Positions 1 through 64,000 of a DNA stretch of 64,000 bases are shown here, piece after piece. This DNA is from Ktedonobacteria bacterium (lineage in GTDB: Bacteria; Chloroflexota; Ktedonobacteria; Ktedonobacterales; JACDGC01). Numbering within the stretch: the stretch's first letter is position 1; the number at the start of each line of letters is the position of its first letter. Where the stretch lies: positions 40,230-104,229 of the forward strand of contig DAIDGU010000056.1 in the NCBI GenBank assembly GCA_027459785.1. The letters are read 5' to 3'. A program made the position numbers and the translations under genes. A model generated the notes under the pieces. It was not told the DNA's origin, did no database searches, and was given only the letters and a program-made list of their open reading frames with translations.

Positions 1-1
1 T

Positions 2-265
2 ATGGAGCCGATCCCCCTGCAAGAGCATGAGATCGACGCGATCCTCAAGCAGGTCAAGAAGGTGGACGAGGGCGCGAAACCGCAAACCGTCATGCCAAAG
101 TTCAAAATCGGCGAGTCGGTGCATATCATCGAAGGCCCGTTCGCCGACTTCATCGGTCAGGTCAGCGAAGTCCATCCCGAACATACCAAACTGACGGTGT
201 TGGTCTCGTTCTTCAACCGCGAAACCCCCGTCGAACTGGATTATCTCCAGGTCGAAAAGGTCTAA
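2..265 (+). CDS. nusG: Transcription termination/antitermination factor NusG, C-terminal KOW-domain part (5'-partial at window start)
   Basis: KOW-type motif (KFKIGESVHIIEGPFADFIGQVSEV) and the conserved position immediately upstream of rplK. Confidence 0.8.
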   Translation: MEPIPLQEHEIDAILKQVKKVDEGAKPQTVMPKFKIGESVHIIEGPFADFIGQVSEVHPEHTKLTVLVSFFNRETPVELDYLQVEKV

Positions 266-328
266 ATTAAACACAGATGAGGCAGGGCGGGCAACGCCCA
301 TATGACCTCTTGAGGAGTAGTTGTCGTC

Positions 329-754
329 ATGGCCAAGCGCGTTAAAGCGGTTGTCAAGCTGCAAATTCAGGCGGGCAAAGCGACGCCCGCGCCCCCTATC
401 GGCACCGTGCTCGGTCCCCAGGGTATCAATCTGGTGATGTTCTGCAAAGAATATAACGAGCGTACGGCTCCGATGGCTGGCTCGGTGGTCCCCGTCGAAA
501 TCACCATCTTCGAGGACCGCTCCTTCACCTTCGTCACCAAAACCCCGCCCGCCGCCGATCTGTTGCGCAAAGAGGCCAAGGTCGAAAAGGGCAGCGCCAC
601 GCCGAATAAGGCGAAGGTCGGCGCGATCTCGAAGGCGCAATTGCGCAAGATCGCTGAGACGAAGATGAAAGATCTCAACGTCAACAGCGTGGAGGCCGCC
701 GAGCGCCTCATCGCCGGCACCGCGCGCAGCATGGGCATCTCCGTCCAGGACTGA
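329..754 (+). CDS. rplK: 50S ribosomal protein L11
   Basis: 141 aa; canonical L11 N-terminus [34 protein letters not shown] and the KTPPAADLL motif. Confidence 0.95.
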
Positions 755-781
755 AGCCGCCGCTGTTCGCGCATATATCAC

Positions 782-811
782 AGCTATCTGCATACCGCAG
801 ATAGCTTTTTC
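782..811 (+). terminator. Rho-independent terminator downstream of rplK
   Basis: Inverted repeat agctatctgc/gcagatagct followed by TTTTT. Confidence 0.6.
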
Positions 812-841
812 GTGTAGCGCTCTAAATTCGACGCCTCCCTA

Positions 842-870
842 TTGAAATCTGCATCTAGCTATGGTATACT
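842..870 (+). promoter_or_regulatory. Near-consensus sigma70-type promoter (TTGAAA-17nt-TATACT) upstream of the zinc-ribbon gene
   Basis: -35 TTGAAA and -10 TATACT with a 17-nt spacer, followed by the ggtacgt..acgtacc hairpin. Confidence 0.4.
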
Positions 871-1024
871 GAGGAAAGGTACGTAAGGAACGTACCATAG
901 GAGCCGCTCAAAGGCTAGGTTGTTGTTCTCCCTCGGCGAAGAAGACCTCTTTTGGCGTTCCCAACTTCCCTTTGAGGGTACCTTAGCGGATGGGATCATC
1001 TGCTAGAAAGACTGGTTTTTCCCC

Positions 1025-1363
1025 TTGTATCAGGATCAGACGCTGCGCTGCCGCGATTGTGGACAGGACTTTGTATTCACCGCCGGCGAACAAGAATTTT
1101 ATGCGAGTCGCGGTTTGAACAATCCCCCCTCGCGGTGTCCCGAATGCCGCGCGGCGCGCAAAGCATCCAGCGGTGGGAGCTATGGTGGCGGCGGCGGTGG
1201 TGGCATGCACCAGCGCGGCGAGCGCCAGATGTTCGACGCCGTCTGTGCGAGCTGTGGCCGGCCCACTCGTGTGCCGTTCCAGCCGCGCGGCGACCGCCCG
1301 GTGTATTGCAGCGAGTGCTACGAGCAGCAGGGTGGCGGCAGCCGCCGCTCTTCGCGCTACTAA
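1025..1363 (+). CDS. Small duplicated zinc-ribbon protein (two CxxC..CxxC modules separated by a Gly-rich linker)
   Basis: 112 aa; CRDCG...CPECR and CASCG...CSECY motifs with a GGSYGGGGGGG linker. Confidence 0.6.
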   Translation: MYQDQTLRCRDCGQDFVFTAGEQEFYASRGLNNPPSRCPECRAARKASSGGSYGGGGGGGMHQRGERQMFDAVCASCGRPTRVPFQPRGDRPVYCSECYEQQGGGSRRSSRY

Positions 1364-1484
1364 ACACATCACCGTAACGCCAAAAGATGGTGGGGACGCA
1401 GGCTCAGCCTGCGCCCCCACTTTTTGTATGCACCCCATTCGCGGTACCAAAAAAGCCGCTCTCTACGAGCGGCATGAAAAAGGG

Positions 1485-1558
1485 AGCCGATGGTGGGACT
1501 CGAACCCACGACCTGCTGTTTACGAAACAGCTGCTCTGGCCAACTGAGCTACATCGGC
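1485..1558 (-). tRNA. tRNA-Thr (anticodon CGT)
   Basis: Manual fold of the minus strand: acceptor GCCGATG/CATCGGC, D-arm GCTCAGTTGGCCAGAGC, anticodon loop TTCGTAA, T-arm GTGGGTTCGAGTCCCAC, discriminator T; CCA not fully encoded. Confidence 0.85.
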
Positions 1559-1574
1559 ACAAATCGATTGGACA

Positions 1575-1608
1575 TTGCTAGTATACCCCACCTGCTGCTG
1601 AAAGTCAA
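1575..1608 (-). promoter_or_regulatory. Consensus-like promoter for tRNA-Thr (TTGACT-17nt-TATACT, read on the minus strand)
   Basis: Reverse complement of 1575-1608 gives TTGACT, a 17-nt spacer and TATACT about 15 nt upstream of the tRNA 5' end. Confidence 0.45.
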
Positions 1609-1635
1609 CACACCCATCCTGCGCTAGCCTGAAAG

Positions 1636-1815
1636 GGTATGAGACCAATTTCGGGTAAAGACAGTGGCCATCGAGGCCGGTCAGACAGGAATGTCTGTCC
1701 TCCGTGGTTGTGGAGAATGGCTGTCCTCCATGTGATCGTTATAACAGACAAGCATGGCTGTCCTCCCTTACCCATATTGATTATCCGCAATGGGTATGAG
1801 ACCTGCGACAGCGGC
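1636..1815. repeat. Dispersed repeat family A copy (core hairpin GGACAGACAGGAATGTCTGTCC plus GGCTGTCCTCC sub-repeats), bounded by gggtatgagacc direct repeats
   Basis: Near-identical segments at 12545-12660, 26330-26375, 32110-32262, 41350-41382, 46003-46050 and 49520-49600. Confidence 0.7.
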
Positions 1816-1917
1816 AGGGGAAAACCTAGCTACCTCCCACCCACCAGCCGCCGTTGCCACGCGCAAGCATGTGATGCAGCATGATCGAGCCACGTGATAC
1901 AATGAATTGAGCTTCAA

Positions 1918-2574
1918 ATGGTGGGGGCAAGGGCGATGGCGATCACTGATGACATGGTAGGCACATGGCTGGATGCCTTGGCGAGCGGCGATCCCGCGCC
2001 GGGGGGCGGCGCGGCGGCGGCGCTGTGTGGCGCGCTGGCGGCGGCGCTGGTGAGCATGGTGGCGCGTTTCACCGAGGGCCGGCCCAAATATGCCGATGTG
2101 CAAAAGCACGTCCAGACGATTCTGAATAGTAGCGAGCGGGCGCGCAAGATGTTGGTGGAGCTGATCGAGGCCGACGCGCGGGCCTTCAGGATGGTGGCGC
2201 TGGCCTACAAAATGCCCAAGAGTACCGAGGAAGAACGGGCGCAACGCGACGACCTGATCCAGCAGGCGCTCACCAGCGCCACCGACGTGCCGGTGATGGT
2301 CGCCGAGATCGCGCGTGAAGTGCTCACGATGGCGCAACTCATCGCGCAGATCGGCAACCGCAGCGTGCTGGTGGATGCTGGCACCGCCGCATACCTGGGC
2401 ATGGCGACGATCAACGCCGCCGCGCTGAATGTACACGAAAATTTGCGCACCCTGCACGACGAGGTGCATGGCCATGCGCTGCAAAAACGCCTTGCGGCGG
2501 CGACCGACGGCGTGGCCGAACTGGTCAATGAAACCTTGGAGATCATCGCCATGCGCACGCAGGGCCAGGGCTGA
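1918..2574 (+). CDS. Formiminotransferase-cyclodeaminase C-domain-like protein (methenyl-THF cyclohydrolase/cyclodeaminase family)
   Basis: 218 aa, all-helical, LDALASGDPAPGGGAAAALCGALAAAL motif typical of FTCD_C/FchA; next to folD. Confidence 0.65.
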   Translation: MVGARAMAITDDMVGTWLDALASGDPAPGGGAAAALCGALAAALVSMVARFTEGRPKYADVQKHVQTILNSSERARKMLVELIEADARAFRMVALAYKMPKSTEEERAQRDDLIQQALTSATDVPVMVAEIAREVLTMAQLIAQIGNRSVLVDAGTAAYLGMATINAAALNVHENLRTLHDEVHGHALQKRLAAATDGVAELVNETLEIIAMRTQGQG

Positions 2575-2592
2575 CGCGAAGGGGAAGTACCA

Positions 2593-3453
2593 GTGAGCGC
2601 CGCCATTCTGGATGGTCGAGTCTTCGCCGCCGAGATCCAGCGCGAATTGCAGGATCGCGCTGCCGCGCGGCGCGTGGAACTGGGCTTTCAGCCCTCCCTG
2701 GCCATCGTCGTCATCCGCGATCACATCGGCGAGAGCGCGTCGGACGTGTATGTGCGCCAGTTGCGGCGCACCGCACGCCAGGTCGGCCTCAGCAGCCGCG
2801 TCCTCGAATTGCCGACCTCCGCCGACGCCGCTGAACTGCTGGCGCTCCTCGCGCGGCTCAACGACGACGAGACCGTTCACGGCATCATCGTGCAATTGCC
2901 GCTGCCGCCGCACATCGGGCGCGACGTGTTGCTCGATGCCATCAGCCCGGCGAAGGACGTGGACGGTATCAGCGCCACCAACGCCGGCAACTTGTTTCTG
3001 AACTTGCCCGCGCTCGTCCCCGCCACCTGCGCCGCGGTCATGGAATTGCTGGACCGCGCGGAGATCGACCTCGACGGCCAGCGCGCGGTGATCGTCGGCG
3101 CCAGCGCCGTCGTGGGCCGGCCCCTGGCGCTGATGCTGCTGCATCGCAACGCCACCGTCACCGTCTGCCATATTTACACCCAAGACCTACCCAGCTTCAC
3201 ACGCCAGGCGGATATCCTGGTCGCGGCGGCTGGCGTCCCCAAGCTCATCAAGGCCGATATGGTGCGGCCCGGCGCGATCGTCATCGACGTCGGGATCAAC
3301 GTGCTGCCGGACGGCCAGGTGGTGGGCGATGTCGATTTCGATAGCGTCTATGATATCGCTGGTGCGATCACGCCGGTGCCTGGCGGCATCGGCCCCCTGA
3401 CGAATCTGATGGTGTTGCGCCAGACCCTCCACCATCTTACGACCACTGTTTGA
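2593..3453 (+). CDS. folD: Bifunctional methylenetetrahydrofolate dehydrogenase/methenyl-THF cyclohydrolase
   Basis: 286 aa; FolD motifs (IVQLPLP, DVDG, GASAVVGRP, PVPGGIGP). Confidence 0.9.
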   Translation: MSAAILDGRVFAAEIQRELQDRAAARRVELGFQPSLAIVVIRDHIGESASDVYVRQLRRTARQVGLSSRVLELPTSADAAELLALLARLNDDETVHGIIVQLPLPPHIGRDVLLDAISPAKDVDGISATNAGNLFLNLPALVPATCAAVMELLDRAEIDLDGQRAVIVGASAVVGRPLALMLLHRNATVTVCHIYTQDLPSFTRQADILVAAAGVPKLIKADMVRPGAIVIDVGINVLPDGQVVGDVDFDSVYDIAGAITPVPGGIGPLTNLMVLRQTLHHLTTTV

Positions 3454-3526
3454 GAATAGTACCATGAGGACATGTGTTTTACCCGCGCAGGAGGACGACT
3501 GACCACAGTGCCGAGAAGTACCCTCC

Positions 3527-3582
3527 AGTCCGCGTCGGCGGACTTTGTGGCGTAGCCCCTAGGCGCGGTTTTAACCGCCCGC
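3527..3582. repeat. Dispersed repeat family C copy (AGTCCGCG.CGGACTT...CTAGGCGCGGTTTTAACCGCCCG)
   Basis: Matches copies at 10231-10340, 19869-19927, 45805-45982 and 55172-55222. Confidence 0.7.
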
Positions 3583-3640
3583 TCGCCCATCAACGTGTCG
3601 TGTGAATCGTTCGCTATTTGCCTATTCAAGAGGTGCCAGC

Positions 3641-5665
3641 ATGTATCAGAATCCCGCGTTCGGCCAGAATCCCGCCTACAATCAAGCGCCCCAGCCCATC
3701 CCAGCCCAACCCGGCGCACCGGCGGATGAGACGCTCATCATCCATCATATCTCTGATCTGCATCGCAGCCGTGCCGCCGCCGGGCGCAGCGCGCTGGATG
3801 CCTATGCGCAACGCATGCAATATGTGCCGCAGGAACAGCAACCGAACGTTATCATCATCACCGGCGATCTGACGTTGGCCGGCACCCGCGACGAAATGCG
3901 CGAAGTGGCGAACGAGATTCGCAATCTGGCGCGGCGCTGGGATGACCTCGCCCGCCGCCAGCGCGTCTTCGTCGTCCCCGGTCCCCACGACATCGATTGG
4001 GCGAATACCTCCGACCGCAGCCCCAGCCTGGAAGCCTTTGTGCAAGAATTCTACAGCTTCTGCATTCCCGTTTTGCTGAAACAACAGGGGCAGGTGCTGA
4101 CCAGCGGGGAACCCTATGCCCAGCCCGGCAATGAGCGCTACTTGATCTATCTCGTCAACACGTGCTATACACCCGAAACGCTGCCGCAGCCGCTACCCAA
4201 GCCGCTGGATGACCTCGTGAAACGTTACCGCACGCTCTGGAGAGATCGCGCCAGGGCGAACACGCGCCCGCAGGGCCAGTCCGACGAGGAGAGCAATCGC
4301 CAATTCCTGAAAGCGACGGAAGAGTTGATCATACCGGATCGCGGCGTGGTACGCACCGATGATGTCAACCGCTTCCTGACCACGCTGCCGGGCATCCGCG
4401 TCGATGACACGACCTTCGCCACCTCGTATCCGGCGGACGAGCAGGCGGGCTTGCTGAAGATCCTGGTGACGCACCACCCGCTGATCGGCTTCACCGGGCG
4501 GAGCGGGCGCGCTTATGGGGCCGCGCAGGATGCCGGTGCGCTGGTCCAGGCGGCGCGGCGCTTCAACTTCCAGATTGCCTTGCACGGCCATACCCACGAA
4601 CCCCACGTCCTCACCGACCAGGCCATCGACGCGGTGGGCCTGGGCGGCGGCGATGTGCCACTGCACCAGATCGGCGCGGGAACCCTGAGCGGCGGCCCCT
4701 TGGATTCGCCGGCTTTCAACGAACTCGTCGCCGTCCGTAACCGCACCACAGGTCGCTGGACGCTGAATTACGCGCCGATCAACCTGCTGAGCTACGATCC
4801 CACTCGCAAGCCAGCATATTATACGTTCCCGCTCTATAACATCGCCGGCATGGGGACGCCCGCCCCCGTCCGCCAAGACGACCCCGCCGCCGAAACGCGC
4901 GCCAAGTTCGAGAGCAGCCTGCGCGTGGCGCTGCGCATGCTGGCCGAGGAGGTCGAGAACGACGCCGTGCAGGATATCCCCATGCGCCCGTTGGCGACGA
5001 TCAAGGAGGCGATCAAAGATATCGTTTTCGCCGGCATCGAAACGCGCATCGGCCTGGCGCTGGTGCAGCGCCAGTTGGACGGCAGCACGGTGCTGGCGAA
5101 CAAGTACATCCTGCCCGACATCCAGGTGGACGATCAGTATATTCACCCGTTCACCTATCCCGACACGGTGGCGGCCTGGTCGCTGATCATGGGCGAGCCG
5201 ATCATCTATCCGACGCAGGTGCGCGGCGTGACGACGCCGATCAACTATGATTGGCTGCGCCGTAGCGGCAAGTATGACGCCGTCGTGCGCGCCCTGCGCG
5301 AGGCGGCCCAGCGCACCCCCGGCAACGCGCGCCTAAACGACCTGCGTACCAAACTGGAAGCCGGCACCCTGGCGATGAATGACATCTTTCAGCCGTGGCC
5401 CACGGGCGTGCCGCAGACGCGCTTCGTCTCGTTCATCTCCGTGCCGGTGCCGTTGCGCACCACGGCGGGCTACGCGCCGCGTCTGCGCGAATTGGGCGCG
5501 CTGAACGTCGATATCATCGATGCCGATCCGTCCCGCCCCGGCGCGGCCTTCACTCCGGAACGGGTGGATATGCTGCGCACGCTAGCTTACTTGATCGACG
5601 GCATCCTGACCACCGCCTATAAGCTGCACCGCCCCCGCGACATCTGGCAAAACCAGCGATTCTGA
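3641..5665 (+). CDS. Calcineurin-like metallophosphoesterase with a large uncharacterised C-terminal domain (~330 aa)
   Basis: Motifs DLH, GDLT, VPGPHD and GHTHEPH in the N-terminal ~350 aa; SD-like GAGG sits before the ATG at 3641 (the ORF could alternatively start at 3602). Confidence 0.7.
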   Translation: MYQNPAFGQNPAYNQAPQPIPAQPGAPADETLIIHHISDLHRSRAAAGRSALDAYAQRMQYVPQEQQPNVIIITGDLTLAGTRDEMREVANEIRNLARRWDDLARRQRVFVVPGPHDIDWANTSDRSPSLEAFVQEFYSFCIPVLLKQQGQVLTSGEPYAQPGNERYLIYLVNTCYTPETLPQPLPKPLDDLVKRYRTLWRDRARANTRPQGQSDEESNRQFLKATEELIIPDRGVVRTDDVNRFLTTLPGIRVDDTTFATSYPADEQAGLLKILVTHHPLIGFTGRSGRAYGAAQDAGALVQAARRFNFQIALHGHTHEPHVLTDQAIDAVGLGGGDVPLHQIGAGTLSGGPLDSPAFNELVAVRNRTTGRWTLNYAPINLLSYDPTRKPAYYTFPLYNIAGMGTPAPVRQDDPAAETRAKFESSLRVALRMLAEEVENDAVQDIPMRPLATIKEAIKDIVFAGIETRIGLALVQRQLDGSTVLANKYILPDIQVDDQYIHPFTYPDTVAAWSLIMGEPIIYPTQVRGVTTPINYDWLRRSGKYDAVVRALREAAQRTPGNARLNDLRTKLEAGTLAMNDIFQPWPTGVPQTRFVSFISVPVPLRTTAGYAPRLRELGALNVDIIDADPSRPGAAFTPERVDMLRTLAYLIDGILTTAYKLHRPRDIWQNQRF

Positions 5666-5677
5666 GGGAGATGGGAC

Positions 5678-5816
5678 GGGAACACGAAAGCCACGAAATC
5701 GCACGAAGGCCACGAAAAAATTGAAAGCCTGATTTGGCTATCGCACAACAATCCTTTGGGCTTGCATCGCTTACCTTTCGTGTTTTTCGTGAACCTTTCG
5801 TGGCTTTCGTGTTCGG
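5678..5816. repeat. Repeat family B: long imperfect palindrome built from CACGAAA/TTTCGTG heptamer units
   Basis: Left arm gggaacacgaaagccacgaaatcgcacgaaggccacgaaa; right arm tttcgtgtttttcgtgaacctttcgtggctttcgtgttc; related elements at 13996-14104, 39884-39988 and 59283-59338. Confidence 0.7.
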
Positions 5817-5839
5817 AAAACTATGTTAGGGAGTAAACG

Positions 5840-7495
5840 ATGACGACCGGATCGCTGGATTGGTTCGCCGAGGTGCGCGCTTGCACTGAAGCGTTGGTGA
5901 ACGTGCGCAGCGTCAGCCCCAGTGCTGACGAGTCCGCTGTCGTCCAGACGGTCGGCGAGTTGCTGCGGCGCGACGGTCTGGGTGCGGCGTATGCGGTCTG
6001 CGATCACGTCGCCATTCCGGGCGATCCCTTCGGGCGATGCAATGCCGTGGCATACTTGCCGGGCCAACAGCGCGCGACCGTTGTGCTGCTGGGGCATACC
6101 GACACCGTGGGAACGGAGGATTATGGCGCGCTGGAGTCGCTGGCAACCGACCCGGCGGCGCTGGCGGCACACGCGCACGACCTCATCGGCGACGACAGCG
6201 TGGCGGAGCCGGCAGACTGGCTCTTTGGCCGGGGCGCGCTGGATATGAAGAGCGGCGTCGCAGTGAATATCGCCGTCATGCGCCATTTCGCCCGCCAAGC
6301 CCTGGCCGGCACCCCGCCGCCCGTCAGCCTGATCCTGCTGGCGACGCCGGACGAAGAGACGCAATCCGCTGGTGCGCTGGCCGCGACCGGCTGGCTGGCG
6401 GACTTCCGCCGGCAGCACGACCTGCGCTATGTCGGGCTGATCAACACGGATTACGTCGCGCCGCGCTACCCCGGCGACCCGGAGCGCCCGATCTACACCG
6501 GCAGCGTCGGCAAGCTGCTCCCGCTCTTTTACGTCGTGGGCAAGGCGACTCACGTGGGCGATCCCTATGACGGCGTCGACGCCAACCTGCTCAGCGCCGA
6601 GATGGTGCGCGACCTGAGCATGAATCCGTTGCTGGTGGACCACGTGCGCGGCGAACAGACGCCCCCGCCCGTGACCCTGCACCTGGCCGACCTGAAGACG
6701 AGCTATAACGTGCAGACGGCCTTCGCGGCATGGTTTTACCTGAACGTGCTGACGCTTTCGACCACCCCGGAACACCTGCTGGCCACCGTGCAGCGCACGG
6801 CGCAACGGTCCCTGAATCGCGTGCTGGGCCGCCTGGGCAAAGATTATCGCGCCCTGCGGCGCGACCTCGCCGCGCCCCTGCCGCCCCACCTGCTCAGCGG
6901 CGCGGCGTATACCTACCAGGATGTCCGCCGCCTGGCGGAAGAGCGCGTGGGCGCGGCGACCGTGGCCCGCGAACTGGCGGCGGTGCGCCAGGAGTGTCCG
7001 GCGCGCATGGACAGCCGTGAAGCCACGCTGCGCCTGGTGGCGGCGCTCTGGCAACTCTCGGCGCGGCCCGCGCCCGCTGTGGTCATCGCCTTCGCCCCAC
7101 CCTACTATCCCCACATCGCCCAGCAGCCCGGTCCCCTGCTGGAGGCCGTGCGCGCCGTCGCCGCGCGCCACGCGGACCAGGGCGTCGTCCTGCGCGAGTT
7201 TTTCCCGCTGCTCTCCGACCTGAGCTATATGCGGCTGGATGCCGCGAACCGCACCGAGGCGCTGATCGCCAACATGCCGCTCTGGACCGATGGCACTCCC
7301 GATCCCACCGTCGCCGGCTACTCCCTGCCCTTCGCCACGATCCACGACGCGCAAATCGCGGGCGTCGTCAACATCGGCGTCTATGGCTATGGTGGCCACC
7401 AGCGCGGCGAGCGCGTCTACATGCCCTATAGCTTCCAGACGGTGCCACAGATGGTCTACGAAACGATCCTGTCGCTGACAGAAGATGTTGTATAA
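5840..7495 (+). CDS. M20/M25/M40-family metallopeptidase (ArgE/DapE-like)
   Basis: 551 aa; VLLGHTDTV and GRGALDMKSG motifs. Confidence 0.8.
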   Translation: MTTGSLDWFAEVRACTEALVNVRSVSPSADESAVVQTVGELLRRDGLGAAYAVCDHVAIPGDPFGRCNAVAYLPGQQRATVVLLGHTDTVGTEDYGALESLATDPAALAAHAHDLIGDDSVAEPADWLFGRGALDMKSGVAVNIAVMRHFARQALAGTPPPVSLILLATPDEETQSAGALAATGWLADFRRQHDLRYVGLINTDYVAPRYPGDPERPIYTGSVGKLLPLFYVVGKATHVGDPYDGVDANLLSAEMVRDLSMNPLLVDHVRGEQTPPPVTLHLADLKTSYNVQTAFAAWFYLNVLTLSTTPEHLLATVQRTAQRSLNRVLGRLGKDYRALRRDLAAPLPPHLLSGAAYTYQDVRRLAEERVGAATVARELAAVRQECPARMDSREATLRLVAALWQLSARPAPAVVIAFAPPYYPHIAQQPGPLLEAVRAVAARHADQGVVLREFFPLLSDLSYMRLDAANRTEALIANMPLWTDGTPDPTVAGYSLPFATIHDAQIAGVVNIGVYGYGGHQRGERVYMPYSFQTVPQMVYETILSLTEDVV

Positions 7496-7536
7496 TACGC
7501 TAGAGATACTCAGCGGCCCCAAGGAGACATTTTGCG

Positions 7537-8238
7537 ATGAAGTTCGGCATTCTCGTTTTCCCTGGCACGTGGAGCGACCGCGACTGGCACCATGTGTTGA
7601 CGCGCACGCTAGGGCAGACGGCGGAATATATTTGGCACGACGACACGGACCTGCACGGCTGCGACGCGCTGATCGTCCCCGGCGGCTTCGCTCACGGCGA
7701 TTATTTGCGCGTGGGTGCCATCGCGCGCTTTTCGCCGATCATGGCGGCGGTTGCGCGCTTCGCTGAGGCGGGTGGCTTGATCCTGGGCAGTTGCAATGGC
7801 TTCCAGATCCTGACGGAGGCGGGGTTGCTGCCGGGCGCGCTGCTGCGCAACGCCAGCTTGGCCTTCCGCTGTGAATGGGTGCATGTGCGCGTGGAGCGCA
7901 CCGACACGCCTTTCACCAATGCCTGCGCGCCGGGCCAGGTCTTGCGCATCCCCATCTCGCACGGCGATGGCAATTTCTATATGGAGGATGCTGACCTGGC
8001 GGCGCTGGAAGCGCGCGGCGGCGTGGTCTTCCGCTATTGCGATGCGGCGGGCAATGTGACACCATCCGCCAACCCCAACGGCTCGCGCAACAACATCGCC
8101 GGCATCATCAACGCACGCGGCAATGTGCTGGCGTTGATGCCGCACCCCGAACGCTGCTGCGAGGCGGAACTCGGCGGCACGGATGGCCGTTTCATCTGCG
8201 ACTCCCTGCTGGCGGCGCACGCGCCCGCCGCGCGGTGA
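7537..8238 (+). CDS. purQ: Phosphoribosylformylglycinamidine synthase subunit PurQ (glutaminase)
   Basis: 233 aa; [19 protein letters not shown] and MPHPER motifs. Confidence 0.9.
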
Positions 8239-8729
8239 CGCCCGTGTTCCCGTTCCCTTGCGAGCATGCAGCGCGCTTAGACATCAACGGCCTGCGCCAG
8301 ACACGCGCCCTGGGCGAACGCCTGGGCCATGCCGCCGCGCCGGGTGATCTCATCCTGCTCACCGGGCCGCTGGGCAGCGGTAAAACGGCGCTGACGCAAG
8401 GCATCGCCGCCGGGCTGGATTGCGCCGATGTGATCAATAGCCCCACATTCACCCTGCTCAAAGAGCATCCGAACGGACGTATCCCGCTCTACCACTTCGA
8501 TCTCTATCGCCTGGAGGATCCCGCTGAGATCTGGGCGCTGGGCTTCGAGGATTATTTCAGTGGCGCGGGGCTGAGCGTGGTGGAATGGGCCGAGCGCGCT
8601 CCCGCTGCCTGGCCGGCTGACTGGCTGTGGCTGGCGCTCAGTGTGACCGGCACATCCACGCGGCGCATCGATTGCTGCGCACGCGGCGCACGCGGGCAAT
8701 TCTTGCTGACACAGTGCGCTGCGAGGTGA
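8235..8729 (+). CDS. tsaE: tRNA threonylcarbamoyladenosine biosynthesis protein TsaE (YjeE)
   Basis: P-loop GPLGSGKT; likely GTG start overlapping the purQ stop (GTGA); it is the tail of six-frame ORF 8037..8729. Confidence 0.75.
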
Positions 8730-8736
8730 ATCCGCT

Positions 8737-9507
8737 ATGTTGCTTGCCATTGATACTTCCACCAGTTACGCCAGCCTGGCGCTGCTGGAAGGCTTTCGCC
8801 TTGAACGATGCCATGCTTGGCTGGTAGGCCAGCGGCACAGTGTGGAAATTTTTGCGGAAATGGATGCGCTACTTACCAATGGACACGCCCATGCGCCGCA
8901 ACCGATCCAAGCGGTTGCCGTCGCCACCGGCCCAGGCTCCTTTAATGGCACGCGAGTCGCGGTAACGGTCGCTAAGACGCTGGCCTTTGTCTGGCAGGTG
9001 CCGCTGATTGGCGTGCCAACCCTCCACGGCATCGCCCAGGCTTACGCTGCCTCGCCAGACGACGAATTGGCCTTGATCGAGCGGGGGGTGTCCATTGTGG
9101 CACTGCTGGAAGCGGGTCGTGACGAACTGTACTCATGCTGGTATGATCTGGATGTACGCTCCGTTCCCGAACGCGCCTCGCCAGTGGTGTTCGTTCGCCC
9201 GCGAGGCACCATCACACTTGCCAAAGTGGATGAGATCGTGGCATCAGCACCGGCAGGGGTAATCGCGCTGGCCGGTGAAATGAGCGATGCGCACCGTAAC
9301 ACGCTGCACGCTGGTTTCGGCGCGCAACTGCTGGCTAGCAGCACTGCGCGTGTTGCCAGCGACATGTGCGCCGAGGGAATCGGCTTGCTGGCGCAAGCGC
9401 GTTTGCTGGCAGGCGAAAAGGACGATCCGCTGGCGTTGGAGCCGACCTATGTGCGTCGGCCCAACATCTCCACCAGCACGCGACATCCGGTGCCGGGCAA
9501 CGGGTAG
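8737..9507 (+). CDS. tsaB: tRNA threonylcarbamoyladenosine biosynthesis protein TsaB (YeaZ)
   Basis: 256 aa; MLLAIDTSTSYASLAL N-terminus and ATGPGSFNGTRV motif. Confidence 0.85.
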   Translation: MLLAIDTSTSYASLALLEGFRLERCHAWLVGQRHSVEIFAEMDALLTNGHAHAPQPIQAVAVATGPGSFNGTRVAVTVAKTLAFVWQVPLIGVPTLHGIAQAYAASPDDELALIERGVSIVALLEAGRDELYSCWYDLDVRSVPERASPVVFVRPRGTITLAKVDEIVASAPAGVIALAGEMSDAHRNTLHAGFGAQLLASSTARVASDMCAEGIGLLAQARLLAGEKDDPLALEPTYVRRPNISTSTRHPVPGNG

Positions 9508-9534
9508 GAATGATTTTTCGAGAGGTTTGCATCC

Positions 9535-10176
9535 GTGCGTTACGCGATAGAGAAAATGACCCTGGCGGATTTGCCGCGCATCACTGAGATCGAGAAGCTC
9601 GCCTACCCGACCTCGCAATGGCCGACCAGCGCCTATCGACGCGAATTGCAGGAAAACACCTGGGCGCACTATATCGTCGTGCGCGACACGACCATCGCCG
9701 CGCGCTACCAACAACAGGCGCAGGTGAACGAATTACCGCGCCGGGGCTTTCCTTTCGGTTTCCGCCAGCCGTCCCCCGTTGCCAGCGAAGCGCACCTGCG
9801 TTCCATCGTCGGCTATGCCGGCCTGTGGCTGATGGTGGATGAAGCGCACGTCACGACCATCGCCACCCATCCCGCCGTGCGGCGGCGCGGCCTGGGCGAA
9901 TTGCTGCTTGTCGCGCTCATCGACATCGGCTATGAGATCGGCGCGCGCTGGATGACGTTGGAGGTGCGCGTGAGCAACGAGCCGGCCAAGGCGCTCTATC
10001 ACAAATACGGCTTCAAGATCGTCAGCACCCGCCCGCGCTATTACAGCGACAACAACGAGGACGCCTATATCATGTGGACCGACGAGATCACCCTGCCGGA
10101 CTATCGCCAGATGTTCGCCGACCACAAAGCCCAACTCCTCGCCCGCCTGGCACAAGACGCCCCCGTCCCCGGCTAG
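9535..10176 (+). CDS. rimI: Ribosomal-protein-alanine N-acetyltransferase (GNAT)
   Basis: GNAT motifs (TIATHPAVRRRGLGELLL, YHKYGF); synteny tsaE-tsaB-rimI. Confidence 0.8.
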   Translation: MRYAIEKMTLADLPRITEIEKLAYPTSQWPTSAYRRELQENTWAHYIVVRDTTIAARYQQQAQVNELPRRGFPFGFRQPSPVASEAHLRSIVGYAGLWLMVDEAHVTTIATHPAVRRRGLGELLLVALIDIGYEIGARWMTLEVRVSNEPAKALYHKYGFKIVSTRPRYYSDNNEDAYIMWTDEITLPDYRQMFADHKAQLLARLAQDAPVPG

Positions 10177-10230
10177 CGCACGGCCCCACCCCCGGCCCCT
10201 CCCCATCTGCGGATGGAGAGGGGAGATCGC

Positions 10231-10340
10231 CAGTCCGCGCAGGCGGACTTCGTGGCCCACGGCCCTTAGGCGCGGTTTCAACCGCCCGCCGTCCCTGCCC
10301 CCGTCCCTGGCACATCATCAACCGCCCGCCGTCCCTGGGG
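10231..10340. repeat. Repeat family C copy followed by the tandem aaccgcccgccgtccctg unit
   Basis: cagtccgcgcaggcggacttcgtggcccacggcccttaggcgcggtttcaaccgcccg. Confidence 0.7.
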
Positions 10341-10442
10341 TGGGATCATCCCCTGGTCAAGCGCGCCAGAACTTGCTACAATACATCGGACGAGCCATTC
10401 GCGCACTCAAGCACATTCTGAACGAAGGATACCATTGACCCT

Positions 10443-11960
10443 ATGTTGCGTTTGCATCATGCCAGCTTATTCGCGCTGCTCACGCTGTTCCTTGGTGGCT
10501 GCGCCCTCAGCGGCACCAGCAGCAGTACGGCGACCACATCAGCCCCGCCCGCCCTGTATACCTTGCCTGGTGGTGGCGCGTGCGTGCAATTGGGCCGCGC
10601 GCCTCAGCCACCCTTTGCGAACGTGCAGGTGAGCCATGATAGCGCATTGGCACACAGCGAGCCAGAGCTGGCCGAAAACCCACATAATCCCTTGAATCTC
10701 GTCGGCGGCTCGAAGTTTTTTACCAACATCCAGCACTATGAGTTTCAGATCGGCACCTATGCCTCGTTCGATGGCGGCTGCACCTGGACGGATGGCGGTG
10801 TTTTGCCCGGTTTCAGCAGTCAGGAAATCACGTCGGATATCTCCTTCGGTTACGGCTCTCAGAATACCGTCTACGCCTCCGTGCTGGATACCGATAACAG
10901 GAATCAGAGCGGCCTGACCGTTTCGACCTCCACCGATGGCGGTAAGACGTTCGGCAATCCTGTGGCGGCGTATAACGACACGACCGGCGCGGTCTTCAGC
11001 GACAAACCGTGGATCGCCGTGGATGACACCGCCAGTCCCTATAGCGGCTCCGTGTACGTCGTCTGGTCGTATGATTACAATACCTATCGTGGCCACTCCT
11101 GTAACTCCAATACGATTGGCTGCCCGCAGGAAGTCGGCTTCGTGAAATCGACCGATGGCGGCAAGACCTTCGCGCCGGTGAAGCTCATCGAGGGCAGCGC
11201 CCCCTTCTGCACTAATCCCACGCTGGATCGCCCCAAAAGCTCCCATCAGTGCGACGCCGCGCTGGGCGCGACCCCCGTGGTGCTGCCCGACGGCACCATC
11301 GCCGTGATGTATGCCTACATCGACCTCAGCAATCTAGAGAATATCGCCACGCGCATCCTCGTCGTCACCTCGGCGAACGGCGGTGCCACCTGGTCCGCGC
11401 CCGTGCGCGTCGCCACGGTGCATGATATCCCAGACGATTTCCCCGGCGAGAATTTCCGCACGGCCCCGCTACCCGCCTTCGCCGCCGATCCGCAGACCGG
11501 CCAATTGTATGTGGCGTGGTCCGACGAGCAACACAACGAGTCCGACATCTTGCTGGCGACTTCAACGAACAAGGGCCACACATGGTCCGCGCCCATCAAG
11601 GTGAATGACGACCCCACCGGTACCGGCGCGCAGCACTTCCAGCAGCAACTCGCCGTCGCGCCAAACGGCGTGGTCAGCGTCACCTACTTCTCCACGCAAG
11701 TCGATCCGCAGCATAAGCTGATCGACACCTTCCTGGCGCAATCGACCGATCACGGCGTGACGTTTCAGCCGGCAATGCGCGTCACCACGCAATCCTGGGA
11801 TCCGCGTGTCGATGAACCAACCGATCCCAATAATCAGGGCTTCATCGGCGATTATCAAGGGTTAGCCGCCGACAATCAATTCGTCCATCCTTTCTGGAAC
11901 GACACGCGCACCGGCAAGCAAGATATCTTCACGGCAGCCATCCCCAGCGCGCAACCGTAA
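10443..11960 (+). CDS. Lipoprotein with BNR/Asp-box repeats (sialidase-like beta-propeller glycosidase family)
   Basis: Signal peptide with lipobox LGGCAL; five Asp-box motifs (STDGGKTF x2, SANGGATW, STNKGHTW, STDHGVTF). Confidence 0.75.
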   Translation: MLRLHHASLFALLTLFLGGCALSGTSSSTATTSAPPALYTLPGGGACVQLGRAPQPPFANVQVSHDSALAHSEPELAENPHNPLNLVGGSKFFTNIQHYEFQIGTYASFDGGCTWTDGGVLPGFSSQEITSDISFGYGSQNTVYASVLDTDNRNQSGLTVSTSTDGGKTFGNPVAAYNDTTGAVFSDKPWIAVDDTASPYSGSVYVVWSYDYNTYRGHSCNSNTIGCPQEVGFVKSTDGGKTFAPVKLIEGSAPFCTNPTLDRPKSSHQCDAALGATPVVLPDGTIAVMYAYIDLSNLENIATRILVVTSANGGATWSAPVRVATVHDIPDDFPGENFRTAPLPAFAADPQTGQLYVAWSDEQHNESDILLATSTNKGHTWSAPIKVNDDPTGTGAQHFQQQLAVAPNGVVSVTYFSTQVDPQHKLIDTFLAQSTDHGVTFQPAMRVTTQSWDPRVDEPTDPNNQGFIGDYQGLAADNQFVHPFWNDTRTGKQDIFTAAIPSAQP

Positions 11961-12052
11961 AAGCAGCACGGCCAGACACGCAGGCCAACGCAGGTGTACG
12001 CAGCACGTGAAGGCCGGCGGTGAACGGCGCGTTACTGGCAAGCCATCAATCT

Positions 12053-12475
12053 TCAGGCATCGGTTGGGGCAGCAGTGCTGGTATCATCTAGCGCGGCATC
12101 CTCAGCGACCAGCGGCGCGATGCCGGCGGCGGGCGTGCCGTTCGGCTCCATGCCGCCCAGTGCCAGCAAGGGCGGGGCGGCCTCCGCCGCCGATGGCGCA
12201 GCCCATGCCTGCCGTTCCACCTCAACCTTGGTATAGCGCAGGCGAATGCCCTGTGCGTCTACCGCCGCCACGGCGGCCAGGGGAATGGCGACATCGTGCG
12301 GGAAAAAGCGCCCCCAGCGTACGAGCAACATTGCCCCCTGCTCGCCCTGGTTATGAAAGGGGCTGACTGTCCCCAGCTTCACCCCACGCGCGTCGTACAC
12401 CGGCGTTCCCTTGGCAAAGTGTCGCGCCTCCGCTTCACTGAGCGCCGTCTCCCAGATGAACAATGGATCTTTCAT
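12053..12475 (-). CDS. PRC-barrel domain protein
   Basis: About 141 aa from the internal ATG (MKDPLFIW...); the long Ala-rich N-terminal extension in the ORF track is unlikely to be real. Confidence 0.5.
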   Translation of the reverse strand: MKDPLFIWETALSEAEARHFAKGTPVYDARGVKLGTVSPFHNQGEQGAMLLVRWGRFFPHDVAIPLAAVAAVDAQGIRLRYTKVEVERQAWAAPSAAEAAPPLLALGGMEPNGTPAAGIAPLVAEDAALDDTSTAAPTDA

Positions 12476-12544
12476 AACTCTACCTTTCTTGTGCAATGCG
12501 ATGAGCATAACGGTATCTTCCATCGCCATGCAAACCGCAAGAAC

Positions 12545-12660
12545 AAGACCAGGGGAAAACAAGGAGTTTATACCCATTTCGGGATAAGACGGTGGTCAGC
12601 GGGGCCGGACAGACAGGAATGTCTGTCCTCCGGATGGTAGAGTGATGACTCGGATTAGGT
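12545..12660. repeat. Repeat family A copy
   Basis: caggggaaaac...tttcgggataagacggtggtcagcggggccggacagacaggaatgtctgtcctccggatggtagagtgatgac. Confidence 0.7.
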
Positions 12661-12661
12661 T

Positions 12662-13963
12662 TCATACGTCTATTTTGCGCCCGGCGATGAGCAGCTTCTC
12701 ATCGGTGAAGGCGAGGATCTGGTCGTCGGCGATCTCGATATGGAAGGCGGCCTGCGCGGCAGGGCTGGAGTTGCGGAAGGCGGCAGCAAGGGCTGGCTGT
12801 TCTTCTCGTGGGACGAGCGCCCGCGCCACCCACTCGTCATAGGGATGGCGGCGCGCAAAGTGTTCGCTGGTGAAAACATCCAGCCCACTATCCTCGAAGA
12901 GTTGCCGCCACTCGGCTTCAGTATAGGAGCGCACATGCGAGGGATCGCGCATGAGTTCGACGCGGTTCATGAAGGCAGCCAGCGCGGGATCGTCGGGGAC
13001 GACGCTATCGACGATGATGACGAGGCCGCCCGGCTGGGTGACGCGCGCGATCTCGCGCATGGCCAGCGGCAACGCGCTGAAATGGTGCGGCGCAATGCGC
13101 GAGGTGACGACGGCGAAGCTGGCGTCGGGCCAGGGTAGCGCGTGGGCGTCGGCCTGCGCCGTGACGAGATTATCGATGCCGCGCGTGATCGCGCCCGCTT
13201 CCACCTGCAACAGCATCTCCGGCGTCACATCGGAGGCGATGACCTCGGCGACATACGGTGCGATGGCGAAGGCGGTATGCCCCGCGCCCGTAGCGATATC
13301 CAGTCCGCGACCATTCTGTGCCTGCTCCGCCGCGACGAGTTCCCGGATGCGCGCCAGCTCGTCGCCGCGCGCGTGGCCCGCGCTCGTGGCATAGCCTGCC
13401 GCCGTCGCGCCGAACTGCTGCTGCACCCGCGCCACCTGCGCGGCATCCGCCAGCCCCGGTTTGTCGCGCCGCAGCGTAAAGACCTCGTTGCCGTGGGTGT
13501 CGCGTCGCAACAGGCCGCGCTGATAGCCGCGCCCCTCCCAGAATGCCAGCGCGGGCGCGTTCTGTGCCAACACCCCCAGGCCGATGCGCGTGATCCCCGG
13601 CTGATCGAAGAGATACGCTTCCAACAGGTCCGCCGCTGCCGTGCCATTGCCCCGCCGCTGATACGGTTGCATGATGATCAGCAGCGCGATCCACCCGCCG
13701 TGGGGCGGCGGCACCAGCGCCGTTTCCGCCGCGCCGATCAGCGTGCCATCGGCCAGGCTGATGCGCCAGATCTGCCCGCCCGGCAGGCTCTGCGTCTCCA
13801 GCATGTCGGCGCGCACGGCGTCCAGCGTCATCTCCGGCGTGCCGCTCCAGGCATTGAACTGCGCGTCGCCATTGAAGGCCGGCAGCAACTCTTCCGCCGC
13901 CTCCATCCCCACGCTCGTCAGGGTGATGCGTGCGTCGGTCAACTCAATCGTCATGCCGATCAC
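12662..13963 (-). CDS. Fusion protein: N-terminal GNAT acetyltransferase and C-terminal class I SAM-dependent methyltransferase
   Basis: GNAT motif QPYQRRGNG in the N-terminal half; methyltransferase motif I LDIATGAGHTA and motif post-I in the C-terminal half. Confidence 0.7.
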   Translation of the reverse strand: MIGMTIELTDARITLTSVGMEAAEELLPAFNGDAQFNAWSGTPEMTLDAVRADMLETQSLPGGQIWRISLADGTLIGAAETALVPPPHGGWIALLIIMQPYQRRGNGTAAADLLEAYLFDQPGITRIGLGVLAQNAPALAFWEGRGYQRGLLRRDTHGNEVFTLRRDKPGLADAAQVARVQQQFGATAAGYATSAGHARGDELARIRELVAAEQAQNGRGLDIATGAGHTAFAIAPYVAEVIASDVTPEMLLQVEAGAITRGIDNLVTAQADAHALPWPDASFAVVTSRIAPHHFSALPLAMREIARVTQPGGLVIIVDSVVPDDPALAAFMNRVELMRDPSHVRSYTEAEWRQLFEDSGLDVFTSEHFARRHPYDEWVARALVPREEQPALAAAFRNSSPAAQAAFHIEIADDQILAFTDEKLLIAGRKIDV

Positions 13964-13995
13964 CTCTGGTCATCATGAGCAATGTTAAAGAACAG

Positions 13996-14104
13996 TGAAC
14001 GGAACGCGAAATGACACGAAATTGCCGCGAGATGACACGAAATAATTCCCTCCAACATTTCGCGTTATCTCGCGCCCGATCTCGTGTCATCTCGCGTTCC
14101 GTTC
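13996..14104. repeat. Repeat family B palindrome (CGCGAAA/CACGAAA units)
   Basis: gaacggaacgcgaaatgacacgaaattgccgcgagatgacacgaaa ... tttcgcgttatctcgcgcccgatctcgtgtcatctcgcgttccgttc. Confidence 0.7.
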
Positions 14105-14126
14105 ATCTTTTTCTCTTTTCTCGCTG

Positions 14127-15497
14127 TTAGCTGCGCAGGTCGCGGGCGAGGATGTCGGGCAGATCGGCGATGGGGACGCGGCGCTGCTCGGTTGTGTCGC
14201 GGTCGCGCACCGTCACCTGGTTGTCTTCCAGGCTCTGGAAATCGACCGTCACACAGAAAGGCGTGCCGATCTCATCCTGCCGGCGGTAGCGCCTGCCGAT
14301 GTTGCCGCCCGTGTCGTCATACTGCGTCAGGCCCAGGTGCATCAGCGAGGCGCGCACGTCTTTGGCCAGTTTCACCAGCGGCTCTTTTTTCGAGAGGGGC
14401 ATCACGGCAACCTTGACCGGCGCGATGCGCTTGTGGAAGCGCATGACCACCCGCTTCTCGCCGTCCACGATGTCTTCGTTATAAGCGTCGCACAGCAGCG
14501 CCAGCGTCAGGCGATCCGCGCCGACGGAGGTTTCGACGACATAGGGCAGGTAGCGTTTGTTGCCGTTTTGCTCATCCAGGTAGGTCAGATCCTTGCCCGA
14601 AAACTCGGCATGGCGGCGCAGATCGAAATCCGTGCGGTTGTGGATGCCCTCCATCTCTTTCGAGCCGAAGGGGAAGTCGTAATAGATGTCCCACGCTTCC
14701 TTGGCGTAATGCGCCAGTTCGTCGGGGCCGTGCTGGTGCCAATGGAGGTGCTCCATCGTCATGCCGACGGTGCGATACCACTCCCAGCGCGTCTGGCGCC
14801 ACTCCTGGAACCAGCGGTCCTCGCTGCCAGGCTCGACGAAGAACTGCATCTCCATCTGCTCGAATTCGCGCAAACGGAAGATGAAGTTGGCGGTGACGAT
14901 CTCGTTGCGGAACGCTTTACCGATCTGCGCGATGCCGAAGGGGAGCTTGCGGCGCATCGCCTGCTGCACGTTGACGAAGTTGACATAGATGCCCTGCGCC
15001 GTCTCTGGGCGCAGATAGACGATGCTGGCGTCATCCGCAACGGGGCCAAAGTTCATCTTGAACATCAAGTTGAATTGGCGCGGCTCGGTCAGCGTGCCTT
15101 GCTTGCCGCAGATGATGCAGACATCGTGCGCCAGGCCCAGCTTATCCTGATCTTCTACCAGGATGTCGGCACGGAAGCGGTTCTTGCAATTCTTGCAGTC
15201 TACCAGCGGATCGTTGAAGCCAGCCTCATGACCGGATGCCTGCCATACCTGGCGGGCCATCAAGATCGCCGCGTCGATGCCGACGACATCCTCGCGCTGA
15301 TAGGTCATGGCCTCCCACCAGGCACGCTTGATGTTGTTGCGCAACTCCACACCCAACGGACCGTAATCCCACGCCGCCTGAAGGCCACCATAGATCTCGC
15401 TGCCGGGGAAGGCGAAGCCGCGCCGTTTGCACAACGCGACGATATCTTGCAGCCGCGCCGATTCCAGACTCGCGGATGCTTGCACGCGCTTACTCAT
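14127..15497 (-). CDS. glyQS: Glycine--tRNA ligase (dimeric class II type)
   Basis: 456 aa; class II motifs, FRNEI, conserved N-terminus MSKRVQASASLESARLQDIVALCKRRGF. Confidence 0.95.
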   Translation of the reverse strand: MSKRVQASASLESARLQDIVALCKRRGFAFPGSEIYGGLQAAWDYGPLGVELRNNIKRAWWEAMTYQREDVVGIDAAILMARQVWQASGHEAGFNDPLVDCKNCKNRFRADILVEDQDKLGLAHDVCIICGKQGTLTEPRQFNLMFKMNFGPVADDASIVYLRPETAQGIYVNFVNVQQAMRRKLPFGIAQIGKAFRNEIVTANFIFRLREFEQMEMQFFVEPGSEDRWFQEWRQTRWEWYRTVGMTMEHLHWHQHGPDELAHYAKEAWDIYYDFPFGSKEMEGIHNRTDFDLRRHAEFSGKDLTYLDEQNGNKRYLPYVVETSVGADRLTLALLCDAYNEDIVDGEKRVVMRFHKRIAPVKVAVMPLSKKEPLVKLAKDVRASLMHLGLTQYDDTGGNIGRRYRRQDEIGTPFCVTVDFQSLEDNQVTVRDRDTTEQRRVPIADLPDILARDLRS

Positions 15498-15534
15498 GAT
15501 AATAGCTCCTTCAGGCTAGGGAAACAGAAACACA

Positions 15535-15930
15535 CTAGGACTGCTCTTCCGGTGGCATGGGTGGCAGAGGCACGCGATTCTCTTTGACCAAAAACATCAG
15601 GATATGCCTGATCTCGCGCAACTGCGCCTCGATCTTCGCAAAACCTGCACGCATCTCAGTTTGTAAATCTGTTTTGGTCCCATCGATCTTACGATCAACC
15701 GCGTCGATCTTTGCTTCGAGACGTGGAATATCGATTCGCATCACCTGTGTTTGGGTCTCTTCGCGGCTGAGGCGAATGCTGTGGTCGGTGGTCTGCTCTT
15801 CGAGCGTGTCGAGGCGCTCTTGATGGATGTCGAGCCGTGCCTCGGTCATCTCACGATGTTCATCAAAGGATGTTTGATTGACATACGTTGCCAAAATGCT
15901 GCTCCTCCCCGATGGCTGCCTGTCAGGCAT
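15535..15930 (-). CDS. Coiled-coil hypothetical protein (paralog of 26990..27388)
   Basis: 131 aa heptad-rich; shares the MR.GFA..EAQLREI signature with 26990..27388. Confidence 0.5.
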   Translation of the reverse strand: MPDRQPSGRSSILATYVNQTSFDEHREMTEARLDIHQERLDTLEEQTTDHSIRLSREETQTQVMRIDIPRLEAKIDAVDRKIDGTKTDLQTEMRAGFAKIEAQLREIRHILMFLVKENRVPLPPMPPEEQS

Positions 15931-15980
15931 GTGCGCTGCATACCTGACAGTGTATCACCATTTGGGGCGCGGTGTCGAGA

Positions 15981-16310
15981 TCAAAAGCTGCCTGTCAGGG
16001 GGGGGAATTGCAAAATGTTGATGGTGATCGCGGCGAAAACAAGGAGATCGCATACCAGCAGCGTCACGCCCACCAGGCGCGGGCGCGCGTTCCACAGCAG
16101 AGCGGTGATGACACCCACCACCGAGACGACCAGGACTTTATAGCAGATCAGCGCGCCAAACCCATGCTGCGCCAATAACATGCTCATAAACGGGTTGCCC
16201 TCACGCAGCCCCGCGTGCAGATCCAGCCAGGTGCTGACCAAATCGCCGATATTGAGCGCGGCGAACATCCCCAGCAGCGCCAGCGTGCGCGGTGAAAGTG
16301 ATAGGTACAT
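15981..16310 (-). CDS. Small membrane protein, DUF5658-like
   Basis: Internal start MYLSLSP...; LREGNP motif and three predicted TM helices. Confidence 0.5.
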   Translation of the reverse strand: MYLSLSPRTLALLGMFAALNIGDLVSTWLDLHAGLREGNPFMSMLLAQHGFGALICYKVLVVSVVGVITALLWNARPRLVGVTLLVCDLLVFAAITINILQFPPLTGSF

Positions 16311-16486
16311 TGCTGCTCTTCCTCCTGAAACGGCCTGCCCGGCCTCCTTGCCGGTCTGCCACACGGTTTTGGGGGTCTTGCCCCTCTTTTCTAGCATAGC
16401 GATTGCCATGAAATGCTTGAGCCAAATGGCCTGTCGTTGTCGTATACTAGGAACGGCGATTATGAGCTTGCCGCAGGAGATTAAGC

Positions 16487-17944
16487 ATGACTCAGCCCTA
16501 TCACAGCATCGCTTCACCACCGCCCTGGCTGGCGGACCCCGGCATGGGTCTGTCTCTGGCGGAGGCGGCGACGGTCTGTGGCTCGCTGCTGCATTCAGCC
16601 TTCGGGCCAGCCTCCGCCACCGGCGAGCGCATCTGCAACGACAGTCGCATCTTGCAGCCGGGGGATATTTTCGTCGCGCTCAGCAGCCCGCAGCGTGATG
16701 GGCATCTTTATGTCAGCGATGCGCTGGCGCGGGGGGCGCGCTTCGCCATCGTCAGCCAGTGGCCGCTGCCGGTGGATCTCGCGCCAGATCAGGGCATCCT
16801 GGTGGTGCGCGACGTAGACGCCGCGCTGGTGCGCCTGGCGCGCTGGTGGCGGGGGCGCTACGCCATCCCAGCGGTGGGCATCGGTGGCGGCGTGGGCAAA
16901 ACGACGACCAAAGAGACCATCGCGGCGCTGCTGGCCCAAAAGTACGGCGCGGCGCACATCCTCAAGACGCCCGCAAACTGGAACGACCTGCGCGGCATCA
17001 GCCTCACGCTGTTGGGCCTGCGCGCCCATCACCAGCGCGCGGTGCTAGAGATGGGGATGGATCGCCCCGGCGAGGTGGCGCAGCTCGCCAATGTCGGGCA
17101 GCCCCGCTGGGGCATCGTCACCTCGGTCAGCGCGACGCATCTCGAATTTTTCCCCAGCATGAACGATCTCGTCGCCACCGAACGCGGCATGGTGGAAGCA
17201 TTACCGCCCGACGGGCTGGCGATCCTCAACGAGAATGATCGCCTGGTACGTGGCATGATTCCCTTCGCCACCTGCCCGACCTTCCGCTTCGGCACGCTGC
17301 CGGATGTTGATCTGCGCGCGATCCGCGTCAGCAGCCGGGGAACCGCCGGCCTGAGCTTCGTCGCGCGGCGCGGCGACGAGGCCGTACCAGTGCAAACGAC
17401 CCTCACCGGACGGCACTTGATCACCAGCGCGCTCGCCGCGCTCAGCACGGCGCTGGCCGACGGCTGGCCGCTGGCCGAGGCGGCGGCGGCCCTCAGCCGC
17501 GTGCAGGTGCCGCAGCGCATGCGCTTTCTGCCCGGCGCGCAGGGCAGCACGATCATCGACGACACGTATAACGCCTCGCCCGAAAGTATGCTGGCCGCGC
17601 TGGATCTGCTGGCGGACTGGCCGCGCGAGGTTGGCGGGCGGCGGCTGGCGCTGCTGGGGACGATGCGCGAACTGGGACCGCGCGCCGCGCGCGAACATCA
17701 CCGGCTGGGCCGGCGGGCGGCATGGCGCTGCCAGGCGCTGTGGGTGACGGGCGAGGAGCGCGCAGCCATCGCCCAAGGCGCGCACGCCGGTGGCCTGACC
17801 GATATCCGCGTCTTCGCCGACCCCTACGAGGCCGTGCTGGACTGCGCTGCCGCCCTGCAACCGCACGACGTACTGCTGGTGAAAGCCTCCCACGCCGTCG
17901 GTCTGGATCAGGTGGTGCATAAGCTCGTCGCGCCCCAGGCATAG
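16487..17944 (+). CDS. murF: UDP-N-acetylmuramoyl-tripeptide--D-alanyl-D-alanine ligase
   Basis: 485 aa; Mur ligase P-loop GVGKTTTKE and DDTYNASPESM motif; AGGAG SD before the ATG. Confidence 0.85.
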   Translation: MTQPYHSIASPPPWLADPGMGLSLAEAATVCGSLLHSAFGPASATGERICNDSRILQPGDIFVALSSPQRDGHLYVSDALARGARFAIVSQWPLPVDLAPDQGILVVRDVDAALVRLARWWRGRYAIPAVGIGGGVGKTTTKETIAALLAQKYGAAHILKTPANWNDLRGISLTLLGLRAHHQRAVLEMGMDRPGEVAQLANVGQPRWGIVTSVSATHLEFFPSMNDLVATERGMVEALPPDGLAILNENDRLVRGMIPFATCPTFRFGTLPDVDLRAIRVSSRGTAGLSFVARRGDEAVPVQTTLTGRHLITSALAALSTALADGWPLAEAAAALSRVQVPQRMRFLPGAQGSTIIDDTYNASPESMLAALDLLADWPREVGGRRLALLGTMRELGPRAAREHHRLGRRAAWRCQALWVTGEERAAIAQGAHAGGLTDIRVFADPYEAVLDCAAALQPHDVLLVKASHAVGLDQVVHKLVAPQA

Positions 17945-17948
17945 CAGA

Positions 17949-18797
17949 TCATCCGCCGATGCCCAATAACCATGCCGCGTTGCCCCCTAGCGCCAGCGCC
18001 AGCGTGGCATCGTCCAGCCCGGCTTGACGGATGTAGCGCAGCATGCGCGTGTGGCGGATGAGGGGGAAGTCGCTGGCCCAGAGGATCTTTGCTGCGCCCG
18101 CGCTCATGGCGACGGTGGGGAAGATGGTGGGCGCGTAAAGGAAGGGCGAGGCGGCGGTATCGAACCAGCAGTTAGCGAGGGCCGTTGCCACTTCGGGCAT
18201 CAGCGCGTAAAAGGGCAGGCCGCCGCCCCAGTGCGCCGCCACCACGCGCAGGCGGGGGAAGGCCGTCACGCAGGCCAGCAGATCGGCCACCGTCACATCG
18301 CCCTTGCCTGGATAGCGATGCCCCACCGGCTCGCTGGCATGCGTCAGCACGATCAGGTCCAGCGCCTCGGCGACTTCGGCCAGCGGCGTGAGCAGCGCGA
18401 TGTCGCTCAGCCGATAACCCTGGCCGTGCGGCATCAATTCGCCCAGGCCGCGCAGGCCCGCCCGCGCGCAGCGGTCGGCTTCCGCCACTGCTGCGCGTGA
18501 ATCGCCCGCCGGCTGCACCACCGCGAAGCCGGTGAGATGGTCGGGATAGCGCCGCACCGCATCGATGACGTAATCGTTCGCCAGCGTGATCAAGCCGGCG
18601 TCGCGCCAGCCGAAGCCGAACGTCACCGCATGGTCGATGCCGTTGGCCGCGAGCGACGCCACCAGATCTTCCGCCGTCGCCATCCGCGCCGTGGGGTCGC
18701 CGTACAGTTGCGCGAACCACGGGTCGCGCGCCGCGAAGCCCGCTCGGTCGGCGATCACCTCCGGCGGAAAGATGTGGGTATGCATGTCGATGATCAT
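17949..18797 (-). CDS. Amidohydrolase-2 family metal-dependent TIM-barrel hydrolase
   Basis: N-terminal MIIDMHTHIF and downstream HW/D motifs. Confidence 0.75.
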   Translation of the reverse strand: MIIDMHTHIFPPEVIADRAGFAARDPWFAQLYGDPTARMATAEDLVASLAANGIDHAVTFGFGWRDAGLITLANDYVIDAVRRYPDHLTGFAVVQPAGDSRAAVAEADRCARAGLRGLGELMPHGQGYRLSDIALLTPLAEVAEALDLIVLTHASEPVGHRYPGKGDVTVADLLACVTAFPRLRVVAAHWGGGLPFYALMPEVATALANCWFDTAASPFLYAPTIFPTVAMSAGAAKILWASDFPLIRHTRMLRYIRQAGLDDATLALALGGNAAWLLGIGG

Positions 18798-18804
18798 GCT
18801 GTCA

Positions 18805-20466
18805 TTATGTCATCTTTTCCGGCTGGACTTCGCGCGCCCGTCGCAGGATCTGCCCGCCCGCCGCGAGCGCGACGATGGCGACGGCGAGCAGCCCACCGGT
18901 GCGCAGCAGCGCGATCAGCGGGCCGACGTGGGGGTCGCTTTGGCCCGGCAGCGGCACGAAGCGCGTGGGATAGATGATCTCTTGCACGCGCGGGAGGCAG
19001 AAGAGCGTCAGCGCCAGCCACAGCGCCCAGGCGGAGGGCGTGCGCGCCAGCCCGCGCTGCCAGGCCAGGTACGCCAGCGCGACCAGCGCCGGCACGATCA
19101 AGCAAAAATGAATATCCTCCGCCAGCGGGCTGAGCAGCACGATCAGCGGCAGCGCCAGCAGTTGCGTCCCCAGCGTCAACGCCGGATCAGCTTTTTCTCG
19201 CGCAGGTGAGGGTGCTGACAATCGCTTCACGAAAGCCGTATAGGCGCGAAGCACAGACATGCCCACCGCATTTCCCTCAATAACCCTTCGTACTCCTGCT
19301 TTCTCTGCGTGATCTTCGTGGCTCGTCCTCACCTCGCCCAAGCTGGCAGGGGTCGCGCGCAGCCACAGCGCCACTGCACCCACCAGCGCGCCAAGCCGCA
19401 GCGGCAGCACCAACCACGGTGCCACGACCAGCGGGCGCGTATAGTGGTTGACGGTAAACATGCGCAGCAGCATCCCATACGGCGACTGATTGATATATTC
19501 CGCATCGGCATGGAAAGCGTTCCATTGGGTAAAGAAGACGATATAGTCATGCAGCGCCCCCAGGCCGACGGGGACGAACGCGAGCGCCACCAGCGCCACC
19601 GCCGCCAGCCCGCCGCGCACCGCCGTGCGCCAATCTCCCTGCCACAGCCACACCAGCAACACCAGCGCCAGGGGCGGCTTCACCGCGATGGCCAGCGCCA
19701 GCACCAGCGCCGCCGGCCAGCCGTGTCCCCGTTGCCACAGGCTGCACGCCCCCACCGCCAGCGCCGCCATTAGCAGATCCGCCTGCCCCAGCCACAGATC
19801 ATACGTCACCACCGCCGGCAACAAACACGCCGCCGCAAATGCCAGCGCCGCCGCCCACCGCTCGATCCCAGTCCGCGACGGCGGACTTCGTGGCGGCACG
19901 CCCTTAGGCGCGGTTTCAACCGCCCGCATCCCCGTTGCTCCGACATGCGCCCGCCGTCCCTTCGCGTCGCCCACCACTCCCGTTGCTCCGGCATCCGCCC
20001 GCGTTTTCCCGCCCTCCGGCAGCAGGTTCCGTTGCAGTTCCCAGCCCATCCACACGACGGCAGCGACATTCAGCGCGGTCCACAGCAGCCAGATGGCGCG
20101 GGCCGGCAGCCCCAGCACCACCGGCACGGCCAGCACCAACGCCAGCAGCGGCGGATAAACATAGCCGTGCGCCTGAATGCCAGCGGCGTTTGTGCCGTTG
20201 CCCTGGCTGATCAGATCATGATAGGGATTATGGCCGGTGGCGACCGCCCGCGCCCCCGCCAGGTACGCGGCGAAGTCCGTCCCCGCGTGCGCTCCCGGAC
20301 CGGCGGCGTGCAACCAGATCGCCGCGCCGAGGGCGACGGCCAGCGCGATCACGCCGAGCGCCGGCAGATGCGTGCGCCATCCCCGCCAGTTTTCGCCTAG
20401 CAGCGCTGTTATCGCCTGCTCGTCGCGCATCGCTCGCTCCTGCTGCTGTTCACCGTACCGTGGCAT
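18805..20466 (-). CDS. Polytopic membrane protein, glycosyltransferase family 87/DUF2029-like, carrying an in-frame repeat-derived insert
   Basis: More than 10 TM helices, GT87-like topology; residues ~170-215 (AVETAPKGVPPRSPPSRTG) are encoded by a family C repeat copy. Confidence 0.55.
   Translation of the reverse strand: MPRYGEQQQERAMRDEQAITALLGENWRGWRTHLPALGVIALAVALGAAIWLHAAGPGAHAGTDFAAYLAGARAVATGHNPYHDLISQGNGTNAAGIQAHGYVYPPLLALVLAVPVVLGLPARAIWLLWTALNVAAVVWMGWELQRNLLPEGGKTRADAGATGVVGDAKGRRAHVGATGMRAVETAPKGVPPRSPPSRTGIERWAAALAFAAACLLPAVVTYDLWLGQADLLMAALAVGACSLWQRGHGWPAALVLALAIAVKPPLALVLLVWLWQGDWRTAVRGGLAAVALVALAFVPVGLGALHDYIVFFTQWNAFHADAEYINQSPYGMLLRMFTVNHYTRPLVVAPWLVLPLRLGALVGAVALWLRATPASLGEVRTSHEDHAEKAGVRRVIEGNAVGMSVLRAYTAFVKRLSAPSPAREKADPALTLGTQLLALPLIVLLSPLAEDIHFCLIVPALVALAYLAWQRGLARTPSAWALWLALTLFCLPRVQEIIYPTRFVPLPGQSDPHVGPLIALLRTGGLLAVAIVALAAGGQILRRAREVQPEKMT
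19869..20020. repeat. Repeat family C copy plus degenerate tandem units, inside the 18805..20466 CDS
   Basis: cagtccgcgacggcggacttcgtggcggcacgcccttaggcgcggtttcaaccgcccg, then ccccgttgctccg.. units. Confidence 0.7.
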
Positions 20467-20663
20467 CTCTTGGTTTCAAGTATAGGACGAATGAAGGACG
20501 GGAAAAGCGCGCGGCCCCGCCCGGAGATGCGCTTTCATCTGTTGCTGAGCGATGTGTGAGCAACCTCGCACCCACACCTACATGGGATGTGCTACGATCA
20601 AGAGAGACACCCGATCATCACGGGCAGCGCCGACCGCACCCGGCCAACATATGGAGGCAAGCA

Positions 20664-21008
20664 ATGGAACCGATGTCAACCTATAACGCACCCACCACGT
20701 ACACCCGGCCCAAGAAGGGATCGATCCTCTGGGGCGCGGTGGTGATGTTTTTCGGCTCGCTCATCCTGGGGTTCATCCCCTTCTTCGGCGGTTTGATCGC
20801 CGGCATCGTGGGCGGCAAGATCGCCGGTTCGGTGCGCAACGCGCTCATCGCCGCGCTCATCCCGGCCATCATCCTCGCCATCGGGGCGGCGGTCATCGGC
20901 ATCTTTCACCCCGTTCTCTTCATTTTCGCCGGCGTGGTGGCGTTTGTGGTCGCGCTCTTCCACCTGGCGGGCGTGATCATCGGCGCATTCATCGGCGGCA
21001 TTCTGTAG
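20664..21008 (+). CDS. Small hydrophobic membrane protein (hypothetical)
   Basis: About 115 aa with Gly/Ala-rich TM helices; starts at the internal ATG (MEPMSTY). Confidence 0.45.
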   Translation: MEPMSTYNAPTTYTRPKKGSILWGAVVMFFGSLILGFIPFFGGLIAGIVGGKIAGSVRNALIAALIPAIILAIGAAVIGIFHPVLFIFAGVVAFVVALFHLAGVIIGAFIGGIL

Positions 21009-21025
21009 GCTCAGTTCCGAGGGCA

Positions 21026-21802
21026 GTGTGCATGCCAGATGCAGATGCGGCCCGCCAGGCCCACGCGGCGGCGCTGCTGGGCGAACCCGGCCTGATGGCG
21101 CACATTGACGCGCAGATCGCCGCGTTGGATGTCGCGCCAGCGCCAGCCGTGGCGCTAATTGCCGGCGCACCGCACCTAGCGGGTACGCGCCGGCTCGGCT
21201 TGCTGGCCGGATCGTTCAATCCGCCGACGCTGGCGCACCTGGCGCTGGCCGACAGCGCCCGCGCCCATGCCGCGCTGGACGGCGTGGTGTGGGCGATCAG
21301 CCGCGTGACGGTGGATAAAGAACGGGTGACGCGCGCACCGCTCGACGCCCGCCTGGCAACCCTCGCCGCACTGGTCGCTGCGCGCCCCGGCGACGCCGTC
21401 GCCCTCATCAATCGCGGCCTGTACGCCGACCAGGCCCAGGCCATGCGCGCCGCCCTACCCGATCTGCGCGACCTCGCCATCATCACTGGCTACGACAAGA
21501 TCGTACAGATCTTCGATCCCCATTATTACGCCGACCGCACCGCCGCGCTGGACGAACTTTTCGGGCTGGCAGAGGTGCTGGTGGCCCCGCGCAACGACGA
21601 TGACGCCGCCGACCTGGCCGCGCTGCTGGCCCAGCCCGCGAACCGGCCCTACGCCGACCGTGTCCGCTTCATCCCGCTCGCTCCCCACTGGCGCACGCTT
21701 TCCGCCACGGAGATCCGCGACCGCATCGCTCATAATCAGCCCATCGCCGATCTCGTCCCGCCCGCCACGCTGGCGCTGGTCGCTGCCGGCGCGTACCGGT
21801 GA
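21026..21802 (+). CDS. Cytidylyltransferase-fold nucleotidyltransferase, NadD-like (nicotinate-nucleotide adenylyltransferase family)
   Basis: GSFNPPTLAHL (a variant of GxFxPxHxxH) and the C-terminal SATEIR motif. Confidence 0.5.
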   Translation: MCMPDADAARQAHAAALLGEPGLMAHIDAQIAALDVAPAPAVALIAGAPHLAGTRRLGLLAGSFNPPTLAHLALADSARAHAALDGVVWAISRVTVDKERVTRAPLDARLATLAALVAARPGDAVALINRGLYADQAQAMRAALPDLRDLAIITGYDKIVQIFDPHYYADRTAALDELFGLAEVLVAPRNDDDAADLAALLAQPANRPYADRVRFIPLAPHWRTLSATEIRDRIAHNQPIADLVPPATLALVAAGAYR

Positions 21803-21921
21803 GCGCCCGCCATTCTTTTTTTGTTTGCTAGAAAGAACTCGTGAAACACTTCGCCCTCGTCATTCTGTCTTGATCTCTAGCACATGTGTGATGGCTGGCA
21901 AGTCGAAGGATGATCGTTTGA

Positions 21922-22467
21922 ATGGATGATGGGAGCTTCGTCGCGCGCGTTACGCCCCACTTGGCGGAGATGCTGCGCGTCGCCGCCGTGCTGGTCGGGC
22001 CGGCGGAAGCGGAAGACGCCGTGCAAGAGGCGTGCGTGCGCGCCTGGCAAGGCTGGCCGGAGTTGCGGGCGGCGGAGGCCGTGCGCACCTGGCTGTTGCG
22101 CATCGTCGTGAACGTGTGTCGCAATTGGCTCAACGGCCATTTCGGCACGCACCGCGACCGCACCACGCCACTGGAAGGTGATCTCGTGCGCCAACTCGCC
22201 CTGCCCGGCAGCGATCCCGGCAACAGCGACCATACCGGCGCGCTGGATCTGCATCAAGCAATGGCCCATTTGGATGCCGACCTGCGCGTGGTGGTGGCGC
22301 TGCGCTACTTCGTGGGGCTGGATGCCAGCGCGATCGGCGCGGCGCTGGGCCTGCCGCCGGCCACCGTGCGCACCCGGCTCCGCCGCGCCTTGCTGCACCT
22401 GCGCGACCGCCTTCAGCCGGACGTGAGCCTGACCGCGCCCCACAGCGAGGGAGATGCACATGCTTGA
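21922..22467 (+). CDS. ECF-subfamily RNA polymerase sigma-70 factor
   Basis: Region 2 (RIVVNVCRNWL) and a region 4 helix-turn-helix (DASAIGAALGLPPATVRTRLRRAL). Confidence 0.8.
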   Translation: MDDGSFVARVTPHLAEMLRVAAVLVGPAEAEDAVQEACVRAWQGWPELRAAEAVRTWLLRIVVNVCRNWLNGHFGTHRDRTTPLEGDLVRQLALPGSDPGNSDHTGALDLHQAMAHLDADLRVVVALRYFVGLDASAIGAALGLPPATVRTRLRRALLHLRDRLQPDVSLTAPHSEGDAHA

Positions 22468-23929
22468 TGATACCTTTGGCAATCATGCAGGAGAAGACAT
22501 TTTTCCTGACGCCGATCCCACGCTGCACGCGACGGAACAACGCCTGATCGATCTCGGTGTAGCGTGGCGGGCGCGTCCCCTCACCACCGCGCCGCTCGCC
22601 GATCACGTGCGCGATCTTGCCGCCACTGGCCGGTCCCCATCATCTGCCTACGCGCTTCAAGAGGAATTTGTTTTGATGCAAGCTACCGCTACTCCGCCGG
22701 TCGCTACGGCACCCAAAGCCGTTCGCCGCCGCTGGCTCATGATCCCCACTGCCGCCGCCTTGCTGGTGGCCGTGCTGAACGTCGCCGTCTTCGCTGCCTT
22801 CGCGCACCGCCCAGCAACGAGCGCGCGCCCCTATACCAGCACCACGATCACGCCGACCATCGCCACCGTCGCTGCCCAGGCGCTCGACCGCTATGCCACC
22901 GGCGCGAACGAAGCGTCGTCGCTCACCACCGGACCGGACGGCGCGCTCTGGTTCACTGGCACCGATGCCCCCACCGCCGCGATTGCCAGCAGCATGATCG
23001 GACGCATGACGACCGCTGGTGCGCTCACTACCTATCCCATCCCCAACTCGTCGTATGTCTTCGATCCCAAAACACATGATCTCCTACGTAACTCCTTCGC
23101 TGATTCAATCATTAGGGGACCGGACGGCAATCTCTGGTTCACCTATAGCGTGGGAACCGCCCAACGCCAGGATAATAATCCGCCGACCAACATGAACTTT
23201 ACAGGCGCGATCGGGCGCATCACGCCAGCGGGCAAGATGACATTTTTCGCGCTCACACCCGATCTGCCCACGCAGGCGACCAATGCCGGTCTTGGTGATC
23301 TCACGGTCGGACCTGATAACAATCTCTGGTTCACCGCCAGCTATGAGCAAGGCAAAACCACCAACGGCCTGATTGGGCGCATCACGACCACCGGCGCGAT
23401 TACCCTCTTCCCACTCCCCGGCCACGCGATCCCCGTCGGCATCGTTACCGGACCAGATAAGCATGTGTGGTTCGCCGACGGCAACACCATCGGTCGCATG
23501 GCACAGGACGGCTCGGCGACGTATATTCCCATCACCGGTTCAACAAATTTTGTGGCCTTTGATGGAACTGGCAAACTGTGGTTCTTCGACGGCAACCGCA
23601 TGGGGCGGCTTGATCCCATCGCTCGCACCATTACGTATACCGCCTTACCCCAACTTTACACGGCATTCGGTTTACAAGCTGGGCCGAATGGCGATGTGTG
23701 GGCGACGCTGCAAGATCCTGGCCTGCCAGCTACCTATCCTGCTGACCGGCACTTGTATACCTTTACTACCAGCGGCGCGATTCGCCAGGTAACGCTGCCC
23801 GGCACGAACTTTTCTGGCAATCTAGGCATCGGCCCCGATGGCAAGCTCTGGCTGGCGGACTTCCAATTCACCGGCCCTGGCCGCACGACCAACGACCTCC
23901 GCAGCTACCTCGCGCGCCTCACACCATGA
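22454..23929 (+). CDS. Anti-sigma factor-like membrane protein with an extracytoplasmic Vgb/NHL-like beta-propeller
   Basis: Overlaps the sigma gene stop; one TM helix (WLMIPTAAALLVAVLNVAVFAAF); repeated GPDG.LWFT blades. Confidence 0.6.
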   Translation: MHMLDDTFGNHAGEDIFPDADPTLHATEQRLIDLGVAWRARPLTTAPLADHVRDLAATGRSPSSAYALQEEFVLMQATATPPVATAPKAVRRRWLMIPTAAALLVAVLNVAVFAAFAHRPATSARPYTSTTITPTIATVAAQALDRYATGANEASSLTTGPDGALWFTGTDAPTAAIASSMIGRMTTAGALTTYPIPNSSYVFDPKTHDLLRNSFADSIIRGPDGNLWFTYSVGTAQRQDNNPPTNMNFTGAIGRITPAGKMTFFALTPDLPTQATNAGLGDLTVGPDNNLWFTASYEQGKTTNGLIGRITTTGAITLFPLPGHAIPVGIVTGPDKHVWFADGNTIGRMAQDGSATYIPITGSTNFVAFDGTGKLWFFDGNRMGRLDPIARTITYTALPQLYTAFGLQAGPNGDVWATLQDPGLPATYPADRHLYTFTTSGAIRQVTLPGTNFSGNLGIGPDGKLWLADFQFTGPGRTTNDLRSYLARLTP

Positions 23930-24039
23930 CCCACGGCTGGCAAGCGATCAGGGGGGCGTGGCCGCACGCCCCTTAAGCACTTTTACTCACTCCATGTGAT
24001 ACAGTATTGCTTAGCACATATTCTTGGAGGTAGCAAGCG

Positions 24040-24273
24040 ATGCAACATCCCCTAATTACATCCAATCCAAACATAATGCTCGGTAAGCCAGTGGTGGCCG
24101 GCACACGCATTACCGTCGAACATATTCTAGATGAACTAGGTGGTGGGCGCTCCTTCGATGAACTGCTGGAAGCGCATCCGCGCTTGACACGCGAAGGTAT
24201 TCTGGCAGCATTGGTCTACGCCGCTGACGCGCTACGCTCTGAGGTCGTCTATCCACTGGATCAGGCATCATGA
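24040..24273 (+). CDS. DUF433-family protein (putative antitoxin)
   Basis: 77 aa; the gene-pair arrangement is conserved with a DUF5615 partner; lower GC than the flanks. Confidence 0.65.
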   Translation: MQHPLITSNPNIMLGKPVVAGTRITVEHILDELGGGRSFDELLEAHPRLTREGILAALVYAADALRSEVVYPLDQAS

Positions 24274-24626
24274 AGCTGGTCGCTGATGAAAATATTGCCC
24301 AACCAATTGTTACCCGATTGCGCCAGGAAGGGCATGAAGTTATATATATTGCTGAAATATCACCAGCTATCCTTGATGATGCTGTCCTCGATGCGGCAAA
24401 TCAAGGCGATGCCCTTTTGCTTACAGATGATAAAGACTTCGGCGAACTGGTATACCGTCAGCATCATCAAACTCTTGGCGTTGTGCTCGTGCGTTTAGCG
24501 AAATTGAGCAATGCCGTGAAAGCCGGAACCATTGTTCGTGTTCTTGCTCAATACGATACCAGGCTTCTGCGCGCTTTCTCGGTTATCACACTAGGCGCGG
24601 TGCGCATCCGGCAACCACCACAGTGA
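24270..24626 (+). CDS. DUF5615 (Mut7-C/PIN-like) family protein (putative toxin)
   Basis: 118 aa; 4-nt overlap with the upstream DUF433 gene; PIN-like acidic residues (DEN, LLTDDKDF). Confidence 0.65.
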   Translation: MKLVADENIAQPIVTRLRQEGHEVIYIAEISPAILDDAVLDAANQGDALLLTDDKDFGELVYRQHHQTLGVVLVRLAKLSNAVKAGTIVRVLAQYDTRLLRAFSVITLGAVRIRQPPQ

Positions 24627-24640
24627 TCACGCTACTACCT

Positions 24641-26191
24641 TCACTCCCACTCAATCGTCGCCGGCGGCTTAGAGGTGATGTCGAAGACGACGCGGTTCAC
24701 GGCGGGGACTTCGTTGACGATGCGGTTCGCCACGCGGGCCAGCAGGTCATAGGGCAGCCGCGCCCAGTCCGCCGTCATGAAGTCGCCGGTGGTGACGGCA
24801 CGCAGCGCGACGACGTTGGCATACGTGCGGTAATCGCCCATCACGCCCACGCTACGCACGGGCGTCAGCACGGCGAAGGCTTGCCCTGTGGGGCGATAGA
24901 GATCGGCGGCGCGCAGTTCCTCGATGAAGATCGCATCCGCCGCGCGCAACGTCGCCAGCCGCTCTTCCGTCACCGCGCCGATGACGCGGATCGCCAGGCC
25001 GGGGCCGGGGAAGGGATGTCGCCAGACCCAGTCTTCGGGGAGGCCCAGTTCCGCGCCGACCGCACGTACCTCGTCCTTGAAGAGATAGCGCAGCGGCTCG
25101 ACCAACTGGAACTTTAGGTCGCTGGGCAGCCCGCCGACGTTGTGGTGGGTCTTGATCGTCTGCGCGGCGGCGGTGTCGTGGCTAGTACTCTCGATCACGT
25201 CGGGGTAGAGCGTCCCTTGCGCCAGGAACGGCACATCGCCCAGCTTGGCCGCTTCGCCCTCGAAAACGCGGATGAACTCCGCGCCGATGCGCTTGCGCTT
25301 CTCTTCGGGATCTTCCACCCCCGCCAGGCGTTCCAGGAAGCGAGCGCGAGCATCGGCCACGATCAGCGGGATGTGCATGTGGTCGCGGAAGGTCGCCGCC
25401 ACCTGTTCGCCTTCACCCTGGCGCAACAGGCCCGTATCCACGAAAACGCACGTGAGTTGATCGCCGACGGCGCGATGGATCAAGAGCGCAGCCACGGCGG
25501 AATCCACGCCGCCGGAGAGGCCGCAGATCACACGCCTGTCGCCCACCTGGGCTTTGATGCGCGCCACCGTTGCCTCGATCACGTTTTCCGTCGTCCACTC
25601 CGGCGCGCAGCCACAGATGCCGAAGAGGAAGTTTTCCAGCACCTGCGCGCCCTGCGGCGTATGCGCCACTTCGGGATGGAATTGCAGGCCTACCAGTCCG
25701 CGCGCGTGTCCCATTGCCGCCACCGGATTGCTGTCGGAGGTCGCCAGCAGCGTGAAGCCTTCCGGCAGCTCGGTGACGGAATCACCGTGGCTCATCCACA
25801 CGTGCAGCGAGGTCGAAGCGTCCAGCCCGGCGAAGATCGCGTCCTGCGGCGCGGGATGCTCGTCCGTCAGTGTGATCGTGGCCGGACCATATTCGCGCCG
25901 CCCCGTCGCCAACTGCACCTTGCCGCCCAGCGCCTGCGCCATCACCTGCATGCCGTAGCAGATCCCCAACACCGGCAAGTTGCTGGTGAAGATCGCCGCG
26001 TCGCACTGCGGCGCACCGGCATCATAGACGCTATTCGGCCCACCGGAAAGGATCACGCCCTGGCAACCACGCGCCCGCAAATCCTCCAACGTCGTCGTGT
26101 TCGGGACGATCTCGCTATACACCCGCGCCTCGCGCACGCGCCGAGCGATCAGGCGCGTGTATTGGGAGCCGAAGTCGAAGATGGCGATCAT
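24641..26191 (-). CDS. guaA: GMP synthase (glutamine-hydrolysing)
   Basis: 516 aa; GATase N-terminus [19 protein letters not shown]; PP-loop SGGVDS. Confidence 0.95.
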
Positions 26192-26329
26192 GGTGGGTCT
26201 GCTCTTTCTGAAGATTCCGGCACGTCATGCCGAGCGGCGCAGTGGCCTCAATGACCCCAGCGCGCATAATAGTCGTGTGTATTGGCTAGGTATTGATACT
26301 ATATCACCGAATTGACCAGTCTGGCTCAG

Positions 26330-26375
26330 GTGGCTGTCCTCTGGATGATAGCGTAATTACCCGCAAACGGTATTC
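26330..26375. repeat. Partial repeat family A copy
   Basis: ggctgtcctctggatgatagcgtaattacccgc matches the 32226-32262 segment. Confidence 0.5.
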
Positions 26376-26624
26376 CAGCGGATGGCGAAAGGATTGCTAT
26401 GCCGTCACCATCTCTACTTCACTATGCAGCGCGTGCGCTGTTTCCTGCAATGGCTATTGCAACGTTTCGATGCGCTGCTCCTTATCCTTGATCCGCTGAC
26501 GGAGGTCTATTTTGTTCTAGAAAAACTGGTATGGCTCCGAAAAAAAAACGTCTCATGCGTTTCCTCGGCACGTTTGGCAGAGCCTATGCGTCGCAAACGG
26601 TTAAGCTGAAGGAGGTGGGATACG

Positions 26625-26918
26625 ATGCAAACCTGGTTTCAAGATTTTCTGCATACGATGGAAGATGTCTTGCGTCGTATGGTGCGCGCGTTCGTCCTGT
26701 GGGGCGCGGTGATCACATTCGTCGCAACCGCATGGTTCAGCCTGGCTGTTCATCGTTTGCCGCGTGGCGGCGAATGGGGATTAGTCCTTGGCCTCTTCAT
26801 CGCTTCGGGTTTATTGGGGATGCTGGCCATCTTAGTATGGGAACTCTCGCATATCGGGCCGATCATGCGCGCCGTCAAGCGCCAGGATGAGCCACACATT
26901 ATCTATCACAACCGCTAG
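26625..26918 (+). CDS. Small membrane protein (hypothetical)
   Basis: Strong SD (AAGGAGGTG) 6 nt upstream; two predicted TM helices; preferred over the overlapping 26531..26890 frame. Confidence 0.45.
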   Translation: MQTWFQDFLHTMEDVLRRMVRAFVLWGAVITFVATAWFSLAVHRLPRGGEWGLVLGLFIASGLLGMLAILVWELSHIGPIMRAVKRQDEPHIIYHNR

Positions 26919-26989
26919 CACACATACCCTGCGGCAAGCGTACCAGCGTTCCACCCAACTGCCTGCCAGAAGTCACGCCCACAGCGCCG

Positions 26990-27388
26990 TCACGCTTCGG
27001 TTGCCGGCGGAGTATTGCCGCGCTCTAATCGCTCCACCCGCACCATAAGCTCATTATGGCGCTCTGCCTGTGCCGCGAACCCCTCGCGCATTTCTTTCAG
27101 CATCTCTTGCTGTGTCGCCTCGATATTACTGACCTTTTGTGTCAGCACGATGACAACGTCAGCCAGTGCCTTGATATCGTTCCTAAGTTCATTATCGCGG
27201 GTCAACGACTCCCGTCGGAGGGCTTCATCGCGGGCGATCGCTTCTTGCCGATCCACCCGCATTTGCGTCTTAATCTCGTCGGTTTGACCGTTGACAAAGG
27301 TGGTGATGCGCAGGAACAGACGATCAAGCGCCATCGTAAGCTGATCAGGGTAAATCGGTTGCTGCGGCGGTTGTGGTTGCGCGGCCAT
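26990..27388 (-). CDS. Coiled-coil hypothetical protein (paralog of 15535..15930)
   Basis: 132 aa; shares the MREGFAAQAERHNEL signature with 15535..15930. Confidence 0.5.
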   Translation of the reverse strand: MAAQPQPPQQPIYPDQLTMALDRLFLRITTFVNGQTDEIKTQMRVDRQEAIARDEALRRESLTRDNELRNDIKALADVVIVLTQKVSNIEATQQEMLKEMREGFAAQAERHNELMVRVERLERGNTPPATEA

Positions 27389-27552
27389 GAGCGTACTCCT
27401 CTCGTTGCTGAAAGCATACCATATTCACGCCCTCTTGTCGATGCACGGGGCGAACCCCAATGGATGCGTGCTATACCCCCTACGATGCAGCGTGGGGCTG
27501 CCGATATGATGAATAAGACGAGGCCGCGCCAGGATTTCCAGGAGGAAGCACC

Positions 27553-28020
27553 ATGAAAGTTGAGTTTATCAATCCCTTCGTCAAAGCCGCCATCGATGTA
27601 CTCAAATCGGAGATCGGGTCCGAGATTGAGCGCGGGCGATTGCGTGTGGATGCCAGCGCCAGCAGCAACCAGGATGTGAACGTGATGATCGGCGTCACCG
27701 GTGCCGCGCAGGGTTTCGTGCTGTATAGCATGGCGAGCGAGACGGCGAAAAACATTGTCGGCAAGATGATGGGCCAGCCCTTCGAGGAATTCGATGCGCT
27801 GGCGCAGAGCGGCATCGCCGAGATGGGCAACGTCATCACCGGCCTCGCCAGTCGTGGCCTCTCCGAGACCGGCTACATCTGCAACATCACGCCGCCCACG
27901 CTCATCACCGGCAAGCACACCACCATCGGCACGCTGGATATCCCCCGCCTGGCGCTGCCCCTCACCACCGTCTGCGGCATCATCGAGATTCACCTGGCCC
28001 TGCGCGAGATGGCCGCCTAA
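27553..28020 (+). CDS. cheX: CheX/CheC-like chemotaxis phosphatase family protein
   Basis: 155 aa; CheX signature (MKVEFINPFVKAAIDVLKSE...GNVITG); AGGAGG SD. Confidence 0.7.
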   Translation: MKVEFINPFVKAAIDVLKSEIGSEIERGRLRVDASASSNQDVNVMIGVTGAAQGFVLYSMASETAKNIVGKMMGQPFEEFDALAQSGIAEMGNVITGLASRGLSETGYICNITPPTLITGKHTTIGTLDIPRLALPLTTVCGIIEIHLALREMAA

Positions 28021-28063
28021 GCCATGCCTGGCTCGTACCCAGCAGGCATACGTGGCTGAACGA

Positions 28064-28876
28064 TCAGCGGTGCCGGCCCGTGTCGATGACGAAGACCAGT
28101 TCCGTCGGGAAGGCGATGCGCCGGATCGCCCAATCCTGCCCCGCGATTAAGTCGTCGAAATGCGCCTCGTAAAATGTCGGCATGCCTTTGCGCCGCCCGC
28201 CCAGGCTTTGGCTGGGGAACGAGACCACCAGCCAGCGCGCAGGAGTCGCGGTCAGCAGGCGGCGTCCAGCGTCACGGTCCAGTTGTTCCAGACAAGGGAT
28301 CGCTTTCAGTAGAAAAGCGAGGTCCACCGGCTCCGGTGGGATCGCCTGGGTCACGTCGCCGGTCGTCGCCCGGCCTTGCACGCCCGTCAGCGGCAGGAAC
28401 GCGCCGATGAACGCCATCATCTCGGCATAGATGTCGCAGGCGTGGTACCGCGCCGCCGGCGCGAGCGGCAGCCAGGGCAGGGCCAGCGGATGCAGCCCAC
28501 ACGCCAGATCCAGCACCGACGCGATGGGTGGCAGATCGGCGAAGATTGCGGCATAAAAGTCATCCAGAAACGGCAGTCGCTCGCGCATCGAGGCATGGTG
28601 CGCCATGATCGCCCGGCATGCAGGTCGCAAGTCGCCCGCTACGGCGGCTTCCTGCAATTCCGCCAGCCAATGATCATATGGCATCGTTTGCGCCAGAAAC
28701 GCGCCCCCGACCTGATGCAGCCGGTCCTTTGTCGCCTTGATCGCCTCTTTCAGCGTGCGCCGTTTCGCCAGTTCCTCCTGCCCGATACGCCGCACCAGCG
28801 CGGCATCAATACCACGATATTTCGCGCTCGCCCCCACCGCCGCCACCAACTCGTCCAGGTCCATCATCTGTGCCAA
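28064..28876 (-). CDS. 16S rRNA (guanine1405-N7)-methyltransferase, FmrO/ArmA/Rmt/Kgm family (aminoglycoside-resistance type)
   Basis: Colinear with ArmA along the full length: SAKYRGID, KDRLHQVGG, ERLPFLDDFYAAIF, VLDLACGLHPLALPW (ArmA ILDFGCGFNPLALYQW), YHACDI, VDLAFLLKAIPCL, LVVSFPSQSLGGRRKGM. Confidence 0.85.
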   Translation of the reverse strand: MAQMMDLDELVAAVGASAKYRGIDAALVRRIGQEELAKRRTLKEAIKATKDRLHQVGGAFLAQTMPYDHWLAELQEAAVAGDLRPACRAIMAHHASMRERLPFLDDFYAAIFADLPPIASVLDLACGLHPLALPWLPLAPAARYHACDIYAEMMAFIGAFLPLTGVQGRATTGDVTQAIPPEPVDLAFLLKAIPCLEQLDRDAGRRLLTATPARWLVVSFPSQSLGGRRKGMPTFYEAHFDDLIAGQDWAIRRIAFPTELVFVIDTGRHR

Positions 28877-29073
28877 CTACTTTCCTCCGACAACTCCCTG
28901 ATCATGGGGCGGCTCGCAATCACTGTAGGGCAAATACGAAGCTCACCGCCCATACCCTCTGAATTTGGCCCACTCGCTTTCAAAAAAACGTCAAGTCGTT
29001 GCACTTGAAGCGACCTGCCTTTCCGAACTAGTACGACTCTCTACAAAAAAGTAACTTTATTGCTAAACCGCTG

Positions 29074-29152
29074 AAGGGGCAACCCTTCCGAGAGTTCGAA
29101 TCTCTCCCTCTCCGCCCATCCCTCAAGCCCGCTCTCGCAGCGGGTTTTTTAT
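29074..29152 (+). other. Structured element: GNRA-tetraloop hairpin, tRNA T-arm-like hairpin (GAGAG-TTCGAAT-CTCTC) and Rho-independent terminator
   Basis: gaaggg-gcaa-cccttc; gagagttcgaatctctc; gcccgctctcgcagcgggTTTTTT; no matching tRNA 5' half was found. Confidence 0.35.
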
Positions 29153-29191
29153 TGCCGGAAACCATCGGTATGTGGCGCAACACGTGCTTCA

Positions 29192-30616
29192 TCAATGGTC
29201 GTCGCCGGCGATGGTGATCGCCTGCGCCAACGGGTCGTCCACGTGCGCGGCGATCCAGCGCAGCCCCTCGCCGGCCAGGTGCAGCGAGCCGGTGAGGCAG
29301 ATCAGATCGTTGGGGGCGGCGTTGGCACGGGCGAAGGCCAGCGCATCGCCAACATTGGCGAAGGCAACGTTGAGCAGCATGGTTTCCATCGGAAAGTGGC
29401 CCATGATGTAGTTCGACGACATGGCGCGGGGGGACTGCGCCTGCGTGCCGATAACGGCGACGAGCCGGCGACGGTGGGCCAGGATCGCCGCGCGCATACC
29501 CGCGAGATCCTTATCTTGCATCGTGCCGAAGACGAGCAACAGCTTGGCGAAAACAAAAGTCTGTTCCAGACCGTCCAGTAACGCCGCCAGCGAATCGGCG
29601 TTGTGTGCGCCATCCACCACCAGCCAGGGGCGCGACCCGACGGCCTGCATACGCGCCGGCCATAGTGCCGCAGGGAAACCGACCTGGATGCCTGCCGCCG
29701 TCACCGGCACGCCGCGCGCCCGCAGCAGATCGAGCGCGGCCAGCGCGGCGGCGGCATTCTGGCGCTGATGCCGCCCCAACAGCGCGATCTGCACCGGGCG
29801 GTCGCCCGTGGGCGTGTGGATGACGAAGGGTGGCGGCATCAATTGCGCCGGATCGCTGATCGGCGGCGGTAAGGACGTGTCATAAGTATATGTCGCGTCG
29901 CTGCCCTCCGGACCGACACGGGTGAGGGGTACCGCATGGGTAGTGCAAGCATCCTGTATGACGGCCAGTGCGTCTGGTTGTTGCGCGGCGGACACGACGG
30001 CCATGCCGGGCTTGATGATGCCGGCTTTCTCGCCAGCGATGGCCGCGACGGTGTCGCCCAGGATGGCGGTGTGGTCCAGGCTGATCGAAGTGATGACGCC
30101 GACGAGCGGCGCGATGACATTGGTGGGGTCCAGCCGCCCGCCCAGGCCGACCTCGATGACGGCATGCGCCACGCCAGCCCGCGCGAAGGCCAGGAACGCC
30201 AAGGCCGTGCCGATCTCAAACGTGATCAGCCGCGCGGCATCCGTTGGCGTGAGGCGCGCGACGGCAGCCTGGATCTCCGGCACGAGCGCCGCGACTTCGC
30301 CCGCGATGATCGGCTCCCCGTCGATCTGGATGCGCTCGCGGAAGGTGTGCAGGTCCGGCTGGGTATACAGCCCTGTGTGGAGGCCGCTGGCGGTGAGCGC
30401 GGACGCGATCAGCCGCGCCGTCGATCCCTTGCCTTTCGTCCCCGCGATATGCGTCGTCGGGTAGGCGAGCTGTGGATCGCCCAGCGCCGAGAGCAGCGCC
30501 CGCATGCGTCGCAGCCCGCTCGCCGGATCGGGGTCACGGGCGAAGGTGCCGGTGCGCTCGAAATCGGAGAAGCTATAGATATAATCAAGGGCTTGGCGAT
30601 AGGTTATGGCGGCCAT
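29192..30616 (-). CDS. folC: Bifunctional folylpolyglutamate synthase / dihydrofolate synthase
   Basis: 474 aa; Mur-ligase family P-loop IAGTKGKGST and DGAHN motif. Confidence 0.9.
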   Translation of the reverse strand: MAAITYRQALDYIYSFSDFERTGTFARDPDPASGLRRMRALLSALGDPQLAYPTTHIAGTKGKGSTARLIASALTASGLHTGLYTQPDLHTFRERIQIDGEPIIAGEVAALVPEIQAAVARLTPTDAARLITFEIGTALAFLAFARAGVAHAVIEVGLGGRLDPTNVIAPLVGVITSISLDHTAILGDTVAAIAGEKAGIIKPGMAVVSAAQQPDALAVIQDACTTHAVPLTRVGPEGSDATYTYDTSLPPPISDPAQLMPPPFVIHTPTGDRPVQIALLGRHQRQNAAAALAALDLLRARGVPVTAAGIQVGFPAALWPARMQAVGSRPWLVVDGAHNADSLAALLDGLEQTFVFAKLLLVFGTMQDKDLAGMRAAILAHRRRLVAVIGTQAQSPRAMSSNYIMGHFPMETMLLNVAFANVGDALAFARANAAPNDLICLTGSLHLAGEGLRWIAAHVDDPLAQAITIAGDDH

Positions 30617-30931
30617 CAGTTGGTTTCCTCATCTGCGCCCAGGTCGTTGGCGACGGGGCGAGTTGTTCCAGGGCGGCTTGCAGCTCATTATAGATGCTGC
30701 GCGCCAGCACATCCGGCGAGGGCAAATCATCGGCACCTTCTATGCTATCATCCCGCAACTAGAAGATACCAGACTCACTTTATCACGCTTGAGCGGGTCG
30801 TCATAGGTGAAGCGGCAAAAGTGCTTGGCCTTGCTGCGGTCTTGCCGGTTAGCGGGATGACCGCAGGTGAGAGGATTCCTCGCATTGTTTTGGGGATCAG
30901 TTCCACGATATACTGTTCATGCGCATTCTAG

Positions 30932-31954
30932 TTGGAGGAAAGCATGACAGATACAACCGCGAGGCCCTTGGCTGCCTGCCATGTTGCGGAAGGACAACAA
31001 GGCACATGGATCAATTCCTTTCTGCCACGCTACGAACCCTTTTTCTTTCAAGGAGAACAATTGGTCAACCGTTTGCTTAAGGCAGGATTGATTGTCTATA
31101 CGCGGCCTGAATTTCACGCGAGTTTTCCTCAGTTTGCCTTAGCGTATGGATGTACCTACCATCTCTGGGATGTTCCGCAGGATACCTATGTATGGATGGC
31201 TGATGCAACCCAACGGTTATACCTCGATGCGGATCTTTTGCAGGACATCCTGCGAGATCAGGTGCGATTGCACCGAGGTCAGGTGTATGATCACACGTGG
31301 TGTCTCCGCATACAGGACGAGGCAAAAATGTATGGCCTGCAGGAAAGGAGTTGGCAACAGCTTTTTCAGCGGTATCAGGTGTATGATGGGTCAACTCATT
31401 TCATCCTCACTCACGATTTGTGGACCGCTTTACCCCAGGGTGTGCAAGAAGCCTGGATCCTCGCATGGCTCAACGATCAATTAGTGGACGATGCGGTAGT
31501 GCCGATCAATCCGTGTGATGTCCCCGTCCCCGATTCACATCGACCGTTGGTGATGAAGTATAGCGGGCGCTTTGCGGATGCGAGCGGGGCCAATTGTTTT
31601 GCTGCGACGCTGGCGATGGCGATGGGTACGCTTGCCAAAACAGAGCATATCATTCATGTCTGGCTGCACCAGGAACCGTTTCTGCGTTCGCTGCGAGCGG
31701 CGGGGTATCATCCGGTACAGGAGATCCACCACGGAGACACGATCGATGCAATCAAGGCTCTAGATGTCCTGATCTGGGCAAACGGGGACGGCCACATCGT
31801 CCATGCGTCTTTTTGTGTGGCACCTGGATACGTCTTCAATAAAATGGGGCAAAGCTGGGAACAACCGTGGTTGATTCTGCGCATCGAAGATGTCCTCGAT
31901 TACAACCAGGTGATCTCTACAGAAGGAACCTTGATTGTGTATCGAAAGTCGTAA
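30932..31954 (+). CDS. Hypothetical protein with a possible papain/transglutaminase-like Cys-His core; compositionally atypical (~50% GC)
   Basis: GGAGGA SD; C-terminal SGANCFAATLAMAMG ... GDGHIVHA resembles a Cys/His catalytic pair; GC is well below the flanks. Confidence 0.5.
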   Translation: MEESMTDTTARPLAACHVAEGQQGTWINSFLPRYEPFFFQGEQLVNRLLKAGLIVYTRPEFHASFPQFALAYGCTYHLWDVPQDTYVWMADATQRLYLDADLLQDILRDQVRLHRGQVYDHTWCLRIQDEAKMYGLQERSWQQLFQRYQVYDGSTHFILTHDLWTALPQGVQEAWILAWLNDQLVDDAVVPINPCDVPVPDSHRPLVMKYSGRFADASGANCFAATLAMAMGTLAKTEHIIHVWLHQEPFLRSLRAAGYHPVQEIHHGDTIDAIKALDVLIWANGDGHIVHASFCVAPGYVFNKMGQSWEQPWLILRIEDVLDYNQVISTEGTLIVYRKS

Positions 31955-32109
31955 AAAGTGGTGGTAAAGGCTTGCCTTATCGGCTCTTCAGCTCAAACCG
32001 CCACCCCTGTTGCGCTGCGCTGAAATCCTGCCATGCAGCCCCAAAAGAAGGTGGCAGTTCCAAGCTGGGAGGTTTAGCTCCCAGCGGTCATTGCAGCAAC
32101 GGATTATGC

Positions 32110-32262
32110 CCCTTTCGGGTAAAGAGAGTGGCCATCAAGGCCGGACAGACAAGAATGTCTGTCCTCCGGGTGATAGCCCTGGGGCGCTGAAGGTCCAGAT
32201 CAATCAGGACAAGACAGACAGGAATGTCTATCCTCCGGATGATAGAGTGATGACCCGCATAG
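32110..32262. repeat. Repeat family A copy (two hairpin units)
   Basis: tttcgggtaaagagagtggccatcaaggccggacagacaagaatgtctgtcctccgg ... gacagacaggaatgtctatcctccggatgatagagtgatgacccgc. Confidence 0.7.
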
Positions 32263-32266
32263 GATA

Positions 32267-35200
32267 TTACGCCCCGTAATACACGAAGCTGGCCCAGTAG
32301 AGCGGATGGGCGAACGGCTTGTCTTCTGGCAGCGCGAAGTCGGCCAGGGTGAGGTCCGGATCGCGGGCGATGTCGTTGCCGTAATCGCGCGCCAGTTCGG
32401 CCTGCGACATGTTGCGCAGCCAGCGTTGGGCGTTGCGCAATGCCTGGGCCGGCTTCTGGTCCTGTCCCAGATAGAGTTCGGCGAAACGGCGCATCAGCAA
32501 CAGCGTGGCGAGATCGCTTGCGGGCCAGAGGCACGCCGCCACGCCACCCACACCGCCGGCCAGCATCGCCGCCGCCGGGCCGATGCTCTCGTCCGGTGCA
32601 TTGGCCGCCGACATCGCTGACTGCCCCGCGCTCAGCACCAGCACGCGCACGCCGCGCAGCCGCACCGCGCCCGTCAGCACATCCACGATTTTGAGCGCGC
32701 TGCCTTCAGCCAGTTCCAGGTACGATTCAACCGGGCGTTCGGGGTAGTACGCACTGGCACAGGCGAGGTGGATGTAGGCGCGTTCGGCCAGTGCTTTCTG
32801 CACCGCATCGGCATTGGCTTTGCGGCGAATGAGCAGCGTGCAGGACTGGCTGGAACGACTGGCGACCTGCGCGACAGCCTCGGCCTCGTGTTCGGCCCAT
32901 TCCAGCGCCACGCTGGCCGGCTGAGGATTGCCGATGGCGGCGACGCCGGACCGGAGTACCACGGCGGAAGCCGCGCGGGCCAGGCCCAGCCGTTGGGCAG
33001 AGGGCGCGCAGGTCACATCGAAAGCATCCAAAAAAACCGCATCGTCGCGCGTCGCCGGCTCCTCGGCCTCCTCGTCGCGCACGGGAGCCGCCGTGCCGAT
33101 GGGCGCGGCATGCAAAGGTAAAGTCGCCAGGCGTCCGGCGGGGATGAGCGCGACGCTGGTGAGCGTCAGCGCGTGTAGCCGCGCCGCGAGGGGCGCCATC
33201 ACCTGCTGGCCCAGCTCCGCCAACCAGCCGTCCAGGTTGGTCGGACGCGGCAGGTTGCCTAGCTGCGTCTTCACCACCGATTCAGCATCTTCAGCCTGGG
33301 GGGCTAGCTTGTCGATGGCGGCGGTCGTCAGGTCCGGCGCGAAGAGGATGTGATCAGCGCGCAAATCGCCCGCGCCGCCGGGGATGATCAGCGCCAGAGT
33401 TCCCTGCGTGGTCGTGGCCAGGTAGACCAATGCCTGGCCCTTGCCGCCCGCCGCACCCGCGATCTGGCGGAAGCTCAAGGCGGGATGCAGGAAATCCGCG
33501 CGGCTTTTGCGGATGGCGGCGACAGCGGCGTCGAAAGCCGCCTGGGCATTGCGGCGCTCGAAGGCCAGGTCGTCCAGGCTGCGCTGTAAGGTCGAGGGCC
33601 GGTCGTCCTGGCTCAGCCGCAGATTCTCGCTGGTGAGGTCGCCGCCCGCGCTGGTGATGCGCTGCGCGCTTTCATACATTGCCGCCAACTGTGCCTGGGC
33701 GCGCTCGAAGGCCACGCGCGCCGTCACCGGCACGGCCAGCAGCGTCAGGCGGTCGCGCTCCAGCATCTCATCCAGCGCGCGGGCGCGGCCCGCTTCCAGC
33801 CGCTGGGCGGCGTCGCGCGGGCGATTCAGCTTCAGCAGGCAAAAGGCGTCGTGTGCGACCATCTCGCCGTGTTCGCGCAGGCGCGGCGACGGCCCATCCA
33901 TGCCGATGCTCAGCATATAGAGTGTTGCAGAAGCGGCCAGCGCGCTGGCAAACATCTCGTGCGCCTCGGCCCAGCGTCCCAACTCGCAGAACAAAAGGGC
34001 CAGGTTGCGCGCCGTGCGGCGATGTTCGTTCGGGAAGGCGTCGCGCGTGCGAATGCGCAGGGCTTCCTGATAGCAGACGATGGCTTTGTTCTGATTTTCC
34101 GCCTGGTCGCCCACCACCCGTTCGCGGTAGGCGTTGCCAAGGTTGTTGCGCGTGTCGGCCCATTCCAGCGGCGACCGCTCGCGCGTCTGCACCAGCATGG
34201 ATTGCTCGTAATAGGCGATGGCTTGTTCAACATTATCGGCGTGGTTGCCGAAAAGGCGTTCGGTGTAGGCCACGCCCAGATTGTGGCAGATCAAGCCCCA
34301 TTGGTCGGGCGCGTTGGCCTGGGTGAAGTAAGTGAGGGCGGCCTCGAAGCCGGTGATCGCCTGCTCGATATTGCCCATGCGCGTGCCATTGACGCGCTGC
34401 CCATACGCATTGCCCAGGCTGAGCTGATCGGTCGCCCACTCGAAGGGGGCTTTTTCGCGCGTGCGCACGGTCATGGCAGCCTCGAAGGCGGCGATGGCGC
34501 GGTCCAGATTCTCGGCACGCGTGCCGACGCCACGCAGATAATACGCGCTGCCCAGCGCCTCTTGGGTCGCCGCCCACTCGATAGGAGACGTTTCGCGCGT
34601 GCGCACTTCCAGCGCGGCTTGCAGCGCCTCGATGCCCTGTTCCACGTTCAGCGCGTGGTCGCCCAACTCGCGGGCCATAAATGCCAGCCCCAGGTAATGC
34701 TGCGCCAGCGCCCAATCGCTGGGATATTCCAGCTTCGTGAAGATCTGCAATGACGAATCCAGCGCCTCGATGGCTTGCTCGACATTCTGTGTATGGTCGC
34801 CCGTCGGCACACGCGGCAAGATCAAGCCCAGTTCGCGCTGCAACGCCGCCCACAGCAGATCGTCTTGTTCGCGTGACGCCAGGTAGCTCGCCGCTTCGAT
34901 CAAGGCGACGCGCTGCTCCAGGTTGACGGCGGCATCCGGCGCTTCCAACTGCGCCAGCAGGGCATCCAGGTCGGCGGCGGGCGCGGCATGGGGCCAGGGC
35001 ATACGCTCAAAGGCGAAGGCGACGCCCTCGCGCTGCGCGACTTCCAGCGTTTGCAGATAGCGCGCCAGCACTTGCGACGCCGCTGGGCCGACTCGTTCCG
35101 CCACGCGGCTGACGTTGGCGCGCAGCAGCATCAGGGCGGTGTTCGTCAGCAGTTCGGGATGCGCCTCGACGACGGCGCGCGAGGCCTCCCAGTCCGGCGC

Positions 35201-35551
35201 ATTGACGAATTCTTCCAGGGCGCGAGCGACCTCTTCGGGATCGACCGGCGCGCCGGGGGGACGCGGTGGCGCGAATGGACGCGAATTGGGCCGCGCGCCG
35301 GCATACGGCTGATAGACGCCGGCACCGGCCAGGCGCTCGCGGTCGGCGGGGGTCAGGCGCGGCAACTCGGCAGGTTGCGGGGCCGGCACGGCGCGCAACG
35401 GCATGGTGGACGGGCCAGCATCCGGTTCGGTCAGCGGCTGATGATGGCCGCCGATATGGATGACCTCGACTTCGTTCGGCGGCGGCAACATCGGGTGAAC
35501 CGATGGCGGTGGCGAAGGGGGTGTTTGACGACGGCGAAAACGGCGAAACAT
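32267..35551 (-). CDS. TPR-repeat protein with a C-terminal CHAT (caspase-like) domain whose catalytic residues appear degenerate
   Basis: 1094 aa; many TPR-like units (LG.AY, EQAI.A.E.AL); C-terminal CHAT-like block YIHLACASAYYPE...VRVLVLSAGQS, where the consensus would be HLA.HG and LSAC. Confidence 0.75.
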   Translation of the reverse strand: MFRRFRRRQTPPSPPPSVHPMLPPPNEVEVIHIGGHHQPLTEPDAGPSTMPLRAVPAPQPAELPRLTPADRERLAGAGVYQPYAGARPNSRPFAPPRPPGAPVDPEEVARALEEFVNAPDWEASRAVVEAHPELLTNTALMLLRANVSRVAERVGPAASQVLARYLQTLEVAQREGVAFAFERMPWPHAAPAADLDALLAQLEAPDAAVNLEQRVALIEAASYLASREQDDLLWAALQRELGLILPRVPTGDHTQNVEQAIEALDSSLQIFTKLEYPSDWALAQHYLGLAFMARELGDHALNVEQGIEALQAALEVRTRETSPIEWAATQEALGSAYYLRGVGTRAENLDRAIAAFEAAMTVRTREKAPFEWATDQLSLGNAYGQRVNGTRMGNIEQAITGFEAALTYFTQANAPDQWGLICHNLGVAYTERLFGNHADNVEQAIAYYEQSMLVQTRERSPLEWADTRNNLGNAYRERVVGDQAENQNKAIVCYQEALRIRTRDAFPNEHRRTARNLALLFCELGRWAEAHEMFASALAASATLYMLSIGMDGPSPRLREHGEMVAHDAFCLLKLNRPRDAAQRLEAGRARALDEMLERDRLTLLAVPVTARVAFERAQAQLAAMYESAQRITSAGGDLTSENLRLSQDDRPSTLQRSLDDLAFERRNAQAAFDAAVAAIRKSRADFLHPALSFRQIAGAAGGKGQALVYLATTTQGTLALIIPGGAGDLRADHILFAPDLTTAAIDKLAPQAEDAESVVKTQLGNLPRPTNLDGWLAELGQQVMAPLAARLHALTLTSVALIPAGRLATLPLHAAPIGTAAPVRDEEAEEPATRDDAVFLDAFDVTCAPSAQRLGLARAASAVVLRSGVAAIGNPQPASVALEWAEHEAEAVAQVASRSSQSCTLLIRRKANADAVQKALAERAYIHLACASAYYPERPVESYLELAEGSALKIVDVLTGAVRLRGVRVLVLSAGQSAMSAANAPDESIGPAAAMLAGGVGGVAACLWPASDLATLLLMRRFAELYLGQDQKPAQALRNAQRWLRNMSQAELARDYGNDIARDPDLTLADFALPEDKPFAHPLYWASFVYYGA

Positions 35552-35823
35552 ATGGACAGACGGCCTCCTTCAGCCAGGGCGTGATCGGGGATCTGAGACC
35601 TTGGGGGTTCGGCTCTCATTGTAGCATGACGGGCCGGCCCTGGCGAGGGGGAATATTCGCGCGCTGTCACTGTTGGACGACCAGCGAGGTGATCGTGAAC
35701 GCTGCCTTAACCTGTGCGAACTAGAGTTCGGCAGACCCCATCATATCGTAAACGGGTATCGTTGGATCACGGCTCTCTGCCGGTGGCCATACCTGGCCAC
35801 CGGATAAGCACAAGGAGACGGCC

Positions 35824-37308
35824 TTACACCTTGGGGTACGAGACGAAGACCGTCTTGACCTCGCTCCACTCGTCGATGGCGTCGGGGCCGAGTTCGCGGT
35901 GGCCGTTGCCACTGTGCTTGACACCGCCGAAGGGCAGGTGCGGCTCCGCGCCGGTCGTGCCAGCGTTGAGATAGATCAGGCCGGCCTGGATGTCGTGCAT
36001 CGCGCGGAAGGCGTTGCGCATATCTTCGGTGAAGATCGCGCAGGAAAGGCCATATTCCGTGCTGTTGGCGACGGCGATGGCCTGGTCATAGCTATCGACC
36101 GGCAAAACGGCGACGACGGGGCCGAAGATCTCTTCGCGGGCGATGCGCATTTCCGGCGTGACATCGGTGAAGACGGTCGGCTGGAAGAAGGCACCCTGGT
36201 CCAACTCGCCGCCGCGCGCCGGTCCGCCGCCGGTGATGAGCTTCGCGCCCTCGCCTTTGCCGATGTCGATGTAGGCATCCACCGCTTGCACGCGGCCCCG
36301 ATTCACGAGCGGCCCCATGTCCACGGCGGTGTCGAGGCCGTCGCCCAGCTTCTGTTTCTGCGCCAGCGCCACCAGGCGCTCGTTGAAGGCATCCACCACG
36401 GCGCGGTGGACGATGACGCGGCTGGTCGCGGTGCAACGTTGGCCGGTGGTGCCGAAGCCGGCCCAGGCCACAGCGGCGGCGGCTTCGTCCAGGTTGGCAT
36501 CGTCCATCACGATGATGGCATTCTTGCCGCCCAGTTCCAGCGTCACACGGCGCAGATCGCGCCCGCAGATCTCGGCGACGTGCTGGCCTACCTCGGTCGA
36601 ACCGGTCAGCGAGATCATGCTGACGCGCTGGTCGCTGGCCAGGGCATCGCCCAGCGTGCCGCCGGGGCCAGTGATGAGGTTCAGCACGCCGGGCGGTAGG
36701 CCGGCCTCATGCAGGATCTCCACCAGTTTGAGGGAGAGCAGCGGTGTGTCGCTGGCCGGCTTGAGGATGACGGCGTTGCCGGCGACGAGCGCGGGGAAGG
36801 TCTTCCAGGCAGGGATCGCCAGGGGAAAGTTCCAGGGGGTGATGATGCCGACGACGCCCAGCGGCTCGCGCAGCGTCAGGCACATTTTGTCGCGCAGCGC
36901 GGATGGCACCGTGCGGCCCTCGGCCTGCCGCCCAGCGGCGGCGACGAATTTGCCGAAGTCGATGGCGGTCTGAAGATCGCCACGCGCTTCTTTGAGGACT
37001 TTGCCCATCTCGCGCGTCAGCAGCCGCGAGAGTTCCTCGCGGTGCTGTTCCAGCAACAGCGCGGCGCGCAAGATGACTTCGCCGCGTTCCGGCGCGGGAG
37101 TGGCCCGCCAGGCGGGGAAAGCTTTTTGCGCGGCGGTGATGGCGCCATCGAGATCCGCGACGGTGGATCGCTGAAACGCGCCAAGCACTTCGCTTTCGTG
37201 GGCCGGGTTCGTATCCAGGAAGGTGGTGCCGCTGACGGAGTCGCGCCACTCACCCCCGATAAAGTTTTGATAGACGGTCGGGGCGGTCATCGCCGATGCG
37301 CTCGCCAT
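35824..37308 (-). CDS. NAD(P)-dependent aldehyde dehydrogenase
   Basis: ALDH motifs (FIGGEW, the catalytic Cys in the GQRCTA context, ELGGKNA); the start is taken at the internal Met (MASASAMTAPTVYQNF). Confidence 0.85.
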   Translation of the reverse strand: MASASAMTAPTVYQNFIGGEWRDSVSGTTFLDTNPAHESEVLGAFQRSTVADLDGAITAAQKAFPAWRATPAPERGEVILRAALLLEQHREELSRLLTREMGKVLKEARGDLQTAIDFGKFVAAAGRQAEGRTVPSALRDKMCLTLREPLGVVGIITPWNFPLAIPAWKTFPALVAGNAVILKPASDTPLLSLKLVEILHEAGLPPGVLNLITGPGGTLGDALASDQRVSMISLTGSTEVGQHVAEICGRDLRRVTLELGGKNAIIVMDDANLDEAAAAVAWAGFGTTGQRCTATSRVIVHRAVVDAFNERLVALAQKQKLGDGLDTAVDMGPLVNRGRVQAVDAYIDIGKGEGAKLITGGGPARGGELDQGAFFQPTVFTDVTPEMRIAREEIFGPVVAVLPVDSYDQAIAVANSTEYGLSCAIFTEDMRNAFRAMHDIQAGLIYLNAGTTGAEPHLPFGGVKHSGNGHRELGPDAIDEWSEVKTVFVSYPKV

Positions 37309-37718
37309 CGAACAGGCTCCTCGTAACACTACGCGGCGGCGGTGCGCCGTCGCACACGCGGAGCTGGCACCGGGCCGGGGATGTCCCCCCCAGTATATCA
37401 TGTTGCCAAAAGGCGTTTCTGGTGGGGTGGTGGGGAATTTATGGCGGATCGGCAGGACCGACTACTATCAACCCTGCAAGCTGGGCTACATCACGCAGGC
37501 TCGTATCGGCAGTGACGAAGATTGGCGAAGGAAGATTTTGCGCTAGTTGCCTTTCCTCGCAATAAAGCACGCTAGCTAGCTGTACGGCATCATAAGCCCG
37601 CAGCCCAAGAGAAACATACGTTAAGGTCTGCGCAGCTTTTACTTTTTTTTAAGAGTATTATCTTTAAAGTGGGCGGTGTACCGCTGATATGAACCGAAGA
37701 AAGTAAGGAACAAAGCGA

Positions 37719-38726
37719 ATGAGCAAAACCAGAAAGTGGGAAGCAGTTTTAAGGCGTTTTTTTGATGGTTTTTCTTTGGTTGGGGGTATTTTATTTATAA
37801 GTGGATTGCTTTTGCTTGTACTCGCAACGGCATTGAAAATCGTCTGGCTGCATGATGCAGGGGGGACATTATTTGTTGCCGGTCTCTCATTAACTATATC
37901 TACAGCAATCAGCAAGGAGGCAGTTCGACAACAGTATGCTAAGGAGGCGAATGTTCGGCGGAAAGAAATCCTCTATGGACCACTTTACACAGAACTCAAG
38001 CAACTGTGGGAGCGATTTGATCAGGCAAGTCGAGGCCTGTCCCCATATCCTCATTGGATTTTTGGAGTAGGAAATGTGCCATCTCCACTCGGTCTTGTCC
38101 CCCCTTATAAAGTGGGTACAACTTTCAAATGTTGGCCAGAATTTAAGGATAGTCATTATCTCGATCAGTTTACTAAAGGGGCTTATCAGCTATTCAATGA
38201 GGTTCAAAAACTTGCGGCTACATATAATAAAGCTGTTGTTCAAGCACTGACGCGAAACTGCGAAATCCTGCAACCATATCTTGTCTCAGCTACCGAAGGT
38301 ATCAAGAATAGTTCTGAATATCGGGAATGGCAACAACAGAATGAAGTTGGAACGAGGATAAGAGTCGAGAAGGACGATTGGTACGAGCGAGTTGAAAGAA
38401 TCTCTATGACCGTTGGCCAAGAGGAAGCACAAATGTGGCTAGATGATTTCTGGGTGCTTGGATGGATTCTGGCTAATAGTCAAGAAAAAGCTGCAATTAC
38501 TGTTCAGAACGGCTATCACTCTATAAGTTTAAGCCTCGTACCGTTAACTTGGTCTCAAGAAATTTTTCAGCATGCATGGGTTGAATTGAACAAGCTTCCT
38601 GAGAATCAGGAAATACAACAAGTGGCAACACTGTTATTTGAAAAAGTCCGCATGGCAAAAGATCTAGTTGAGTCAAGTCTTCGATATATTCGGGATCATT
38701 ATGAAGGTGGAGAGCCTCTTGTATAG
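37719..38726 (+). CDS. Orphan two-TM membrane protein encoded in an AT-rich (~42% GC) island; no recognisable domain
   Basis: 335 aa; N-terminal TM helices (FSLVGGILFISGLLLLVLATAL; TLFVAGLSLTISTAI) then a ~250-aa soluble domain; strong composition break at 37560-38760. Confidence 0.6.
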   Translation: MSKTRKWEAVLRRFFDGFSLVGGILFISGLLLLVLATALKIVWLHDAGGTLFVAGLSLTISTAISKEAVRQQYAKEANVRRKEILYGPLYTELKQLWERFDQASRGLSPYPHWIFGVGNVPSPLGLVPPYKVGTTFKCWPEFKDSHYLDQFTKGAYQLFNEVQKLAATYNKAVVQALTRNCEILQPYLVSATEGIKNSSEYREWQQQNEVGTRIRVEKDDWYERVERISMTVGQEEAQMWLDDFWVLGWILANSQEKAAITVQNGYHSISLSLVPLTWSQEIFQHAWVELNKLPENQEIQQVATLLFEKVRMAKDLVESSLRYIRDHYEGGEPLV

Positions 38727-39045
38727 GTTCATTGTAGCAGACTTCCCTGCCCGGCTCATGAAGGGATGACCACTGACACGATGAAGGTCGCCACATACAT
38801 GCATGTGGTGGGTGGGATCGATGCCGATCCAGGCGCTGAGGCTGTGATTGTTCTGCACGGCCACGTAGCCCAGCGTGGGCGCGCCGTCACACTGCTCGCC
38901 GTAAGTGACGATAGGATCGAGGTAGGTGTTGTAGCAAATCGTGGTACTCCCCCTTCAGATCTCCCCCATGCTTGCCGATGTGCATGGGTGACAGGATCGG
39001 CGACATCTTGGCAAACGCGCCGCCACCGGAAAGGGAGATTCACTC

Positions 39046-39846
39046 ATGATGCAGCGTTCGCATCTCGTGGGAAATGATTATAGCTGGCAGCGGCCCATCG
39101 CCGTCGCTGCGTTGCCGCGCGTGGCACCCCCCCCGCGCCCCCCGCGTTGGTGGTGGCTGGCGCAGCCCGGCTGGCGGCAGGCGATCTGCGCCCTCGTGCT
39201 CGTCGCCACGCTGGCGGGGGGCGGCGTCGGCCTCTGGCGGGCGCTCGCGCCGGCACATGCCGGCTGCCCGACGTATACCATCCGCTGGGGGGATACGATG
39301 TGGCAGATCGCGGCGCGCTTCCACACCGACACCTGGACCCTGGCGCGGCTGAACCACATCGCTAACCCGAACCTGATCATCGCTGGCCAAACGATCTGTG
39401 TCGCCGCGACACCCAACTATCAGCCGCAGCCGACGTATAGCGATCCGCTGCAATGGAGCAACCGGCCCGAAGTGCGGGCGATGCTCATCGCCGCCGCCGA
39501 CCGGCACGGGTTGCCGCGCAACCTGGTGCTGGCCATCGGCTGGCGCGAGAGTTCGTGGGTGCAGCACGTCATCTCGTGGGATGGCGGCGTGGGGACGATG
39601 CAACTGATGTCTTACACCACCGCCTGGCTGAATGGCTATCTGGGGACACAGTACAATCCCGACCGGCTCTATGACAACATCGAGTTGGGCGTGTCGTACC
39701 TCGCCATCCTCTGGCGCGACTTCCGCGGCTACCTGCCGGATATCATCAGCGCCTATAACGAGGGCGAGCGCGGCGTGCGCACCTACGGCATCTTCAACTG
39801 GTGGTACGTCAATTCCGTCTTCGCGCTCATGCGCGCCTTTGGCTAG
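39046..39846 (+). CDS. LysM-domain lytic transglycosylase (SLT domain)
   Basis: TM anchor; LysM (YTIRWGDTMWQIAARF...LARLNHIANPNLIIAGQTI); SLT ES-GxMQ motif (RESSW...GTMQLM). Confidence 0.8.
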   Translation: MMQRSHLVGNDYSWQRPIAVAALPRVAPPPRPPRWWWLAQPGWRQAICALVLVATLAGGGVGLWRALAPAHAGCPTYTIRWGDTMWQIAARFHTDTWTLARLNHIANPNLIIAGQTICVAATPNYQPQPTYSDPLQWSNRPEVRAMLIAAADRHGLPRNLVLAIGWRESSWVQHVISWDGGVGTMQLMSYTTAWLNGYLGTQYNPDRLYDNIELGVSYLAILWRDFRGYLPDIISAYNEGERGVRTYGIFNWWYVNSVFALMRAFG

Positions 39847-39883
39847 TTATGCTACAATCTCCCCAGAAGAGAGAGTGGCAGGG

Positions 39884-39988
39884 AGGGACGGAACGCGAAA
39901 TAGCGCGAGATTGGCGCGAAATCACACGGCAACTTGCCAGTATTTCGCGTTTTCTCGCGCTCATTTCGTGGCATTTCGCGTTCCGTCC
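39884..39988. repeat. Repeat family B palindrome (CGCGAAA/CACGAAA units)
   Basis: ggacggaacgcgaaatagcgcgagattggcgcgaaatcacacg ... tatttcgcgttttctcgcgctcatttcgtggcatttcgcgttccgtcc. Confidence 0.7.
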
Positions 39989-40045
39989 TTTCTTCTTGTA
40001 AGTGCTCCCACCCTTTGTCATATATTCGCAAAGGAGCGTAGAGAG

Positions 40046-41191
40046 ATGACGACGGCGACACACGTGGAAGAAGAGCGCATGATCCTCGATACCGTCCGCA
40101 AGCTGGCGCAGGAGCGCGTGGCCCCGCGGGCGGCGGAGATCGACGCGACGGGCGAGTTCCCGTGGGATATGAAAGACCTGCTGGCGGAAAACGGCATTCT
40201 GGGCCTGCCTTTCGCGGAGGAGTATGGCGGCATCGGCGCGAGCGAGCTGACGATCCTGAAAGTGATCGAGGAGCTATCCAAGGCGGACGCGACGACGGGC
40301 CTCTTGCTGGCGGTACAGCAGCTTGGCTCGCTGCCGATCATGCTGGCCGGCTCGCCGGAGCAGAAAGAACGCTACTTCCCGAAGTTGGCGGCGGGCGAGT
40401 GGCTGGCGGCGTATGGGCTGACGGAACCCGGCTCCGGCTCGGACGCGGGCGCGATGAAGACGCGCGCCGACAAGCAGGGCGACACGTATGTGCTGAACGG
40501 CCTCAAACATTTCATCACCAATGCTGGCCTGGCACATGTCAACGTCATCTTCGCCAAGACGGATACCAGCGCGCCCGGCACGCGCGGCATCAGCGCCTTC
40601 ATCGTGGAAAGCGACCGACCCGGCTTCCGCTTGGGGCGCGTCGAAAACAAGATGGGCATTCGTGGCTCCCAGACGGGCGAACTGGTGATGGAGGACTGCG
40701 TCATCCCGGCGGCGAACCTGCTGGGCCGCGAGGGCGAGGGCTTCAAGATCGCCATGATGACCCTGGACCGCACCCGTCCCGGCGTGGCGGCGCAGGCGCT
40801 GGGCATCGCGCAGGGCGCGCTGGATGTCGCCGTCAAGTATGCCAAGGAGCGCGTGCAGTTCGGCAAGCCCATCGCGGAGAATCAGGGCATCCAGTTCATG
40901 CTGGCCGATATGGCAACGGAGGTCGAGGCCGCGCGCCAGTTGCTCTACCATGCCGCCGACCTGATCGACGCAGGTGCGCCGAATTTCGGGCGCTTTTCCG
41001 CGATGGCGAAGATGTATTGCTCTGATATCGCCATGAAGGTGACGGGCGACGCCGTGCAGATCCTCGGCGGCTACGGCTACATGAAGGAGTTCCCCGTCGA
41101 GCGCATGATGCGCGACGCTAAGATCTGCCAGATCTATGAGGGGACCAACCAGATCCAGCGCGTCGTCATCGCGCGCGATCTGCTGCGATAA
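40046..41191 (+). CDS. Acyl-CoA dehydrogenase
   Basis: About 381 aa from the internal ATG with AAAGGAG SD; ACAD motifs (YGLTEPGSGSDA, QILGGYGY, catalytic E in YEGTNQIQR). Confidence 0.9.
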   Translation: MTTATHVEEERMILDTVRKLAQERVAPRAAEIDATGEFPWDMKDLLAENGILGLPFAEEYGGIGASELTILKVIEELSKADATTGLLLAVQQLGSLPIMLAGSPEQKERYFPKLAAGEWLAAYGLTEPGSGSDAGAMKTRADKQGDTYVLNGLKHFITNAGLAHVNVIFAKTDTSAPGTRGISAFIVESDRPGFRLGRVENKMGIRGSQTGELVMEDCVIPAANLLGREGEGFKIAMMTLDRTRPGVAAQALGIAQGALDVAVKYAKERVQFGKPIAENQGIQFMLADMATEVEAARQLLYHAADLIDAGAPNFGRFSAMAKMYCSDIAMKVTGDAVQILGGYGYMKEFPVERMMRDAKICQIYEGTNQIQRVVIARDLLR

Positions 41192-41457
41192 TGGCCTCAT
41201 TGGGGGCGACCACCGGTAGGAGCAATGCCTTGTGCTTGCCCTACCCCGCCAGCGTCGCCGCCAGGCGTATAGGCGCGCACATTGGTTGCAAACGCTACCG
41301 CGCGCATGCTCAATGGCAAGGTCAGTTGCTCCAGAGAAGATAGCGTCTTTCAGGGTCAGACCGACAGGAATGCTGTCCTCTCAAAAACATAATGATAGCC
41401 AGCCCACGCGATCATCCATTCCTCTCCAACGTGTGTATCGATTCATAAGACACGCGC

Positions 41458-41973
41458 ATGAGGAGATACATGATGAGCCAAGCGATCACCCACGAGCAGG
41501 TATCCGCGCGGGTGCAGCCCTCACCCCTTATTGACCGCCTCATGCGCGGCCTCATCTTCGGCGGCGGAGCGTTCGTGCTGGCACTGCTGGTCTGGGGCCA
41601 CCTGGGGTTGGGCGCGTGGCTCTTCCCGCCCGCGCCCAGCGCCAGCCACCAGGCGGCAGTCGCGGGACCGTACCATGTCGCGTTCGACGCGGTTTCGGGG
41701 CAGTTGACGGCGAACGGGCCGAACAGTATCACCTTCACGCTTCAAAACGTCGCCGGGCAGCCGGTGGCCGGGGCGACGGTGCATGCCAGCCTGGCGATGG
41801 CGACGATGGCGATGTATGCCCCCACCGTCGCCGCGACACCACAGGGCAATGGCACCTACGCCGCGCATCCGATCTTCGGCATGGCGGGTATCTGGAATGT
41901 GACGGTGGTGATCACCCAGGCCGGTCAGCCTGAACAGCGCGCCACCTTTCAAGTCAGCGTCCGCTGGCACTGA
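41458..41973 (+). CDS. Membrane-anchored Ig-like domain protein (FixH/YtkA-like), hypothetical
   Basis: One TM helix followed by a ~110-aa beta-rich domain. Confidence 0.4.
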   Translation: MRRYMMSQAITHEQVSARVQPSPLIDRLMRGLIFGGGAFVLALLVWGHLGLGAWLFPPAPSASHQAAVAGPYHVAFDAVSGQLTANGPNSITFTLQNVAGQPVAGATVHASLAMATMAMYAPTVAATPQGNGTYAAHPIFGMAGIWNVTVVITQAGQPEQRATFQVSVRWH

Positions 41974-42101
41974 TTCATCGCCCAACCTAAGCAACCAGAC
42001 AGGCTCAGTGCTGCTGAGCATAGGAACTCTTTGTCGCCCTTTAAGCAAGGGACCATTTCAGTCAGGGAAGACGACAGACAACTAGAAAGGTTCACACGAT
42101 C

Positions 42102-42518
42102 ATGGCTACGTCAAACCTCGCAAAAATGTACGCGAACGTCCTGGGTGCGGTTCTCACCCTGGTCGGTATCCTCGGTTTCGTTTCACCGCTCACGCCGATG
42201 ACGGCATCGGCCCCCCACGGCGCGCTGCTGAGCATCTTCGCCATCGATCCGCTGCATAATGTCATCCACCTGGCCTCCGGCATCATTGGCCTGGCGGCGG
42301 CGAACACGGCGGGCGGCGCATATGCGCGGCTGTATGCTGGCGTTTTCGGCGCGGTGTATGCGCTCGTGACCATCGTCGGCTTCATCCAGGGCAACACGGT
42401 CCTGGGGCTGATCAGCGTCAACCTGGCCGATAACCTCCTGCACGCTGCCATCGCCATCGCCTCGCTGGCCGTTTTCTTCGCGGCACCGCGCGGTAATAAC
42501 GCGGTAGCTCGCGCCTAG
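42102..42518 (+). CDS. DUF4383-like small membrane protein
   Basis: 138 aa; four predicted TM helices; conserved H residues at helix ends. Confidence 0.5.
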   Translation: MATSNLAKMYANVLGAVLTLVGILGFVSPLTPMTASAPHGALLSIFAIDPLHNVIHLASGIIGLAAANTAGGAYARLYAGVFGAVYALVTIVGFIQGNTVLGLISVNLADNLLHAAIAIASLAVFFAAPRGNNAVARA

Positions 42519-42602
42519 CACCCTCCTTTCCTCCTCTGTGCGTGGTTCCCTCTCTGCGCGAAGCGGCATCAGGTGAAAGCCTGGTGCCGCTTCTTTTGCC
42601 TG

Positions 42603-43325
42603 TCATTGACGCTGGGCGGCGTGCAGCCAGAGCGCGGGCGAGGTCCAGTTGAAGCACAACAGCGTGGGGGCGCGCTGGATTTCAGGATGAAAGGTCAGCA
42701 GCGAGACGGCAGCATTGTCCATATTGATGAGCGGAGTGTTGCCGATGGGGATGCCCAGGTAGTGGCCGATGATCAGCTTGACCACATCGGCGTGCGTCAC
42801 CAACGCCACCCACTCGCCCACGTCGGGCGCGACGCGCCAGCGTTCCGCCGCGCGCACCGCGCGCCGTTGCACCGCCGCGAACGATTCCACGCCCTGGGGC
42901 GCGTAGGTCGCATCCGTTGTGAAGCGCCGCCACTGAGCATTCTGCTGATCTAGATCGTCGTAGCACTGGCCGCTGAACGGCCCATAATTCGTATCCAGCA
43001 AATCGCGGTCCTGTTGGATGGTCAGGCCGCGTCCCGCATTGACACACTCCGCCGTCTGCATCGTGCGTTCGAGGGGCGACGCGATGATCGCCGTGAGCGG
43101 TAACGTCGCAATGGCCTGCCCCGTCGCCTGAGCTTCTTGCAGCCCCTCGGCATTGAGGGGAATGCCGGGCAGTTGCCCTGGCAACAAATGTTTCACGTTG
43201 AAATCCGTTTGCCCGTGGCGAACGAGCACCAGCTTGCGATGGCCGCGATGATCTTCGTGCCGCAACTCGCGGCCAAAAGGCAACCCTTGCGGTGTGCGTT
43301 GCCGTGCCGAACCGAACAGTCCCAT
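42603..43325 (-). CDS. Histidine phosphatase superfamily protein (phosphoglycerate mutase-like)
   Basis: LVLVRHGQTDFN (RHG motif); starts at the internal Met with AGGAAA SD. Confidence 0.75.
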   Translation of the reverse strand: MGLFGSARQRTPQGLPFGRELRHEDHRGHRKLVLVRHGQTDFNVKHLLPGQLPGIPLNAEGLQEAQATGQAIATLPLTAIIASPLERTMQTAECVNAGRGLTIQQDRDLLDTNYGPFSGQCYDDLDQQNAQWRRFTTDATYAPQGVESFAAVQRRAVRAAERWRVAPDVGEWVALVTHADVVKLIIGHYLGIPIGNTPLINMDNAAVSLLTFHPEIQRAPTLLCFNWTSPALWLHAAQRQ

Positions 43326-43400
43326 AAATGATCGGTTTCCTTTCAATAGAGTAGCCCACCTTATAGAAACGGCGGACACGGCAAAATTGCGGCATGAGGA

Positions 43401-44375
43401 TCAGGTGCTGGACGAAGCCGCCAGCGCGGGCTGTTCAGGCTGTTCCTGCGCTGGCACAGGAGCCGGTTCCGCGCGCCGGAAGGTGGTGATGACCACGACC
43501 GCCGCAATGATGATGGCGGCAGCGACCAGCGTCAGCGGCGTCAGGTGTTCGCCGCCCAGCGCCCAGCCCAGGAAGACGGCGACGACGGGATTGACATACG
43601 CATAGGTCGAGGCGATGCTCAGCGGCGTGTTGCGCAGCAGCCACACATAGGCTGTGAAGGCGACCAGCGAGCCGAAGACGATCAGATACAGCAGCGCCAG
43701 CAGCGATGAGCCGGTGATCGCCGCGAGGTGAACCGCGCCGACCTCGCCCGTCGCCACGCCCGCCAGGCTCAGCAACACGCCTCCCAGCAGCATCTCGATG
43801 GCGGTTCCCATCAATGGCGAAGCCGGCACAGCGGCGGTGCGCGAGTAGATCGAGCCGATGGACCAGCAGAGCGAGGCGAGTGGGATGATCAGGAAGCCGG
43901 CCAGGCTCGCCATGTGGATGCCGCCGGTCAATTGTGGGCTGATCAAGAGCGCCACGCCGCCGAAGCCCAGCAGCAAACCGATGATCACCGGCACGCTGGG
44001 CCGGTGTCCCTGCGGGCGCAGCCAATTGATCAGCGCCATCCAGATCGGCGTCAGGGAGATCAGGAGCGCCGTCAGGCTGGACGGCACGCCGTGGCCCTCC
44101 GCCCAGGCGACGAAGCCGTTGCCCGCCAGCAGCAGGCATGCGCCGATGATCGCCGCGGCGCGCCACTGTGCCAGGGTCGGGCGCGGCGCGCCGCGCAGGC
44201 GCATGAAGACGTAGAGCAGCACACCGGCGATGAGGAAGCGCACGCCCGCCATCAGGAACGGCGGCAGCGTGGCCACGGCGAACCGGATCGCCAGGTAGGT
44301 CGATCCCCAGATGATGTAGACCGCCAGCAAGGCCGCCAGCACGGCGGCGCGTGACGCTGGTTTGGTTTCAGTCAT
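43401..44375 (-). CDS. EamA/DMT-family transporter (10 TM)
   Basis: 324 aa; duplicated EamA domains. Confidence 0.85.
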   Translation of the reverse strand: MTETKPASRAAVLAALLAVYIIWGSTYLAIRFAVATLPPFLMAGVRFLIAGVLLYVFMRLRGAPRPTLAQWRAAAIIGACLLLAGNGFVAWAEGHGVPSSLTALLISLTPIWMALINWLRPQGHRPSVPVIIGLLLGFGGVALLISPQLTGGIHMASLAGFLIIPLASLCWSIGSIYSRTAAVPASPLMGTAIEMLLGGVLLSLAGVATGEVGAVHLAAITGSSLLALLYLIVFGSLVAFTAYVWLLRNTPLSIASTYAYVNPVVAVFLGWALGGEHLTPLTLVAAAIIIAAVVVITTFRRAEPAPVPAQEQPEQPALAASSST

Positions 44376-44847
44376 GCGCCACCTCGCGTTCTTCGCCGGG
44401 TAAGCATAAGGTCGCGCTCTCTTTAAGCGTGGAAAGCACGATGGTCGTGCGCGTCGAACGAATCGCCGGAATCGCGCCGAAGCACTCGCGCAGCAAGCGA
44501 CCCAACGCCTCGGTATCCGCCACGCGCACCTTCACCAGATAGCAGTCTTCGCCAGCGATGTGATGCACCTCTTGCACAGCGGGGATCGCCGCCAACTGCG
44601 CGCCGGTGGTCATGGTGCCGACACGCTCATCCGCCTGCACGAAGATGAAGGCCAGTAGCCCCAGGTCTAACTGGCGCGCATCGATGCGCGCCTCGTAACC
44701 GCGCAGGGTGCCACGCGCTTCCAGCTTGCGGATGCGCTCGAAGATCGCCGAGGGAGCCATGCCGAGTTGGCGCGCGATATCCGCGTTACTCGTCCGCGCA
44801 TCGCCCTGAAGGATATTCATGATTCGTAGATCAATGTCGTCGAACAT
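44368..44847 (-). CDS. Lrp/AsnC-family transcriptional regulator
   Basis: 159 aa; N-terminal HTH (LDDIDLRIMNILQGDARTSNADIARQLGMAPSAIFERIRKLE) and a RAM domain; overlaps the EamA gene start, so a likely operon. Confidence 0.85.
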   Translation of the reverse strand: MFDDIDLRIMNILQGDARTSNADIARQLGMAPSAIFERIRKLEARGTLRGYEARIDARQLDLGLLAFIFVQADERVGTMTTGAQLAAIPAVQEVHHIAGEDCYLVKVRVADTEALGRLLRECFGAIPAIRSTRTTIVLSTLKESATLCLPGEEREVAHD

Positions 44848-45033
44848 TCAGCATTCCTCCTGATAGGGAGATTAAACATCATTAAAGGGGGGAAGTCAAG
44901 GGCGAAGTGGACCTTCATGCACCTCCATGAAGCGTCGCCCGCTCCCGTGTATATGTTCTGTATTTGTTAAGGCTTGGTTTTGGGCATGGAGCGTGCGAGA
45001 AGGTGATCACAGTCCCCAGCAGGAGTCCTATAC

Positions 45034-45423
45034 ATGCTCGAAATCTTTCTGAAAAACGCGACGATGCAACTCGCCAATTATGTCGAGGGCATCGCCGCCA
45101 TCATCATCGGCGTCGCCGTCATCGAGGCGACCCTCAGCACCGTGAAGGTCTTTTTCGTGCGCCACCCCGCGCCGGAGGCGAAGGAGAACGTGCGGCTGCG
45201 GCTGGGCCGCTGGCTGGCGGTGGCGCTGGAGTTCGAGTTGGGCGCGGACATCCTGCGTACCGCCATCGCGCCGTCGTGGAACCAGATCGGCCAGCTCGCC
45301 GCCATCGCCGCCCTGCGGACGCTGCTGAACTACTTCCTGGAGCAGGAGATTCAGCGCGCGGCGGCGGCGCAAGGCGGTCGCAATCCCACGCAGCATCCGG
45401 TGACACAGCGCGAGGCGGCGTGA
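45034..45423 (+). CDS. DUF1622-like membrane protein
   Basis: 129 aa; two TM helices. Confidence 0.55.
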   Translation: MLEIFLKNATMQLANYVEGIAAIIIGVAVIEATLSTVKVFFVRHPAPEAKENVRLRLGRWLAVALEFELGADILRTAIAPSWNQIGQLAAIAALRTLLNYFLEQEIQRAAAAQGGRNPTQHPVTQREAA

Positions 45424-45764
45424 TGGGCCTCAGCACCCCCGCAATCTACACGGCGGCTATTGCCATCACTGATTTTATCGGCAGTTTGCTGATCATCGGC
45501 TATATCGTCGCCGCGCTCGTCGTGTTGTTGCGCAGGCGCGGCCTGCTGCCAGCGCGGTTGCTGGTGGCCGAAGGCGCGCTGTGGGGGCTGAACTTCAAGG
45601 TTGCCGCCACGCTGCTGAAAACCATCGTGATCCACACCTGGCAAGAACTGGCGTTCTTCACGATCATCTTCGCCCTGCGCACCCTCATCAAATGGGTTTT
45701 CACCTGGGAGCAAAAACGTCTGCTCGCCCAACAAACGCCGGCAATGCCAGCGGTGGGCGATTAA
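45423..45764 (+). CDS. DUF1622-like membrane protein, tandem paralog
   Basis: ATG overlaps the upstream stop (GTGATGG); similar TM architecture (the tail of ORF 44964..45764). Confidence 0.45.
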   Translation: MGLSTPAIYTAAIAITDFIGSLLIIGYIVAALVVLLRRRGLLPARLLVAEGALWGLNFKVAATLLKTIVIHTWQELAFFTIIFALRTLIKWVFTWEQKRLLAQQTPAMPAVGD

Positions 45765-45804
45765 GAGACAGCGATGCACCAATCGGGTGAGCAGCGGAAG
45801 AGAG

Positions 45805-45982
45805 CGGGCGGTTGCAATCCCACGAGGAACGGCGGGGCGGAGGGGCGGGTAAGGACGGCGGGCGGTTGAAACCGCGCCTAAGGGCGTTCCGCCACAAAGT
45901 CCACCTACGTGGACTGGAGTTTAGTCCGCGCAGGCGGACTTCGTCGCCGTTAGGCGCTTAGGCGCGGTTTCAACCGCCCGCA
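45805..45982. repeat. Repeat family C: two copies in inverted orientation forming a ~170-bp palindrome
   Basis: cgggcggttgaaaccgcgcctaagggcg...ccacaaagtcc // agtccgcgcaggcggacttcgtcgccgttaggcgcttaggcgcggtttcaaccgcccg. Confidence 0.7.
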
Positions 45983-46002
45983 CCGTTCGCTGGCAGACCA
46001 CC

Positions 46003-46050
46003 CGGAGGACAGACATTCTTGTCTGTCACCTGGCGGACAGGGAAGTCGCC
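46003..46050. repeat. Repeat family A core hairpin, inverted orientation
   Basis: ggaggacagacattcttgtctgtcacc. Confidence 0.5.
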
Positions 46051-46081
46051 CCACGAGCAAGGGAAGGCTTCATTGGCTTGC

Positions 46082-47260
46082 TCAGTGTGCGTGGAGGATG
46101 AAGGGCAGGGCCAGCGCGCCGACGGCCACCAGCAGCGCCAGGAGGGCGACGAGCAGGCTCAGGGATTGGCGACCTTGCACGTGGCTTTGGGTGCGGCGCA
46201 CCAAGCGTTCCGTGTCTGCGCGTAGCATGCTCACTTCGTTTTGCGCCACCACGCGCGCCTGGGCGACGCCCTGGTCAAGTTCTGTGCGCAGCGCCGCCCG
46301 CGCGCCCTGAACCTCCGCGTGCAGTGTTGCGCGGGCCTCGTGCACGCCGGCTTCGGCGGTGGTCGCCGTTGCTTTGAGCGCGGCCACATCGCGCCCCACC
46401 TGGGTTTGCCAGTCTTCCAGAGCGTGCGTCTGGGTCACAAACACCGTGCGCGCCTCTTCGAGGCGCTGATCCACGCCCGCCGCAATGCGCCCGCGCTCGC
46501 TTTCCACCAGCGCGTGCAGCTCGCTGCGCAGCGCCGCCAGTTGCTCGCGTTGTGCCTGTTGCATCTGGTTGATCGTCCCCGTCGCGGCCTCGCGCAAGGT
46601 CGCCAGATCGCTGCGCACGGCGGCCAGTTCCGCCGGATCGATCCCAGAATGGGCGGCCAGGGTCTCCGCCGCGCCGGCCATGAAGGCTTCCCAGCGGGCG
46701 CGCTCGTCGCTTTCCGCCGTCCCCAGGATGTCGCGCAGTTCACGGCGCATGGCCTCCCACCGTCGGTCGAAATCGCCGCTGGCGAGGGCGATGGAGGCTT
46801 CGGCCATCTCGCGCAGCCCGCTCACCTCGTGGCGCATCTCGGTCAGCGTGTCATCCCATTCGCCCAGGTCGCGCAGTTGCGCGCGCAAGCGTTCGTCCAG
46901 GTCATCGCGCCAGCGGGCGGCGTCGCGCTGCTGCTGGTCCAGCACGGCCAGCGCCTCCATCACGCGCGTCTCGGCGCGGTCCACCGTCTGGTTCAGCCGA
47001 TTGCCGGCATCCGTGGCGACGGCGTCGATGGCGGCGTGGGCGGCGTCTTCCAGGCCGGCCAGCCGCGAGATGTGTTCATCGTACTGCGTCACCAGGCCGG
47101 CGAACTGCGCTTGCGCGGCGGCTAACTCGCGTGCACCGCCCTGCACCGCCGCGCGGTCGGCGTGCGTTTGTGCCAACTGTTCCAGGTCACGCGCCAGATC
47201 GCTTTCAGTCACGGCATCGGCGCTATAGGGATGGGGAGTGGTGGTTCGCTCTAGAGCCAT
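46082..47260 (-). CDS. Tail-anchored coiled-coil protein (hypothetical)
   Basis: 392 aa; continuous heptad-like Ala/Arg/Glu-rich helices; a single C-terminal TM helix (SLSLLVALLALLVAVGALALPFIL). Confidence 0.5.
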   Translation of the reverse strand: MALERTTTPHPYSADAVTESDLARDLEQLAQTHADRAAVQGGARELAAAQAQFAGLVTQYDEHISRLAGLEDAAHAAIDAVATDAGNRLNQTVDRAETRVMEALAVLDQQQRDAARWRDDLDERLRAQLRDLGEWDDTLTEMRHEVSGLREMAEASIALASGDFDRRWEAMRRELRDILGTAESDERARWEAFMAGAAETLAAHSGIDPAELAAVRSDLATLREAATGTINQMQQAQREQLAALRSELHALVESERGRIAAGVDQRLEEARTVFVTQTHALEDWQTQVGRDVAALKATATTAEAGVHEARATLHAEVQGARAALRTELDQGVAQARVVAQNEVSMLRADTERLVRRTQSHVQGRQSLSLLVALLALLVAVGALALPFILHAH

Positions 47261-47572
47261 ATGAGTCCTTCCTTGGCAAATAGCATCCAGCAGGTGCAGG
47301 GGGCTGCGTGGACAGGATGCCGGGTCTTGTATTCAGTATAGCGAGCGCGCCAAAGCGCCCAGCCCCTTGCCGGAGCCACCGTCCCCCTTGGCCCACTGGG
47401 GTCGCCGATTCCTGCCCCGTTCGGCCCTGGCGCGTCGCGCCGTTGACGCCGATAACAGAACTGTATAGTTTCGGCTGATCCAGCGACCGTGCTGGCACCT
47501 GGATCGCTCCGGCCCAATGCCGGTTGCCCGTTTCGTTTCGCGTCGTTCGCACGAGTGGAGGAAGAACTCACT

Positions 47573-48994
47573 ATGGGGAAGGATCGCCTTGCCGCGCGCC
47601 GTGATCTCTGGACTACGCGGCAAATCCCGCCCGCGCCCGCCCGCCGCATCGTCCCCCCGCACCATCCCCCGGTGGGGAACAGGGTTCCCATCCCGCAACG
47701 GACACGGACGCCAAGCGTCACCCCTGCTCCATCAGCGAGGGGGAGGGGGCCGGGGGGCAGGGTTCCCGTGCCGCGACGGGATGGGGCCGGCCCGGTGCGC
47801 GCCTTTCGGCTGATCGCGCCGGTGCTGGTGCCGTTCATGCTGGGCAGCGTGTGCTTCGCCATCCTGGTGCTGCTGGGCCTGGCCGCGCCGGATGCCCTGC
47901 CGCTGGCGATTGGCGTCGAGGGGCTGGGGCCGATCTTTTTCGTGTATGCCGCCGTCGGCGTCGTGCTGGCCGCCGCGCTGGCCTATGCCCCCAGCGATGC
48001 CATCTGGGCGCTGGCGATGATCGTCGGCCTCATCGCGTTTGGGGCGATCACCACCTGGGCGATATTCGGTCCCCTGGTCGCCCTGACGCTGTTGCTGGGC
48101 CTGAGCGCCCTGCTCGCCGTGGTCGTGCGCCGCCAGATGCATACCGTGCTGGAAGACACCGTGCATGTGATGGTCCTTTTCGGCAAGCACAATCGCATTT
48201 TGCGGCCCGGTTTCAATCTGCGCTGGCCCTTCGAGCAAGTCTGGGCCATCATCAACACCGCTGAAGTGACGGTGGAAGTCGCCGCCCGCGAGGTCACGCT
48301 GCTGGGCGGCACGCGCCTCCATATCAGCGCGACCACCGCTTGCCGCGCCATGCCAGAACGCGCCCACCTGACCGCGCCCCATGCCCACGAGTGGGTGGAC
48401 CACGTGCGCCGTTGCCTGGAACTGACCCTGCGCGAGACGCTGAGCGAGATGGAGCCGGAGGAGATCTGCCCAACTGATGGATCGTTGCCCGGCGACGCGC
48501 TGAACGTGCGGCTGCGGGGGCGCTTGCAGCAGATCGTCGGCGGCTGGGGCATCAGCGTCACCTGGGTGCGCGCCCACACCCTCGCGCCCGTCGCCACCGC
48601 GCCGGATCAGTCCCGTGTCGGCTCCACGCCGGATGTGGCCTCCGGTCCGCATGCCGCCATCGCCGCTCTGCGCCGCCCTGGCGTCGCCACGCCCGGCACT
48701 GCCGCTGTGGCCCCCCCGCCGGATGTCGCGGTGGTGCGCGGCCTCACGCCCGGCGCGCTTTTGCCGCTGCCGCCCGCCATGCGCGCCGGCGTCCCCGTCC
48801 CCGAAGCCCTGGCCGACGCTTATGCCGCCGTGCGCGAGCGACGCATCACCGATCCCACCACTATCGCGCGCATCGCCCGCGCCTTCGATACCATCGCCCG
48901 CGACCCCGTCCTCAGTCCGCACTTACCCTTCGACGCGCATGAGGCCGCGCGCAACCTGCGCGCCCTGGCACACCAACTGACGGGCCGCGCATGA
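47573..48994 (+). CDS. SPFH/band-7 (stomatin/prohibitin-like) domain membrane protein with a Pro/Ala-rich C-terminal tail
   Basis: N-terminal TM helices; SPFH block VHVMVLFGKHNRILRPGFNLRWPFEQV; starts at the internal Met (MGKDRL). Confidence 0.65.
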   Translation: MGKDRLAARRDLWTTRQIPPAPARRIVPPHHPPVGNRVPIPQRTRTPSVTPAPSARGRGPGGRVPVPRRDGAGPVRAFRLIAPVLVPFMLGSVCFAILVLLGLAAPDALPLAIGVEGLGPIFFVYAAVGVVLAAALAYAPSDAIWALAMIVGLIAFGAITTWAIFGPLVALTLLLGLSALLAVVVRRQMHTVLEDTVHVMVLFGKHNRILRPGFNLRWPFEQVWAIINTAEVTVEVAAREVTLLGGTRLHISATTACRAMPERAHLTAPHAHEWVDHVRRCLELTLRETLSEMEPEEICPTDGSLPGDALNVRLRGRLQQIVGGWGISVTWVRAHTLAPVATAPDQSRVGSTPDVASGPHAAIAALRRPGVATPGTAAVAPPPDVAVVRGLTPGALLPLPPAMRAGVPVPEALADAYAAVRERRITDPTTIARIARAFDTIARDPVLSPHLPFDAHEAARNLRALAHQLTGRA

Positions 48995-49029
48995 CGTGCT
49001 TGCCGCGCAGGGGGCCATGTGGCGGCGCA

Positions 49030-49497
49030 TCAAGCGGCGGAGGGAGACGCTTGTTTGTGCCAGAACGTGCTGGTGAACACAACCAGCGGCCACCCCGCCC
49101 CCAGGAGCAAGAACAGTAGCGCCCGTTGGCCCAGCGCGGCAACCTGATCCTCGGTCGTGGGGAACGGCTGCCCCTGCGTCGCCGAGAACCAGAGCAGCGC
49201 CATACCGATGATTGCCATGAGCGGCACCACCAGGACGATCACGCCCGTGCGCGGCTGCGTACGCCAGTCGAACTGTGTCAGCCGGACGACCCAGGCCACC
49301 ACGGCGAGGACGAAACCGAGTTCCACCAAGAGCGCGGCGATGTGTGTGGGTGGCCACAAGTAGTGTTGAACCGACTGCGCGATATTGGAGGGACAATAAT
49401 CGAAACAGGTTAAGCTCAGGGCAAAGCTGAAAACCAGGCACCCGAACCCGTGGGCGAGGCCACCGAGCAGCGCGCTCACGCGGACGAACAGTGTCAT
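49030..49497 (-). CDS. Hypothetical polytopic membrane protein
   Basis: 155 aa; four predicted TM helices. Confidence 0.4.
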   Translation of the reverse strand: MTLFVRVSALLGGLAHGFGCLVFSFALSLTCFDYCPSNIAQSVQHYLWPPTHIAALLVELGFVLAVVAWVVRLTQFDWRTQPRTGVIVLVVPLMAIIGMALLWFSATQGQPFPTTEDQVAALGQRALLFLLLGAGWPLVVFTSTFWHKQASPSAA

Positions 49498-49519
49498 GAG
49501 ACTGATCCTTTCAACTGGC

Positions 49520-49600
49520 GGAAAAAGCGGTGGTCAGCGGGGCCGGACCGACAGGAATGACTGTCCGCCGAGGTGAGGGCGAATGGCTGTCCGCCGGTAC
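49520..49600. repeat. Repeat family A copy
   Basis: gcggtggtcagcggggccggaccgacaggaatgactgtccgccgaggtgagggcgaatggctgtccgcc. Confidence 0.6.
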
Positions 49601-49864
49601 CTATATAGGCTCATCTGCAAATAGGCTCATCTGCAAAGGGTGTTAGCAGATGGCGCGGGCATCGAGGATGGGCCACGAAGGACACGCAAGGGCTTGCAAG
49701 CAAGACGAAGGAACACGGCTGGCTGTCACAGCGGCACAGACTATTCGCGCTCCACTCCTCCGTTACCGTACTCAGTCAATAGTTAAGCTTGTGTCAGAGA
49801 GGGGTGATCGCAGATAATGAAGGTGTCACCGATCCCCCACGTCACCGCCAAGGAGCGCCCCGCC

Positions 49865-50539
49865 ATGCCTGTCGTCAAAATCGTCGCTCTCACCCAGGAA
49901 CATCGCGGCCACGGCATCACCACTGCCGCCTATTTTCTCTGCCAATCGCTGGCCCAGCGCCAGGTGCCGGTGTTGCTGACCGACCTCACCGGGCGGCACG
50001 ACCGCCTGCCCGTGTTACAGAAACATTTTCCCACGCGGAATCTGGTGCTGTGGACGCCGCCCGCTCCCACGATGCGCGACCTGCCGGCGCTGCTGCGCAA
50101 GGCGCGCAGTGAAGTCACAGGCAAGGCCGCCGTCATCCTGCTAGATGCCGACCTGACCGCGCTAGACGCCATCGCCGCCGCCGATGAGGAGGTGCGCGCT
50201 ATCGACTATCTGCTGCTGGCGACGGATTACACCGCCGATGGCGAAAAAGCCGCCGACCGGCTGGCGACGCGCTTTCAGGCGCTGCGCGACCGCAATCGCT
50301 TCGGCCTGGCTTTCGCGCGCATCGCCCCCGAAGAGATCGGCGAATTGCCGGAGCAAACTGACGATCTTTTGCCCATCCTGGGCTATTGGCCGGCGGACTA
50401 TCGCCTGGCGACCAGCGATGATCTCGTCACCGCTGGCACCACGCTCCCCGAACCACACCAACTGTATCTCGATGCCATGGCGCGCCTGGCCACACGCCTG
50501 ATGCGCCTGGTGCCGCTCGTCAAGCTCGAACGCGCTTAA
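49865..50539 (+). CDS. ParA/MinD-fold protein with a degenerate Walker A (probable pseudo-ATPase)
   Basis: KIVALTQEHRGHGITTAAYFLCQSLAQRQVPVLLTDLTGRHD is colinear with the ParA segment around KGGVGKTT...LIDLDPQ, but the lysine and P-loop glycines are replaced. Confidence 0.5.
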   Translation: MPVVKIVALTQEHRGHGITTAAYFLCQSLAQRQVPVLLTDLTGRHDRLPVLQKHFPTRNLVLWTPPAPTMRDLPALLRKARSEVTGKAAVILLDADLTALDAIAAADEEVRAIDYLLLATDYTADGEKAADRLATRFQALRDRNRFGLAFARIAPEEIGELPEQTDDLLPILGYWPADYRLATSDDLVTAGTTLPEPHQLYLDAMARLATRLMRLVPLVKLERA

Positions 50540-51504
50540 GGTCCAAAAGCGAATGTCGTGCTGCCCGTCCCTTGTTGACTGCCGTGCGTCGCGGTGACAG
50601 TGGCGGTGACGGTGTTACAGCTTTGCGGGATACGCGCCTTCCACGGATACGATTGATAATTGCCGTTAGGGTCGGTCATCCCACTGGTGGGAGCTTGGGG
50701 ATCAGTCACGCCGTCACAATCCATTACGCTGATGCTCAGCGTCGCGTTTGGCGCAGATTGCACGTGTACGGTCATCGTCATGCGTTTATGATCGTAATTG
50801 AGGGTGACGGTGAGCGGCAGCGGCGGCGGGGTTGCCGTTGGGGGGCTGGGCGTCGCGGTGGGCGGGATGGTGGGTTGAGGCGTGGACGTGGCTTGCGGGG
50901 CGGGTGTTGTGCCGGGAACCGGCGTCGGGTGCGGCGCGGGTGTGGCCGTCACGTACACGCCAGGTGTCGTCGTCACCACGGGTAGGGGCGTGGCCGTGGC
51001 CGCGCCCGTCCCCACGCCCAGCACCGGCGTGGCTGTCGGTGCGCCGTTCACCGAGATGATCGTCGTGACCGTGCCGGCAGGCCGCGCGAAGGCATCCTTG
51101 AAGATGCCACTCTGGATGCCCCACCACGCGAAGAGGACGACGAGCAACATGCCGATGATGACGCCGGTCGCCAGACCGACGGACGTGCCGGCCCAGCCGA
51201 AAAGCCCCTGGCGCGGGTGCGTCGGGTACAATAACGGATAATAGCTTGGCTCGGACGGCACGAGCGGTGGCGGCGGTGGGGCCGACGGTTCATCGGGATA
51301 GAGTGACGGCGCGGCGGCACCTTCCACGAAGGGCGAGGTCAGTGCGCCTTCGGTGAAACCACTTGGCGGTGCGACATGGGCGAAGGCCGCGGGATCCGGC
51401 TGTGAGTTGAGCGCAGGCTGCTCCCACGGTTGCGGTTCCGGCTGTGGCGCTTGTTCCGGCTCTGGTTGAGTTTTATAGGGTGTCGGTTCATCAGGATTCG
51501 TCAT
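50536..51504 (-). CDS. Pro-rich single-pass membrane protein with a Thr/Pro linker and a C-terminal beta-rich domain (hypothetical)
   Basis: 322 aa; TM helix GVIIGMLLVVLFAWWGI; TPTP linker; convergent with the ParA-like gene (stops overlap). Confidence 0.45.
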   Translation of the reverse strand: MTNPDEPTPYKTQPEPEQAPQPEPQPWEQPALNSQPDPAAFAHVAPPSGFTEGALTSPFVEGAAAPSLYPDEPSAPPPPPLVPSEPSYYPLLYPTHPRQGLFGWAGTSVGLATGVIIGMLLVVLFAWWGIQSGIFKDAFARPAGTVTTIISVNGAPTATPVLGVGTGAATATPLPVVTTTPGVYVTATPAPHPTPVPGTTPAPQATSTPQPTIPPTATPSPPTATPPPLPLTVTLNYDHKRMTMTVHVQSAPNATLSISVMDCDGVTDPQAPTSGMTDPNGNYQSYPWKARIPQSCNTVTATVTATHGSQQGTGSTTFAFGP

Positions 51505-51772
51505 GGGGCGGCTCCTTTTCCGGCGGCTAACTCCATATGTTCAGGCGAGATCCTTTTGCCTGCCGTCTAGTATCACAGGAAGCAACATAAGAGGCAAGAC
51601 CTCGCCAGGTTGACTGTTTGCAGCAATATCCAGGCCAAGACCTCAACCGTAAACGTTTGGAAGTTTTTTGTTGTAATACCGATTTTTACAATACAAAAAT
51701 ATAAAAATTACAAAAAAGGCGAAACCGGCGGATGGAGATTATGCATATCCCCATCCGCCGGCGTTGGTCGGC

Positions 51773-52618
51773 TTATTGAATATCGCCGCAGACGATGGGA
51801 TCGAAGCCGGTCTGGTTGGCAAGCTCCATACCCATACCCTGATGGACATTCAGGTACCAGCCCGACGCGGGGATGGACGAGACGCCGGAGATCATCGTGT
51901 AGCTGGTGCCATAGCCATTGGCGTTCGCCACGACATCATGCAGCATGTGCGCGATGCCGCCCTGGCTCTGGCATGAGCCGTAGTGGATGTGTGCAGCATG
52001 GTCACTGAACGGCACCAGATTGCTCACGAACACCTCGACATACAGCGTGTTATTCTGCACCCACATGTTGGCGTACCCACTCGCCGCCTCATTGGCATCC
52101 GACGTGGGATGCATGGGCAAGAAGGTATTTTCATCGCCATAATACGACATGCCACTGCCAGAGACCTCGCCGCAGGCGATGGCACCAAACTGGTTCGTCG
52201 CTCCGGAAGTGGTCATGGTCAAGCCGGGGCCGTTGTGGACATTGACATACCAACCGCTCGACGGGATGCCGTACATGACGTTAGTAATCAGCGTCAGGCT
52301 GGTCGCGTTGCCGGAAGCGTCGGCATACAGCGAATTCAGCGCGTATTTCACCGGTCCATTGCTGTTGCAGTTGTAGCCCTGGTGAATATGCGCCGGGTGG
52401 ATGCTATACGGTGCCAGACCGGTCAGTTGAATGGTGACGATCAGCGTCTTGGTGGCCGCGCGCCAGGTCAGCGACGCCGTGCCATACGGCACGTGATAGA
52501 GGCCGATGCTGGTGTTCATGAGTTGGTACGTCGGGGGATTAGGCTGGCTGGCACCCATCAGCAACGGCGCGGGGAGCAGCAACAGACTGGCGAGTACCAG
52601 TTTTGGCCCCCACCGCAT
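51773..52618 (-). CDS. Secreted tandem CHRD-domain protein
   Basis: Signal peptide MRWGPKLVLASLLLLPAPLLMGA; two CHRD signatures (PAHIHQG..., AHIHYG...). Confidence 0.65.
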   Translation of the reverse strand: MRWGPKLVLASLLLLPAPLLMGASQPNPPTYQLMNTSIGLYHVPYGTASLTWRAATKTLIVTIQLTGLAPYSIHPAHIHQGYNCNSNGPVKYALNSLYADASGNATSLTLITNVMYGIPSSGWYVNVHNGPGLTMTTSGATNQFGAIACGEVSGSGMSYYGDENTFLPMHPTSDANEAASGYANMWVQNNTLYVEVFVSNLVPFSDHAAHIHYGSCQSQGGIAHMLHDVVANANGYGTSYTMISGVSSIPASGWYLNVHQGMGMELANQTGFDPIVCGDIQ

Positions 52619-52893
52619 GATAAAGGTTGGTGAGCTTTTCACGGTCATCTCTTTCTGTGATTCCTCAGCTTTCACTGCCACACGCACCCGTCCTGCACGC
52701 TCAGAAGGATGCTGCGCATCTGCGCGCAAGCGCCCTTGCGCCGCAATGCCCATACCGAAAAAGGATTGACCGCTGGTTATTTCAGTTGTTTTCACAACGA
52801 CGCGAACTCTATCCCCCGCTACAAGGACAGGGCGGTTCTTTTGCGGTACAATAGAGGTACAATTCGCATAGATATGGACAAAGGATCATCTTT

Positions 52894-53988
52894 ATGCAGA
52901 CCGGCTCTTTTGCTGAACCATCGCGTGCGTCCCAGGCCGCCGACCCCGCGCAGCCCGGCGTGCCGCTGCCCATCGCGCCGGGCGTATGGCGCGTGCGCCT
53001 GCCGGTGCCGTTTCCACCCAACGGCACGAATGCGTATCTGCTGCACGGCGCGGGCCAGTGGTGCCTGATCGACACCGGCCTGGGGACACACGCCAGCCAG
53101 ACCGCCCTGGATGACGCGCTGCGCGCCCTGGGCATCAGCGCGGTTGACCTGAGCGCGCTGGTGCTGACGCACAGCCACGTGGACCACATCGGCTCCGCCG
53201 CCGCCATCGCCGCCGCGATGCCCGCCACGGCTCCGGTCATCCTGCTGGACCACGAAGCCGAACACCTGCGCGCCCTGTGGGCCGGGACCAGCGGACAAGA
53301 CTTCGACCGCATCGCCACGCTACAAATGCTGGGCGGCCTGAGCCGCACCGAGGCCGAATTGGGCTTGCAGTCGATCCGCGCGCTGGTGGCGCGCGTTCGC
53401 GTTCCCCCGCCGGAGCGCCTCCACGTGGTGCGCGACGGCGATGCGCTGCCGCTGGCGGGCCGCACGTGGCAGGTCATCTGGACGCCCGGCCACGCGGTGG
53501 GGCATCTTTGCCTGGCGCATGACGGCCTCGTCATCACCGGCGACCACATTCTGCCGCAGATCTCGCCCAACGTCAGCCTCACTTCGCTGGATCACCCCGA
53601 CCCCATCGGCGAACACCTGGCCAGTCTGGCGCGCATCACCGCGCTGGCGACGCCGGCCACGCTGGCGCTGCCCGGCCACGGCGCGGAGTTCATCGGGCTG
53701 GCGACGCGCATCGACCAACTGCGCGCCGGTCACGCGCGCCGGTCGGCGCACGCCCTGGCGGCGCTGCGCGCGCAAACTGGCCCTGCCACCGCGCTGACCA
53801 TCACCGAGGCCATCTTTCGCGGGCGGCTACACACACCAGAAGATCGCTGGCTGGCGCTGGGCGAGACGCTGGCGCACCTGGAACACCTGCGCGCCGAGGG
53901 CCAGGTTGCGCGCGCAGATACGGCGGGCGTCGCCTATTATGTCGCCTCAGCCGCCCCGGCGGAAGTTTCCGTTGTTTTTTCCTCTTGA
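52894..53988 (+). CDS. MBL-fold metallo-hydrolase
   Basis: THSHVDHIG (HxHxDH) and downstream His/Asp ligands. Confidence 0.8.
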   Translation: MQTGSFAEPSRASQAADPAQPGVPLPIAPGVWRVRLPVPFPPNGTNAYLLHGAGQWCLIDTGLGTHASQTALDDALRALGISAVDLSALVLTHSHVDHIGSAAAIAAAMPATAPVILLDHEAEHLRALWAGTSGQDFDRIATLQMLGGLSRTEAELGLQSIRALVARVRVPPPERLHVVRDGDALPLAGRTWQVIWTPGHAVGHLCLAHDGLVITGDHILPQISPNVSLTSLDHPDPIGEHLASLARITALATPATLALPGHGAEFIGLATRIDQLRAGHARRSAHALAALRAQTGPATALTITEAIFRGRLHTPEDRWLALGETLAHLEHLRAEGQVARADTAGVAYYVASAAPAEVSVVFSS

Positions 53989-54056
53989 CGAATCGCGCTG
54001 GATCAGCGAATATGATGTGAGAGTGTTATCTGGCAACATCTAAATGCACGCCACGG

Positions 54057-54935
54057 GTGGTAATGGGAGTGACGATGAACGATCCAAAGAGCAACGGCCA
54101 TCTCAACGGCGCGGCATCGGGGGTCACGGCGGTCGCGCAGTTCGCCAAGTGCGACACGTGCCGCGAATTGATCTTCGAGGGCGATCTCAAAAAGAATATG
54201 CGGGTCTGCCCGCGTTGTGGCCATCACTTTCGCTTGGGGGCGCAAGAGCGCATCGAGTTGATCGTCGATGACATGGACGCCTTCCAGATATTCGATGACG
54301 ACCTGCGTTCGACGGATCCGCTGCGCTTCGTCAGCCGATCCCAAGCCTACGCGGCCAAGCTGGATGAATATCAGGAAAAGGCGCACGTTTCCGAGGCAGT
54401 CGTCACCGGCATGGGGACCGTCGAGGGGCTACCCCTGTCGCTGGCTGTGATGGATTTCGCTTTCATCGGCGGCTCGATGGGGACGGTCGTTGGCGAGCGA
54501 TTGACACGCGCCATCGAACGCGGCGTACAGGGGCGCTGCCCGGTGGTCATCTTCGCTGCTTCGGGCGGGGCGCGCATGCAAGAAAATCTCTTTTCGCTCT
54601 TTCAGATGGCCAAAACCTCCGCCGCGCTGGCCAAGCTCACGACAGTGGGGCAACCCTTCATCTCCGTGCTGACGGACCCCACGACCGGCGGCGTCACCGC
54701 CAGTTTCGCCTCACTGGGCGACATTATTCTGGCCGAACCGGGCGCGCTGATCGGCTTCGCCGGCCCCATCGTCATCGAACAATCGATGCACCAGAAGCTG
54801 CCCCCCGGCACCGATACCTCCGAATTCGCCCTGGCGCACGGCATGATCGACATGATCGTGGACCGCCGCTCGCTACGCTCGACCCTCGCGCACCTGCTGC
54901 GCCTGTATGCCACCGGTGAACAAGCCGGTGGTTGA
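54057..54935 (+). CDS. accD: Acetyl-CoA carboxylase carboxyltransferase subunit beta
   Basis: N-terminal zinc ribbon CDTC...CPRCGHH; carboxyltransferase domain. Confidence 0.9.
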   Translation: MVMGVTMNDPKSNGHLNGAASGVTAVAQFAKCDTCRELIFEGDLKKNMRVCPRCGHHFRLGAQERIELIVDDMDAFQIFDDDLRSTDPLRFVSRSQAYAAKLDEYQEKAHVSEAVVTGMGTVEGLPLSLAVMDFAFIGGSMGTVVGERLTRAIERGVQGRCPVVIFAASGGARMQENLFSLFQMAKTSAALAKLTTVGQPFISVLTDPTTGGVTASFASLGDIILAEPGALIGFAGPIVIEQSMHQKLPPGTDTSEFALAHGMIDMIVDRRSLRSTLAHLLRLYATGEQAGG

Positions 54936-55171
54936 TGATGTTTTACAAATCAGAAGGGATATGCAACGCCGGGTCGCCAGGAGGGTGCCAGCGGTCGCAC
55001 GGTCGATGGGAACGAGACCAAGTGGTCGCCGGCACGCCGGGAGAAAGACCAAGTGGTCGCGGGGGCCAGATCCCAGTGCCGCACGCCCGCCGGGGGTTCA
55101 ACCCCCCGGCTCGGAACAGGAACCCCTCCGGGCTAGAAGCGAGCGTGTCCAGGATACATGGTAAAGGGGCA

Positions 55172-55222
55172 TAAACCGCGCCTAAGCGCCTAACGGTACG
55201 AGGTCCGCTGGCGCGGACTGCA
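55172..55222. repeat. Repeat family C copy (inverted orientation) in the accD-accA spacer
   Basis: aaaccgcgcctaagcgcctaacggtacgaggtccgctggcgcggact. Confidence 0.55.
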
Positions 55223-55256
55223 AATTGATGCGGACTGGAAAACGTGGGAGAGATGT

Positions 55257-56213
55257 TTGATGAGTTACGATCTGGATTTCGAGAAGCCGCTGGCGGAGCT
55301 TGATAAGCGCATCCAAAGCCTGCGCAAACGCAACGACAAGGCGCGGGCCGATGAACTGGCCGCGCTGGAGCGCGAACTGGCCCAGGCGACAGCGGAACTG
55401 TATCGCAACCTGACGCCGTGGCAGCGCGTGCAGGTCGCGCGGCATAAGGATCGCCCTTACACGGCAGATTATATTCGCTACCTCTTCCCCGACTTCTTCG
55501 AGTTGCGCGGCGACCGGCGCTTCGCGGATGATCGCGCCATCCTGGGGGGCGTCGCCACCTTCGCGGGGCGCACGGTGCTGATCGTCGGCCACCAGAAGGG
55601 CCGCGACACGAAGGAGCGGCTGGACTGCAACTTCGGCATGGCCCATCCCGAAGGCTACCGCAAGGCGCTGCGCCTTTTCGAGCACGCGGAAAAGTTCGGC
55701 TTCCCGGTCTTTACCTTCATCGACACGCCGGGAGCCTATCTGAACCTGGCTGCCGAAGAGCGCGGCATCGCCGAGGCCATCGCCGAGAACCTGTTGCGCA
55801 TGTCTACCTTGCGCGTGCCGATCATCGCCACCGTCATCGGTGAAGGCGGCAGCGGCGGCGCGCTGGGCATCGGCGTGGCAGATCGCATCATCATGCTCGA
55901 AAACAGCATCTATTCGGTCGCCTCACCGGAAGCCGCCGCCTCGATCCTCTGGAAGAGTACGTCGTTTGCCCCCCAGGCTGCCGAGGCGATGCGCATCATC
56001 GCGCCCGCGCTGCTGGAATTGGGACTGATCGACCGGGTGGTGGACGAGCCGCTGGGCGGCGCACACCGCGACCATCGCGCCGTCGCCGAAACGGTGCGCA
56101 CGGCGCTCCAGGAAGAACTGGCGCACCTGCTCAACCTCCCCATCCCAACCCTGCTGGACCAACGCTATGCACGTTTGCGCGAGATCGGCGCGCCCGCGCA
56201 GGTGCGTGTTTGA
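55257..56213 (+). CDS. accA: Acetyl-CoA carboxylase carboxyltransferase subunit alpha
   Basis: 318 aa; AccA motifs (FIDTPGAY, GEGGSGGALG). Confidence 0.9.
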   Translation: MMSYDLDFEKPLAELDKRIQSLRKRNDKARADELAALERELAQATAELYRNLTPWQRVQVARHKDRPYTADYIRYLFPDFFELRGDRRFADDRAILGGVATFAGRTVLIVGHQKGRDTKERLDCNFGMAHPEGYRKALRLFEHAEKFGFPVFTFIDTPGAYLNLAAEERGIAEAIAENLLRMSTLRVPIIATVIGEGGSGGALGIGVADRIIMLENSIYSVASPEAAASILWKSTSFAPQAAEAMRIIAPALLELGLIDRVVDEPLGGAHRDHRAVAETVRTALQEELAHLLNLPIPTLLDQRYARLREIGAPAQVRV

Positions 56214-56368
56214 CGCGAACCAGACAGGCAAGCGATCTGGTGGCTGGCAGGATGACTTAGGCAAGCGGGCGGTTGGGCAGCGTGGTAGGGACGAGCAGGC
56301 GGTTGAATCATATCGGGGGGTCGAGCGGGCGGTCCCATTCATCCGCTTCGCATTATAGGAGTTTGGGC

Positions 56369-56809
56369 TTGAAACTTTATACCATTGGTTTCACGAAAAA
56401 GACCGCTGAACATTTTTTTACGACATTGCACGCGCATGGTGTCGCGCGGCTGATCGACATTCGCCTGCACCCGCAGGGGCAGCTCGCGGGCTTCGCCAAG
56501 CAAAGCGACCTGGCCTATTTCCTCAAACGCCTGGCGGCATGTGATTATCTGCATCGGCTGGACCTGGCACCGACGGACGATTTGCTGGCGACGTATCAGA
56601 AAACGCACGATTGGCCGGCCTATGCGCGCGGCTTCGCGGCGCTGATGGATGCACGTGCTATTCCCGCGTCGCTTGACCGCGATCTCTTTACGCGCGAGCC
56701 GTGCTGTTTGTTGTGCAGCGAGGCCACGCCGGAGCATTGCCATCGCCGCCTGGTGGCGGAGCGGCTGGCCGCGGCCTGGCCGGAGATCGCAATCGAGCAT
56801 CTGCTTTAG
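56369..56809 (+). CDS. DUF488-family protein
   Basis: LKLYTIGFTKKT... from a TTG start 7 nt after a TAGGAG SD; DUF488 typically begins M.IYTIG. Confidence 0.55.
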   Translation: MKLYTIGFTKKTAEHFFTTLHAHGVARLIDIRLHPQGQLAGFAKQSDLAYFLKRLAACDYLHRLDLAPTDDLLATYQKTHDWPAYARGFAALMDARAIPASLDRDLFTREPCCLLCSEATPEHCHRRLVAERLAAAWPEIAIEHLL

Positions 56810-58098
56810 TGCGATGGGGTCGGCGTCGTTTTGGGGGCGGGCGAGGGCGTGGTCGCCGGGCTGGCCGTCAGGGACGGGGCCGGCGTGCCGCTGCCACTGA
56901 CCGATGTTCCTGCCAGCGCCACGGGGCGGTTCGTCATGTAGCCCAGGCCCGCGCCGATGAGCCAGGCCAGCACGACCAGGCCGAAGATGGTCAACTGCAC
57001 CTTGCCCGCGCCGCTCTTGGCTTCCGCAGCGGGCGGCGCAGCAGCTTCCGCCGCGCCCGGCAGATCGGGGCGCAGGGCCGGACGGCGGCCAGTGAGCATA
57101 TTGACCATGCGCTCGCCCATGCTGGCCCCAAACGCCTCGTCTTCCCAGGGCGGGGGTCGCCGGCGACGGGGGCGCGGCTCGTCGTCGTCATAGCGTCGGC
57201 CTCGCGCGCCGCGCGGCGGCTCGTCATACTCGTCGCGCCGGCGGGGTGGTGGCCCCAGGCGCGACTCCTCGAACTCATCACGGCGCGACCGCGAACCACC
57301 ACGCGGATCATCATACTCGTCACGGCGCGACCGCGAACCACCACGCGGATCATCATACTCGTCGCGGCGGGACCGCGAGCCGCCACGCGGATCATCATAC
57401 TCGTCGTGCTGGCGAGGTGGTGGTGCCAGGCGCGACTCCTCGAACTCATCACGGCGCGACCGCGAGCCGCCACGGGGATCATCATAGTCGTCGCGCCGAC
57501 GAGGCGTGCCGCCCCGCGAACCCTCCGCATCATCACGGCGGGACCGCGAGCCGCCGCGCACATCATCATCGCGCCGCCGTGGGGGCGGTGGCCCCATCTG
57601 CGACTCCTCGAACTCGTCGCGGATGGCAGGTGCGGGGCGCGATTCCTCGATTTCCGCGCGGCGTGGACGGCTGGGCGGTGCGCTGCGGTCATCATCGCGG
57701 CGACGGGGCGGTGGCGCGCCCATGCGCGATTCTTCGAATTCGTCACGGGGCGCGCGGTCGCGGGAGCCACCACGGGCATCCGCTGGGGCATCGCGGCGCG
57801 CGCGGCTGGGCGGCGCACCACGCGCATCTTCGTCGCGGCGCGACCGTGAACCACCACGCGGATCATCGGTGTCGTCGCGCCGCCGTGGGGGCGGTGGCCC
57901 CATCTGCGACTCCTCGAATTCGTCGCGGCGACTGCTTGAACTGCGCGGCGGCTCGTCGTGGTCATCGCGCCGTGGACGGCTGGGCGGCCCACGGCGGTCG
58001 TCATCCGCGCCACCCGGACGATTGCCGCCACGGGAACCTGAGCGCGAACTTTGCTCGCGGCGTGGTGGGAGATCTTCATCCCAATTGCCGTTACCCAT
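56806..58098 (-). CDS. Low-complexity tandem-repeat protein (Arg/Asp/Glu/Ser-rich, about 8 units of RRDEYDDPRGGSRSRRDEFEESR.GPPPPRR) with a C-terminal TM helix and a Thr/Pro tail
   Basis: 430 aa; the DNA shows ~75-bp tandem repeats across 57180-57900; TM helix VQLTIFGLVVLAWLIGAGLGYM. Confidence 0.55.
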   Translation of the reverse strand: MGNGNWDEDLPPRREQSSRSGSRGGNRPGGADDDRRGPPSRPRRDDHDEPPRSSSSRRDEFEESQMGPPPPRRRDDTDDPRGGSRSRRDEDARGAPPSRARRDAPADARGGSRDRAPRDEFEESRMGAPPPRRRDDDRSAPPSRPRRAEIEESRPAPAIRDEFEESQMGPPPPRRRDDDVRGGSRSRRDDAEGSRGGTPRRRDDYDDPRGGSRSRRDEFEESRLAPPPRQHDEYDDPRGGSRSRRDEYDDPRGGSRSRRDEYDDPRGGSRSRRDEFEESRLGPPPRRRDEYDEPPRGARGRRYDDDEPRPRRRRPPPWEDEAFGASMGERMVNMLTGRRPALRPDLPGAAEAAAPPAAEAKSGAGKVQLTIFGLVVLAWLIGAGLGYMTNRPVALAGTSVSGSGTPAPSLTASPATTPSPAPKTTPTPSH

Positions 58099-58376
58099 CC
58101 CGACTGCCTCCCGCTTGTGTTATCCCGTGTGGGATAATGTGTGATGTTGGCATAGAGAGCCTATAATGATGCGACCTCAACCGATCCCCCAGACTATACC
58201 ATACAATGTGCCATCTGCCTATCATCCGCGTTCACGATATACCAGATCGGCTATACCCGCGACGTTGTACACTACAGGTAGCGGCGGTGGTGTGGTCAAC
58301 CGAACGTTGCCGGTTGGGCGTGCCGCGTGTGGAATGATCTTGGTGAACGCTATTTGCGGCTGAAGGGGTTTTTGCG

Positions 58377-61337
<2,961 letters not shown>

Positions 61338-61399
61338 GGTGGCTCTTTCGCTCAGGGATGTGCATGAAGAAATAACCTGCCATTAACGCGGCCCACGAT

Positions 61400-63060
61400 C
61401 TTCGATGACCATCTCTGAGGGCCACGGATGTTTATCGTTGACACTCCGCATAGGCTAAAGCCGTAGCGGATTCTTGGTTCAGCCAGTGGACTTGCCGGTG
61501 AGACTCACGCCCCAGCGGTAGCGGCCCCTCTGTCCCCAAGCGTTGCCTACGGTCCAGCCGTAGCCGTTGTCCCATGCCCTAGGATACGGATCGCTTCCTG
61601 CAAGATGTTCAGTGCCGCGTTGTGATCCCGATCCACAATCAGTCCACAGTGGGGACAGCAATGGGTGCGCACGCTCAGGCTTTTCTTGACGATGGCCCCA
61701 CAGCCACTACACTTCTGGCTGGTATAGGCCGGTGGAACGGCCACGCATTCGATACCGGCCAGGCCCGCATAATAGCGCACCCAGGAAAAGGGACCATCCG
61801 GCATCACTGATACTCTTGGCGAGATGATGGTTTTTCACCATGTTGCGCACCTGGAGATCTTCAAAGGCAATCAGGTCGCTAGACATGACGAGCGCGTATG
61901 CCACTTTGCGGGCATAATCTTCACGCTGCCTTTGGACATGCAAATGCTGCTTGGACAAAGCCTTGCGGGCTTTCTGATAGGTGTGCGATTGGGGACGTTT
62001 AACGTCTTTGGGTTGTGCTGGTGGCAAGGAGGTCTGTCGTGGATATTTGTTCCGTCCCTTTGCTGCTTTCGGTTTCTTGGTATCCTTGTGCCGATTGCTC
62101 TTGCGGCTGACTTCTCGCTGAAGCTTTTTTAACTTCATCTCTGCCTGGCGATAATAGCGCGGGTTGTCTACCGTGGTGCCATCGCTGTCGGTGTAGAAAG
62201 CGTTCAGCCCCACATCAATGCCCGTCTGTTTGCCAGTGGGAACATGTTCAACTTGACGCACCGCATCCACACAGAATTGGCAGTAGTAGCCATCGGCACG
62301 GCGAATGAGACGGACCCGTTTGATCTGCTTCTCAGGGAATGTCTCAATCGCCCGTGTGCCGATGAGACGCACGCGCCCGATACCCAGGCCATCCGTGAAG
62401 GTGATATGCCTGCCATCCGCATCTCGTGTCCAGCCAGCAACCTTGTACTCAATGCTGCGGCTATCATGCTTGAAACGTGGATAGCCTTTCTTGCCTGGCT
62501 TCTGCTGTTTGCAGTTCTCATAGAACCGCTGTACGGCTTTCCACGCTCGTTCTGCCGCTGCCTGACGCGCTTGGGAACCCAACTTGGCGGCAAAGGCGAA
62601 CTGCCCTGCGAGAACCGCCGTGTAGGCACTCATGGCAGCAAAGTTCTTGCCGTCCTCAGCACGATCCATCCACGCTCGGAGGCACTTGTTGCGGAGAAAT
62701 TGCCCCACCCGAATACCCTCTTCGATGGCAGTATACTGCGCTGGGGTGCCATCCAGTTTGCATTCGTAGGTGAGCATGGGGTACTTTGCCTTTCGGGCGA
62801 GATAGTCTTGCAACATCTGGATAACCTGGCTGTTAAACGAGCGGTTTTCTTGTTTTGCCAAGGCTTGGATGCGCTGGAAAAACATGAGGGGAAACCGTAC
62901 CCCCTATGTTTTTCATCGGCTCTTTTGGTGTATCCATATGCGTATTGTACGATTATAGAAGGGCGCGTAAAACCCCGCGCCTTTAGGCCGGGGATAGAAG
63001 CGCCGTCGCAGGACGCGACACCGCGCCCCGTTTGTATATTCCCCTTGCATCCTTACTGTA
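61400..63060 (-). mobile_element. IS200/IS605-family TnpB-only (IS1341-like) element, tnpB frameshifted
   Basis: TnpB ORF split between 61547..61807 and 61707..62777; structured right-end region at 61400-61546 with gccgtagcgg-type hairpins; left-end hairpins at 62880-63060; the boundaries are approximate. Confidence 0.6.
61547..62777 (-). pseudogene. tnpB: tnpB (RuvC-like, OrfB zinc ribbon) disrupted by a frameshift near 61800
   Basis: Upstream frame carries RuvC-I (IDVGLNAFYTDSDG) up to ...SISDAGWS; the other frame continues FSWVRYYAGLAGIECVAVPPAYTSQKCSGCG...CPHCG...DRDHNAALNI (zinc finger plus RuvC-III). Confidence 0.7.
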
Positions 63061-63081
63061 GTGTGTGGTATACGGTACGCA

Positions 63082-64000
63082 TGAAACATGAACGTGCGTA
63101 CCGCTATCGGTTGTACCCCACACCGGAACAGGATGCGATTCTGAGCCGGACGTTTGGCTGTACGCGCTTCGTGTATAACTGGGCCTTGCGCCTGCGCACG
63201 GATGCCTGGTATGACCGACAAGAGCGGGTCAACTATGAGGCCACCTCGGCGGCTCTGACGGCGCTGAAAAAAGAGGAGGCGACGCACTGGCTCAACGAGG
63301 TGTCCAGTGTTCCTCTGCAACAAGCCTTGCGCCATCTGGACCGCGCCTTCCGCAACTTCTTTGAAGGCCGTGCGAAGTACCCCGTCTTCAAGAAGAAACG
63401 CAACCGGCAAGCGGCGACCTATGCCAGTTCTGCCTTTACCTGGGACGGGGCGACCCGTACCCTGCAATTGGCGAAAATGGACGAGCCACTCACTATCGTG
63501 TGGTCGCGCCAGATGCCCAAGGATGCCAAGCCCAGCACGGTGACGGTGACGCGCGATGCGGCGGGCCGCTATTTCGTGAGTATCCTCATTGAAGAGGACA
63601 TCCGCCCCCAGCCCGTCACGCCTAAAATGGTCGGCCTGGACCTGGGCATCCATGACACCGTAACCCTCAGCACCGGCGAGAAAGTCGGTAATGAACGCTT
63701 CTTCCATAAAGACGAAAAGAAGCTGGCCCATGCCCAGCGTGACCTGGCCCGCAAACAGCCGGGGAGTAAGAACCGTACCAAGCAGAAGCGCAAGGTCGCA
63801 CGTATCCATGCGACCATTGCGGATCGGCGGAACGACTTCCTGCATAAACTGACGACGCGGCTGATCAACGAGAACCAAGTGATCTGTGTCGAGTCGTTGG
63901 CCGTGAAGAATATGCTCCGTAACCACAGTCTCGCCAAGGCGATTGCCGATGTGGGCTGGGGGGAACTGATCCGGCAACTGGCATACAAGGCCGCCTGGTA
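63082..64000 (+). CDS. tnpB: IS200/IS605-family TnpB, 3'-partial at the window end; absent from the ORF track because no stop lies inside the window
   Basis: Manual translation: MKHERAYRYRLYPTPEQDAILSRTFGCTRFVYNWALRLR...MVGLDLGIHDTVTLSTGEKV...CVESLAVKNM...GWGELIRQLAYKAAW (canonical TnpB N-terminus, RuvC-I D and RuvC-II E). Confidence 0.85.

Follow-up and report, generated by a model that had tools for sequence, protein, structure and literature searches.

A minus-strand gene for a predicted GT87 membrane glycosyltransferase, located in the 64,000-nt stretch of Ktedonobacterales DNA analysed here (the window), carries within its reading frame a copy of a short dispersed repeat, family C, whose other copies in the window are intergenic. 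The reading favoured, with a probability of about 0.8, is that of a tolerated in-frame insertion, in which a REP-like repeat resides as passenger DNA in a functional gene. A short non-coding, hairpin-forming dispersed repeat, comprising three hairpins in a 60-nt core and a G+C-rich tail, would have inserted at the site of the TM2-TM3 loop before this bacterium parted from the nearest relatives known, and would be translated as ~50 extra Arg/Pro/Gly-rich, probably disordered residues facing the cytoplasm, well away from the active site, which is periplasmic. The enzyme would have stayed functional and under purifying selection, with the insert (INS1) being tolerated passenger DNA and no new functional module. 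INS1 would later have been altered in length by in-frame duplication or deletion, and the gene would later have gained an unrelated 123-nt in-frame insert (INS2) in the cytoplasmic TM8-TM9 loop.

The open reading frame (nt 18805–20466, minus strand) was intact and encoded 553 aa. Its match to Pfam GT87 (PF09594; 63.3 bits versus a cut-off of 25, E 3.7e-17) agreed with the first-pass annotation, which had called the product a GT87-like membrane protein. Translation likely starts at ATG 20430 (M13), rather than at ATG 20466, because this position matches the start of NCBI protein P0001 (541 aa) and that of the L001 ortholog and is preceded by AGGAG a few bases upstream; the gene would thus span nt 18805–20430 and encode a PimE-like protein of 541 aa with the GT-C fold. 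The gene had a GC content of 68% and a GC3 of 0.80, typical of coding sequence, and 99 homologs of the protein were obtained, most being Ktedonobacterales GT87 proteins. An AF2 model (pLDDT 85.9, pTM 0.87) was confident outside both inserts, with the remainder above pLDDT 90, and had the helix order of PimE, the mycobacterial GT87 polyprenyl-phosphate-mannose-dependent mannosyltransferase. The best structural matches in Foldseek were PimE 9dm7 and 9dm5 (target-normalised TM-score 0.76–0.78), and the model displayed a GT-C fold of 12 TM helices, its first periplasmic loop containing juxtamembrane helices.

A profile of the GT87 family detected PimE (E 2.7e-5), and in this alignment the catalytic residues D58 and Y62 were matched by D64 and Y68. 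Residues essential or important in PimE are D58, Y62, Y92, D160, Q163, K195, and H321/322 (PMC12041525); their counterparts D64, Y68, Y104, D223, Q228, K263, and H453 fell in family-invariant columns and were all kept in the protein studied here. In PimE, the N-terminus is cytoplasmic, JM1 and JM2 lie in PL1, and the loops TM2-3 and TM8-9 are cytoplasmic, and the periplasmic cavity is where the D160/Y161/Q163 motif is found (PMC12041525), which fixes the orientation of TM3. The two proteins belong to one Pfam family and have a GT-C fold with 12 TM helices, and both have conserved the catalytic Asp, located at the JM1 tip, together with the remaining residues of the active site. They differ in that identity is 16–18%, the Ktedonobacterales enzyme being placed by sequence and predicted fold and not by substrate, and in that ~50 extra residues are present in each of the TM2-3 and TM8-9 cytoplasmic loops, which are short in PimE.

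Family C was first recognized as a repeat in the first-pass annotation and proved to be a genuine one. The 20-mer TAGGCGCGGTTTYAACCGCC occurred five times in the window versus 0.01 times expected, and a covariance model found six copies, five intergenic, as judged by GC3 and ORF context, and one in the GT87 gene, with 60-nt cores 88–90% identical. The intragenic copy was located by the model at nt 19863–19928 on the plus strand. The intergenic copies were at nt 3520–3583 (plus strand), nt 10225–10345 (plus strand; core at 10230–10289 followed by a tail, covariance model match 10225–10290, between the ORFs at 9535–10176 and 10443–11960), and nt 55162–55226 (minus strand; a diverged copy with 25 bits, E 2.6e-4), together with an inverted, head-to-head doublet at nt 45857–45982 (45857–45922 on the minus and 45916–45982 on the plus strand). 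A motif, CGCCCGCCGTCCCT, was common to tails of other copies. In the GT87 copy, hairpin 1 was at nt 19870–19887 (AGTCCGC-GACG-GCGGACT) and hairpin 2 at nt 19892–19902 (GGCG-GCA-CGCC), and the conserved 20-mer TAGGCGCGGTTTCAACCGCC, which contains hairpin 3, was at nt 19905–19924. Single copies had these internal hairpins without terminal inverted repeats and were therefore not of the MITE type.

More than 100 further family C loci were found outside the window. TTAG or CTAG (within CTTAGG/CCTAGG), not GTAG, preceded the conserved hairpin in the window copies, and a G preceded TAGG in 59 of the 110 fetched copies (about 54%), mostly from cyanobacteria and Anaerolineae. An Rfam search returned only a tRNA above the gathering threshold and no family for the repeat. 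With permissive settings, only sub-threshold long-hairpin miRNA models, the sole kind of match to the doublet at 45857–45982, and CRISPR-DR28 on hairpin 1 (32.6 bits versus 35) appeared, and these were read as generic hairpin resemblance. A search of the literature on the family C sequences themselves yielded no relevant paper.

INS1 occupied nt 19867–20022 of the minus-strand gene, corresponding to residues 149–200 in the 553-aa numbering, and encoded LPEGGKTRADAGATGVVGDAKGRRAHVGATGMRAVETAPKGVPPRSPPSRTG. It consisted of a family C core at nt 19868–19927, lying on the plus strand and thus antisense to the gene (covariance model, 85.5 bits), and a G+C-rich plus-strand tail at nt 19928–20022. 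The tail carried a 24-nt direct repeat (19931–19954 and 19979–20002, 92% identical, spacing 48 nt), and TRF detected no tandem array in INS1. The span of 19869–20020 first assigned to the repeat therefore described the whole insert well, but the conserved part was confined to 19868–19927, the rest being tail up to about 20022. As had been claimed, the minus-strand ORF read the repeat in frame to give exactly the peptide GMRAVETAPKGVPPRSPPSRTGIERW, and the intergenic copy at 10230 gave a like peptide, RRAVETAPKGRGPRSPPARTG, in the same relative frame. Four of the six frames of the core were free of stop codons, and the insert length was divisible by three; the gene therefore stayed open, and the repeat would be translated. 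No target-site duplication was visible at the INS1 junctions, the boundaries being blurred by the tail.

Peptides of this kind were also sought in other proteins. A word-indexed protein search with the joined peptides of the four open frames gave three candidates, none of which scored. An exhaustive HMMER search, in which a frame-b peptide profile was run against 1.84 billion representatives, gave 10 matches at E ≤ 0.001, nine of them short (44 to 186 aa), probably spurious ORFs, and one an unrelated repetitive protein; no other bona fide long protein was retrieved in this search, which has poor sensitivity for a motif of 20 aa and in which the insert may be missing from cluster representatives.

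Comparison of 79 orthologs showed that the INS1 segment was absent from most of them and is an insertion. The TM2-TM3 loop was 61 aa long here versus 11 aa in 59 of the 79; P0002 had a loop of 44 aa and P0003 one of 64 aa. Homology to the PimE structure, at 16–18% identity and not direct topology prediction, places the INS1 loop between TM2 and TM3 on the cytoplasmic side, in keeping with the earlier proposal that the insert lies between TM segments. In the AF2 model, INS1 was a coil of low confidence (pLDDT 45–62), although the low pLDDT of both inserts is partly trivial, resulting from alignment gaps.

The first-pass annotation had also raised the alternatives that the long ORF merges two genes or is a pseudogene. 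Many long spurious ORFs do occur in DNA of such G+C content, where two genes may become joined by a chance open frame, and INS2, being private to this genome, leaves the selection that followed its arrival unmeasurable. Against this, orthologs of 440 to 490 aa aligned continuously as one protein across both inserts, dN/dS outside INS1 was 0.26, all family-invariant and catalytic residues were present, the GC3 was that of coding sequence, and the fold model was confident. Both alternatives are thus highly improbable, and the GT87 protein is presumably made and active.

The repeat insertion proved to be shared with relatives, a point that, like INS2, was absent from the first-pass annotation. 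In the closest relative (L001/P0002, 81% identical), DNA alignment revealed the same repeat at an identical position, with orientation and frame also matching, and the P0002 allele was found in three JGI metagenome assemblies. In P0003, a decayed family C doublet occupied the INS1 site in the same frame. The insertion is therefore old, as the insert is common to the window gene and L001/P0002 and a decayed doublet is present in P0003. Separate acquisition of different family C variants at one hot spot by the window and L001 lineages could be argued from hairpin 2, which is of the form GGCG..CGCC in one and AGCC..GGCT in the other, both variants occurring elsewhere in the family, and from the repeated acceptance of inserts by these loops in other orthologs. 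It appears unlikely, however, since site, orientation, and frame are identical, an upstream partial copy, GCGGGCGG(A/T)TGC, is common to the window gene and L001, the flanks are homologous (IERW versus VEQW), and a remnant in that frame is present in a third lineage; a single ancestral event is more parsimonious.

Relative to L001, dN/dS was 0.29 for the whole gene, 0.26 outside INS1, and 0.65 inside it. By this measure, the rest of the GT87 gene has been under purifying selection since the split from L001. The tail of INS1 was 51 nt longer here than in L001, and five consecutive residues differed radically between the two (GVPPR versus SLRLQ) exactly where the hairpin was kept. These data bear on the proposal that the element was exapted as a loop segment, of which the location in a loop and the preserved frame stood, whereas a gain of function found no support. 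Were the repeat peptide retained as a functional cytoplasmic loop, for example as a docking or regulatory segment, its in-frame persistence in two diverged lineages at least, and probably in three, and its net positive charge, which suits a cytoplasmic loop, would be accounted for. Yet the higher dN/dS within the insert, the length difference between relatives, the divergence of the peptide over a preserved hairpin, the decay of the element in P0003, and the prediction of a low-confidence coil all speak against such a role, and 59 of the 79 orthologs work with an 11-aa loop. Protein-level exaptation is accordingly rated as very improbable, below even repeated insertion at one site, and INS1 as passenger sequence tolerated by the protein remains the preferred reading.

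The core itself showed a different pattern. Between the window and L001, 8 of its 61 positions differed, three in the loop of hairpin 1, one in a spacer, and four in hairpin 2; the last four represented two compensatory pair changes, and no stem was broken. None of the 13 codons that cover the stems and the conserved 20-mer had changed, not even synonymously, a result with a probability of roughly P = 0.015 (about 10 synonymous sites at pS 0.34), which is our own calculation from one ortholog pair. In addition, the window copy was 92–96% identical to paralogous copies versus 87% to its positional ortholog. INS1 does not evolve as purely neutral DNA, and the element is kept intact by something, be it selection on structure or copy replacement.

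It is conceivable, although clearly less probable than simple tolerance, that maintenance operates at the nucleic-acid level, the intragenic copy being still live and its hairpins either selected or overwritten by gene conversion from other copies. Selected hairpins might be recognised by a machinery that mobilises or maintains the family, or might fold in the mRNA and so affect its stability or translation. Besides the intact stems, the invariant codons, and the closeness to paralogs, hairpin 2 argues for this possibility, since it was not a selection criterion and was 91% paired across 21 Chloroflexota copies, with CG:7/GC:7/UA:1 at one pair. The hairpins together were 97.7% paired with covariation in the same 21 copies, a figure biased by sequence selection, as hairpins 1 and 3 had been selection criteria. 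Weighing on the other side are the small numbers from a single ortholog pair, the decayed copy of P0003, and the lack of a matching Rfam family or an established function for family C. Such maintenance could coexist with tolerance of the insert in the protein.

A further and more speculative proposal, considered doubtful, is that the three hairpins of the intragenic copy are actively maintained, whether through templated replacement or through selection acting on the structure of the DNA or RNA, and that family C belongs to an undescribed composite hairpin element spreading horizontally between phyla. In this element, a hairpin that varies and covaries may precede the near-invariant 20-mer, a module that was common to Chloroflexota (Ktedonobacterales, Anaerolineae, and Chloroflexia), Cyanobacteria, and Armatimonadota. 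If so, the lack of a GTAG tag in this genome, together with the failure to find a RAYT nearby, would point to a new mobilisation or maintenance mechanism. The RAYT searches covered the window and 110 loci (about 0.95 Mb), in which a scan for the HUH...Y-x-x-NP motif gave no match and tblastn with an approximate E. coli RAYT query yielded no match with an E value under 0.5.

The other in-frame insert, INS2 (123 nt or 41 codons, roughly LGEVRTSHEDHAEKAGVRRVIEGNAVGMSVLRAYTAFVKR), was located at about nt 19220–19342 of the minus-strand gene, in the cytoplasmic TM8-TM9 loop, which was 62 aa long here versus 14 aa in 60 of the 79 orthologs. It was absent from L001 and private to this genome, had a GC content of 55% versus 68% for the gene, and showed pLDDT values of about 58–81 in the AF2 model. 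Searches for relatives of INS2 by blastn and nhmmer produced no significant match in the window or the 110 loci, the metagenome collection had no hits in two scans for exact 23-mers, and the insert had no significant fold, its self-complementarity being no better than that of shuffled sequences. Similarity to the palindromic family of the window (13985 and 39880) was no better than with shuffles, and a cyanobacterial locus (L100, about 5807–5833) gave a 24/27 match that looks coincidental. The 9-bp inverted repeat GAGGTGAGG...CCTCACCT around INS2 does not represent element termini, because its right arm is ancestral flank, L001 having CTCTCATCTG there. As INS2 was seen in one assembly only, it might have arisen as an artefact of that assembly or have been acquired very recently, possibly to the detriment of the gene's function.

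Three other orthologs (P0005, P0026, and P0063) had unrelated inserts in the two same loops. That of P0026 contained a hairpin repeat, a 92% identical copy of which lay just downstream of the gene. The TM2-TM3 and TM8-TM9 loops act as permissive sites in the GT87 protein family.

The phenomenon is already known from other bacteria, as Rickettsia palindromic elements (RPEs) and intragenic REPs, and the GT87 case is a new example. Neutral in-frame repeat insertions in loops have precedent in both (PMC10969869; PMC3733652). RPEs are found within protein-coding genes, whose frame they keep (Ogata et al. 2000, 2002, summarised in PMC10969869), and family C resembles them in being a short palindromic dispersed repeat with intergenic and intragenic copies, the intragenic one keeping the frame and adding a peptide in a surface or loop region of an apparently functional host protein. 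It differs in its phylum, Chloroflexota (Ktedonobacterales), and unrelated sequence, in having a core of ~60 nt with three small hairpins instead of a palindrome of ~150 bp, in being intragenic in one of six copies in the window whereas RPEs are very often so, and in residing in a polytopic membrane enzyme with the insert in a cytoplasmic loop. The GTAG/CGTC-tagged REP super-families are G+C-rich stem-loops of 20–40 bp, mostly downstream of or between genes and often inverted dimers (Di Nocera et al. 2013, PMC3733652); a smaller number are entirely contained in known genes, to which they add 20–30 residues argued to be neutral because of their location in linkers or loops (PMC3733652). Family C is likewise a G+C-rich stem-loop repeat found mostly between genes, with an inverted dimer and one intragenic copy. 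Unlike GTAG REPs, its window copies have TTAG/CTAG before the conserved hairpin and its unit is a composite of three hairpins, not a single palindrome, and the motif scan and tblastn found no RAYT near any copy in the window and the 110 loci. In REPINs, two REPs form an inverted doublet, for which RAYT provides the mobility (Bertels and Rainey 2011, PMC3116915/PMC3337134). The head-to-head doublet and the decayed doublet inside the P0003 ortholog resemble them, but most family C copies are singlets, no RAYT was detected in the window and the 110 loci, and family C is known from sequence alone.

These findings provide a clean, datable case of repeat DNA absorbed by a polytopic membrane enzyme, with two independent in-frame inserts in one gene, both in short cytoplasmic loops, and extend the Rickettsia type of selfish DNA in genes to Chloroflexota. 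Practical uses are modest: the case marks positions at which the GT87/PimE fold is permissive and where, for example, tags or fusions could be placed, and annotators are warned that odd low-complexity loops in Chloroflexota proteins can be repeat-derived. The more interesting loose end is that nucleic-acid hairpins are conserved and not the peptide, and that the 20-mer module is common to several phyla.

An intact minus-strand ORF (18805..20466, 553 aa) matched the Pfam family GT87 (PF09594; 63.3 bits versus a gathering score of 25), and its 99 database homologs were nearly all GT87 proteins of Ktedonobacterales (Chloroflexota), mostly 440–490 aa in length. Because the identical NCBI protein P0001 (541 aa) takes M13 as its start, as does the closest ortholog with its equivalent Met, and an AGGAG is located a few bases 5′ of the ATG at 20430, the CDS is likely 18805..20430. 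The first-pass annotation had read this gene straight through a copy of the family C repeat, with a merger of two genes or a pseudogene as alternatives. A merger was rejected, as orthologs align continuously, as a single protein, across both flanks of the insert. Compared with locus L001, which encodes the closest relative P0002, the gene showed a dN/dS of 0.29 overall, 0.26 outside the insert (dS 0.45), and 0.65 in the shared part of the insert, which comprises only ~40 codons; since both genes carry the insert, all of this divergence postdates the insertion. In PimE, a mycobacterial GT87 mannosyltransferase, D58, Y62, Y92, D160, Q163, K195, and H321/322 are experimentally essential or important (PMC12041525), and the invariant family columns matching them are kept here as D64, Y68, Y104, D223, Q228, K263, and H453. 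Given the dN/dS of 0.26 outside the insert and these catalytic-column residues, a pseudogene was likewise rejected.

Repeat search of the window matched 19868–19927 to 10230–10289 (88%) and 45858–45917 (90%, inverted), with further links to 3525, 45921, and 55173. The 20-mer TAGGCGCGGTTTYAACCGCC occurred 5 times in the window versus 0.01 expected, and a covariance model trained on 21 Chloroflexota copies detected six copies in the window and no other convincing match. ORF context and GC3 placed the copies at 3520, 10225, 45857/45916, and 55162 between genes, the GT87 copy being the sole intragenic one. The family C core consists of three small hairpins, located in the GT87 copy at 19870–19887 (hairpin 1), 19892–19902 (hairpin 2), and within the 20-mer at 19905–19924 (hairpin 3), followed by a G+C-rich tail that in this copy contains a 24-nt direct repeat with a spacing of 48 nt. 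The in-frame reading of the repeat was borne out: the gene reads it antisense to give MRAVETAPKGVPPRSPPSRTG, and the intergenic copy at 10230, as the first-pass annotation had stated, gives RRAVETAPKGRGPRSPPARTG in the same relative frame.

Other repeats were also present in the window. A hairpin motif, CCCCTC(C/T)CCATC...GATGGAGAGGGG, lies at 10190–10229, immediately before the family C copy at 10230. A second family, at 13985–14110 and 39880–39995, forms near-perfect hairpins of ~110 nt, both intergenic, composed of CGCGAAAT/CACGAAAT-type units (folding energy approximately -68 kcal/mol, z-scores -10 to -12). A third, of ~73 nt with the terminal hairpin GGACAGACAGGAATGTCTGTCC, was located at 1640–1712, 12568–12640, 32104–32245, 49506–49578, and 45997–46027, one copy adjoining the family C doublet. 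Dense imperfect direct repeats with periods of ~42 and ~87 nt at 57170–58010 probably encode, on one strand, a protein segment that is repetitive and Arg/Asp-rich.

In an exact scan with one genome per species, the 20-mer was found at no fewer than 103 loci, the hosts among the matches listed being Ktedonobacterales, Anaerolineae, Chloroflexia, many filamentous cyanobacteria (Microcoleus, Lyngbya, Tychonema, and Leptolyngbya), and Armatimonadota (Capsulimonas and Chthonomonadales). A perfect hairpin of at least 6 bp preceded the 20-mer in 80 of the 110 copies among the matches listed, with variable, covarying stems (AGTCCGC, AACCCGC, AACCTGC, AGTCGGC, AGACCGC, and others) and mostly GNAG-type tetraloops (GGAG, GCAG, GAAG, GTAG); across loci L006 to L108 this hairpin varied in sequence and was always self-complementary. 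The distance from its end to the 20-mer was 9 nt in cyanobacteria and ~17 nt in Chloroflexota, where the gap is occupied by hairpin 2, which was 91% paired with CG/GC/UA alternation in 21 Chloroflexota copies for which it was not a selection criterion. No Rfam family matched the repeat, no paper quoting its sequences was found in the literature, and neither a crude motif scan nor tblastn with an E. coli RAYT query detected a RAYT, the transposase linked with REP/REPIN repeats, in the ~0.95 Mb of sequence flanking the copies.

In a Ktedonobacterales MAG (CAZFWN010000159.1; L099:3298–5721, plus strand), a single stop-free frame of 808 codons joins a GHMP-kinase (ThrB-like, aa 88–310) to a PALP enzyme (ThrC-like, aa 496–783) through a linker of two family C copies (aa ~355–395), which may represent either a repeat-mediated in-frame gene fusion or a mere stop-free spacer. 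In the Anaerolineae MAG PPR_0270 (L055:5283–6707, plus strand), the final ~70 codons of a beta-propeller (PD40) gene cross a family C copy, and the C-terminal tail of the protein may thus be repeat-encoded. Centralia_MAG_675 (GCA_021323815.1; L002 and L064) and Centralia_MAG_377 (L008, L043, L065, and L092) are both labelled Proteobacteria, probably wrongly, since GT87 orthologs of the Ktedonobacterales type, family C repeats, or both occur at these loci.

Alignment of 79 GT87 family members supported the proposal that the segment is an insertion relative to orthologs, the repeat-bearing loop being 11 aa in 59 of them and 61 aa here, where the repeat-derived insert spans 19867..20022 (minus strand). 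P0002 (81% identical; found in three JGI assemblies, under the names P0002, P0110, and P0111) has a loop of 44 aa containing RAVETAPKSLRLQSPPERTG, the tail in the window being 51 nt longer than that in L001. In P0003 (~64% identical), the loop is 64 aa long; its DNA opens with 19 of 21 positions matching hairpin 3, read in the same frame (RRAVEPTPE...), and closes with a decayed copy of opposite orientation, forming a degenerate inverted doublet (alignment scores matched by 4/500 and 0/500 shuffles). The insertion is thus old, and most simply a single ancestral event, after which the length changed in-frame and one lineage underwent decay. As read from the sequence, only one frame per strand of the core is interrupted by stop codons, leaving four of six frames open. 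If such an element enters a gene at random, the frame would be kept in ~1/3 × 2/3 = ~2/9 of cases, and selection would then purge the frame-disrupting ones. Survival of the frame requires no special mechanism.

An AlphaFold2 model on the 79-sequence alignment was confident overall (pLDDT 85.9, pTM 0.87) and had its best structural matches in two cryo-EM structures of PimE, 9dm7 and 9dm5 (target-normalised TM-score 0.76–0.78); its low-confidence parts (541-aa numbering) were ~137–187 (pLDDT 45–62, coil) and ~360–415 (pLDDT 58–81). PimE has 12 transmembrane (TM) helices with cytoplasmic N- and C-termini, juxtamembrane helices JM1 and JM2 in the first periplasmic loop, cytoplasmic TM2-3, TM4-5, and TM8-9 loops, and periplasmic loop PL2 between TM7 and TM8. 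The helix order of the model agrees with this plan, the YPP helix being JM2, and the D160/Y161/Q163 motif (here YDLWLGQAD) follows TM3, lining the periplasmic cavity. Because helix order and motif placement match PimE, the repeat insert is predicted to lie in the cytoplasmic TM2-TM3 loop, which agrees with the suggestion that it lies between TM segments, the assignment being by homology and not by a direct topology predictor. Its net positive charge (10 K/R versus 5 D/E) is consistent with a cytoplasmic loop.

The same gene contains another in-frame insert, of 123 nt (41 codons; ~19220–19342), that is missing in L001. By PimE homology it lies in the cytoplasmic TM8-TM9 loop; in 60 of 79 orthologs this loop is 14 aa long, compared with 62 aa here. 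The insert has 55% GC versus 68% for the gene, and it is known from one assembly only. No source matched in the window, 110 loci, or two metagenome k-mer scans; no significant fold was found, and similarity to the palindromic family of the window did not exceed that of shuffles. Its middle (19247–19273) matched 24 of 27 nt (20 exact consecutive) at L100:5807–5833, a stretch resembling coding sequence in a contig of an Elainellaceae cyanobacterium; this match was judged coincidental. Unrelated inserts occur in the same two loops of other orthologs: P0005 has them in or beside both, and the TM8-TM9 loops of P0026 and P0063 are 76 and 70 aa, the P0026 insert holding a CCTCTCCATC..GATGGAGAGGGG hairpin with a 92% identical copy just 3′ of the gene. 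The CCCCTC(C/T)CCATC motif also occurs at L109:7229–7447 and 7827–7862, that is, in this P0026 insert and just after the gene. Given two inserts here and unrelated ones in P0005, P0026, and P0063, the cytoplasmic TM2-3 and TM8-9 loops behave as permissive landing sites in this family.

The idea that the element had been exapted found no support, as nothing suggests that the protein gained a function: disorder is predicted for the insert, which also has a higher dN/dS, differs in length among relatives, is absent from most orthologs, and has decayed in P0003. Conservation lies instead in the nucleic acid. The window and L001 cores differ at 8 of 61 positions, 3 in the hairpin 1 loop, 1 in a spacer, and 4 in hairpin 2, the last being two compensatory pair changes (G-C to A-T and G-C to C-G). 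Every stem stays intact, even though the encoded residues are GVPPR in the window and SLRLQ in L001. No synonymous change was seen in the 13 codons that span the stems and the 20-mer (roughly P = 0.015, an estimate from ~10 synonymous sites and pS 0.34). The window copy is 92–96% identical to its paralogs versus 87% to its positional ortholog. In this one ortholog pair, either the structure of the intragenic copy would be selected or copies would have been replaced or converted.

Like REPs/REPINs, family C has G+C-rich hairpins, forms inverted doublets, and is mainly intergenic; unlike them, its copies in the window are without the GTAG tag. Palindromic repeats are inserted in-frame in genes as the RPEs of Rickettsia (PMC10969869), and intragenic GTAG/CGTC REPs have been reported from several phyla and argued to be neutral since they are located in linkers or loops (PMC3733652). 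The GT87 case fits this documented kind, a palindromic repeat inserted in-frame in a gene, and adds a new phylum, a new repeat family, a membrane protein as host with a clear structural rationale (GT-C cytoplasmic loops), the presence of two inserts in a single gene, and hairpin-preserving substitutions.

Follow-up and report, generated by a model that had tools for sequence, protein, structure and literature searches.

An FmrO-family 16S rRNA methyltransferase gene in a Ktedonobacterales genome, probably encoding a native Chloroflexota modifier of the decoding center

A gene for a SAM-dependent methyltransferase of the FmrO/Arm (Kgm) family was found in the window, by which we mean the whole 64-kb stretch of Ktedonobacteria DNA analyzed here. 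The enzyme is probably a native Chloroflexota modifier of the decoding center whose gene was relocated from an rsmI-tgt-fmrO operon, and neither the self-resistance determinant of a biosynthetic cluster nor a recent acquisition. It looks native, rather than like acquired or producer resistance, because it is chromosomal and belongs to a Chloroflexota branch whose members usually lie beside RNA-modification genes.

Gene and family assignment

An intact open reading frame spans exactly 28064..28876 on the minus strand and encodes 270 amino acids from a TTG start at 28876. A Shine-Dalgarno sequence read from the DNA, GGAGG at 28884-28888, is separated by a 7-nt spacer from the TTG at 28874-28876 (28874..28888, minus strand). 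In the alignment with the 87% ortholog (P0002), the TTG falls on the ortholog's ATG. The NCBI start call for the same protein is the ATG at 28867 (267 amino acids), while the same 90% cluster includes a 270-amino-acid version; the FmrO domain is left intact by either start. Plus-strand open reading frames over the gene, such as that at 28376-29008 (210 amino acids), were rejected as GC-rich shadow frames because the profile, homolog, and selection evidence all lies on the minus strand.

Judged from its sequence and modeled structure, the product of 28064..28876 is a real, intact member of the rRNA methyltransferase family that causes aminoglycoside resistance. The Pfam FmrO profile (PF07091) is matched over positions 2-255 of 255 (E 2.5e-57; 194.7 bits versus a cutoff of 27). 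The NCBIfam equivalog NF000466 (Rmt family m7G1405 methyltransferase) is matched over positions 1-253 of 254 (E 7.5e-65) with a score of 218.8 bits, which lies under its cutoff of 250. Among solved structures, the protein can be aligned over its whole length with Sgm (E 3.9e-46), RmtB, RmtF, ArmA, and RmtC, and no other strong sequence matches were found in the PDB. Membership in the FmrO/ArmA/Rmt family, which an earlier note on this DNA had proposed, is thus borne out by the sequence profile, the predicted fold, and most of the critical residues, with the full-length Pfam match keeping the protein in the FmrO family.

Predicted structure and critical residues

The AF2 model (pLDDT, 91.7; pTM, 0.89) predicts a two-part architecture in which a helical N-terminal domain (N1, N2) is joined to a class I SAM methyltransferase domain. 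When the model was compared with the PDB by Foldseek, the top 16 matches were all m7G1405 methyltransferases and the next had TM scores of <0.5. The best structural match was Sgm, with a TM score of 0.89 to 0.92 and an rmsd of 1.7 Å over the full length at ~36% identity. Confidence in the model is lowest at Q223-SLGGRRKGM-232 (pLDDT about 63), matching the equivalent loop of RmtC, which is disordered in the free enzyme (10.1101/712810, PMC10288597).

The protein was aligned (mafft) with RmtC, ArmA, RmtB, RmtE, RmtF, and Sgm, residue roles were taken from 10.1101/712810 and PMC10288597, and a residue census was made over 201 clade members. Of the 15 RmtC residues shown by experiment to be critical, 13 are kept, D174 being counted for RmtC D188 after a one-column correction. 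An apparent loss of Asp188 (Val175 in the alignment) was attributed to a slip of one column and rejected, since the neighboring Asp174 has the same G-D context and is conserved in 186/201 clade members. Of the SAM-binding set (RmtC S107, R111, D160, D188, and Q212 plus motif I), all but Q212 have kept equivalents, namely, S96, R100, D123/G127, D148, and D174. Motif I, already cited in the earlier note, was found as D123-LACGLHPLAL-133 (28478..28510, minus strand). The set responsible for 30S docking and helix 44 distortion (RmtC K20, Y21, R50, H54, R241, and M245) is retained as K19, Y20, K50, H54, R228, and M232. H54, S96, R100, D123, G127, and K191 are invariant across the 201 clade members, and M232 is found in 200 of them.

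In the G1405-positioning set (RmtC Y60, K204, and K236), F60 and K191 are present. Lys191 (codon at 28304..28306, minus strand; 201/201 clade members) is the equivalent of RmtC Lys204, which is conserved universally and makes contact with N7 of G1405 (PMC10288597). Phe at the Tyr60 position is common to Sgm, RmtE, and RmtF, and the RmtC Y60F mutant remains active (PMC10288597). RmtC Lys236 and Loop237-246 correspond to Q223-SLGGRRKGM-232 (28181..28210, minus strand), where Arg228 (R241) and Met232 (M245) are kept and Gln223 stands for Lys236. In RmtC, Lys236 contacts the G1405 base, and the K236E mutant is largely inactive (PMC10288597). Across the clade this position is variable (His, 59; Arg, 58; Gln, 55; Ala, 18; Lys, 6). 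The other deviation is at RmtC Q212, an adenine contact, whose equivalent is Leu199; the position is hydrophobic throughout the clade and is Glu in RmtB. The statement in the earlier note that every conserved block is kept was therefore slightly overstated: in the alignment with ArmA, RmtB, and Sgm, K191, H54, D123, M232, and other critical residues are kept, but the equivalents of Lys236 and Gln212 are changed. Because of these two substitutions, Gln223 and Leu199, and the score under the NCBIfam equivalog cutoff, we only infer from sequence that G1405 is the target nucleotide.

A Chloroflexota clade among RNA-modification genes

Confirmed loci of the clade number at least 539 among species-representative genomes. 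The 80 best of these, which are those most similar to the query and no random sample of the phylum, carry the Chloroflexota label in 78 cases and span Ktedonobacteria, Anaerolineae, Caldilineae, Ardenticatenales, Thermoflexales, Roseiflexaceae, and Herpetosiphonaceae. A phylogeny had been suggested as a check on the family assignment, and in a neighbor-joining tree of ~119 sequences (without support values) the protein falls within the main clade of Chloroflexota and is separate from the clinical, producer, and paralog-clade enzymes. As far as its sequence tells, the gene is the ortholog, in Ktedonobacterales, of a clade found on chromosomes throughout Chloroflexota, and it is another case of the already known chromosomal FmrO-family homologs of this phylum, which were previously recorded as uncharacterized (Nosrati 2019, bioRxiv 10.1101/712810, Fig. 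1A). It had been singled out as a chromosomal copy outside known producers; it is chromosomal, but such a copy is less unusual than was assumed. At 12 of the 80 loci, a second FmrO-family paralog (FmrO2) adjoins the first. Absence of the KGM loop, through a 2-residue deletion and replacement of Met by Leu or Val, is a feature of the paralog clade and not of the clade of the window protein.

Among the best 80 loci, 73 were informative for the upstream gene, and in 55 of them a TGT gene on the same strand ends <400 nt upstream of fmrO, with a gap that is mostly under 35 nt and sometimes an overlap. Neighbors confirmed by Pfam at Chloroflexota loci are TGT, an RsmI-type methylase, RsmB/F with the RsmF N-domain, and RlmN. 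The order RsmI>TGT>FmrO is contiguous in 15 loci, and RsmI>TGT>FmrO>FmrO2>RsmB/F is found in 6. A member of the window's own subclade (P0010, 71% identical) carries an overlapping GNAT-RsmI-TGT-FmrO operon. The ancestral setting would be an rsmI-tgt-fmrO operon in our model. The gene has a housekeeping look because its clade is Chloroflexota-wide, vertically inherited, and as a rule surrounded by genes for RNA modification (tgt, rsmI, rsmB/F-type genes, and rlmN). Four observations come from the present analysis, and none was found in the literature searched: the conserved rsmI-tgt-fmrO arrangement, the variability at the Lys236 position, the clade of adjacent paralogs, and the relocation of the gene in this lineage.

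Local context and inheritance

The same 64 kb encodes GuaA, FolC, AccA/AccD, PolA, a class II aminoacyl-tRNA synthetase, and Mur ligases (Pfam), and these housekeeping genes throughout the window confirm the chromosomal context that the earlier note had described. NCBI lists the identical protein on a contig of 104 kb. Within the window we found no tgt, rsmI, rsmB/F, or rlmN gene, and the intergenic DNA flanking fmrO-cheX holds no remnants of tgt, rsmI, GNAT, or HAD genes. A CheX-family gene (27553..28020, plus strand; Pfam CheX, E 5.2e-16) converges with the methyltransferase gene across a 43-nt gap. It is the sole neighbor conserved with the 87% relative, and the same convergent pair occurs in loci L001 and L002. 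DNA homology to the 87% relative is limited to the fmrO-cheX pair, the flanks differing on both sides. The other neighbors in the window (GuaA, FolC, a coiled-coil open reading frame, unk340, CHAT, and more) are not found beside fmrO in the 80 Chloroflexota loci. Two kilobases from the methyltransferase gene is a low-GC gene (30932-31954; GC 0.52).

About 180 nt upstream of the methyltransferase gene, and divergent from it, lies the orphan 3' half of a tRNA-Ser(GCU)-like gene (29058..29117, plus strand), comprising the anticodon loop, long variable arm, T arm, and acceptor 3' strand. ARAGORN reports no complete tRNA at 29058..29117; the window contains no partner repeat, second copy, or intact tRNA-Ser for this half, and no authentic tRNA-Ser for comparison was found in 51 loci. 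Rfam matches the opposite strand of this region to a plastid 3'UTR family (E 1.1e-9). The identity "Plastid-psbl-rps4 3'UTR" was rejected and the match read as the reverse complement of the tRNA-like fragment, because its stem and GAUUCGAAC loop mirror the tRNA T arm. Directly after the tRNA remnant, on the same strand as the tRNA, the sequence forms an intrinsic-terminator-like hairpin followed by a T run (29125..29157, plus strand). We propose that the tRNA-Ser half marks a rearrangement breakpoint and that the gene was relocated beside cheX in this lineage.

The methyltransferase gene has a GC content of 0.65 and a GC3 of 0.77, close to those of guaA, folC, and polA. Its dN/dS against the 87% ortholog is 0.13, with a second value of 0.18, in keeping with purifying selection. 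The identity ladder of PolA, all of whose named homologs are from Ktedonobacterales or Ktedonobacteraceae, runs parallel to the FmrO ladder. We argue for vertical inheritance of the gene because of its native codon composition, its dN/dS of 0.13, and this parallel with PolA. No integrase, mobility, or biosynthetic genes were found nearby when 45 open reading frames, spanning the 64-kb window, were compared with Pfam.

Proposed function and alternatives

In the mechanism that we propose, the C-terminal loop (R228 and M232) and H54 would distort helix 44 and flip out G1405, and the base would be positioned by F60 and K191. SAM, held by S96, R100, D123, D148, and D174, would pass its methyl group to N7. 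The most likely role would be a constitutive native modification of the decoding center, and insensitivity to 4,6-disubstituted deoxystreptamine aminoglycosides would be its consequence. The RNA-modification linkage behind the housekeeping reading is absent in the window, which counts against that reading.

The family fold and chemistry could also serve another target or role, such as methylation of a different nucleotide, or of G1405 only in a particular assembly state, with no resistance resulting. We consider this unlikely. The residues described as essential and as conserved in all or nearly all members (K204, H54, Y21, D160, R111, S107, and M245) are kept and near-invariant in the clade, and the model superposes on Sgm over its full length with the rmsd of 1.7 Å given above. 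A different target is nevertheless what one might read from the score under the NCBIfam equivalog cutoff, the unconserved Lys236 equivalent, the hydrophobic Gln212 equivalent, and the recording of the clade as uncharacterized (10.1101/712810). RmtC R211, however, is essential in RmtC and is Gln in the active ArmA and RmtE; single deviations are therefore tolerated in the family. The second paralog adjoining the first at 12 of 80 loci likewise favors a different target, since the family would then have diversified functionally within the phylum, but the KGM loop loss belongs to the paralog clade rather than to that of the window protein.

That the gene is an acquired resistance determinant, carried on a decayed genomic island or a small mobile module integrated at a tRNA-Ser gene, seems to us improbable. 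The orphan tRNA-Ser half, starting at the anticodon loop ~180 nt upstream, can be interpreted as a classic integrase-insertion footprint, yet the 29 kb on the side where they would be expected contain no integrase, transposase, or repeat partner of the tRNA half, and GuaA is encoded only 2 kb away. Homology with the 87% relative confined to fmrO-cheX between differing flanks, a tRNA-Val at the equivalent position in 63% relatives, transposase genes within 5 kb in a 70% relative, and the low-GC gene 2 kb away would all suit an island. They are set against a native GC and GC3, a divergence ladder that matches that of PolA, and the ancestral operon retained in a subclade member (P0010). Because that member keeps the operon, relocation within the lineage suffices, without import from outside. 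Still less probable, and in our judgment very remote, is self-resistance of the Sgm, KgmB, GrmA, and FmrO type, in an aminoglycoside-type producer whose cluster would lie elsewhere in the genome. Ktedonobacteria resemble actinomycetes and have many biosynthetic clusters, and the closest solved relative, Sgm, comes from a producer. The 64 kb (45 open reading frames versus Pfam) nevertheless holds no sugar-aminotransferase, cyclitol synthase, or related genes, and the clade is found in hundreds of genomes, including those of anaerobic Anaerolineae, where it typically shares its orientation with tgt and rsmI rather than with genes for biosynthesis.

Among the three readings in the earlier note, an intrinsic resistance determinant alone fits, and it needs sharpening to a Chloroflexota-wide, housekeeping-like gene. 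A sign of aminoglycoside biosynthesis finds no support within the 64 kb. Kinship as a reservoir of clinical genes is weak, at 23 to 35% identity and with the clinical enzymes outside the Chloroflexota clade in the tree. Extending the reading of a native decoding-center modifier, we suggest tentatively, and with more doubt than for this gene, that m7G1405 or a related helix 44 methylation may be a constitutive, phylum-wide housekeeping modification in Chloroflexota, its enzyme encoded ancestrally on one transcript with rsmI and tgt, in a cluster that includes an rsmF-type gene. The resistance family would then have a housekeeping branch that is a possible source of producer and clinical genes, and most Chloroflexota might be intrinsically insensitive to 4,6-disubstituted aminoglycosides.

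Comparison with known systems

The best match in both sequence and structure is Sgm of Micromonospora zionensis (PDB 3LCU/3LCV), an m7G1405 methyltransferase of the producer type in the Kgm/Arm family. The two proteins share the N1/N2 helical domain and class I methyltransferase domain, motif I, and a Phe in place of RmtC Tyr60. The residues of Sgm aligned with Gln223 and Leu199 of the window protein are Lys and Gln, respectively. Sgm is the self-resistance gene of a sisomicin producer, whereas the window gene is in no biosynthetic setting and is part of a distinct clade that extends across Chloroflexota.

The clinical enzymes RmtE, RmtB, RmtF, ArmA, and RmtC, plasmid-borne in Enterobacterales, share with the window protein the Pfam family, a collinear full-length alignment, the residues for 30S docking, and most of those for SAM binding and G1405 positioning. 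Identities are 34.7% to RmtE, 33.5% to RmtB, 32.7% to RmtF, 27.0% to ArmA, and 23.5% to RmtC. The NCBIfam acquired-subfamily models give 54 to 127 bits, far below their cutoffs of 500 to 550 (best, RmtE, 127.3 versus 525). The clinical genes reside on conjugative plasmids and their products branch outside the Chloroflexota clade (tree without support values), in contrast to the chromosomal window gene with its native composition.

The Chloroflexi group of 10.1101/712810 is the group of the window protein, namely, chromosomal Chloroflexota FmrO-family genes, and that paper places them in a tree only. The literature that we found holds no biochemical or phenotypic data on any clade member, no functional tests of Chloroflexota FmrO homologs, and no aminoglycoside phenotypes of cultured Chloroflexota. 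Three candidate papers were set aside as off topic: PMC6416219 concerns DHPS, PMC10132066 concerns rmtE plasmids, and PMC3368417 contains no antibiotic data.

RsmI (C1402 2'-O) and RsmF (m5C1407) are housekeeping helix 44 methyltransferases (PMC3923132), and the same paper states that acquired m7G1405 enzymes interfere with endogenous methylation in E. coli. The likeness of these enzymes to the window protein would lie in the proposed constitutive modification of the decoding-center stretch 1402-1407, and their genes often adjoin Chloroflexota fmrO; their folds and chemistry are unrelated to those of the FmrO-family enzyme. Unlike in the E. coli case, fmrO and rsmI/rsmF-type genes coexist side by side in Chloroflexota. 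A family known only from resistance and self-resistance appears to have a large, vertically inherited branch in RNA-modification operons, beside the C1402 and C1407 modifiers. If m7G1405 is indeed formed, a whole phylum would have, as an ordinary feature of its decoding center, a modification that in Enterobacterales is seen as costly and acquired. This would have consequences for how 16S rRNA methyltransferase resistance arose, and it would explain, and allow one to predict, intrinsic aminoglycoside insensitivity in Chloroflexota. Resistome surveys of soil and sludge that score such matches as aminoglycoside resistance are probably counting a native Chloroflexota gene.

Identification of an FmrO/Arm family methyltransferase gene

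The open reading frame that the earlier note had placed at positions 28064 to 28876 on the reverse strand is present exactly as described, encoding 270 amino acids from a TTG start codon. GGAGG lies 7 nt 5' of this TTG, and in the closest ortholog an ATG occupies the aligned position; the NCBI call for the identical protein (P0001) starts three codons downstream and yields 267 aa. The proposed assignment to the FmrO family was corroborated by a match covering the full Pfam FmrO profile (PF07091; E value, 2.5e-57; 194.7 bits; cutoff, 27), and the only strong sequence matches among solved structures were Sgm (E value, 3.9e-46), RmtB, RmtF, ArmA, and RmtC, all m7G1405 methyltransferases. The S-adenosylmethionine-binding motif was found as DLACGLHPLAL at residues 123 to 133. 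The initial observation of an FmrO family reading frame is confirmed, far beyond chance. Against the Rmt-family equivalog model of NCBIfam, the protein scored 218.8, under the curated cutoff of 250.

An AlphaFold2 model built from 18 clade sequences has a mean pLDDT of 91.7 and a pTM of 0.89, with a single weak stretch at about residues 221 to 230, matching the disordered loop of free RmtC. A Foldseek comparison of this model with the PDB placed Sgm at the top (TM score, 0.89/0.92; root mean square deviation, 1.7 Å over 265 columns), followed by RmtB, RmtF, RmtC, and ArmA; all remaining matches had TM scores below 0.5. Judged by sequence and predicted fold, membership in the FmrO/Arm family is firm, and the gene almost certainly encodes a functional member.

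Conservation of critical residues

The protein was aligned with Sgm and with the plasmid-derived RmtC, ArmA, RmtB, RmtE, and RmtF and compared at the residues found experimentally to be critical in RmtC (Nosrati et al. 2019, 10.1101/712810; Srinivas et al. 2023, PMC10288597). The equivalents are mostly kept, as the earlier note had expected of the catalytic residues. Those for docking and positioning include K19 (RmtC K20), Y20 (Y21), H54, and K191 (K204), the last corresponding to the universally conserved contact to N7 (PMC10288597); S96 (S107), R100 (R111), D148 (D160), R228 (R241), and M232 (M245) are also kept. K50 stands at the position of RmtC R50, where ArmA, RmtE, and Sgm likewise have lysine, and Gln198 at that of R211, where ArmA and RmtE also have glutamine. 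F60, at the position of RmtC Y60, was counted as kept because the RmtC Y60F mutant retains activity (PMC10288597). D174 most likely corresponds to RmtC D188, the alignment apparently being off by one column at this point. The claim that every conserved block is retained therefore holds for most critical RmtC residues but not for two, Lys236 and Gln212, which are replaced by Gln223 and Leu199. In the Chloroflexota clade (201 members compared), H54, S96, R100, D123, G127, and K191 are invariant, and D148 and M232 each occur in all but one member (200 of 201). Position 223 is variable (H in 59, R in 58, Q in 55, A in 18, and K in 6).

Distribution and gene neighborhoods in Chloroflexota

A pattern search of one genome per species recovered at least 539 loci encoding relatives of this protein, and at 50% identity the FmrO family falls into 446 clusters (E values up to 1e-30). 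Of the best 80 of these loci (49 to 63% identity), which are the most query-like and not a random sample, 78 carry a Chloroflexota label, the taxon labels being the submitters' own. They include Ktedonobacteria (among them the isolate Dictyobacter aurantiacus), Anaerolineae, Caldilineae, Ardenticatenales/Promineifilaceae, Thermoflexales, Roseiflexaceae, and Herpetosiphonaceae. The other two are metagenome-assembled genomes (MAGs) labeled Roseobacter sp. (L016) and Armatimonadota (L072), the latter with the usual tgt-fmrO arrangement; either binning or labeling went wrong here or the gene has on rare occasions been transferred out of the phylum. The clinical enzymes are distant, with identities of 34.7% (RmtE), 33.5% (RmtB), 32.7% (RmtF), 27.0% (ArmA), and 23.5% (RmtC). 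The phylogeny suggested earlier was carried out as a neighbor-joining tree without support values, in which the protein groups inside the main Chloroflexota clade; its subclade also holds the homologs P0002 to P0017 and two Ktedonobacterales MAGs. Sgm and the clinical enzymes branch outside the main clade. In the literature searched, no paper was found that characterizes the Chloroflexota FmrO homologs or describes their gene context; the gene belongs to a group known before but uncharacterized.

Neighbors were detected by tblastn with a single representative per gene. Upstream sequence was sufficient in 73 loci; in 55 of these, a queuine tRNA-ribosyltransferase (TGT) gene (Pfam E value, 8e-88) on the same strand stops less than 400 nt before fmrO, and in five further loci it lies 0.5 to 1.9 kb upstream. 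Most gaps are shorter than 35 nt, and four loci have a TGT match that overruns the start of the fmrO match by 1 to 4 nt. Other recurrent neighbors encode an RsmI-type methylase (22 loci), an RsmB/F-type methyltransferase with an RsmF N-domain (17 loci), a second FmrO family paralog (12 loci), and RlmN (8 loci); the order RsmI>TGT>FmrO is contiguous in 15 loci and RsmI>TGT>FmrO>FmrO2>RsmB/F in 6. According to PMC3923132, RsmI modifies C1402 and RsmF C1407, so that genes for enzymes of helix 44 positions 1402, 1407, and, putatively, 1405 are clustered. This neighborhood supports a native rRNA modification role through guilt by association, and it differs from the biosynthetic-cluster context of the producers' genes and the transposon context of the clinical genes.

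The adjoining paralog, FmrO2, present in 12 of the 80 loci (for example, L009, 10812 to 11630; L020, 10824 to 11642; L030, 10807 to 11625; L035, 8468 to 9298; L060, 3910 to 4746; and L078, 2627 to 3463), forms a clade of its own in the same unsupported tree. Its KGM loop is shortened by two residues, leucine or valine replaces the equivalent of the essential Met245, and arginine occupies the RmtC Gln212 position.

Inheritance and relocation of the gene

Identities to successive FmrO homologs (87, 75, 73, 72, and down to 63%, then about 57%) parallel those for PolA (86, 79, 79, 74, 73, and down to 65%, then about 60%). The gene has a GC content of 0.65 and a GC3 of 0.77, akin to guaA, folC, and polA (0.65 to 0.68 and 0.83 to 0.85), and its dN/dS is 0.13 against the 87% ortholog (P0002) and 0.18 against the 71% ortholog (P0010). 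By these measures, purifying selection acts on a functional, native gene.

None of the window's own neighbors recurs beside fmrO in the best 80 relative loci, and no tgt or rsmI gene was found in the window, nor any remnant of either in the intergenic DNA around fmrO and cheX. Gene contexts vary within the subclade: P0010 retains an overlapping GNAT-RsmI-TGT-FmrO operon; in P0002 a HAD hydrolase gene is followed by fmrO convergent with cheX; P0009 (70% identity) has unrelated neighbors and transposase genes within 5 kb; and directly upstream of fmrO in the 63% relatives lies an intact tRNA-Val gene in divergent orientation (L005, 3759 to 3835; L006, 3130 to 3205). From the tree position and these varied contexts, the P0010 operon included, we conclude that the gene is orthologous to the tgt-linked gene and was relocated within this lineage. 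At the DNA level, the window is homologous to the 87% relative only across cheX (27553 to 28028) and fmrO (28061 to 28861).

Upstream of fmrO, between it and folC, lies an orphan tRNA-Ser(GCU)-like 3' half (29058 to 29117, forward strand) that starts at the anticodon loop and continues through a long variable arm, T arm, and acceptor strand to a terminator-like hairpin of its own (fragment and hairpin, 29058 to 29157, forward strand). No complete tRNA was called at 29058 to 29117, and neither a 5' half nor a second copy was found in the 64-kb window. The intact tRNA-Val gene of the 63% relatives takes up the corresponding site. We read the fragment as the scar of a rearrangement, with or without an integrase.

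Proposed role and alternative explanations

We consider with good confidence that the gene is native, whether housekeeping or intrinsic, and neither cluster-linked nor acquired. Its target is quite probably N7 of G1405, a position that we infer strongly; the combined statement, that this is a native FmrO/Arm family 16S rRNA methyltransferase passed on vertically within Chloroflexota, is likely on balance. By homology, the N-terminal domain would dock on the 30S subunit, and the enzyme would flip G1405 out of helix 44 and methylate its N7, with intrinsic insensitivity to 4,6-disubstituted aminoglycosides as a possible by-product. The replacements at the Lys236 and Gln212 equivalents, the subthreshold equivalog score, and the existence of FmrO family paralogs could instead point to a different target or role, which we regard as rather unlikely.

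The tRNA scar and the broken synteny would also suit a gene on a decayed island at tRNA-Ser. This is improbable, however, given the native composition of fmrO, the ancestral operon kept in a subclade member, and the absence of mobility genes: no integrase was found in the 64-kb window, where the sole mobile-element gene seen, encoding an IS605 OrfB (TnpB-like) protein (61707 to 62885, reverse strand), lies about 33 kb from fmrO. A producer self-resistance gene is very improbable; no aminocyclitol or aminosugar biosynthesis genes were found in the 64-kb window.

The phylum-wide rsmI-tgt-fmrO arrangement is the part worth following and would imply a housekeeping branch of a "resistance" family.

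Other features of the window

The chromosomal context that the earlier note described was borne out: the 64-kb window is ordinary chromosome. It contains tRNA-Thr and genes for a PurQ-like amidotransferase, TsaB and RimI-like proteins, a class II aminoacyl-tRNA synthetase, two Mur-ligase-family proteins (FolC among them), GuaA, AccD/AccA, PolA, an acyl-CoA dehydrogenase, and an aldehyde dehydrogenase. Every named homolog of PolA is from Ktedonobacterales or Ktedonobacteraceae, and those of the FmrO protein are from Ktedonobacteria. Next to the IS605 OrfB gene at the right end is a 354-aa reading frame without a Pfam match (62913 to 63977, reverse strand).

About 4 kb from the methyltransferase gene, positions 22454 to 23929 (forward strand) encode a 491-aa protein that matches the virginiamycin B lyase family (PF24684; E value, 2.3e-37) with internal repeats of about 160 to 190 nt (beta-propeller blades), which could be a streptogramin-B-lyase-like resistance protein or hydrolase. 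Between guaA and cheX, a stretch of lower GC content (0.57; 26001 to 28000) holds a coiled-coil-like 132-aa reading frame (26990 to 27388, reverse strand) and a 97-aa reading frame (26625 to 26918, forward strand), both without Pfam matches and missing from the 87% relative's locus. Just past folC, a 340-aa reading frame without a Pfam match (30932 to 31954, forward strand) is clearly atypical (GC, 0.52, and GC3, 0.57, versus about 0.65 and 0.83 in its neighbors) and is possibly foreign DNA. A large 1,094-aa protein with TPR and CHAT (caspase-like protease) domains is encoded at 32267 to 35551 (reverse strand).

A short, dispersed, partly palindromic intergenic repeat, GACAGGAATGTCTGTCCTCCGG, occurs six times in the window (1684 to 1705, 12612 to 12633, 32148 to 32169, 32217 to 32238, 46002 to 46023 on the reverse strand, and 49550 to 49571), with none expected from shuffled sequences. 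It is also found just 5' of fmrO in four relative loci (L001 to L004). Because the genome of the 87% relative has the repeat too, it appears to be a REP- or MITE-like element that belongs to this lineage.

What the first reader, a model, noticed from the sequence alone, without database searches (positions are those of the whole stretch)
37560..38760. AT-rich single-gene island encoding an orphan two-TM protein
About 1.2 kb at ~42% GC sits in a ~65% GC chromosome, with sharp boundaries at ~37560 and ~38760. It encodes one 335-aa protein (37719..38726) with two N-terminal TM helices and a ~250-aa soluble domain that has no motif I can recognise. This compact, compositionally foreign, single-gene architecture is typical of horizontally acquired abortive-infection or standalone defence genes, or addiction modules. 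The island lies between an aldehyde dehydrogenase and a LysM-transglycosylase. A probable gene remnant (38756-39043, minus strand, ...GEQCDGAPTLGYVAVQNNHSLSAWIGIDPTHHM...) abuts its 3' edge, which suggests the insertion disrupted a pre-existing gene.
Basis: partly seen in the sequence, partly recalled or inferred. Interest (0 to 1): 0.72.

Follow-up and report, generated by a model that had tools for sequence, protein, structure and literature searches.

The report
Foreign two-TM candidate anti-phage gene cassette
A 1.1-kb low-GC stretch is a horizontally acquired single gene from a small, unnamed protein family that sits next to restriction enzymes in other genomes, so it is most likely a new membrane-acting anti-phage (abortive-infection) gene, though no one has tested this.

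Summary
Window ~37622-38732 has GC 0.42 (ORF GC3 0.35) against 0.64 in the flanks (neighbour GC3 0.85-0.87). It carries one intact 335-aa ORF (37719-38726) with an N-terminal 2-TM hairpin.

Orthologous loci in close relatives (90-99% nt identity in the flanks) lack the gene. One has an intact 350-aa gene there. Another has a vapBC-like pair plus a TIR-TPR cassette.

The island replaced the 5' part of a vapBC-like module; a vapC 3' remnant remains at 37439-37621(-). It was truncated on its far side by a separate, older event shared with a relative that lacks the island.

The protein is not an orphan: 116 cluster representatives match it. It has no hit in Pfam, NCBIfam, PHROGs or PADLOC and no solved-structure relative (AF2 pLDDT 92, all-alpha).

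Two lines of evidence point to defence. Homologues lie directly after hsdS, MmeI-type R-M and GmrSD genes, beside DUF4062/SIR2, and inside a phage. In some members the 2-TM hairpin is replaced by the LmuA/Avs2-type nuclease effector or by DUF4062, a TIR-like NADase.

Best reading: a single-gene abortive-infection protein with a TM-hairpin effector and a new ~270-aa helical sensor domain. Function is inferred, not shown.

The parts
37622..38732 (+). Foreign low-GC cassette core: about 97 nt of AT-rich leader, the ORF, and 6 nt after the stop codon.
   Evidence: GC is 0.42 against 0.64 in the flanks. The cassette is absent from the orthologous loci L008/L010 and L011. Its junctions were placed by pairwise alignment. 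The left edge is uncertain by about 15 nt.
37705..37709 (+). Shine-Dalgarno-like AAGGA, 9 nt before the ATG.
   Evidence: Read directly from the sequence. The consensus scan found no sigma-70-type promoter on the + strand.
37719..38726 (+). 335-aa ORF, a member of an unnamed family (2-TM hairpin plus a ~270-aa all-helical domain ending in I[RQ]xxYEGGxPxV).
   Evidence: ORF. Homologues. The AF2 model has pLDDT 92.3 and pTM 0.85. The protein aligns full length, including the conserved C-terminal tail.
37767..37910 (+). Codons for the TM hairpin: TM1 at about residues 17-39 and TM2 at about residues 47-64 (Gly/Ser/Thr-rich; G48, G49, G53 and G55 are conserved).
   Evidence: Hydropathy, AF2 helices H2-39 and H42-104, and conservation in A3. 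Basic residues flank both ends, which predicts an N-in/C-in topology (inference from the sequence).
37926..38723 (+). Conserved C-terminal helical module (residues ~70-335), the proposed sensor/regulatory domain.
   Evidence: The A5 HMM matches one 272-position module in every family member. This includes the nuclease-fused and DUF4062-fused forms. The conserved positions show no catalytic-type motif.
37439..37621 (-). 3' remnant (about 60 codons plus the stop) of a PIN/VapC-like toxin gene, truncated by the cassette.
   Evidence: The translation reads ...LRAYDAVQLASVL...FVTADTSLRDVAQLAGL...*. The stretch 37433-37540 aligns to the end of the vapC-like gene in L011 at 74%. A chimera of the L011 N-terminal part and the window C-terminal part spans PIN profile positions 1-118 of 120, with E=0.0015, which is below the gathering cut-off.
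38733..38934 (-). 3' remnant (last ~55 codons, frameshifted) of a 350-aa secreted repeat-protein gene that is intact in relatives.
   Evidence: 76% nt identity to L008 8672-8862 and 93% to L011 906-1036. The translation matches the L008 C-terminus ...EQCDGAP(A/T)LGYV...DP(A/T)HH...VATFIV* with one frameshift.
38935..38945 (.). 11-nt junction scar. Here L008 carries 1042 bp (the rest of the 350-aa gene), and L011 carries a 4.15-kb TIR-TPR + 248-aa cassette.
35824..37308 (-). Aldehyde dehydrogenase, the native left flank.
   Evidence: 90% nt identity to L008 6954-8551, whose product carries PF00171. GC3 is 0.85.
39046..39846 (+). LysM + SLT transglycosylase, the native right flank.
   Evidence: The exact protein occurs in L011, and a >=90%-identical cluster member in L008-L010 carries PF01476 + PF01464. 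GC3 is 0.865.

Best explanation
The segment ~37622-38732 is a minimal, horizontally acquired gene cassette: leader, one ORF, and almost nothing else. It landed in a hypervariable spot between the aldehyde dehydrogenase and LysM-SLT genes and overwrote vapB and the 5' part of vapC.

Its 335-aa product belongs to an uncharacterised family built as a variable N-terminal effector plus a constant ~270-aa all-helical C-terminal module. In the window protein, and in most members, the effector is a 2-TM hairpin with a small-residue-rich second helix.

Proposed mechanism (inferred):
1. The cytoplasmic helical module senses a phage-derived cue, or loss of a host function.
2. It then drives self-association.
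3. The TM hairpins assemble into a membrane lesion that depolarises and kills the infected cell before phage release (abortive infection).

What is shown:
- foreign origin and insertion history;
- the family and its domain architecture;
- co-location with defence genes;
- replacement of the TM hairpin by known defence effector domains.

What is inferred:
- the sensing role of the C-terminal module;
- oligomerisation;
- membrane damage;
- any anti-phage phenotype.
For: Foreignness:
- GC and GC3 contrast.
- Absence from orthologous loci of relatives at 90-99% identity, with alternative cargo at the same site.
- The gene's GC is also below its contig's GC in L018, L020, L021 and L030.

Family:
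- 116 representatives, with full-length alignments and conserved motifs.

Defence neighbourhoods, in mutually divergent members:
- Immediately downstream of type I hsdS: L017 (start overlapping the hsdS stop) and L025.
- Downstream of MmeI-type R-M enzymes: 4 nt in L023 and L024, ~250 nt in L022.
- 85 nt after GmrSD in L018.
- Between two GmrSD_N genes in L012.
- Next to a second DUF4062 protein and SIR2_2 in L015.
- Opposite-strand insert beside a phage portal gene in an IMG/VR contig, L021/L032.
- Next to integrases in L001 and L003.

Effector swaps:
- P0065/P0078/P0083 carry, in place of the TM hairpin, a domain matching the N-terminal effector region of LmuA (E to 1e-19) and of Avs2 (E to 8e-10).
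- P0069 carries DUF4062 (35 bits, above the cut-off) and matches PDC-S60.
- DUF4062 is reported to be a TIR-like NADase effector of the single-gene defences Swarozyc and Evangelion, whose C-terminal auxiliary region is required and (for KpSwz) is activated by the phage portal (bioRxiv 10.64898/2026.05.01.722283; 10.64898/2026.06.25.731849).
- LmuA N-terminal regions are the Lamassu effectors (bioRxiv 10.1101/2025.04.02.646746).

C-terminal module:
- Conserved positions are W, Y, F, P, G and one E, not a catalytic set.
- In L015, two adjacent DUF4062 proteins share the effector (79% identity over 183 aa) but differ in the C-terminal domain. That is what a specificity module would look like.
Against: - No experiment exists for any member.
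- The window protein itself hits no PADLOC model.
- In the window the gene is not next to a recognised complete defence system. There is only a decayed TA remnant, a CHAT-TPR gene 2 kb away, and an allelic TIR-TPR cassette in L011.
- The closest relatives (L001/L007) have a conserved 140-aa upstream gene that the window lacks, so a partner requirement in that sub-lineage cannot be excluded.
- The context sample is small (~13 independent lineages) and comes mostly from short metagenome contigs.
- No promoter was found by the consensus scan.
- Several family copies are pseudogenes (P0003, P0005, L028-L030).
Confidence: 0.55

Rival explanations
1. The product is a membrane protein carried by a mobile element or prophage that acts without killing the host. 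It could work as superinfection exclusion, for example by blocking DNA entry or interfering with phage lysis timing.
For: - One homologue sits as an opposite-strand insert next to the portal gene of a phage-like contig.
- Others lie near integrases, an excisionase-like HTH_17 gene, or ImmA/IrrE.
- The protein is membrane-anchored.
Against: - The bulk of the protein is predicted to be cytoplasmic.
- The same module is fused to cytoplasmic toxic effectors: an LmuA/Avs2-type nuclease domain and the DUF4062 NADase. That fits a killing effector better than an entry block.
- tblastn found no homologue in 50,697 sequenced phages.
- Foldseek found no match in BFVD.
Confidence: 0.13
2. The product is an accessory or 'guard' of restriction systems. 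It would be held inactive by, or would monitor, an adjacent R-M or type IV enzyme and fire when phage anti-restriction proteins disable it, as PrrC does with EcoprrI. In the window it would then be an uncoupled leftover.
For: - The gene is tightly coupled to the preceding restriction gene: overlapping stop/start after hsdS in L017, 1 nt in L025, 4 nt after MmeI-type genes in L023 and L024, and 85 nt after GmrSD in L018.
- The MmeI linkage persists over 72-87% protein divergence.
Against: - The partners belong to three mechanistically unrelated restriction classes.
- Many members have no restriction neighbour (L001, L003, L007, L016, L021 and the window). A specific physical partnership is therefore unlikely.
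- Defence-island clustering explains the adjacency equally well.
Confidence: 0.1
3. The gene is a hitch-hiking cassette that is functionally inert or decaying in this genome. The ORF is intact, but it is not expressed or lacks what it needs, and it is awaiting loss.
For: - No recognisable promoter or terminator.
- No mobility gene and no flanking repeats.
- The locus is littered with remnants.
- Several family copies elsewhere are truncated or frameshifted.
- The upstream 140-aa gene seen in the closest relatives is missing.
Against: - The ORF is full length, with every family-invariant residue and the C-terminal tail intact.
- It has a good RBS.
- The unameliorated GC3 of 0.35 in a genome at 0.85 argues for recent arrival, not long decay.
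Confidence: 0.1
4. The product is the toxin of an addiction (toxin-antitoxin) module, or a solitary membrane toxin.
For: - It sits where a vapBC-like module used to be.
- A DUF433 antitoxin-like gene lies downstream in L017.
- TM-hairpin proteins can be toxic.
Against: - There is no adjacent small partner ORF in the window.
- Neighbours upstream and downstream are not homologous across loci.
- At 335 aa with a large conserved non-membrane domain, it is unlike type I or type II TA membrane toxins.
Confidence: 0.04
5. The product is an ordinary housekeeping membrane sensor or scaffold of the host lineage, for example a helical-bundle signalling protein.
Against: - It is absent from the same locus in close relatives.
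- Codon composition is extremely foreign.
- Only one of 185,579 species-representative genomes matched the pattern scan.
- It has no output domain.
- The helical domain is predicted to be cytoplasmic, not periplasmic.
Confidence: 0.03

Closest known systems
Swarozyc / Evangelion single-gene DUF4062 defence proteins (bioRxiv 10.64898/2026.05.01.722283 and 10.64898/2026.06.25.731849)
   Same: These are one polypeptide with an N-terminal toxic effector and a required, diversified C-terminal auxiliary region that confers sensing. They are spread by HGT and lie in defence islands. One member of the present family (P0069) has exactly this layout, with DUF4062 followed by the family's C-terminal module.
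   Different: The window protein has no DUF4062 domain; its N-terminus is a 2-TM hairpin. The family's C-terminal module gave no sequence or fold match in the PDB copies searched.
N-terminal nuclease effector domain of Lamassu LmuA and of Avs2 (PADLOC models PDLC03851, PDLC02161-02166)
   Same: Three to four family members carry this domain where the window protein has the TM hairpin. This shows the same 'swap the effector, keep the rest' logic described for LmuA (bioRxiv 10.1101/2025.04.02.646746).
   Different: Only the effector region matches (LmuA model positions 24-185 of 343; Avs2 positions 17-173 of ~1500). No SMC-type LmuB/LmuC partner and no STAND ATPase is present. The window protein lacks the nuclease domain altogether.
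Transmembrane abortive-infection effectors, e.g. TM effectors of CBASS and Pycsar, or RexB (recalled from the literature, not tested here)
   Same: These have short N-terminal TM helices attached to a cytoplasmic regulatory domain and are thought to kill by membrane disruption after activation.
   Different: They are activated by a second-messenger synthase or a partner protein encoded alongside. No conserved partner exists for this family. PADLOC, which holds those models, gave no sequence similarity.
Defence-island / integration hotspots with alternative cargo
   Same: The same intergenic site carries different cargo in close relatives: a 350-aa gene; vapBC plus TIR-TPR; or this gene.
   Different: No integrase, tRNA, att repeats or transposase is present at this site. 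The exchange mechanism is not visible.

Membership tests
Any curated protein family (Pfam-A, NCBIfam, PHROGs) | Profile-HMM score at or above the curated cut-off. | tested here: not met
   The best hits are far below cut-off: DUF3040 at 12.4 bits against 24.7, and SCO2097_fam at 17 against 110. PHROG E-values are >=0.034. None of the 47 aligned members hits a Pfam family over the shared module.
Known or candidate anti-phage systems in PADLOC-DB v2.0.0 | Significant match of the protein to a PADLOC model. | tested here: not met
   The window protein's only hit is a chance-level Cas11 match (E=0.014). The 2-TM members give no hit at E<=0.001. Hits are confined to the swapped N-terminal domains of 5 members. 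Newer DefenseFinder/PADLOC releases could not be searched.
Evangelion / Swarozyc (DUF4062 defence) | Presence of the DUF4062 (PF13271) TIR-like core with its catalytic Glu. | tested here: not met
   The window protein has no DUF4062 hit. Only the paralogous family member P0069 has one, at 35.1 bits against a cut-off of 24.7.
Evangelion / Swarozyc (DUF4062 defence) | C-terminal auxiliary region homologous to that of characterised members. | not testable with these tools
Profile and fold searches of the PDB copies gave nothing.
Horizontally acquired genomic islet | Composition deviating from the host genome. | tested here: met
   GC is 0.42 against 0.64, and GC3 is 0.35 against 0.85-0.87.
Horizontally acquired genomic islet | Absence from the orthologous locus of close relatives. 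| tested here: met
   L008/L010 (90% identical flanks) and L011 (99% identical right flank) lack it.
Horizontally acquired genomic islet | Mobility signature: integrase or transposase, tRNA target, flanking direct or inverted repeats. | tested here: not met
   There are no meaningful flanking repeats. The only tRNA is 36 kb away. The island has no recombinase ORF.
Defence-island gene (guilt by association) | Homologues recurrently adjacent to known defence genes in unrelated genomes. | tested here: met
   Neighbours include hsdS (twice), MmeI-type R-M (one lineage, three contigs), GmrSD (twice) and DUF4062+SIR2_2. The sample is small and no background statistic was computed.
Toxin-antitoxin / addiction module | Cognate partner gene adjacent and conserved with the toxin. 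| tested here: not met
   The window has no partner ORF. Neighbours are not homologous across loci, except for a 140-aa gene in one sub-lineage.
PIN/VapC toxin (for the left-hand remnant 37439-37621) | PIN profile match with the four conserved acidic residues. | tested here: inconclusive
   The chimera of the L011 N-terminal part and the window C-terminal part spans PIN positions 1-118 of 120, but scores 19.5 bits against a cut-off of 23.6 (E=0.0015). The motifs FLDTS / E / AYDAVQLA / FVTAD are visible in the translations. The remnant alone gave no hit.

The most novel reading that the evidence does not exclude
The ~270-aa all-helical C-terminal module, ending in the near-invariant tail I[RQ]xxYEGGxPxV, may be a previously undescribed phage-sensing and oligomerisation domain. 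It would define a new family of single-gene abortive-infection systems with interchangeable effectors: a 2-TM pore-former, an LmuA/Avs2-type nuclease, or a DUF4062 NADase. The window gene would be its membrane-effector form, recently captured from a much lower-GC donor into a cargo-swapping hotspot.
Probability: 0.45. Interest if true: 0.7.

Novelty: new variant of a known kind. Interest (0 to 1): 0.55.

Why it matters
If the inference holds, this is an unnamed anti-phage family with a new sensor fold, found mainly in poorly studied soil bacteria (one host is recorded as a Chloroflexi MAG). Its three natural effector versions would make it a clean system for asking how one sensor module drives membrane, nuclease and NADase outputs. 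They would also help identify the phage trigger.

The locus itself is a compact, well-resolved example of cargo turnover at one chromosomal site. Three allelic states occur in near-identical backgrounds, and remnants date the order of events.

The practical value is modest until a phenotype is shown.

Tried and rejected
**Searches that led nowhere**
- Profile searches with the word-indexed database, using A2 and then the C-domain-only A5, returned only 4 proteins each.
- The first genome-contig scan found nothing. The A3 scan found a single Chloroflexi MAG.
- Exact-sequence look-ups of the window protein and of GuaA, meant to name the source genome, failed. The organism stays unidentified.
- AFDB fold libraries were not available.
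- The PDB sequence search with the family profile gave only chance hits.
- tblastn against plasmids and phages found nothing.
- The Rfam and tRNA scans found nothing relevant near the island.

**Ideas tested and rejected**
- I looked for a conserved partner gene. The L001/L007 140-aa protein and all other neighbours are absent from the window and are not shared between loci.
- I looked for att-like repeats, inverted repeats, promoters and terminators. Nothing beyond chance was found.
- I tested whether the 11-nt scar at 38935-38945 derives from the L011 TIR-TPR cassette. There was no informative match, so the order of gain and loss there is unresolved.
Full report

Yes.
- In 200-nt windows, GC falls from 0.63-0.70 to 0.385-0.49 between about 37500 and 38800, then returns to 0.59-0.78.
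- No other 1-kb bin of the 64-kb window is below 0.515.
- ORF 37719-38726(+) is intact and 335 aa long. An AAGGA sits 9 nt before the ATG.
- ORF GC3 is 0.348, against 0.848 and 0.865 in the two flanking genes.

The protein hits nothing above noise in Pfam-A, PADLOC, NCBIfam or PHROGs.

**2. Where exactly are the edges, and what was there before?**

The LysM-SLT protein of the right flank led to orthologous loci in relatives.

*L008/L010 (about 90% nt identity across the aldehyde dehydrogenase and about 89% across LysM-SLT).* The order is Aldedh(-), an intact 350-aa gene(-), then LysM-SLT(+). There is no low-GC segment.

*L011 (99.3% identical to window 38946-40766).* From left to right it carries:
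- a small two-gene pair, 101 aa plus a frameshifted 91-aa PIN-like protein;
- the same 3' remnant of the 350-aa gene;
- a 4.15-kb insert encoding a TIR-TPR protein (1066 aa; TIR_2 70 bits) and a 248-aa protein;
- LysM-SLT.

*Right junction.* Window 38733-38933 aligns to L011 839-1036, so host-lineage DNA resumes 6 nt after the ORF's stop codon.

*Left junction.* Window 37433-37540 aligns to L011 82-187. The minus strand of 37439-37621 reads ...LRAYDAVQLASVLYCEERQLAQNLPSPIFVTADTSLRDVAQLAGLIVVGPADPP*, which is the C-terminal third of a PIN/VapC toxin. I joined the L011 N-terminal part to this window part. The chimera spans PIN profile positions 1-118 of 120 at E=0.0015, 19.5 bits. That is below the 23.6-bit cut-off, so the assignment is probable, not certain.

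The foreign core is therefore about 37622-38732 (GC 0.42). It replaced vapB and the 5' two-thirds of vapC.

But its stop-codon end faces the island. Its broken end lies at 38934/38946, and L011, which has no island, shares both breakpoints. That truncation is an older, separate event.

*Mobility.* No flanking repeats, recombinase or nearby tRNA mark the cassette. How it was inserted is not visible.

**3. Is the protein an orphan?**

No.
- The word-indexed search found only four relatives at 48-66% identity, all in soil metagenomes.
- An exhaustive phmmer pass over 1.84 billion cluster representatives found 116 at E<=1e-3, 84 at <=1e-10 and 29 at <=1e-30.
- Forty-seven full-length members align end to end (A2).

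Most members share this layout:
- a basic N-terminus;
- two TM helices, the second rich in Gly/Ser/Thr;
- a juxtamembrane AKEANLRRK..Y.PL motif;
- a helical domain whose conserved positions are almost all W, Y, F, P or G;
- a near-invariant C-terminal tail, I[RQ]xxYEGGxPxV.

With A2 as its alignment, AlphaFold2 gives a confident all-alpha model with pLDDT 92.3 and pTM 0.85. It shows a TM hairpin (helices 2-39 and 42-104) whose second helix runs on into a helical bundle.

No library gave a useful structural relative:
- Foldseek against PDB: best E=0.16, with TM-scores of 0.25 or less among the best-ranked hits.
- BFVD: nothing.
- The family profile against PDB sequences: nothing.

Basic residues on both sides of the hairpin predict a cytoplasmic N-terminus and a cytoplasmic helical domain. 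That is an inference from the sequence.

**4. What points to function?**

*Neighbourhoods.* The members listed here are mostly 21-37% identical to each other, so most are independent observations; the three MmeI-linked contigs (83-87% identical) count as one lineage.
- Type I hsdS: in L017 the gene's start overlaps the hsdS stop (Methylase_S 29.6 bits, above cut-off). In L025 the gap is 1 nt (61.9 bits).
- MmeI-type R-M: the gene follows a complete enzyme by 4 nt in L023 and L024, and by about 250 nt in L022. This is one lineage, and the linkage persists over 72-87% protein identity.
- GmrSD: 85 nt downstream in L018, a contig recorded as a Chloroflexi MAG. In L012 the gene lies between two GmrSD_N genes, and an HTH_17 gene lies further upstream on the contig.
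- DUF4062 and SIR2: the L015 member is followed by a second DUF4062 protein and a SIR2_2 protein.
- Phage: in L021/L032, an IMG/VR contig, it is an opposite-strand insert next to the portal gene (Phage_portal 85.6 bits).
- Mobile elements: L001 and L003 carry tyrosine recombinases, and L016 an ImmA/IrrE-type peptidase.

No neighbour is conserved across loci, apart from a 140-aa gene confined to L001/L007. That gene is absent from the window.

*Domain swaps.* The C-terminal ~270 residues form one module in every member (A5 HMM).
- In P0065, P0078 and P0083 (and the truncated P0030), the TM hairpin is replaced by a domain that matches the N-terminal effector region of LmuA (model positions 24-185 of 343; E to 1e-19). 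It also matches the N-terminus of Avs2 (E to 8e-10).
- In P0069 the hairpin is replaced by DUF4062 (35.1 bits, cut-off 24.7). This region also matches PADLOC candidate PDC-S60 at 2.7e-54.

Three preprints give these domains a function:
- The LmuA N-terminal region is the Lamassu effector (bioRxiv 10.1101/2025.04.02.646746).
- DUF4062 is reported to be a TIR-like NADase in the single-gene defence Swarozyc. Its C-terminal auxiliary domain is required, and the phage portal activates the enzyme (bioRxiv 10.64898/2026.05.01.722283).
- Evangelion is reported to have a conserved DUF4062 core and diversified auxiliary regions (bioRxiv 10.64898/2026.06.25.731849).

In L015 the two adjacent DUF4062 proteins share 79% identity over the first 183 residues but have unrelated C-terminal parts. 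That pattern fits the C-terminal part setting specificity.

**5. Most likely mechanism**

What is shown:
- a recently acquired single-gene cassette;
- a modular family with a constant helical module and interchangeable N-terminal parts, two of which are known defence effectors;
- repeated placement among restriction and other defence genes.

What is inferred:
- The helical module is a non-enzymatic sensor or regulator, because its conserved set has no catalytic-type motif.
- Activation causes self-association.
- In the 2-TM form, the hairpins then assemble into a membrane lesion that stops the infected cell. The small-residue motifs in TM2 would suit helix packing.

I put about 0.55 on this defence/abortive-infection reading as a whole, and about 0.95 on the horizontal-acquisition part.

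Rivals:
- a non-lethal membrane function carried by a prophage or mobile element;
- a guard or accessory of restriction systems;
- an inert hitch-hiker;
- a TA toxin;
- a housekeeping sensor.

Each is listed with its evidence in the Rival explanations section.

**6. Comparison with known systems**

It works like single-polypeptide 'effector plus sensor' defences. Swarozyc and Evangelion are the nearest in layout, and one paralogue literally has that layout. It also resembles TM-effector abortive systems.

The window protein is not a member of any of them. It lacks DUF4062, lacks the nuclease domain, hits no PADLOC model, and has no conserved partner. I therefore rate it a new variant of a known kind: an unnamed family with a new C-terminal module.

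I could not check DefenseFinder or PADLOC releases later than v2.0.0, or the AFDB.

**7. Limits**

- The source organism is unidentified.
- The context sample is small and has no background statistic.
- The PIN assignment is sub-threshold.
- No promoter was found.
- No expression or phenotype data exist.

Noticed in passing
window 3498-3583, 10184-10295, 19868-19935, 45853-45981 (an inverted pair); also L008 5287-5385 and 10937-10992, L009 5666-5794, L011 1-42: A dispersed intergenic repeat of about 60 nt, with core CCAGTCCGCGnCGGCGGACTTCGTGGCG...GCCCTTAGGCGCGGTTTCAACCGCCCG and two short hairpin-forming stretches. It is conserved between this genome and its relatives and looks REP/MITE-like.
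   Followed up: partly
window 30932-31954 (+): A second compositionally low ORF (340 aa, GC about 0.49-0.55), convergent with the CHAT-TPR gene. Its function was not examined.
   Followed up: no
window 32267-35551 (-): A 1094-aa TPR-CHAT protein (CHAT 126 bits) lies left of the aldehyde dehydrogenase, where relative L008 has a cellulase gene. Synteny therefore breaks on both sides of the dehydrogenase.
   Followed up: partly
L011 1037-5188 (corresponds to window junction 38934/38946): A 4.15-kb insert with lower GC (0.41-0.55) encodes a TIR-TPR protein (1066 aa) and a 248-aa protein with no family hit. It sits exactly at the deletion scar of the 350-aa gene.
   Followed up: partly
L008 8706-9758 (-) and window remnant 38733-38934: The displaced native gene encodes a 350-aa protein with a signal-peptide-like N-terminus and about six repeats of a W(T/D)GTDxxHxLN motif. 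It has no Pfam hit.
   Followed up: no
L015 1051-5705: Two tandem DUF4062 proteins have near-identical N-terminal domains (79% over 183 aa) but unrelated C-terminal domains, and a SIR2_2 gene follows them. This looks like a small array of one effector with different sensors.
   Followed up: partly
L001 8130-8759: Downstream of the closest homologue lies a 209-aa ORF that is also low in GC (0.476 on a 0.56 contig) and has no family hit. It may be co-transferred cargo.
   Followed up: no
window 23000-24700 and 26200-27700: Further moderate GC dips (0.51-0.59) occur elsewhere in the window. They were not examined.
   Followed up: no
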